From Peptostreptococcaceae bacterium (GTDB taxonomy: Bacteria > Bacillota > Clostridia > Peptostreptococcales > Peptostreptococcaceae): 24,000 bases of DNA. Shown here piece by piece: positions 1 to 24,000 of the stretch; within the stretch, counting starts at the first letter, position 1, and every line of letters begins with the position of its first letter. A program made the position numbers and the translations under genes. Location of the stretch: contig CABIZO010000001.1 in assembly GCA_902363255.1 (NCBI GenBank), positions 449,394 to 473,393 of the forward strand, in the 5' to 3' direction. The notes below the pieces were generated by a model. That model was not told the DNA's origin. It was given only the letters and a program-made list of their open reading frames with translations, and made no database searches.

Positions 1-123
1 ACCTCCAAATTTATCCTGTAATTTTTATGATAACCAATAATTACATAAAATCCAACTTAATTTATAAAAATATTAAAAGCCCCTCTCAAAATAATAAAAT
101 TAAATTAAGAAGGAGCTTTACTT

Positions 124-645
124 TTAATATTTAATATATATTAATTCTGATTCATTATATCTAGCAATTGCATAAATTACATCAGAAAGTCTGTTTATGT
201 ATTTTAATAAAAATGGATTAACAGTTTCTATTTTGCTAAGAGAAAAAATCCTTCTCTCGGCTTTTCTACAAATAGTTCTAGCTATATGTAAGTTAGCTGA
301 TATTAAGCTAGTTCCAGGAACTATAAAAGCATCCATTTTATCAATCTTTTCAATGTAAGAGTCTATAATTTTTTCTAAAGATGCCAGATCATCATCAGTT
401 ATGGGAGTCTTATATTTTCCCTCTTCTTTAGTCGCCAATTCAGCCGATACAGCAAATAATTTTATCTGTATATTTCTTAAAATCTCTTTATCTTCATCTT
501 TAGCATAATTTGTACAAAGTCCTATATAAGAGTTAAGTTCATCTAAAGTGCCATAAGATTCAACTCTTATATCATCTTTATCAACTCTAGTGCCATCATA
601 CAGAGAAGTTTTGCCCTTATCTCCTGTCTTAGTATATATTTTCAT
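124..645 (-). CDS. PduO-type ATP:cob(I)alamin adenosyltransferase
   Basis: Track ORF 124..690. The N-terminus MKIYTKTGDKGKTSLYDG and the ~173 aa length are typical of the PduO/MMAB adenosyltransferase family. I place the start at the ATG at 645: the reverse complement of 641-660 reads AAGGAGGACTATTATG (strong RBS), while the 15 upstream codons have no RBS. Confidence 0.85.
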   Translation of the reverse strand: MKIYTKTGDKGKTSLYDGTRVDKDDIRVESYGTLDELNSYIGLCTNYAKDEDKEILRNIQIKLFAVSAELATKEEGKYKTPITDDDLASLEKIIDSYIEKIDKMDAFIVPGTSLISANLHIARTICRKAERRIFSLSKIETVNPFLLKYINRLSDVIYAIARYNESELIYIKY

Positions 646-847
646 AATAGTCCTCCTTATATATTTTAATAGCATTAATAATATACCCATAGATAATTAA
701 CATATATTCAAATATTTATTAAAGATAATACATTAAAATAAGAAATTCTGGGTATAAACTAATTATAAAATGAATTTATTAAAATATTAATGATATACAA
801 ATTTATAGATAATAGACTAATGCTTATAATCTACGGAGGAAAATAAA

Positions 848-1681
848 ATGGCAAATTGTAACTCATGTCCATCAAAAAATAATTGTAATAAACAAGCTAC
901 TTGTACAATAGAAAATAATCCAAATAATAAAATAAAAAATATAATAGGTGTTATGAGTGGAAAAGGTGGAGTAGGAAAATCTACTATAACATCATTAATT
1001 GCAAAAACATTAAACAAGAAAGGTTATAAAGTAGGTATATTAGATGCAGATATAACAGGTCCAAGCATACCAAGGCTTATGGGTGTGAAAGATCAAAGAG
1101 CATTTTCTAGAAATGGTGTAGATATTTATCCAATAATAACTAAGGAAAATATAAAAACAATGTCAGTAAATTTTTTAGTAGAAGATGAAAGTCAACCAAT
1201 TGTATGGAAAGGACCTTTAATAAGTAATACAATAAAGCAATTTTATAAAGATGTAATGTGGGAAGAATTAGATTATTTATTAATAGATATGCCTCCAGGA
1301 ACAGGAGATGTGGCTCTTACTGTAATGCAATCACTGCCTCTTACAGGTATGATAATGGTCTCTGTGCCACAAGACATGATATCAATGATAGTTGCTAAGG
1401 GTATAAATATGGCTAAAAAATTAAATGTTAATATATTAGGTGTGGTGGAAAATATGAGCTACATTGAATGCCCTGATTGCAATAAAAAGATTAAATTATT
1501 TGATGGAGAAGAAACAGAGAACTTCCTAGAAGAAATGAATTTAGATCTTTTAGGTGAATTACCAATGACTAGGGAAATTGTAGAAGTAACTCACAAAGGT
1601 GTAGATGAAATTAGTGAGGAACTAGAAATGACTTTAAAAGATATAGTTAAAAAAATTGAATATAAAATAGATAAGCACTAG
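848..1681 (+). CDS. Mrp/NBP35 (ApbC-like) iron-sulfur cluster carrier ATPase
   Basis: Deviant Walker A SGKGGVGKST, a ParA/MinD-like core, and a C-terminal CPDC (CxxC) motif at 1469-1480. There is an extra N-terminal 4-Cys stretch (MANCNSCPSKNNCNKQATC). RBS GGAGGA lies 8 nt upstream of the ATG. Confidence 0.9.
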   Translation: MANCNSCPSKNNCNKQATCTIENNPNNKIKNIIGVMSGKGGVGKSTITSLIAKTLNKKGYKVGILDADITGPSIPRLMGVKDQRAFSRNGVDIYPIITKENIKTMSVNFLVEDESQPIVWKGPLISNTIKQFYKDVMWEELDYLLIDMPPGTGDVALTVMQSLPLTGMIMVSVPQDMISMIVAKGINMAKKLNVNILGVVENMSYIECPDCNKKIKLFDGEETENFLEEMNLDLLGELPMTREIVEVTHKGVDEISEELEMTLKDIVKKIEYKIDKH

Positions 1682-1701
1682 TATTTTTACTAGTGTTTTT
1701 T
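1676..1701 (+). terminator. Rho-independent terminator after the mrp-like gene
   Basis: CACTAGTA (1676-1683) pairs with TACTAGTG (1688-1695) around a TTTT loop, followed by a T-run. The stop codon lies inside the stem. Confidence 0.7.
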
Positions 1702-1792
1702 ATATTAAGTATTTTTAATTAGTTAAAATTAACTTTATATAAGTATTTTTTCTACAAATAATATATTTAAATATATAAAAAGGAGAAAAAAT

Positions 1793-1957
1793 ATGAAAAA
1801 TAAAAAAAAGAACGAATGTAACAATCAATGGGCAACATCCAATGTATCTTGGTCAAGTAAAGCAGAGGTAAAGGAGAAGGATGAACGAAATAACGAATGG
1901 ACATCTACACTTAAGAAAAGTCCTGATATGTACCAAGAAGATAATTATAAAGATTAA
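1793..1957 (+). CDS. Small hydrophilic protein, 54 aa, unknown function (not in the ORF track)
   Basis: Hand translation gives MKNKKKNECNNQWATSNVSWSSKAEVKEKDERNNEWTSTLKKSPDMYQEDNYKD. RBS AAAGGAGA ends 6 nt before the ATG at 1793. A strong 15-bp-stem terminator follows within 10 nt of the stop, and the ORF sits between two terminators as its own unit. Confidence 0.45.
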   Translation: MKNKKKNECNNQWATSNVSWSSKAEVKEKDERNNEWTSTLKKSPDMYQEDNYKD

Positions 1958-1965
1958 ATAATTCT

Positions 1966-2012
1966 AAACTACTAATTTATTTAAATTAAAATAAATTAGT
2001 AGTTTTGTTTTA
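1966..2012 (+). terminator. Rho-independent terminator after the small ORF
   Basis: AAACTACTAATTTAT (1966-1980) is perfectly complementary to ATAAATTAGTAGTTT (1991-2005). The loop is 10 nt and a T-rich tail follows. Confidence 0.7.
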
Positions 2013-2060
2013 CTTATAGAAAAATACTATAAATAATCTCTATATATAGAAAAAAATAAT

Positions 2061-2089
2061 TAGATAATATATAAATGATTTTGTATAAT
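2061..2089 (+). promoter_or_regulatory. Candidate sigma-A promoter for the rhodanese lipoprotein gene
   Basis: TAGATA (2061-2066), a 17-nt spacer, then TATAAT (2084-2089) preceded by TG. It lies 35 nt upstream of the ATG at 2124. AT-rich background makes chance matches likely. Confidence 0.35.
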
Positions 2090-2123
2090 AAGTTAAGATA
2101 AAAGGAAAAAATAGGGGGAACTT

Positions 2124-3188
2124 ATGAAAAATAAATTAGTTAAATTACTACTTTGCATAGTAATGGTATCAGCAATATTAGTAGGATGTAATTCTAATAA
2201 TACGGAATCATCAGATGAATCTAAAAGTGAGTCAAATGTAAAAGCAGAGGCTGTTGAAAAAACTAAAGTATTTGTAACACCTCAGTGGGTAAAAAGTGTA
2301 ATTGATGGAAATCAACCAGAATCTGAGAATTATGTAATCTTAGAAGCTTCATGGGGTACATATAAAGACAGTCCAGATTATACAAAAGGACATATTCCAG
2401 GAGCTTTACATGTGGATATAGCAAGTGTTGAGTCAGAGCCATACTGGAATCTATCTGATCCAGATGTTGTTGAAAAGGGGATGTTAGACTTAGGAATAAC
2501 AAAAGATAAAACAGTTATTTTATATGGATCTGATGTTTCTGGTACAGCAAGAGTTGCATATGCATATCTTTGGGCAGGAGTTGAGAACGTAAAGGTTATT
2601 AATGGTGGTCTTTCTGCTTGGGAAAATGCTGGTTATGAAACAGATACTAAAGTTGAAGAAGCAGTAGCAGCAACTGATTTTGGGACAACTGTTCCTGCAC
2701 ATCCGGAGTATTGGATGTCTATTGAAGACGCAAAAGATAAACTTGAAAATGACTCAAACTTCAGATTAGTAAGTATCAGAAGTGAAGCAGAGTTCAAAGG
2801 TGAAACAAGTGGATATAACTATATAGATAGAGCTGGAGAACCTAAAGGTGCTGTGTGGGGACGTGGAGGAAGCGACCCATATAGTATGGAAGACTACACA
2901 AATGAAGATGGAACATATATAACAGTTGAAGAAATGGAAGAGCTATGGAAAGACTTAGATTTCAGCAAAGAAAATGAACTTTCATTCTACTGTGGTACTG
3001 GATGGAGAGCTACAATTCCTTGGTTAATAGCATATGATGCAGGCTGGACAGGAATGACTCTTTATGATGGTGGATGGTATCAATGGCAAATGGATGAGAA
3101 TCTTCCTGTACAGGTAGGAGATCCAAATAGTGATGATGTTGTCTATACTACAGTGGGTAAATTATCAACTGATAAGGCTGCAAAATAA
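2124..3188 (+). CDS. Exported lipoprotein with tandem rhodanese domains (thiosulfate/3-mercaptopyruvate sulfurtransferase-like)
   Basis: Signal peptide with lipobox ILVGC (Cys22). Two rhodanese-like halves; the second carries the active-site loop FYCGTGWRATIPW. RBS GGGGGA upstream. Confidence 0.85.
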   Translation: MKNKLVKLLLCIVMVSAILVGCNSNNTESSDESKSESNVKAEAVEKTKVFVTPQWVKSVIDGNQPESENYVILEASWGTYKDSPDYTKGHIPGALHVDIASVESEPYWNLSDPDVVEKGMLDLGITKDKTVILYGSDVSGTARVAYAYLWAGVENVKVINGGLSAWENAGYETDTKVEEAVAATDFGTTVPAHPEYWMSIEDAKDKLENDSNFRLVSIRSEAEFKGETSGYNYIDRAGEPKGAVWGRGGSDPYSMEDYTNEDGTYITVEEMEELWKDLDFSKENELSFYCGTGWRATIPWLIAYDAGWTGMTLYDGGWYQWQMDENLPVQVGDPNSDDVVYTTVGKLSTDKAAK

Positions 3189-3211
3189 ATTAAATAATGT
3201 ATAATAAAAGG

Positions 3212-3245
3212 ATAAGCACTGTATAAAATAACAGTGCTTATTTTA
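3212..3245 (+). terminator. Rho-independent terminator
   Basis: ATAAGCACTGT (3212-3222) is complementary to ACAGTGCTTAT (3231-3241), followed by TTTTA. Confidence 0.7.
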
Positions 3246-3283
3246 ATCATAATGAATTTTAGAAGAATGAGGTTAATAGTTAG

Positions 3284-3718
3284 ATGAAAAAAATGAATAA
3301 AGTATTTTATGCAGTAGCCACTATATTACAAATAATATTATTGGCAGGTGTATATATTGTGAATTATTTTACGAGAAAAAGAATGGGAATGTTAAGATAT
3401 GTAATCTATAAAAATGGAGTTTTTGAAAATACATATCCTATTCAACAATTACAATATATTTGTATAATTTTGCTTACAATATTAACTATATTAGTATTGA
3501 TGTTTTATGTGAAGAATAAGTCAAAATTAAGTAAAAAACTAATGAATAGGAATATTTTTATGCTTGTTTTAACGTCTATTTATATAGGATTTAACCTATT
3601 ATATTCTACTGAAGATTTTAGAGCATTTTATTTTATGAGTTTAATGTTTGGGGTAGCTGCCCTTATTCAAACTATTAAAGTATTTTTTTCAACTTTTGTA
3701 TATAAAAGTAAAAATTAA
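3284..3718 (+). CDS. Small integral membrane protein (about 4 predicted TM helices), unknown function
   Basis: Track ORF. Four long hydrophobic stretches are separated by K/R-rich loops, with a GAGG RBS about 9 nt upstream. I recognise no family. Confidence 0.6.
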   Translation: MKKMNKVFYAVATILQIILLAGVYIVNYFTRKRMGMLRYVIYKNGVFENTYPIQQLQYICIILLTILTILVLMFYVKNKSKLSKKLMNRNIFMLVLTSIYIGFNLLYSTEDFRAFYFMSLMFGVAALIQTIKVFFSTFVYKSKN

Positions 3719-3756
3719 TGAATAAATGGCTAGAATGTTTTAAGTTCTAAATTACT

Positions 3757-3765
3757 TGGTATAAT
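3757..3765 (+). promoter_or_regulatory. Candidate extended -10 promoter element for bcp
   Basis: TGGTATAAT matches the TGnTATAAT extended -10 consensus exactly. It lies about 35 nt upstream of the ATG at 3800, and the -35 is weak. Confidence 0.4.
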
Positions 3766-3799
3766 ATGTAATATAAATATGAAAAGAGGAGTTGGAGAA

Positions 3800-4255
3800 A
3801 TGTTAGAAGCTGGAGTAAAAGCACCAGAGTTTAAGTTACAAGACAAAGATGGAAATGAAGTAAGTTTATCAGACTTTAAAAATAAAAAAGTAGTACTATA
3901 TTTTTATCCAAGAGATAATACACCTGGTTGTACAAAACAAGCATGTGCTTTCAGAGACAACTATGAAGAATTCACATCAAAGGACGTAGTAGTAATAGGT
4001 ATAAGTAAAGATAGTGTGAAATCTCACAGCAACTTTGCAGCGAAACATGAATTACCATTTATATTATTAGCAGATCCAGAACTAGAAGCTATAAAAGCTT
4101 ATGATGTATGGCAAGAAAAGAAATTATATGGAAAAGTTAGTATGGGTGTGGTAAGAACTACATATATAATCGATGAGAATGGAATAATAGAAAAGGTGTA
4201 CAATAAAGTTAAAACTGATAAAAATGCAGGAGAAATTTTAGAGTACTTAGGATAG
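3800..4255 (+). CDS. bcp: Thioredoxin-dependent peroxiredoxin Bcp (thiol peroxidase)
   Basis: Motif YFYPRDNTPGCTKQACAFRD, with peroxidatic Cys and resolving Cys 5 residues apart, as in Bcp/PrxQ. I prefer the ATG at 3800 (GAGGAG 8 nt upstream) over the track start at 3779, which has no RBS. Confidence 0.9.
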   Translation: MLEAGVKAPEFKLQDKDGNEVSLSDFKNKKVVLYFYPRDNTPGCTKQACAFRDNYEEFTSKDVVVIGISKDSVKSHSNFAAKHELPFILLADPELEAIKAYDVWQEKKLYGKVSMGVVRTTYIIDENGIIEKVYNKVKTDKNAGEILEYLG

Positions 4256-4288
4256 AGAAAAAAACAAAAAACTTAAATATAGTATTAT

Positions 4289-4340
4289 AGATATAGGAAA
4301 GCTAGTGTAAAACTAACAACTAAATCCTATATCTTTTTTA
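4289..4340 (+). terminator. Rho-independent terminator after bcp (large loop)
   Basis: AGATATAGGA (4289-4298) is perfectly complementary to TCCTATATCT (4325-4334), followed by TTTTTTA. The 26-nt loop is larger than usual. Confidence 0.5.
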
Positions 4341-4351
4341 TTATTCCTAAA

Positions 4352-4610
4352 AGTACACCAGTACACTATTTGATGTACTTTAGAACTTTTTTGATGGCAA
4401 AAGCTATTAAAAAGGTAGGTACAGGTACACTAAAGGTACAGCAAAAATTATTTTGGTGTACCTAGGTGTCATTTAGTTATATCAATGCTTTCAGTGTTGA
4501 AGTACACTAAGTACACTAGAAATTATAAAAACTGACAGACTTTAAATTTCAGTAAAACATATGATGTTTTTCTATAGTGTGGTAAAAGTTGGTGTACCTG
4601 GTGTACCATG
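4352..4610. repeat. Array of five clusters of short GTACAC / GGTGTACC repeats in an intergenic region
   Basis: Five clusters. C1, 4352-4368: AGTACACCAGTACACTA. C2, 4414-4442: GGTAGGTACAGGTACACTAAAGGTACAGC. C3, 4455-4470: GGTGTACCTAGGTGTC. C4, 4501-4519: AGTACACTAAGTACACTAG. C5, 4591-4610: GGTGTACCTGGTGTACCATG. C1, C2 and C4 share one orientation; C3 and C5 are inverted. Confidence 0.8.
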
Positions 4611-4668
4611 CAATATAAACTAACATTTATTTTTGTGGTATTATAAAAGGAGATGGGAGTGAGACATT

Positions 4669-5571
4669 TTGAAATTACAAAAACCAGGAATGAGAAATAT
4701 AAAAACAGGAATAGGAGTTATGATCTGTGTACTAGTTGGGTATTTCCACATAGTCGATAACACTTTTTTTGCTGCAGCGGCTTGTATAGTTTGTATGCAG
4801 ACAACTGTAAAAAGTTCTGTGACAGTTGGATTTAATAGATTAAAAGGAACTTTCATAGGAGGATTAATAGGATTTTTATTTGTGCTTATTAAACCAGGAA
4901 ATCCGATATTATCTTGTTTAGGAGTTATCACAACTATTTATATTTGTAATATTTTAAAAATAAACAAATCCATAACTATTGCGTGTGTTGTTTTTTGTGC
5001 TATTCACTTAAGCGTGGGAGATGCAAATCCAATAGCTTATTCAATATCTAGAACATTAGATACATCAGTAGGGGTTATTATAGGAGTTGCAGTAAATTAT
5101 TATATATTTAGACCTAATTATTTAAAAAGTATATACAAAGAAATAAGAGTTATTGAAAAAACATCAATTAAACTATTGAAAAGTGAAATAGAAAAAGGTG
5201 TTCATGCAGATAATTCATCTTTGAAGAAAGAAATTACAAGACTAGAGGGATTGTATAAAAACTTTTTAGAGGAACTAGAGTATAGTAACGAAGAAGTTGA
5301 TGATGAAGAAATAAATAATGTCATTAAACGATGTAAACATATCTATCTACATCTTCAAATTTTAGAGCAAATGAAAGATAAATGTTACTTAAATAAAGAA
5401 AATTATATTAAGTCAAAAAGCATATATGATACTTTACCTAAGGGTATTGAAATTAAAGATGATAGAAGCGCTGTTTATAATTATCATATTAGTGCCATTA
5501 TTGACAATATTAATGAAATACATGGAATAGAAGAAAATAATAATGAAAGTGACTTAATCGCAACAGTTTAA
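4669..5571 (+). CDS. Aromatic acid exporter / FUSC-like (ArAE_1, YgaE-type) membrane protein with a C-terminal cytoplasmic helical domain
   Basis: N-terminal MRNIKTGIGV followed by about 5 TM helices, then a charged helical C-terminal half, as in the Bacillus YgaE/YqjA-type family. The TTG start at 4669 has GGGAG 9 nt upstream; the ATG at 4690 is an alternative start. Confidence 0.6.
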   Translation: MKLQKPGMRNIKTGIGVMICVLVGYFHIVDNTFFAAAACIVCMQTTVKSSVTVGFNRLKGTFIGGLIGFLFVLIKPGNPILSCLGVITTIYICNILKINKSITIACVVFCAIHLSVGDANPIAYSISRTLDTSVGVIIGVAVNYYIFRPNYLKSIYKEIRVIEKTSIKLLKSEIEKGVHADNSSLKKEITRLEGLYKNFLEELEYSNEEVDDEEINNVIKRCKHIYLHLQILEQMKDKCYLNKENYIKSKSIYDTLPKGIEIKDDRSAVYNYHISAIIDNINEIHGIEENNNESDLIATV

Positions 5572-5633
5572 TTTATATGGAAAATATTTAAAAATACTTA
5601 AAATAAAGATAACTCATAATAAAATTTTTTTAA

Positions 5634-5642
5634 TGTTATAAT
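5634..5642 (+). promoter_or_regulatory. Candidate extended -10 promoter element
   Basis: TGTTATAAT matches TGnTATAAT. It lies 47 nt upstream of the ATG at 5689. Confidence 0.4.
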
Positions 5643-5688
5643 TACCTTGTCAGCATAAATCTACGTTTAGACAGGGGGAAATTTTATT

Positions 5689-6768
5689 ATGAGTTTTAAT
5701 ATGCCAAAATATACTCATCCAGATTTTAGTACAGAAAGATTTAAGAATTCACCAAATGCAAAGATTGAACTAGTTGAACAGGATAGAGTTGCACCAGATA
5801 ATTATCACGCAATGTCAATTTATCCAGAATACTTTAAAGTTGATGGTGAATGGATATTAGCAGAAGAAACAAGAATGGACTGTGTTCCAAGATTGAAAGA
5901 TAATAAGATAGAAATAGTAGAATTTAGGCATTTAAAAGTTGGAGACAAAATTATTGTTGGAAGAACTGAGGATGGTAGTGAAGGAATATACCTACATACA
6001 ACAGGTTTTGAAGACAAAAAGGTTGAGGAGGAAGCTTTTGCTTTTAGAGGAAGTAGATCAAGAGAAACTTCTCAAACTATGGATTACGATCAATTAATTG
6101 AACTTTTAAAACACGAAAAAGAAAATGGATATATAGTTTGGGTAATGGGACCAGCAGCAGTGTTTTCTAAGGGAGCTAGAGATTCATTAACTAAATTAAT
6201 AAACAACGGATATGTAAATGCCTTCTTAGGGGGAAATGCCGTTGCAACCCACGATTTAGAAGCAGGTGTATACAACACTGCTTTAGGTCAAGACATATAC
6301 ACTCAATGTTCTATAAAAGATGGTCACTATCATCATTTAGACTTATTAAATAAAGCGAGAAAATATGGTTCAATAGAAAAACTTATAGAAGAAGAAAATA
6401 TAACTTCAGGTTTGATTCATTCTTGTGTAAAAAATAATGTACCTATTGTACTAGGGGGATCAATAAGAGATGATGGTCCACTTCCTATAGTAATATCAGA
6501 TGTGTATGAGGCTCAGGAGCAAATGAGAAGAGAAGTGAGAAAAGCTACGACGGTAATTTGTATGGCAACTCAATTACACACAATAGCTACAGGAAATATG
6601 ACGCCATCTTTCAGAGTAGTAGATGAAGAAATAAGACCATTATACTTCTATACAGTAGATACTTCAGAATTTGCTGTAAATAAGCTAAAAGACAGGGGAA
6701 GTTTAAGTGTAAGAACAATGATATCAAATGCACAAGACTTTTTACAAAGGTTAGCTGATAATTTATAA
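5689..6768 (+). CDS. LOR/SDH-like (TIGR00300-type) enzyme, possible ornithine cyclodeaminase-type protein
   Basis: The C-terminal two thirds carry motifs I recall from the TIGR00300 / ArgZ C-terminal family: GGNAVATHDLE, GHYHHL, VPIVLGGSIRDDGPLP, and ATQLHTIATGNMTP. The first ~110 aa do not match anything I recognise. Confidence 0.55.
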   Translation: MSFNMPKYTHPDFSTERFKNSPNAKIELVEQDRVAPDNYHAMSIYPEYFKVDGEWILAEETRMDCVPRLKDNKIEIVEFRHLKVGDKIIVGRTEDGSEGIYLHTTGFEDKKVEEEAFAFRGSRSRETSQTMDYDQLIELLKHEKENGYIVWVMGPAAVFSKGARDSLTKLINNGYVNAFLGGNAVATHDLEAGVYNTALGQDIYTQCSIKDGHYHHLDLLNKARKYGSIEKLIEEENITSGLIHSCVKNNVPIVLGGSIRDDGPLPIVISDVYEAQEQMRREVRKATTVICMATQLHTIATGNMTPSFRVVDEEIRPLYFYTVDTSEFAVNKLKDRGSLSVRTMISNAQDFLQRLADNL

Positions 6769-6772
6769 ATAT

Positions 6773-6801
6773 AAAAAACTGCTTTTATAGCAGTTTTTTT
6801 T
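6773..6801 (+). terminator. Rho-independent terminator
   Basis: AAAAACTGCT / AGCAGTTTTT hairpin around a TTTAT loop, followed by a long T-run. Confidence 0.7.
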
Positions 6802-7049
6802 ATTTATAGCCCCAAAATCTTCTTATGTTGTGTACAATTCTATCAATTTAAATATATTTTATTGTACAAGATGTTTAATTAAGTTAAAATAAAAATGAAA
6901 TTCTCTATATGATTTTTTTTCATATCTTATTATAATATTAAACAGGGACAAGAAACAAAGTGTATTTTGAAATGATTAAAAATAATATATTTTTATACTA
7001 TTATACTATTATACTAATTATGTTAATCAGACAACAAAGGAGACGAATC

Positions 7050-10000
7050 GTGAAAAAAATTAAATATACATTAGTTCTTTTAACAATTTTAATGTGTATA
7101 TTTCCTAACAATATATATGCATCTAAAATGATGAATTTTGAAAACTTAACAATAGAAGATGGATTATCTCAAGCAACTGCAGAGACGATAATTCAAGATA
7201 GTGAAGGATATATATGGATAGGTACAAATGATGGATTGAATAGATATAATGGCTCGGATATAAAAGTATTTAAAGATAATGATGAAGATCAAAATAGTAT
7301 AATTAGTAATTATATAACGGCATTAGCGGAAGATAATGATAGAAATTTATGGGTTGGAACAGATGAAGGTTTGAGCAAAATAAATTTAGATGACTACACT
7401 ATAAATAATTATCGTTATTATGATAATGATAAAAAAACTCCATATTCTGCTGTATTAAGCCTTTATGTAGATGAAGATGGAAATCTTTATATGGGAGGTA
7501 ATACTGGTGTTTATATTTATAATAAAAGCGAAGATAAATTTGATATGATACTAGGATTAAAAGATGATTTAAGTATCAGAAACGTTTTTAGTATAAATAA
7601 GGATGAAAATCAGAATCTATGGATAGGTACAGATAAAGAGTTATATAGAATAGATTCAAAAGCGAAAAAAGCTATACCTTATGCCAATGAAAATATAAAT
7701 ACAAAAGATTGGGGAAAAATTTATTCTATTTTATTTGACGATGAAAATAATATGTGGATAGGGACTGCAGAAAAGGGATTAAAGAAAATAGATATAGAAA
7801 CAAATGAAATTCAATCATTTGTAGCAGATGAAAGTGATGATAACAAATTAAAATCAAATAGTGTAAGAAAGGTATTGCAAGATAGTAGCGGAAATATCTG
7901 GGTTGCAACAGAAAAAGGTCTTAGCAAATACAAGGGCGACGATAAGTTTATTACTTTTTTAAATAAAAGCTATGATAACAGTAGCTTAGCTAATGATATA
8001 GTGTACACACTTATGGAGGATAATACTGGATTAATTTGGGCGGGTACTTATACAGGTGTAAGTATATTCGATTCGAGGAATAAAATCGAAATATATAAAA
8101 ATGATCCCAGTGATGAAAACTCTTTAAGTGATAATGTAGTAATGGGTGTATATGAAGATGAGCAAGGTTTATTATGGATAGGAACAAGAGATAAAGGCTT
8201 AAATATAATAAATCGAGAAAATGAGACGATTAAGCATATTTATGAAGGTGACTCTGATTATGATTTAAGTACAAATTCTATAAGTATTATCACAGGAAAA
8301 GATAATATAATATGGGTCGGTACTAGAAATGGTGTAAATAAAATAAACAAACAAGATATGACCATAGAAAAATATACTACAGAAGATGGATTAATAGATA
8401 ATAATATCAAAGGTTTACTTATTGATAGTAGCAATCGTTTATGGATAGGTACACCAATAGGACTTAGCATCTTAGATATAGATACGAATACAATAACTGA
8501 TATGACTGAAAGGTTGATAGAAGCTGGTATAACAGATCCATATATTCAAGAAATTTATGAAGATAGAGACGGGATTTTTTGGATAGGAGGATATACAACT
8601 GGAGGTTTAATTAGATTTGATCCGAGAAATAACACTATAAAAACGTATAATAGCTATAAAGAAGATAAAGAAAAAGATGAAATGATTATAAGTAGTATAA
8701 GGGATATCGTAGAAGATGAAAATTCTAATCTATGGATAGGAACTAATGACGGACTATTATACTTTAATAAATCAGATAATTCATTTAAAAAGTATACAGA
8801 AAAAGATGGACTAGCAAACAATATAGTTTATCAAATATTAGTAGATGAAAATAAAAATTTATGGATGAGTACTAATAATGGTATATCCAAATTTGATATA
8901 AAAAATAATAGGTTTACCAATTTAAGCAGTACAGATGGACTTCAAAGTAATGAATTTAATGGAAACTCAGCATATAAATGTAAAAATGGAAATTTATTGT
9001 TTGGTGGAATAAAAGGGCTAAATATTTTTAATCCTAAAGATGTAATGGAGAAAAATTATGAAGCAAAAGTTAAATTTGATAGTTTTGAAGTTGAAGGTAG
9101 ACATTATAACAATATTGATGGTGAAATTTTTGAATATGATAAAAACTTTATTAGAATAAAATATTTTACAACTGATTATAGAAAGAACAATAATACTCAA
9201 TATTATTATAAACTAAAAGGTTCAACATATGATTGGGTGCCTGTCACAAACAATGAAGTTATATTTGAGAATTTATCATCAGGCAAGTATACATTTATAA
9301 TAAAGTGTAGAAATAATAATGGAAAAATGAGTGAAGAAAATAGTGTTAGTTTTACTATAAAACGACCTTTTTGGATGAGTGGATGGGCTGTAACTTTATA
9401 TATGCTAATAATTATTGCAATAATATATAATGGTATTAATAAAATGAAGCAATTAGATAAATTAGTCAATAGAAAGACAAGAGAGTTAAATAATGAAATG
9501 GAAAAAAATAAAATACTTTTTGACAGGTTATTAGAAGCAGAAAGAAGTAAAAATAACTATTTTATTAATTTATCTCATGAACTTAGAACGCCACTGAATG
9601 TAATAAACTCAATAGAACAATTAATAAGTAGTTTTTGTAAATCAGATAAGGAATTGACAAAAGATAAGTTAGAAAACTATATGGATATTATGAAAAATAA
9701 TACTGATAGATTATTGAACTTAATAAATAATATAATAGATACATCCAAAATTGAAAATGGAAAGTATAAGCTTAATAAATGTGAAAATAATATAGTTTAT
9801 CTAGTTGAGGAAGCAACATTAACTCTAAAAGAAAGTATAGAATCATCTGGAAAAGAACTTATATTTGATACTGATGTTGAGGAAAAAATAATTAACTGCG
9901 ATAAATATGATATAGAAAGATGTATAATTAACTTGGTCGGTAATGCACAAAAGTTTACGCCAACAGGTGGAAGTATAAGTGTCAATATTGAAGATTTAAA

Positions 10001-10235
10001 TGATTTTGTAAGGATTACTGTGGAAGATACAGGAATTGGAATAGACAAACAATATCATGATATAATATTTGACAGGTTTAACCAGATTGTAGATGAGCAT
10101 GGTGAAAATAAAGGTGGAAGTGGTTTAGGACTCACAATTACTAAACACATAATAGATCTTCATGGTGGAAATATCTATGTGGAAAGTGAAAAGAATAAAG
10201 GAACTAAATTTATAATTAATTTACCAATAAAATAA
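7050..10235 (+). CDS. Sensor histidine kinase with double beta-propeller (Reg_prop repeats) plus Y_Y_Y ectodomain; no receiver domain
   Basis: Signal/anchor VKKIKYTLVLLTILMCIFPNNIYA. About 14 repeats of the W(I/V)GTxxGL motif, enough for two 7-bladed propellers. Then QYYYKLKG (Y_Y_Y domain), a TM helix WAVTLYMLIIIAIIY, HisKA H-box LSHELRTPLN, and HATPase motifs GNAQKFT, DTGIGI, GGSGLGLTI. I place the start at the GTG at 7050 (AAGGAG 7 nt upstream); the track ORF extension from 6960 has no RBS. Confidence 0.9.
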   Translation: MKKIKYTLVLLTILMCIFPNNIYASKMMNFENLTIEDGLSQATAETIIQDSEGYIWIGTNDGLNRYNGSDIKVFKDNDEDQNSIISNYITALAEDNDRNLWVGTDEGLSKINLDDYTINNYRYYDNDKKTPYSAVLSLYVDEDGNLYMGGNTGVYIYNKSEDKFDMILGLKDDLSIRNVFSINKDENQNLWIGTDKELYRIDSKAKKAIPYANENINTKDWGKIYSILFDDENNMWIGTAEKGLKKIDIETNEIQSFVADESDDNKLKSNSVRKVLQDSSGNIWVATEKGLSKYKGDDKFITFLNKSYDNSSLANDIVYTLMEDNTGLIWAGTYTGVSIFDSRNKIEIYKNDPSDENSLSDNVVMGVYEDEQGLLWIGTRDKGLNIINRENETIKHIYEGDSDYDLSTNSISIITGKDNIIWVGTRNGVNKINKQDMTIEKYTTEDGLIDNNIKGLLIDSSNRLWIGTPIGLSILDIDTNTITDMTERLIEAGITDPYIQEIYEDRDGIFWIGGYTTGGLIRFDPRNNTIKTYNSYKEDKEKDEMIISSIRDIVEDENSNLWIGTNDGLLYFNKSDNSFKKYTEKDGLANNIVYQILVDENKNLWMSTNNGISKFDIKNNRFTNLSSTDGLQSNEFNGNSAYKCKNGNLLFGGIKGLNIFNPKDVMEKNYEAKVKFDSFEVEGRHYNNIDGEIFEYDKNFIRIKYFTTDYRKNNNTQYYYKLKGSTYDWVPVTNNEVIFENLSSGKYTFIIKCRNNNGKMSEENSVSFTIKRPFWMSGWAVTLYMLIIIAIIYNGINKMKQLDKLVNRKTRELNNEMEKNKILFDRLLEAERSKNNYFINLSHELRTPLNVINSIEQLISSFCKSDKELTKDKLENYMDIMKNNTDRLLNLINNIIDTSKIENGKYKLNKCENNIVYLVEEATLTLKESIESSGKELIFDTDVEEKIINCDKYDIERCIINLVGNAQKFTPTGGSISVNIEDLNDFVRITVEDTGIGIDKQYHDIIFDRFNQIVDEHGENKGGSGLGLTITKHIIDLHGGNIYVESEKNKGTKFIINLPIK

Positions 10236-10236
10236 A

Positions 10237-10268
10237 TAAAAAAGCTGCTATTTAGCAGCTTTTTTTTG
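10237..10268. terminator. Bidirectional terminator shared by the kinase gene (+) and the ThrE-like operon copy 1 (-)
   Basis: AAAAAAGCTGCTATTTAGCAGCTTTTTTTT: the palindrome AGCTGCT/AGCAGCT is flanked by an A-run and a T-run. The TAG stop of the minus-strand gene (10248-10250) lies in the hairpin. Confidence 0.75.
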
Positions 10269-10703
10269 TGAAATCATAAGCATTGTTTTAAATAAAGCAG
10301 TTACAATAAGTACTCCCATTGCTAAAGATCCAGAAATAAATAGTACATCAGCACCTTTTGCTATGGCAGCGCTATAGTTATTTTGAACTAGATAAAGCAT
10401 AGTATTGTACATACCAAGTCCTGGTACCAGTAGAATAATTCCTGGTATTGTAAAAACAATTGCAGGTTGTTTTAATTTTCTAGCAAATAGCTCACTGATA
10501 AGCGAAACTAAAAGAGCAGCAATAAAGTTTGACATTATATTATTGTTTGTACCGTTCATTAAAAAATAATATACTGCCCAACCTATTCCACCAACAAATC
10601 CACTTGGAATTAAGGTAGATTTAGGTGCTTTTAAGAATATAGCAAAACCGATAGTTGAAATAAAAGAATATATAAAATGCATGAAAACAGGCATATTAGT
10701 CAT
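10248..10703 (-). CDS. Threonine/serine exporter family protein, small subunit (ThrE_2 / YjjB-like), copy 1
   Basis: 151 aa with 4-5 TM helices, collinear with the paralog at 11627..12082 (MTNMPVFMHFIYSF vs MTDMPLYMHFIYSF). The start is set at 10703 by that alignment; TAATG overlaps the upstream gene's stop by 1 nt, with GGAGG inside the upstream gene. Confidence 0.8.
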   Translation of the reverse strand: MTNMPVFMHFIYSFISTIGFAIFLKAPKSTLIPSGFVGGIGWAVYYFLMNGTNNNIMSNFIAALLVSLISELFARKLKQPAIVFTIPGIILLVPGLGMYNTMLYLVQNNYSAAIAKGADVLFISGSLAMGVLIVTALFKTMLMISQKKAAK

Positions 10704-11491
10704 TATAAAACACCTCCAAGTCTTAACCAAACATCTAAAACTATACCTACGCCACAGGCGATACTGACAGCGGTAACAACGGCGTCAAAAGCACGAGCAA
10801 CACCAGACATTAAATCTCCAGAAATTAAATCCCTTATACCTTTGATGAAAGAAACTCCTGGAAGTAATGGCATAATAGATCCAACTACTAACATGGTAGG
10901 TGCTGATATTATATTTAACTGAGTTAGTATTACACCTATAAAAGCTATAAAGGATGATGCAATTAAACTGGCAAAAGCAGGTATACTACTTAATTCTATT
11001 ATTTTATTGTAAATTTTTACAGCTAAGATAGAGGCTATAAATGTAGATACAAATGTAGGAATATTATTTCCTTCAACTAAACCTGCAAAAATAGCAGAAC
11101 CAATACCTGTACTAATATATTGGGTTACATCAGAATAAGAATTAGCACGATTAATACTTTTTATTTCTTTCATAGCTTCTTCTACAGTTATTTCCGTATT
11201 ACTAACAAACTTTCTAGAAAAGTCATTTAATAAGGAAATTTTCTGTAAGTCTATAGACCTAGATTTTATAGACTTTAAAAATGAATAACCATCAAATTTA
11301 TAATCTGATATTATAATAACAGTAGGTGATGTAAATACATTTACATGATTGTATCCTCTTGAATTACAAACTCTAAGAACTGTATCTTCTACACGATAGG
11401 TTTCTGCTCCGTTAATTAACATAAGCTCACCTAAAAATAAGGCTAATCCTAGCACTTCTTTTTTATTAGCAGTATTAAATTCAACTTTCAT
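10703..11491 (-). CDS. Threonine/serine exporter family protein, large subunit (ThrE / YjjP-like, DUF1212-type), copy 1
   Basis: 262 aa. Conserved motif GAETYRVEDT near the N-terminus, a hydrophobic C-terminal half, and RBS GGAGG 8 nt upstream of the ATG at 11491. Confidence 0.8.
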   Translation of the reverse strand: MKVEFNTANKKEVLGLALFLGELMLINGAETYRVEDTVLRVCNSRGYNHVNVFTSPTVIIISDYKFDGYSFLKSIKSRSIDLQKISLLNDFSRKFVSNTEITVEEAMKEIKSINRANSYSDVTQYISTGIGSAIFAGLVEGNNIPTFVSTFIASILAVKIYNKIIELSSIPAFASLIASSFIAFIGVILTQLNIISAPTMLVVGSIMPLLPGVSFIKGIRDLISGDLMSGVARAFDAVVTAVSIACGVGIVLDVWLRLGGVL

Positions 11492-11567
11492 TAATTTTCC
11501 TCCGTAGATGATAAATAAATATTATTATGCAAAATAGTTAGATTTATACAAAATATAAACCTAGAGT

Positions 11568-11597
11568 AGTATATAATATTTACAAAAAGAAAGTCAA
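11568..11597 (-). promoter_or_regulatory. Candidate sigma-A promoter for ThrE-like operon copy 1
   Basis: The minus strand reads TTGACT (11597-11592), about 17-18 nt of spacer, then TATACT/ATATAC. It lies between the copy-2 terminator and the copy-1 start codon. Confidence 0.35.
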
Positions 11598-11616
11598 CAA
11601 GATAGTTGAATATAAG

Positions 11617-11646
11617 AAAAAAGCTACTATTTAGTAGCTTTTTTTA
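11617..11646 (-). terminator. Rho-independent terminator of ThrE-like operon copy 2
   Basis: AAAAAAGCTACTATTTAGTAGCTTTTTTT: the palindrome AGCTACT/AGTAGCT has a T-run on the minus-strand 3' side. The TAG stop of gene 11627..12082 is in the loop. It is homologous to the hairpin at 10237-10268. Confidence 0.7.
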
Positions 11647-12082
11647 TAGAGATTATATGTAATGTTTTGACTAGAGAAGTTATAACCAAAATTCCCAACG
11701 ATATAGCCCCACCAACAAATAGTACATCAGCACCTTTTGCAATAGCATTGCTATAGTCATTTTGAACTAAATAAAGCATGGTATTATACATACCAAGCCC
11801 TGGAACTAATGGAATAATACCTGGTATTATAAAAATGATTGCAGGTTGTTTTAATTTTCTAGCTAGAATCTCACTAATATAAGAAACTAATAAGGCAGCT
11901 ATAAAATTTGCTAAAATATCATTTCCAGTTAATTGTACTAAGTAATAAAATACTGACCATCCAACTCCACCAACAAATCCACTAGATATAAGTGTTGTTT
12001 TAGGTGAGTTTAGAAAAATAGCAAAACCTACAGTAGCAAAAAAAGAATATATAAAATGCATATACAAAGGCATATCTGTCAT
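11627..12082 (-). CDS. Threonine/serine exporter family protein, small subunit (ThrE_2 / YjjB-like), copy 2
   Basis: 151 aa, high identity to copy 1 across the full length. Its ATG overlaps the upstream stop by 1 nt (TAATG). Confidence 0.8.
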   Translation of the reverse strand: MTDMPLYMHFIYSFFATVGFAIFLNSPKTTLISSGFVGGVGWSVFYYLVQLTGNDILANFIAALLVSYISEILARKLKQPAIIFIIPGIIPLVPGLGMYNTMLYLVQNDYSNAIAKGADVLFVGGAISLGILVITSLVKTLHIISIKKATK

Positions 12083-12870
12083 TATAAAGTTCCTCCTAAT
12101 CTAAGCCAAATATCTAGAATAATAGCAACACCACAGGCTATACTTACAGCAGTAACACCAGCATCAAAAGCACGGGCAACACCAGAGATTAAGTCACCTG
12201 CAATTAAATCCCTAATCCCTTTAATAAAGGATACACCTGGAAGCAAAGGCATAATAGAGCCAACTATTAATAAAGCAGGTGTTGGAATAATGTTTATCTG
12301 AGATAATACTACACCTACAAGGGCTATAAAAGTTGATGCAACTAAAGAAGAAAATGCATGGATAGTACTGATTTTCATTATTTTTTTATAAATCATAACT
12401 GCTAATATAGAGGTAATAAATGTAGAGATAAAAGTAGGAATATTGTTTCCTTTTAGTAAAGTTGCAAAGAAAGCAGAACCTATTCCAGTAAAAAAACTTA
12501 AAACTAATGGATTATAAGATGTAGTACTTATTATTTCTTTTAATTCTTTCATAGAATCCTGTACTGTTAAATCAGGATTGGATACATATTTTCTAGAAAA
12601 ATTATTTAACATGGAAATTTTATTTAAATCTATAGATCTAGATTTTATACTTCTCATAAATGAATAACCATCAAATTTATAATCAGATATAATTATAACT
12701 GTTGGAGAGGTAAATACATTTATATGATTATAGTTTCTAGATTTACATATTCTAATGATAGTATCTTCTACACGATAAGTTTCTGCACCATTAATAAGCA
12801 TTAATTCACCAATAAACAATGCTAGTCGAAGTATATTTTTTTTGTTTTCTAGTTTAAAATCATCTTCCAT
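12082..12870 (-). CDS. Threonine/serine exporter family protein, large subunit (ThrE / YjjP-like), copy 2
   Basis: 262 aa, exactly the length of copy 1 and gap-free when aligned by eye (roughly two thirds identical). RBS AGGAGG upstream of the ATG at 12870. Confidence 0.8.
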   Translation of the reverse strand: MEDDFKLENKKNILRLALFIGELMLINGAETYRVEDTIIRICKSRNYNHINVFTSPTVIIISDYKFDGYSFMRSIKSRSIDLNKISMLNNFSRKYVSNPDLTVQDSMKELKEIISTTSYNPLVLSFFTGIGSAFFATLLKGNNIPTFISTFITSILAVMIYKKIMKISTIHAFSSLVASTFIALVGVVLSQINIIPTPALLIVGSIMPLLPGVSFIKGIRDLIAGDLISGVARAFDAGVTAVSIACGVAIILDIWLRLGGTL

Positions 12871-13058
12871 GAAACTACCTCCTTAGGATGTCATAATAAA
12901 TTTTAAAATCAATTATATCTATATTATGTAAAAGAGGAATATTCTAAACCCGTAAAAGTTAATAATCATAAATAAAAAACTAAAATAGAAGCATAAAAAT
13001 TATATAACTTATATATTTATAAGGAAGAAAGATAATTAATTAGGAAGGAGAAACTATC

Positions 13059-13622
13059 ATGTCTCAGATATATTATGTGTCGGATCATCACTTTTTTCAT
13101 GAATTAGCATTAAAAAGAAGTAGAAGTGAATATTTTAATAATACTAATGAGATGAACGAAGAAATTATAAAAAGACATAATAATAAAGTTGATGATGATG
13201 ACCACGTTTACATATTAGGAGATGTTATAATATGCGAAGAAAAAGACTTAGAAGAAAAACTTAAGATGACTGTGGGAAGATTGAAGGGGCATTTACATTT
13301 AATTTTAGGAAATCATGATTATAAGTTTCGTGATAATCCTATCTTTTTAAATTATTTTGAAACAGTGGAAGAAAGTAAGTTAATTAGAGATCATAATAAA
13401 TGGGTTCAGCTTTGTCATTATCCTATACTTTTATGGTATAGAAAGAATAAGGGAGCATATCATGTTTTTGGGCATATGCATGATGATCATTGTACAAAGG
13501 AGTTTTATATTATTAAGGGTGAAAAAAATATATTTAATTCTTGTGTAGAGATTAATAACTTTGAGCCGTGTACCCTTGATGAATTGATTATAAATAATGA
13601 GAATTTTTATAAAAAACACTAA
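13059..13622 (+). CDS. Metallophosphoesterase (calcineurin-like) family protein
   Basis: Metal-binding motifs in the canonical order: SDHHFFH (DxH), ILGDV (GD), GNHD, and GHMH. RBS GGAAGGAG upstream. Confidence 0.75.
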   Translation: MSQIYYVSDHHFFHELALKRSRSEYFNNTNEMNEEIIKRHNNKVDDDDHVYILGDVIICEEKDLEEKLKMTVGRLKGHLHLILGNHDYKFRDNPIFLNYFETVEESKLIRDHNKWVQLCHYPILLWYRKNKGAYHVFGHMHDDHCTKEFYIIKGEKNIFNSCVEINNFEPCTLDELIINNENFYKKH

Positions 13623-13652
13623 ACTAACTTGGTTTTTAGTTTAGTGTTTTTG
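13616..13652 (+). terminator. Rho-independent terminator
   Basis: ACACTAAACT (13616-13625) is complementary to AGTTTAGTGT (13638-13647), followed by TTTTT. The stop codon is inside the stem. Confidence 0.65.
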
Positions 13653-13712
13653 TATAAATTGATTTTAATAAACGTTCTATATTGATAGATTACTAATTAA
13701 GTTAAGTAAATT

Positions 13713-14687
13713 TTAACTATTATAATAATTGTCTCTTAGGAATTGAGCATTTTTTCTATTAACTAAATATCTTTTAAGTTCAGTTAGACATAAAAATAAA
13801 ATAGCTCGATTTTCAAATTCTTCTCTATCTTTAGGAAGAGGTTGAGTTTTCATATCATTATAAATTTTATCCAAATCATTCAATAAATTAGTAACAGTAT
13901 CAGCCTCAAAAGAAGTATTTCCTACTTTATTTATAAATTCAGATACTATATATCCTTGAGAAGGAACATAATTTAGTTGAGATACTAATGTGTATAGATT
14001 ATTTAGAATATCTCTTTGACTTTTTATTATTTCCATATGTTCTAAAAAATACTTTGTATCGCTTAGAAGGTTATTGTTAATATTTTCATAAGCTGCTTTA
14101 GTACTACTATTTATTAACTTATTTAATTCATCTAAGTTATGTTGAAAAGTAATATTTTTATCAGGATTACTTATTATATCAGCAATATTCATTAGAATTA
14201 AGCTTACCTGTTCTTGAAGTTTTTGTTGCCCCATATAAATTTTATTAAAATTAGAAGGCATATACATGTTGATTATTATACCTATTCCAGCACCAATTAT
14301 AAAAAGGCCTGTCTCATTTAATATCCAATACATACTCATGGAATTTTGAAGTAAATAATGAGAAGATATAACCACACACATGGCTATAACGTATCTTATG
14401 TTTAATGCAAAACAAGTACCGATTGTAATTAATATGTATAAGGAAAATGCAAATAAATTATAGCCTAACAAATTAAAACATATATATGAATAGACTGTGC
14501 ATAGTACAAATCCAAATAACTTGCCTAAAGCGCCTCTTAAGGTTTCTTTTTTCGTATCTTTTACAACTAAAAGAGTAATTACTCCAGCTACAGTTGAATA
14601 TTGAAGTTTAAAAAAAGATGCAATAATAATGGCTAATATACTCCCAAATGATAATTTTAATACTTTAACTGCATCTGTTTTGTTCAA
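13713..14687 (-). CDS. Aromatic acid exporter / FUSC-like (ArAE_1-type) membrane protein, second paralog in the window
   Basis: About 5 TM helices followed by a helical cytoplasmic C-terminal domain, the same architecture as 4669..5571. I prefer the TTG at 14687 (GGAGG 7 nt upstream) over the track ATG at 14720, which has no RBS. Confidence 0.6.
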   Translation of the reverse strand: MNKTDAVKVLKLSFGSILAIIIASFFKLQYSTVAGVITLLVVKDTKKETLRGALGKLFGFVLCTVYSYICFNLLGYNLFAFSLYILITIGTCFALNIRYVIAMCVVISSHYLLQNSMSMYWILNETGLFIIGAGIGIIINMYMPSNFNKIYMGQQKLQEQVSLILMNIADIISNPDKNITFQHNLDELNKLINSSTKAAYENINNNLLSDTKYFLEHMEIIKSQRDILNNLYTLVSQLNYVPSQGYIVSEFINKVGNTSFEADTVTNLLNDLDKIYNDMKTQPLPKDREEFENRAILFLCLTELKRYLVNRKNAQFLRDNYYNS

Positions 14688-14769
14688 ATTAAAACCTCCT
14701 TGAAAAATTATATTATTCATATTTTAACATAAATATAGAATTTCATGAAGAAATTATATAATATAGAAG

Positions 14770-14785
14770 AAGGACATATGTCCTT
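14770..14785. promoter_or_regulatory. Perfect 16-bp palindrome AAGGACATATGTCCTT in a divergent promoter region; candidate Crp/Fnr-family operator
   Basis: Read directly from the sequence. The core AGGAC-N4-GTCCT has the same 5-N4-5 geometry as FNR (TTGAT-N4-ATCAA) sites. It lies 60-75 bp upstream of the Crp/Fnr gene ATG at 14845. Confidence 0.45.
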
Positions 14786-14844
14786 TTGATTTATTTTAAT
14801 AATTATTAAAATAAAATAGAATACAAAACTTAGGAGTAAGTGAA

Positions 14845-15540
14845 ATGTATGACAACTCATTATACAAGGAAATAGGAAATAAAAAGGTTAAAGAATTTAT
14901 AAGAAAAATACCAAAGGATATTAAGGATAATTGTACTTTAAGAAGAATTGAAAAAGGAAAGATTGTAGTACTTAAGGAAGAAGAAATTAAAAAAATATAT
15001 ATTCATTGTAAAGGTCAAATGAGAGTAAGAAATGAATTTGAAAATGGATTTATATATGATTTTGCAAGTATTGAGCCCATATCTTATATTGGAGTTATGG
15101 AAGTTATGGCAAATAAACAGTTTTATTCTTCCACATTACAAACTACCACTGATAGCATAATTCTTGAAGTTTATAAAAATGATTTTATTGATTGGGTTAA
15201 TGAGGATCATAAATTAGCGTTAGATATGCTACATTTTGTATCAAATAAAATGTATGAACAATCTTTAAAAACAGGAGAAGTTCTAGCTTATCCAGCCATA
15301 GGTATTTTGATAAATTATTTAATTAATATTTTTGAAAATGAAGAAAAAGGTGAGGTTGTATTAGCAAAGAAAAGAGAAGAAATAGCATCGATTTTAGGAT
15401 TTTCAGTAAGAACAGTTAATAGAAATTTGAAAATTTTAAAAGATGAAAATCTAGTTTTTTCAGATAGAAAAGGCATATGCATTACTAAAGAACAATGTGA
15501 AAAGCTATATAAAAAATTAGATTCAATAAAAAATAAATAG
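14845..15540 (+). CDS. Crp/Fnr family transcriptional regulator
   Basis: 231 aa with an N-terminal cNMP-binding-like beta-roll region and a C-terminal HTH (REEIASILGFSVRTVNRNLKILKDENLV). RBS AGGAG is 8 nt upstream. There is no E. coli FNR-like N-terminal Cys cluster. Confidence 0.85.
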   Translation: MYDNSLYKEIGNKKVKEFIRKIPKDIKDNCTLRRIEKGKIVVLKEEEIKKIYIHCKGQMRVRNEFENGFIYDFASIEPISYIGVMEVMANKQFYSSTLQTTTDSIILEVYKNDFIDWVNEDHKLALDMLHFVSNKMYEQSLKTGEVLAYPAIGILINYLINIFENEEKGEVVLAKKREEIASILGFSVRTVNRNLKILKDENLVFSDRKGICITKEQCEKLYKKLDSIKNK

Positions 15541-15561
15541 CCAAATATGGGGGACATGTGA

Positions 15562-17058
15562 ATGAATCAAGTATTAGAAATAATAAAAAATGAGACTTTA
15601 ACTTATAATCAACAAGTATTACAATTGGCAGGATATGCTGGAAATAGTATAGAAGTTTTTGATATAGATGAGGAAACTAAAAAATTATTAGATGAACAAA
15701 TAATATGTACAATGTTTGAAGGGAACACTCCTTACAGACCAAGATATGTTATACCAAATTATGAAGTATTAATGGAAAAAGGATGTGAATTCTTAGGTTT
15801 AGAAGTACCAACTGATATCTGGGAAGCAACAAATAGTTTATTAATATTATATAAACATGTACCATCAATAACATCATACCCAGTTTACTTAGGAAACTTA
15901 GATACACTTTTAAATCCTTTTGTAAAAGATGAAGAAGAAGCATATAAAGCTATAAAATTATTCTTAAAGCATGTTGATAGTGCATTAACTGATTCATTTG
16001 TTCATGCGAATATAGGACCAGTTGATACTGTAGCTGGAAGACTTATACTTAAGGCTATGACAGAATTAGAATGTGCAATGCCTAACTTAACAGTTAAATA
16101 TGATAAAGATATAACTTCAAAAGAATTTGCCAAGCTTTGTGCAAGTACAGCTTTAGTTACTGCTAAGCCAAGTTTTGCTAATCACAAAATGGACACAGTA
16201 GACTTTGGAACAGAAAACTATGCTTTAGCTTCTTGCTATAATGGATTTATAGTAGGTGGTGGGGGATATACCCTAGTAAGATTAGTACTAAACAGATTAG
16301 CTGAAACTGCAGAGTCTGTTGAAGATTTTTTAGATAATAAATTACCATTTGCAACTGACAAAATGCTTAAATATATAGATGAAAGAATTAAATTCTTAGT
16401 TGAAGAAGCTGCATTCTTTAAATCAAGTTTCTTAATAAAAGAAGGATTTATTAAAAAAGAATTATTTACAGGAATGTTTGGTATGGTTGGTCTTGCAGAA
16501 GCAGTTAACCATTTACTAAATGCAACTAATCAAGAAGATAGATTTGGTTATGGAAAAGAAGCAAATGAATTAGGATTAAAAATAGTAGAAAAACTTAATT
16601 CCATAGTAACTTCATATAAATCACCTTATGTGGGAGATGCATATAAAAATAGTCATGTTATGCACTGTCAAGTTGGTATAGATACTGATACAGGAATATC
16701 TCCAGGATGTAGAATACCAGTTGGTGAAGAGCCAGAATTATTTAAACATATATTACAATCTGCACCATTCCACAAATACTTCTTCAATGGAATAGGAGAT
16801 ATATTTGTATTTGAAGATACTTATAAAGAAAATCCAGAAGCAATTATAAATGTTATAGATGGAGCATTTAATTCAGGTATAAGATATATATCAGTTTACT
16901 CTGGTGGATGTGATGTAGTTCGTGTTACTGGATACCTTGTTAAAAAATCAGAAGTAGCACAACTAGAAAGTGGAAAAGCAGTTAAAAATAATGCAACTGT
17001 ATTTGGAATGAATGCTAAAAATGGAGCCAAAGCATTTGATAGAAGGCTGAGAGACTAA
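15562..17058 (+). CDS. yjjI: YjjI-family glycyl radical enzyme (substrate unknown)
   Basis: 498 aa. C-terminal glycyl radical fingerprint DVVRVTGYLV, with the Gly457 codon GGA at 16930-16932. A dedicated activase gene follows immediately. The size and gene pairing match the E. coli YjjI/YjjW pair. RBS GGGGGA is 7 nt upstream. Confidence 0.75.
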   Translation: MNQVLEIIKNETLTYNQQVLQLAGYAGNSIEVFDIDEETKKLLDEQIICTMFEGNTPYRPRYVIPNYEVLMEKGCEFLGLEVPTDIWEATNSLLILYKHVPSITSYPVYLGNLDTLLNPFVKDEEEAYKAIKLFLKHVDSALTDSFVHANIGPVDTVAGRLILKAMTELECAMPNLTVKYDKDITSKEFAKLCASTALVTAKPSFANHKMDTVDFGTENYALASCYNGFIVGGGGYTLVRLVLNRLAETAESVEDFLDNKLPFATDKMLKYIDERIKFLVEEAAFFKSSFLIKEGFIKKELFTGMFGMVGLAEAVNHLLNATNQEDRFGYGKEANELGLKIVEKLNSIVTSYKSPYVGDAYKNSHVMHCQVGIDTDTGISPGCRIPVGEEPELFKHILQSAPFHKYFFNGIGDIFVFEDTYKENPEAIINVIDGAFNSGIRYISVYSGGCDVVRVTGYLVKKSEVAQLESGKAVKNNATVFGMNAKNGAKAFDRRLRD

Positions 17059-17060
17059 TC

Positions 17061-17873
17061 ATGGCTTTAGTTAATAAAATAATTCCATTTTCTTGTATAG
17101 ATGGTCCAGGAAATAGAACGGCGATATTTTTCCAAGGATGTAACTTTAAGTGTACTTACTGTCATAATCCAGAAACTATAAATAAGTGTGTAAACTGTGG
17201 AAAATGTGTTAAGGTTTGTCCTGTAAATGCTTTAAATATTGTTGAAAAAAAAGTTATTTGGAATGATAAAAAATGTGTGGCGTGTGATGCATGTATTAGA
17301 GAATGTGATCACTTATCGACTCCGAAAACTAAGGATTATTCAGTTGATGAATTATTTGATGAAATTAAACAAGTTAGTCCTTTTATTCAAGGAATAACTG
17401 TTAGTGGAGGAGAAGCCACACTAAATATAGACTTTCTAACACAATTATTTAAAAAAGTTAAAGAAGAACTTGGCCTCACTTGTTTTGTTGATACTAATGG
17501 AAGTATTGATTTAACACAACATGAAGAATTCGTAAATTTAACAGATAAGTTTATGATAGATATTAAAAGTATGGACAAAGAAGAGCATACAAAGATAACT
17601 GGATTAAATAATGATATTGTAATTAAAAACTTAAAATATTTATTAGATTTAGATAAGGTCTATGAAATTAGAACAGTAATAGCTCCTAATTTAGATAATA
17701 AAAATACAGTAAGAGAAGCATCTAAGATTATTAATAATAGATGTAAGTATAAGTTTAATATATATAGACATCATGGAGTGAGAAAAGAAGGATTAGATTT
17801 CCACGGAAGTGATAGCCCTTGCGAAGAAGAAATTAATAAATGTTATAAAATATATAATGAAAGTATTTTATAG
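17061..17873 (+). CDS. yjjW: YjjW-type glycyl radical enzyme activase (radical SAM)
   Basis: N-terminal CIDGPGNRTAIFFQGCNFKCTYCHN with the CX3CX2C motif at 17139-17162. Two further ferredoxin-like clusters, CVNCGKCVKVCP and CVACDACIREC. The ATG lies 2 nt after the GRE stop codon. Confidence 0.85.
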   Translation: MALVNKIIPFSCIDGPGNRTAIFFQGCNFKCTYCHNPETINKCVNCGKCVKVCPVNALNIVEKKVIWNDKKCVACDACIRECDHLSTPKTKDYSVDELFDEIKQVSPFIQGITVSGGEATLNIDFLTQLFKKVKEELGLTCFVDTNGSIDLTQHEEFVNLTDKFMIDIKSMDKEEHTKITGLNNDIVIKNLKYLLDLDKVYEIRTVIAPNLDNKNTVREASKIINNRCKYKFNIYRHHGVRKEGLDFHGSDSPCEEEINKCYKIYNESIL

Positions 17874-17878
17874 AAAAA

Positions 17879-17911
17879 AAGCACATTGATATTTTTATCA
17901 GTGTGCTTTTT
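17879..17911 (+). terminator. Rho-independent terminator ending the GRE operon
   Basis: GCACATTGATA (17881-17891) pairs with TATCAGTGTGC (17896-17906) with one G-U pair, a TTTT loop and a T-run after it. Confidence 0.7.
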
Positions 17912-18014
17912 ATATGCCAAATTATTTTAAATGAAAATATAAGGCATACTGCATTTTTATATACATATATTTAGTACTAGCCTTTGAAAAATATTTAAAA
18001 GTGAGGAGCTGAGT

Positions 18015-19085
18015 ATGAAAGAAAAGATTAGTATATTAAATGTAATGAAATTTGCAGGTGCTTTTATAGCTTTTATTATTGGCTCGGGATTTGCAACAGG
18101 ACAGGAAATTATGCAATTTTTTACATCTAATGGATTGTATAGCTTAGTATCTATAGTTATAAGTTTAATAGTATTTACATATTTCGGAGCAACGGTAATG
18201 TCTTGTGGATTTGACTATGGAAGTTCGGAAAGATACAGACCATATAAATACTTTTGTGGAAATAAAGTAGGAGTATTTTATGAGTACTTTGTTCCAGTTT
18301 TATTGTTTATAAGTGTTGTAGTTATGATTTCAGGGGCTGGGGCAACTCTACAAGAATATTATGGACTAAATTATTATGTGGGTTGTGCTATGATGACAGT
18401 ATTAGTACTTATTGCTTTTATTTGTGGACTTGATAGTCTTATTAATATTATTGGACTTATTGGTCCGGTTATAGTTATATTTTCTTTGATTGTGGGATTT
18501 ACGATTTTATTTCAAAATTTAGATGGATTAAAAAATATTTCGCAAACAATGATGGAGGTTGATCTAACAAAAGCAGGTGGAAATTGTGTAAAAAGTGGAG
18601 TATTATATGCATCATATAATATGGTAAGTGGATTATTTTTCTTTACATCTCTTGGAAATAGTGCAGATACTAGAAGAGAAGCTAAATATGGAGCCATTGT
18701 AGGTAGTTTAGCATTGATGATTGTTATTTTAGTTATGAATTTTGCTCTATTATCAAAAATAAAAGATATTTATAATTTATCCATACCAACTTTATATTTT
18801 GCAAAATCAATATCGACTATATTTGGTAGAGTTTTTTCAGTTGTACTATTATGCGGAATTTTTTCTACAGCAGCACCAAACTTTTGGACTGTTTGTGATA
18901 AGATCTCCAAGGGAGGTAAGTATAATTCCAAAGTTATTGCTATAATCATATCTATTTTAGCATTTTTTTGTGGTTTATTCCCATTTGAAAAATTAGTGGG
19001 AAATGTGTATCCATTTACGGGGATATTAGGCGTTGTATTATTTATACTTATACTTTTTAAACAAATTAGCAAGAGAATTATATAA
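18015..19085 (+). CDS. YkvI-family membrane protein (putative permease)
   Basis: About 10-11 TM helices. The N-terminal motif GSGFATGQEIMQFF resembles the GAGFATGREIVEFF motif I recall from B. subtilis YkvI. RBS GAGGAG upstream. Confidence 0.65.
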   Translation: MKEKISILNVMKFAGAFIAFIIGSGFATGQEIMQFFTSNGLYSLVSIVISLIVFTYFGATVMSCGFDYGSSERYRPYKYFCGNKVGVFYEYFVPVLLFISVVVMISGAGATLQEYYGLNYYVGCAMMTVLVLIAFICGLDSLINIIGLIGPVIVIFSLIVGFTILFQNLDGLKNISQTMMEVDLTKAGGNCVKSGVLYASYNMVSGLFFFTSLGNSADTRREAKYGAIVGSLALMIVILVMNFALLSKIKDIYNLSIPTLYFAKSISTIFGRVFSVVLLCGIFSTAAPNFWTVCDKISKGGKYNSKVIAIIISILAFFCGLFPFEKLVGNVYPFTGILGVVLFILILFKQISKRII

Positions 19086-19094
19086 TATTTACAT

Positions 19095-19139
19095 AAAAAA
19101 ATAAGTATAACTTTTGCATAAGTTATACTTATTTTTTTA
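19095..19139. terminator. Bidirectional terminator between convergent ykvI-like and lysR-like genes
   Basis: AATAAGTATAACTT (19100-19113) is perfectly complementary to AAGTTATACTTATT (19120-19133), with a 6-nt loop, an A-run before and a T-run after. It overlaps the LysR gene's stop codon. Confidence 0.75.
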
Positions 19140-20040
19140 TTAATAAATCTTTCATAAAATCAGATGTTTCATATTTTTGTAAAATATCTTTTAATGTAAT
19201 AATCGAAGGACTCATTATTTTGTCTTTATGATAAACAAGTTTAAAAGATCTTTTTAGCGGATTTAAATCAGTATTAATTATATGAATTCTTCCGTTTATA
19301 ATATCTTCTTCAAATGTATGTATAGATAAAAGTGATAAACAATCATCATCTAAAATAGATCTTCTAATGGTATCTGTTGAACTAGCTTCACATACTAGTT
19401 GTATATGGATTTTATATTTATGTAAAATTTGTTCAAAAAATTCTCTTGTACCACTACCATCCTCCCTCATGGCAAATCTTTGATTTTCCAAATCATATAA
19501 AGTTATTTTTTCTTTAGTTAAAATATGATGGGTATTATTACATAATAGAACAAGATAATCATCGATTACAGGAATAGTAACTAAATCCTGAGAATGGATA
19601 TCCCCTTCCACAATAGCTATATCTAGTTCAGAACTTAATAGTTTTTTCTCAACCATAGAAGTATTATTAACATAGGCATAGGTATTTACCCTAGGAGCGA
19701 TATCGTGGAATTCTTTTATTATTTTAGACAAAAGACAAGTTCCAACAGTTACAGAAGCTCCAATTCGTAAATTTTCTATGTGAAGATTGTCATTCATTTT
19801 TTTCTCCAAATTATCAAATTGTTCTACTACTTGAGTGGCATAGGTGAAAAGTTCTTTGCCAAATGGTGTTATATATAATTTTTTAGATAGTCTATCAAAT
19901 AGTTTTCGGCCATAGTGCTCTTCTAATTCGCGAATAGCCTGGCTTACTGTTGGCTGAGATATATATAATCTTTGTGCAGCAATGCTCATTTTTCCAGCTT
20001 TGGCAACTTCAATAAAGATTCTTAAGTGTCTAATTGTCAT
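19129..20040 (-). CDS. LysR family transcriptional regulator
   Basis: N-terminal wHTH MTIRHLRIFIEVAKAGKMSIAAQRLYISQPTVSQAIRELEEHYGRKLFDR, 303 aa. It is divergent from the operon it probably controls. Confidence 0.9.
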   Translation of the reverse strand: MTIRHLRIFIEVAKAGKMSIAAQRLYISQPTVSQAIRELEEHYGRKLFDRLSKKLYITPFGKELFTYATQVVEQFDNLEKKMNDNLHIENLRIGASVTVGTCLLSKIIKEFHDIAPRVNTYAYVNNTSMVEKKLLSSELDIAIVEGDIHSQDLVTIPVIDDYLVLLCNNTHHILTKEKITLYDLENQRFAMREDGSGTREFFEQILHKYKIHIQLVCEASSTDTIRRSILDDDCLSLLSIHTFEEDIINGRIHIINTDLNPLKRSFKLVYHKDKIMSPSIITLKDILQKYETSDFMKDLLIKK

Positions 20041-20060
20041 AAAATATCCCCCTTATTTCT

Positions 20061-20109
20061 ATCAATAAATATAATTAATTGATATTGATTATCTATAGGT
20101 TTTACCTAT
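20061..20109. promoter_or_regulatory. Candidate LysR-type binding sites (T-N11-A boxes) in the divergent intergenic region
   Basis: ATCAAT-N11-ATTGAT at 20061-20083, with a second tandem ATTGAT at 20084-20089. ATAGG-TTTTA-CCTAT at 20095-20109 contains T-N11-A (TAGGTTTTACCTA). Confidence 0.5.
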
Positions 20110-20151
20110 GTTTTTAATAAGATAATCTCACTTTTAATAGTATATCACAAG

Positions 20152-20160
20152 TGATACAAT
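20152..20160 (+). promoter_or_regulatory. Candidate extended -10 element for the CoADR-rhodanese operon
   Basis: TGATACAAT is one mismatch from the TGnTATAAT consensus (-10 hexamer TACAAT), and the -35 is weak. The T-N11-A box centre (about 20102) would lie about 65 bp upstream of the implied TSS. Confidence 0.4.
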
Positions 20161-20227
20161 GAAATTGAATGATAAGGAAAATAATGTAAATATATATTTA
20201 TAGATAGATAAAAAGGGGTTGATAAGT

Positions 20228-21862
20228 GTGAAAGTACTTATTATTGGAGGGGTTGCAGCAGGAACTAAGGTTGCAGCAAAACTTAAACGTGAAGATAGAA
20301 ATTTAGATGTGACTATTCTTACTAAAGGGAAAGATATATCTTATGCAGGATGTGGTCTTCCTTATTATGTAGGAAATGTTATTAAAGAGAAAGAGCAGTT
20401 GATTGTAAATACTCCAGAAAAATTTGAAAAGTTAACAGGTGTAAAAGTTATAACAGAAATGGAAGTTATAAAAGTTAATGCTGAAGAAAAAATAGTGGAT
20501 GCAGTAAGTTTAGAAAGTGATGAAAAGTTTGTTTATGAATACGATAAATTAGTAATAGCTAGTGGAGCTTCTCCTATAAAACCACCAGTTGAAGGTTTAG
20601 ATTTAAAAGGAGTTTTCTTCATGAGAACACCAGAAGATGCAATTCAATTAAGAGAATCAATTGAAAAAGGTAAAGTAAAAAGAGCTGTAGTAGTAGGAGC
20701 AGGATTTATAGGATTAGAAGTTGCAGAAAATATTGCTAAACAAGGAGTAAAAGTATCTGTTATAGATATGGCAGAGCATGTACTTCCTGGATTTGATGAA
20801 GAAATGAGTGAATATATAGAAAATCATTTGGCTGAAAATGGAATAATGACTGCTACAGGCGTAAAAATGGAAGGAATTATAGGAACTGATAGAGTTGAAA
20901 AAGTCAAAACTTCTAGACGTGCGATGAAGGCAGATACAGTAGTTTTATCTATTGGTATTCGTGCGAATACTCAATTTTTACAAGATAGTAAAATAGAGCT
21001 TATGCCAAATAAAACTATAAAAGTAAATGAATATTTACAAACAAATATAGAAGATATATATGCAATAGGTGATTGTGCTTGTGTAATAAATAAAATTACA
21101 AAAGCGCCACAATGGTCACCAATGGGATCTTCTGCAAATATAGAAGGTCGTATTACTGCTAAAAATATACTAGGGAAAAATAAGCCTTATGGAGGTGTTC
21201 TTGGTACAGCAGTTTGTAAATTACCAAACTTGAATACAGGAAGAACAGGACTTACAGAAGCAGCAGCAAAAGAAGCAGGATATAATTCAATAAGTGTTAT
21301 TTCTGTTGTAGATGACAAAGCTCATTATTATCCAGGAGCAGGTAGTTTTATAGTTAAAATGATAGCCGACAGAGATACTAAAAAATTACTAGGTTTACAA
21401 GTACTTGGAAAGGGAGAAGTAGATAAAATGGTTGATATAGCAGTTACTGCAATATCATTAAACGCATCAATAGATGATTTAGAAAACTTAGATTTTGCTT
21501 ATGCACCACCATTTTCTACAGCAATTCATCCATTTGCTCATACTTTAAATATATTACAAAATAAAATAAATGGAGAATTTGAGACGATAACTCCTGTAGA
21601 GTTTAAAGAAGGTAAAGCTGAAGATTATAAGATAATTGATGCGTCTATATCACCAACTTTGAGAACTGCTCCATACGTAGATTTAACAAAAGTGGAGGGG
21701 GTACTTCCAGAATATAATACTAATGAGAAATTACTATTGGTATGTGCAAAGGGTAAACGTGCATATATGCTTCAAAATCGTTTAAAATTCTATGGATACA
21801 AAAATACAAAAGTTCTTGAAGGTGGATTAACTTTCAATGAAATAGATGAAGATGAAGAATAA
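20228..21862 (+). CDS. CoA-disulfide reductase / NADH-dependent persulfide reductase-like flavoprotein with a C-terminal rhodanese domain
   Basis: FAD motif VLIIGGVAAG. Redox-active Cys in SYAGCGLPYYVG, as in CoADR/Nox/Npsr. Second dinucleotide motif VVVGAGFIGLE. C-terminal rhodanese loop VCAKGKRA, with its Cys codon at 21743-21745. I prefer the GTG at 20228 (AAGGGG 9 nt upstream) over the TTG at 20219. Confidence 0.85.
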   Translation: MKVLIIGGVAAGTKVAAKLKREDRNLDVTILTKGKDISYAGCGLPYYVGNVIKEKEQLIVNTPEKFEKLTGVKVITEMEVIKVNAEEKIVDAVSLESDEKFVYEYDKLVIASGASPIKPPVEGLDLKGVFFMRTPEDAIQLRESIEKGKVKRAVVVGAGFIGLEVAENIAKQGVKVSVIDMAEHVLPGFDEEMSEYIENHLAENGIMTATGVKMEGIIGTDRVEKVKTSRRAMKADTVVLSIGIRANTQFLQDSKIELMPNKTIKVNEYLQTNIEDIYAIGDCACVINKITKAPQWSPMGSSANIEGRITAKNILGKNKPYGGVLGTAVCKLPNLNTGRTGLTEAAAKEAGYNSISVISVVDDKAHYYPGAGSFIVKMIADRDTKKLLGLQVLGKGEVDKMVDIAVTAISLNASIDDLENLDFAYAPPFSTAIHPFAHTLNILQNKINGEFETITPVEFKEGKAEDYKIIDASISPTLRTAPYVDLTKVEGVLPEYNTNEKLLLVCAKGKRAYMLQNRLKFYGYKNTKVLEGGLTFNEIDEDEE

Positions 21863-21897
21863 TAATTAAAAAGGATTATATAAAAGGGGGAAAAATA

Positions 21898-22851
21898 ATG
21901 GCAACATTAACAATTAGCAAAGAAGATGAAAAAAGAGTAAAAGCTCTAGGATTTTTAAGTAATAAAGGTACTGATAATTTCTCAGCAAGAATAATAACTA
22001 AAAATGGGAAAATAACAGCAGCTCAACAAAAGCGTATAGGTGATGCAGCTGAGTTATTTGGGAACGGAATAGTAACATTTACAACTCGTCTTACAGTAGA
22101 AGTACAAGGAATACCATATGAAAAAATCGAAGATTTTAGAGCATATATAGCTGAAGAAGGTCTTGAAACTGGAGGAACAGGATCAAAAGTACGTCCAGTG
22201 GTATCATGTAAGGGAACTACTTGCCAATATGGTTTAGCAGATACTTTTGAATTATCAGAAGAAATACATGAAAGATTTTATAAAGGTTATGCAAGTGTAA
22301 GGCTACCTCATAAATTTAAAATAGCAACTGGAGGATGTCCAAATAACTGTGTAAAGCCAGATTTAAATGACTTGGGAATAATAGGTCAATATATACCTAA
22401 CTTTGACGAAGATTCTTGTAATGGATGTAAAAAATGTGCTATAGAAAAACTATGTCCTATAAATGCTTGTAAGGTAGTAGATGGTATATTAGAAATAGAC
22501 GAAGAACTATGTAATCACTGTGGTCGTTGTGTAGGAGCATGTCCATTTGATGCCATAGAAGATGGAACATATGGATACAAAATTTACATTGGTGGTAGAT
22601 GGGGTAAAAAAGTTAACCATGGTATAGCTTTAAATAAGATATTTACTAGCAAAGAAGAAGCATTAGATGTAATAGAAAAAGCCATATTATTATATAGAGA
22701 ACAAGGAAAAACAGGAGAGCGCTTTGCAAATACTATAGAACGTTTAGGGTTTGAAAATGTAGAAAAACAATTATTAGCAAATGATTTACTTGAGAGAAAA
22801 GAAGAAATAATAAATGCAGAGCTTCATCTAGTTGGAGGGGCTACTTGTTAG
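21898..22851 (+). CDS. Nitrite/sulfite reductase-like siroheme/[4Fe-4S] protein with an inserted 2x[4Fe-4S] ferredoxin module (AsrC / small Dsr-like)
   Basis: Cys pairs SCKGTTC and GGCPNNC sit where the siroheme-coupled cluster motif lies in sulfite reductases. They are followed by CNGCKKCAIEKLCP and CNHCGRCVGACP. RBS AGGGGG upstream, 35 nt after the preceding stop with no terminator between the genes. Confidence 0.75.
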   Translation: MATLTISKEDEKRVKALGFLSNKGTDNFSARIITKNGKITAAQQKRIGDAAELFGNGIVTFTTRLTVEVQGIPYEKIEDFRAYIAEEGLETGGTGSKVRPVVSCKGTTCQYGLADTFELSEEIHERFYKGYASVRLPHKFKIATGGCPNNCVKPDLNDLGIIGQYIPNFDEDSCNGCKKCAIEKLCPINACKVVDGILEIDEELCNHCGRCVGACPFDAIEDGTYGYKIYIGGRWGKKVNHGIALNKIFTSKEEALDVIEKAILLYREQGKTGERFANTIERLGFENVEKQLLANDLLERKEEIINAELHLVGGATC

Positions 22852-22904
22852 TAGTTGCTCTTGGATAGAGAATTTATAATAAATATAATTTGGAATGAAA
22901 TAAA

Positions 22905-22944
22905 AAAGGGTGTTGAACTAAAAATAGTGCAACACCCTTTTTAA
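22905..22944 (+). terminator. Rho-independent terminator
   Basis: AAAGGGTGTTG (22905-22915) is complementary to CAACACCCTTT (22930-22940), followed by TT. Confidence 0.75.
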
Positions 22945-23073
22945 GTATTATAAAGTAACAATTTATTCAATAAGTATAGGATTAATACTTTTTAGTGTTA
23001 TCATATTAATGAATAGTAAAATTACATCTTACCAAAATGTAAAATTAGTATGGTAATTATTACTGTATAATAA

Positions 23074-23112
23074 AGTTTATGATAAATTACTGAATATAAT
23101 TTATCATAAACT
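23074..23112. promoter_or_regulatory. Perfect 16-bp inverted repeat, candidate operator upstream of the ABC transporter
   Basis: AGTTTATGATAAATTA (23074-23089), a 7-nt spacer, then TAATTTATCATAAACT (23097-23112). It starts 3 nt after a TATAAT hexamer (23066-23071) and ends 57 nt before the ATG at 23169. No T-run follows, so it is not a terminator. Confidence 0.45.
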
Positions 23113-23168
23113 ATTAAAATGCTTATAAATAGATTATTAAAAGAGGTATGTAAATAAGGGGGAAATTT

Positions 23169-23942
23169 ATGAATGAAATAATATTAGAATTAAAAAATTT
23201 GAAAAAGAATTTTGGAGGAAAAGAAGTATTAAAGGGTGTTGATCTTCAAGTAAAAAGAGGAGAAATCATTGGGTACATTGGAGCTAATGGTGCAGGTAAA
23301 AGTACAACTGTAAAAATCATGTTAGGAATAGTAGATGGATATGAAGGAGATGTAATAATCTTTAATAAAAATATTAAAGATACAAAAGGCGAGTATAAAA
23401 AGAAAATAGGTTATGTACCAGAAGTATCCGAAGTATATGAAAGTTTAACTGCAATGGAATATTTGAACTTTATTGGTCAACTATATGATTTAGATATGGA
23501 TACATCAACAATAAAAGCGAAGGAACTTATGCATTTATTTGGAATAGGAGATTATTCAAATACAAGAATATCAACATTTTCAAAAGGTATGAGACAAAAA
23601 CTAATACTTATTTCTAGTATTATTCATAATCCAGAAATACTATTTTTAGATGAACCTTTAAGTGGATTAGATGCAAATTCCGTAATGATTGTTAAAGAAT
23701 TACTTGAAATATTTGCGAAAGAAGGAAAAACAATTTTCTATTCATCACATATTATGGATGTTGTTGAGAAAATAAGTCATAGAATTGTACTTCTTAATGA
23801 TGGGAAAATAGTTGCAGATGGAAGCTTTAATGAACTAAAAGAAAACTCTCATGAAGGTTCATTGGAAGAAATATTTAATGAAATGACAGGGTTTAATAAT
23901 CACAAAGAAATTGCTGATAAAGTGGCTATGGCGATTAAGTAG
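23169..23942 (+). CDS. ABC transporter ATP-binding protein (ABC-2 / exporter type)
   Basis: Walker A GANGAGKST, signature-like FSKGMRQKL, Walker B ILFLDEP, and an H-loop SSH. RBS AGGGGG upstream. Confidence 0.9.
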   Translation: MNEIILELKNLKKNFGGKEVLKGVDLQVKRGEIIGYIGANGAGKSTTVKIMLGIVDGYEGDVIIFNKNIKDTKGEYKKKIGYVPEVSEVYESLTAMEYLNFIGQLYDLDMDTSTIKAKELMHLFGIGDYSNTRISTFSKGMRQKLILISSIIHNPEILFLDEPLSGLDANSVMIVKELLEIFAKEGKTIFYSSHIMDVVEKISHRIVLLNDGKIVADGSFNELKENSHEGSLEEIFNEMTGFNNHKEIADKVAMAIK

Positions 23943-23951
23943 GTGAATAAT

Positions 23952-24000
23952 ATGAGAGAATATAAATTTTTAAATATTTTAGATAAATTCAAAGGAATAT
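23952..24000 (+). CDS. Start of the downstream gene (probably the cognate permease), truncated by the window edge
   Basis: The ATG at 23952 is preceded by AGGTGA overlapping the ATPase stop. Only 16 codons (MREYKFLNILDKFKGI) are visible, so the product call rests on context alone. Confidence 0.4.
   Translation, partial: MREYKFLNILDKFKGI

Follow-up and report, generated by a model that had tools for sequence, protein, structure and literature searches.

Do three tightly spaced genes for a Crp/Fnr-type regulator, a compact glycyl radical enzyme (GRE) and its putative activase make up an undescribed biochemical system, as a preliminary description of this DNA proposed, and on what might they act? 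The DNA analysed, hereafter the window, is the whole 24,000-nt stretch of a Peptostreptococcaceae contig. We found that the claim of an undescribed system does not hold. The locus is an ordinary member of an already known orphan family, represented by E. coli YjjI-YjjW (b4380-b4379; TIGR04040/TIGR04041; PF11230, formerly DUF3029), which is catalogued, is named automatically in genome annotation and is core in E. coli, with the gene pair present in 5424 of 5426 complete genomes. The accompanying statement that no substrate had been established for this pair was borne out: a search of 8 million full texts found no characterisation, no function is given in the PDB, Pfam, the 2026 releases of RefSeq and NCBIfam or the GRE superfamily review of June 2026 (PMC13450708), the PDB holds no solved structure of either protein, and the review does not mention them.

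What is new here is a predicted fold nearest to that of NrdD, the assignment of Cys225, a genomic neighbourhood in which only the activase is constant, a dedicated regulator with a conserved palindrome, and a leader in other clostridia. Taken as a whole, the locus is best described, with good though not complete confidence, as a self-contained, positively autoregulated three-gene operon for the oxygen-sensitive radical chemistry of YjjI. Its features are the following.

14770..14785, no strand: predicted operator, a perfect 16-bp palindrome, AAGGACAT joined to ATGTCCTT, then TT; single copy in the window
14807..14812, plus strand: TAAAAT, predicted -10 element of the promoter of the operon; it matches the consensus, within AT-rich sequence
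14845..15540, plus strand: Crp-family regulator gene, open reading frame of 231 aa
15562..17058, plus strand: yjjI, YjjI-family glycyl radical enzyme, open reading frame of 498 aa
17061..17873, plus strand: yjjW, YjjW-family radical-SAM activase, open reading frame of 270 aa
17876..17911, plus strand: intrinsic terminator hairpin with a 16-bp stem and a 4-nt loop, then UUUUUAUAU

The open reading frames leave 21 nt between the regulator gene and yjjI and 2 nt between yjjI and yjjW, exactly as first described, and ribosome-binding sites are present at both junctions. The terminator said to close the operon was likewise recovered: the hairpin has a minimum free energy of -20.5 kcal/mol (z = -8.15), and none of 200 shuffles was equally stable, although a simple terminator scan of the window did not flag it. 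Judged by sequence and comparison together, the three genes appear to be co-transcribed from a single promoter to a single terminator. A downstream membrane protein (18015-19085) and an upstream ArAE gene were considered as further parts of the system and rejected, because both occur solely in Terrisporobacter loci.

Family membership of both enzymes is supported by profile searches. The 498-aa protein scored 728 bits against TIGR04040 (cut-off 498.3), covering model positions 1-497 of 497, and 704.5 bits against PF11230 (E=6.7e-212); it is 40% identical to E. coli YjjI over its full length and can be regarded as a full-length YjjI-family GRE. The 270-aa protein scored 357.1 bits against TIGR04041 (cut-off 250.2), contains Radical_SAM, Fer4_12 and Fer4 domain matches, and is 38% identical to E. 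coli YjjW over its full length with every cysteine motif aligned. Its radical-SAM motif C27-x3-C31-x2-C34 is encoded at 17139-17162, and two ferredoxin-like CX2CX2CX3C motifs (C43/46/49/53 and C72/75/78/82) are encoded at 17187-17306, so that the activase N-terminus and the two auxiliary motifs originally noted are all there. This protein is thus predicted, with support, to be the YjjW-type activase of YjjI. The pairing had been equated with E. coli yjjI-yjjW, and rightly: apart from the curated cut-offs passed and the identities given, the two systems share the RVTGY Gly loop, the SCYN Cys loop, the activase cysteine motifs and a tightly coupled gene pair.

The C-terminal fingerprint of YjjI reads DVVRVTGY, and the Gly codon lies at 16930-16932, as originally reported; this residue, Gly457, is invariant in 197 of 197 YjjI sequences. 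Two cysteines had been put forward for the thiyl loop. The one in LASCYNGF, Cys225 (codon 16234-16236), survives: Ser224, Cys225, Tyr226 and Asn227 of its SCYN motif are each 100% conserved in the same 197 sequences, and Cys225 aligns with the Cys418/419 loop of pyruvate formate-lyase (PFL), Ser224-Cys225 standing opposite the PFL Cys-Cys pair. The one in ISPGCRIP, Cys383, is Ala in E. coli YjjI and is therefore not the essential one. Cys225 is accordingly named here as the predicted radical-relay cysteine. A further cysteine, Cys49 (codon 15706-15708), is conserved in 190 of the 197 sequences and replaced by His or Ser in the other seven.

An AlphaFold2 model of YjjI (pLDDT 92.2, pTM 0.91) predicts, with confidence, a ten-stranded GRE barrel that most closely resembles the core of class III ribonucleotide reductase (RNR). 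The top 20 Foldseek matches in the PDB were all NrdD, with E down to 2.8e-17 and query-normalised TM of 0.67-0.76, and a search of a viral structure library returned RNRs only. PFL-type structures ranked below NrdD, with target-normalised TM of only 0.4-0.49. The protein had been singled out as far shorter than PFL-type GREs. It is indeed some 260-300 residues shorter than PFL and the PFL-like enzymes (1,2-eliminases such as CutC and HypD, isomerases such as YbiW/PflD), but the comparison needs correcting in that its fold lies closest to the NrdD core, which is of similar size.

Could YjjI nevertheless be a PFL-like 2-keto-acid formate-lyase, or a 1,2-eliminase or dehydratase, on a shortened scaffold? 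We consider this improbable, though it is the alternative that survives best. In sequence, the solved structures that match YjjI best are those of PFL and YbiW, the matches spanning the PNLT strand and the Cys loop. The activase, too, leans this way, being of the three-cluster type that is typical of the PFL-like division and matching best the models of eliminase activases (HypD-AE, 161 bits; CutD, 131 bits). YjjI itself, however, scored 20.1 against PF02901, under the cut-off of 24.3, and gave no match to Gly_radical (PF01228) at E<=0.01; the low rank of PFL-type structures in the fold search points the same way, as does the lack of microcompartment, transporter or aldehyde-processing genes near the yjjI loci. 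The catalytic Cys-Cys pair of PFL is Ser-Cys in YjjI. GRE 1,2-eliminases and decarboxylases carry a Cys-x-Glu motif on the Cys loop, where Glu serves as the general base; in YjjI this position reads Cys225-Tyr226-Asn227, with Asn in place of Glu at Cys+2, and it is invariant in 197/197 sequences.

Given the predicted fold, YjjI might instead be a streamlined class III RNR that lost its ATP-cone and zinc-ribbon and makes deoxyribonucleotides anaerobically. Beyond the structural matches, Pfam NRDD matches YjjI residues 174-445 (33.7 bits), and P. copri NrdD can be aligned over residues 259-358. A residue-level mapping onto E. coli NrdD by hhalign reached a probability of just 8% and is unusable. 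Both enzymes would carry the glycyl radical near the C-terminus and the thiyl cysteine on a finger loop, and YjjI-YjjW, like NrdD/NrdG, is a pair of genes that no metabolic gene regularly accompanies. In E. coli, moreover, yjjI-yjjW is divergent from the adjoining deoCABD, and Hu et al. (2009) placed yjjI in a deoxyribonucleoside module (PMC2672614). This reading is nonetheless very unlikely, even more so than the PFL-like one, and NrdD membership fails despite the nearest fold. Scores against the NrdD equivalog models were far too low (TIGR02487, 23.7 against a cut-off of 326.35; NF005497, 24.9 against 764), and identity to NrdD is only 14-16%. The ATP-cone is missing, and so are the zinc-ribbon cysteines, as the preliminary description had stated: there are no C-terminal CxxC...CxxC pairs, and the last 120 residues hold only C383 and C450. 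The Gly loop is RVTGY and not the RVCGY of NrdD (PMC13450708), and the second cysteine, Cys49, is dispensed with in the seven sequences mentioned. The activase, with its two extra ferredoxin-like motifs, differs from the single-domain NrdG type, and NrdG models scored 52.6-96.4, all under cut-off. E. coli retains nrdDG besides yjjI-yjjW; none of 50,697 phage records genuinely carries YjjI, which sets it apart from NrdD (nor was any genuine plasmid carriage found); and the deo adjacency is missing in Microbulbifer, Haliovirga and all 80 other genome loci.

The active-site motifs of YjjI do not match any of the three textbook mechanisms for GREs. As a rough judgement, the largest share goes to reactions of some other kind, yet it stays short of an even chance; a redox-neutral C-C or C-X cleavage or rearrangement is a real possibility of only slightly smaller weight, an NrdD-like reduction is unlikely, and a 1,2-elimination is the least likely of all. 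More speculatively, YjjI may represent a third GRE division, neither PFL-like nor RNR, with a reaction outside the seven recognised GRE classes and a substrate from central metabolism, sensed (as substrate or product) by the regulator here and by a structured leader RNA elsewhere. We put this forward as a tentative proposal that we would sooner doubt than accept.

The usual route to the substrate of a GRE is genome context, and a survey across the family had been recommended. We called and clustered open reading frames at 82 loci, with a Pfam census of 133 immediately flanking proteins; 80 of these were the genome loci most similar to the window, and Proteobacteria are therefore under-sampled. 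YjjW, located by tblastn, adjoins yjjI in 82/82 loci. No other Pfam family occurred in more than 5 of the 133 flanking proteins, so that the activase is the sole constant neighbour across the 82 genomes, and no conserved transporter or enzyme accompanies the pair. PsuK/PsuG, DHFR, an ECF S-component, a sigma factor and isochorismatase-type hydrolases recur within related genomes only, and the hydrolases near yjjI in Caloramator and Microbulbifer have no detectable mutual relationship. The pair itself is widespread, occurring in at least 591 species-level genomes of Clostridia, Fusobacteria, Spirochaetes, Victivallales and Proteobacteria; clustered at 50% identity, the YjjI family reduces to about 20 representatives of full length, out of 1.84 billion.

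The family looks isofunctional. Because of this, because no dedicated transporter or downstream enzyme was found in the 82 genomes, and because invariant Arg, Lys and His residues are plentiful in YjjI, we predict that the substrate is a common intracellular metabolite and probably anionic (phosphorylated or carboxylated); the argument for an anion is one from conserved residue types, which may line the pocket.

With genome context uninformative, control of the operon becomes the more useful lead. In E. coli, yjjI-yjjW has no adjacent regulator and is directly activated by the global FNR (PMC3688515), and in Yersinia the pair is induced anaerobically (PMC3792023). The window, in contrast, has a dedicated CRP-like regulator and a predicted operator. 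The 231-aa regulator has the two-domain architecture of CRP/FNR class II activators, with a cNMP-binding-like beta-roll (PF00027, 33.5 bits, cut-off 27.5) and a C-terminal HTH (PF13545, 33.9 bits, cut-off 27) whose recognition helix is xRTVNR. By profile comparison it comes nearest to E. coli CRP (E=8e-26, residues 27-213), yet the CRP equivalog model NF008732 gave 32.2 against a cut-off of 266. In the alignment, CRP Arg82 lies opposite a near-invariant Tyr and Glu72 opposite Val; since both residues are replaced, cAMP binding by this protein is unlikely. Nor do the 15 regulator orthologues contain an FNR-type conserved cysteine cluster.

The notion of a dedicated regulator was strongly supported, at the level of gene linkage, in both directions: the gene lies directly upstream of yjjI in 14 genome loci, and in all 14 of the 14 metagenome contigs that extend far enough past a regulator orthologue, yjjI is the next gene 3' of it. 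The regulator appears to control a single operon and to be autoregulated. It is present in only ~18% of the sampled yjjI loci and is thus a lineage-specific solution.

The palindrome upstream of this gene had been called unique, and it does occur once in the window; that lone copy is not significant by itself, 19 of 100 shuffles also containing one or more matches with <=3 mismatches. What makes it significant is its conservation across loci. A version of it (family consensus a(a/g)GGACAyrTGTCCtttt) precedes the regulator in 15 of 15 regulator-bearing genome loci, whatever the upstream gene, and recurs in 10 of the 11 metagenome loci whose upstream sequence is long enough, whereas the other yjjI loci (1.15 Mb) contained no exact copy and one copy with a single mismatch. 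The 10-nt core GACAyrTGTC occurs 22 times in 1.55 Mb, and 20 of these matches fall in promoters of yjjI operons. In 16/16 loci a -10-like hexamer begins 28-31 nt past the dyad centre, whereas the ATG stands anywhere between 42 and 90 nt from that centre. Given this fixed spacing, the dyad would be centred at about -41.5 relative to the inferred transcription start, and ~41 bp upstream is where class II activators have their sites. The operator, GGACAT/ATGTCC, differs from the CRP (TGTGA-N6-TCACA) and FNR (TTGAT-N4-ATCAA) sites and has in common with them a G 4.5 bp and an A 3.5 bp away from the dyad centre.

That the palindrome is instead a small hairpin resembling a terminator, or arose by chance in AT-rich DNA, with the Crp-family gene a mere neighbour, is the least probable of the alternatives: a terminator scan does flag a hairpin followed by a T-run at 14768-14787, on both strands, but both flanking genes in the window point away from it, so that there is nothing to terminate, the central loop-equivalent bases CAyrTG are kept as strongly as the arms, the conservation, spacing and G/A positions just described all speak for an operator, and Haliovirga retains the same core beside a very diverged, divergently transcribed regulator.

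With the palindrome taken as operator, the operon might work as follows. After binding a small-molecule effector, a regulator dimer would bind the conserved dyad and activate the operon, including its own gene, in the class II Crp/Fnr manner. Under anaerobic conditions YjjW would cleave S-adenosylmethionine, and the resulting 5'-deoxyadenosyl radical would abstract a hydrogen from Gly457; the Gly457 radical would then oxidise Cys225 to a thiyl radical, which in turn would abstract a hydrogen atom from the substrate.

In 13 other clostridial yjjI loci, an unclassified structured leader takes the place of the regulator; one such leader is that of C. tagluense, at positions 4829-4920 of its locus. 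Because genome context offers so little, these two lineage-specific control devices are the most useful result of the analysis. One is a CRP-like activator of one operon with a defined predicted operator, the other a candidate leader RNA; metabolite screens with either could reveal an inducer, probably the substrate itself or a compound closely related to it. In Rfam searches (E<=10) covering 14 whole loci plus a single leader, no known riboswitch turned up 5' of yjjI; a cobalamin riboswitch, a T-box and glycine riboswitches do occur in those loci and belong to other genes.

The operon comprises a Crp-family regulator gene, yjjI (encoding a glycyl radical enzyme, GRE) and yjjW (encoding the activase), and its three reading frames were confirmed as the preliminary description had placed them:

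14770-14785, palindrome AAGGACAT/ATGTCCTT, upstream of the regulator gene
14832-14836, AGGAG, ribosome-binding site of the regulator gene
14845-15540, + strand, Crp-family regulator gene, ORF of 231 aa
5' of yjjI, GGGGG, ribosome-binding site of yjjI
15562-17058, + strand, yjjI, ORF of 498 aa
within the 3' end of yjjI, GAAGG/GAGAG, ribosome-binding site of yjjW
17061-17873, + strand, yjjW, ORF of 270 aa
17876-17911, operon-end hairpin, 16-bp stem followed by a U-run (-20.5 kcal/mol, z = -8.2)

Gaps of 21 nt and 2 nt separate regulator from yjjI and yjjI from yjjW, respectively. The C-terminal part of YjjI carries the motif DVVRVTGY, with Gly457 encoded at 16930-16932, and YjjW contains C27-x3-C31-x2-C34 (encoded at 17139-17162) followed by two CX2CX2CX3C motifs. 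Protein identity between the window and T. muris DSM 29186 (Terrisporobacter) is 94%.

Profile searches bore out the suspected family membership. The 498-aa protein matched TIGR04040 (YjjI family glycine radical enzyme) along its whole length with 728 bits (cut-off 498.3) and Pfam PF11230 with E = 7e-212, and the 270-aa protein matched TIGR04041 (YjjW activase) with 357 bits (cut-off 250.2). Full-length identity of the window proteins to their E. coli counterparts is 40% for YjjI and 38% for YjjW. The operon is thus not the undescribed biochemical system it had been taken for but a further member of a known, catalogued family. The accompanying statement that no substrate has been established for YjjI-YjjW does hold: the openly available full-text literature yielded no biochemical study under YjjI, YjjW, DUF3029 or the database identifiers; RefSeq gives both genes a family name only; and a GRE review of June 2026, which recognises seven classes and two divisions of the superfamily, class III ribonucleotide reductases (RNRs) and PFL-like enzymes, makes no mention of the family (PMC13450708). 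No structure has been solved for any YjjI-family member. The E. coli pair is directly activated by FNR (PMC3688515), has been assigned to a deoxyribonucleoside module (PMC2672614), and was computationally guessed from co-expression to act in nitrogen metabolism (PMC3228777); in Yersinia yjjI-yjjW is induced anaerobically (PMC3792023). Because a Pfam search found no match to the Gly_radical domain PF01228 in YjjI, and PF02901 scored under its cut-off, domain-seeded surveys may have overlooked the family.

An AlphaFold2 model of YjjI, based on 61 sequences, is confident (pLDDT 92.2, pTM 0.91). Class III RNRs take all of its top 20 places among solved structures; they come from P. copri, S. thermophilus and phage T4, with E values as low as 3e-17, TM scores reaching 0.76 and 14-16% sequence identity. 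PFL-type structures ranked lower and were covered over a smaller share of their own length, and a viral structure library returned RNRs only. Locally the similarity is a mosaic: residues 162-232 (PNLT strand and Cys loop) align best to PFL and YbiW, and residues 259-358 (GLAEAVN...SEKANELGLKII) to P. copri NrdD, a pattern consistent with a lineage that falls between the two recognised GRE divisions or outside both.

YjjI Ser224-Cys225 align with PFL Cys418-Cys419. Among 197 family members, Ser224, Cys225, Tyr226, Asn227 and Gly457 are invariant, as are many basic residues (R59, R61, H99, H148, K202, R240, R275, H368, R384, H396, H404, R454); Cys49 is kept in 190, with His or Ser in the rest, and Cys383 in 192. 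Two thiyl-loop candidates had been put forward, of which Cys225 (in LASCYNGF), invariant and on the PFL Cys loop, stands, whereas Cys383 is Ala in E. coli and drops out. Our identification of Cys225 as the predicted relay cysteine is new here.

Eliminase and decarboxylase GREs carry a Cys-x-Glu motif. In the 197-member alignment, that motif was not found, Cys-Tyr-Asn standing at its place; the PFL Cys-Cys pair was likewise not found, its place being taken by Ser-Cys; and the family has no strictly conserved NrdD-type second cysteine, nor did we find the NrdD zinc-ribbon in YjjI. Three textbook catalytic signatures are therefore missing. A shortened PFL or eliminase, to which the Cys loop might point, is an improbable reading of such an enzyme. 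A cryptic RNR with the matching fold is less probable still, YjjI scoring 24-25 bits against NrdD models whose cut-offs are 326 and 764. YjjW is of the three-cluster activase type, and both PFL-AE and RNR-AE lack the auxiliary domain of such activases (PMC13450708). Given the NrdD-like fold of the model, an NrdD-like barrel would thus be coupled with the kind of activase that is typical of PFL-like enzymes, a combination that, as modelled, is new here.

The dedicated Crp/Fnr-type regulator proposed at the outset gained support from its linkage to yjjI in both directions. Orthologues lie on the same strand immediately 5' of yjjI in 14 of 82 loci (Peptostreptococcaceae, the Lachnoclostridium/Acetivibrio/Velocimicrobium group and one Oceanispirochaeta) and, in one more locus, six genes upstream. 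On metagenome contigs, yjjI directly follows the regulator homologue (at least 42% identity, room downstream) in 14/14 cases and paralogues (at most 34% identity) in 0/7. In profile comparison, E. coli CRP is the regulator's nearest match (E = 8e-26; FNR, ~1e-7). Where CRP has the cAMP-contacting Arg82 and Glu72, the regulator has Tyr and Val; its recognition helix is xRTVNR as against RETVGR in CRP, and no conserved cysteine cluster was found among orthologues.

All 15 regulator-bearing genome loci have the palindrome (consensus a(a/g)GGACAyrTGTCCtttt) 5' of the regulator gene, as do 10 of the 11 metagenome loci with enough upstream sequence; the other 67 of the 82 loci (1.15 Mb) contain no exact copy and one with a single mismatch. 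Of 22 occurrences of the palindrome's 10-nt core in 1.55 Mb, 20 fall within yjjI-operon promoters. As in CRP and FNR sites (TGTGA, TTGAT), G and A stand 4.5 and 3.5 bp off the dyad. Across 16 loci, the dyad centre lies 42 to 90 nt from the start codon, and in every one a -10-like hexamer starts 28-31 nt downstream of the dyad centre. If the hexamer is taken as -12 to -7, the dyad centre falls at about -41.5, which, judging from this predicted -10, would be class II Crp/Fnr activation geometry. That such a palindrome is no operator is likewise improbable, and a terminator role in the window is impossible because both flanking genes point away from it. The dedicated regulator with its predicted operator is new here.

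Haliovirga abyssi pHIC (Fusobacteriota) has a Crp-family gene divergent from yjjI, with one intergenic region common to both (yjjI locus L108, 5227-6001). The encoded protein is ~20% identical to the window regulator (family HMM E = 1.5e-10), and the intergenic region contains TGTGACATATGTCATTT, which repeats the operator core and keeps its spacing to a -10-like hexamer, here TATACT. To judge from sequence, this is an independent instance of operator core and Crp-family regulator at yjjI.

Outside the window, 13 of the 82 loci, all without the regulator, carry a conserved leader of ~90 nt directly 5' of yjjI (L045 of C. tagluense, 4829-4920, and L029, L030, L031, L035, L038, L040, L042, L049, L050, L055, L076 and L079); the taxa include Tepidibacter, several Clostridium species and Acidaminobacter. 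The promoter TTGCAA-N17-TATAAAAT is followed by invariant TTAACAGCA, a hairpin of variable length, AUGUUAAACAACC, (U)GUGGUUAAAAU and a Shine-Dalgarno sequence. A covariance model matched solely 5' of yjjI (1.44 Mb, both strands). In the first helix, pairing is kept through double changes in 4 of 8 pairs and the share of paired cells is 96%, compared with 14-37% for slid controls; none of 500 shuffles reached the covariation score. Single-sequence folding energies were not significant (z -0.4 to -2.2), and Rfam 15 held no match. Depending on which alternative pairings form, the ribosome-binding site could be exposed or sequestered, and we regard the leader as a candidate new cis-regulatory RNA and thus a possible second regulatory solution for yjjI. 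In Clostridium sp. CF012 (L035, 9826-9965) it is interrupted by a ~130-nt insertion flanked by duplicated AAATGTGGTTAAA, both halves still matching the model; the insertion could be a small mobile element that has duplicated its target site.

YjjI relatives occur in at least 591 species-representative genomes, with ~20 full-length representatives at 50% clustering among 1.84 billion proteins, and yjjI-yjjW is present in 5424 of 5426 complete E. coli genomes. That clostridial and E. coli members are still 40% identical suggests that the family has kept one function. No yjjI was found in genuine phage genomes of the collection searched: AGRM01000005.1, AFYI01000007.1, OR850962.1 and OR845353.1 (501-kb Salmonella contigs and 3-4 kb unannotated fragments, their enterobacterial yjjI ~40% identical to that of the window) are host chromosomal DNA filed as phage. 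Plasmid-filed copies are only chromids or mis-filed chromosomes.

yjjW adjoins yjjI in 82/82 loci, with stop and start codons mostly overlapping (five loci confirmed by tblastn), and no Pfam family recurs in more than 5 of 133 immediate flanking proteins; the sample of 80 genome loci consists of the window's closest matches, which leaves Proteobacteria thinly covered. The neighbourhood comparison suggested in the preliminary description thus left yjjW as the only conserved neighbour. Genome context is uninformative on the substrate, a negative result that is new here. Isochorismatase-type cysteine hydrolases lie in or beside yjjIW in Caloramator (L054 and L056, 12318-12989) and Microbulbifer (L107, 9375-10202); the two proteins lack significant similarity (BLASTP E = 0.88), and their occurrence in two distant taxa is probably coincidence.

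The best-supported account of the operon, drawn from sequence and predicted structure, joins an effector-responsive CRP-like activator to a YjjW-activated YjjI radical enzyme. The regulator would bind the dyad and switch on its own operon; YjjW would install a radical on Gly457, from which it would move to Cys225 for attack on the substrate. This is probably a common anionic intracellular metabolite, because the module is autonomous, the family looks isofunctional and the invariant residues, which we infer to be located in the pocket, are rich in basic side chains. More speculatively, by analogy with NrdD, HemN and UbiUV, YjjI-YjjW might be an oxygen-independent substitute for an oxygen-dependent housekeeping step, which would agree with FNR control, with the pair's core status and with a leader that exerts end-product-type control. 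The regulator with its predicted operator, together with the candidate leader RNA, offers a more direct way of testing what YjjI does, a question of long standing.

The remaining window genes, with no evident link to the operon, encode a PduO-type adenosyltransferase, Mrp/NUBPL, a rhodanese, a peroxiredoxin, a large sensor kinase, two ThrE exporter pairs, LysR, a disulfide oxidoreductase and an AsrC-like sulfite reductase. Just past the operon terminator (18015-19085, +) lies a 356-aa polytopic membrane protein that matches nothing in Pfam or NCBIfam at E<=0.01; it is confined to Terrisporobacter loci and therefore stands outside the YjjI system. The 1091-aa sensor histidine kinase (6960-10235, +) has beta-propeller (Reg_prop) repeats and a Y_Y_Y domain, with no receiver domain detected; Bacteroidetes hybrid two-component systems are the usual home of such kinases. 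At 19129-22851, the LysR gene, closest to the selenium-metabolism-associated type (195 bits, under the cut-off of 250), is divergent from genes for a 547-aa pyridine-nucleotide-disulfide oxidoreductase and the AsrC-like subunit, which has ferredoxin motifs. At 10248-12870 (-), a split ThrE-type exporter pair (262 aa + 160/151 aa) occurs twice in tandem, an apparent local duplication.
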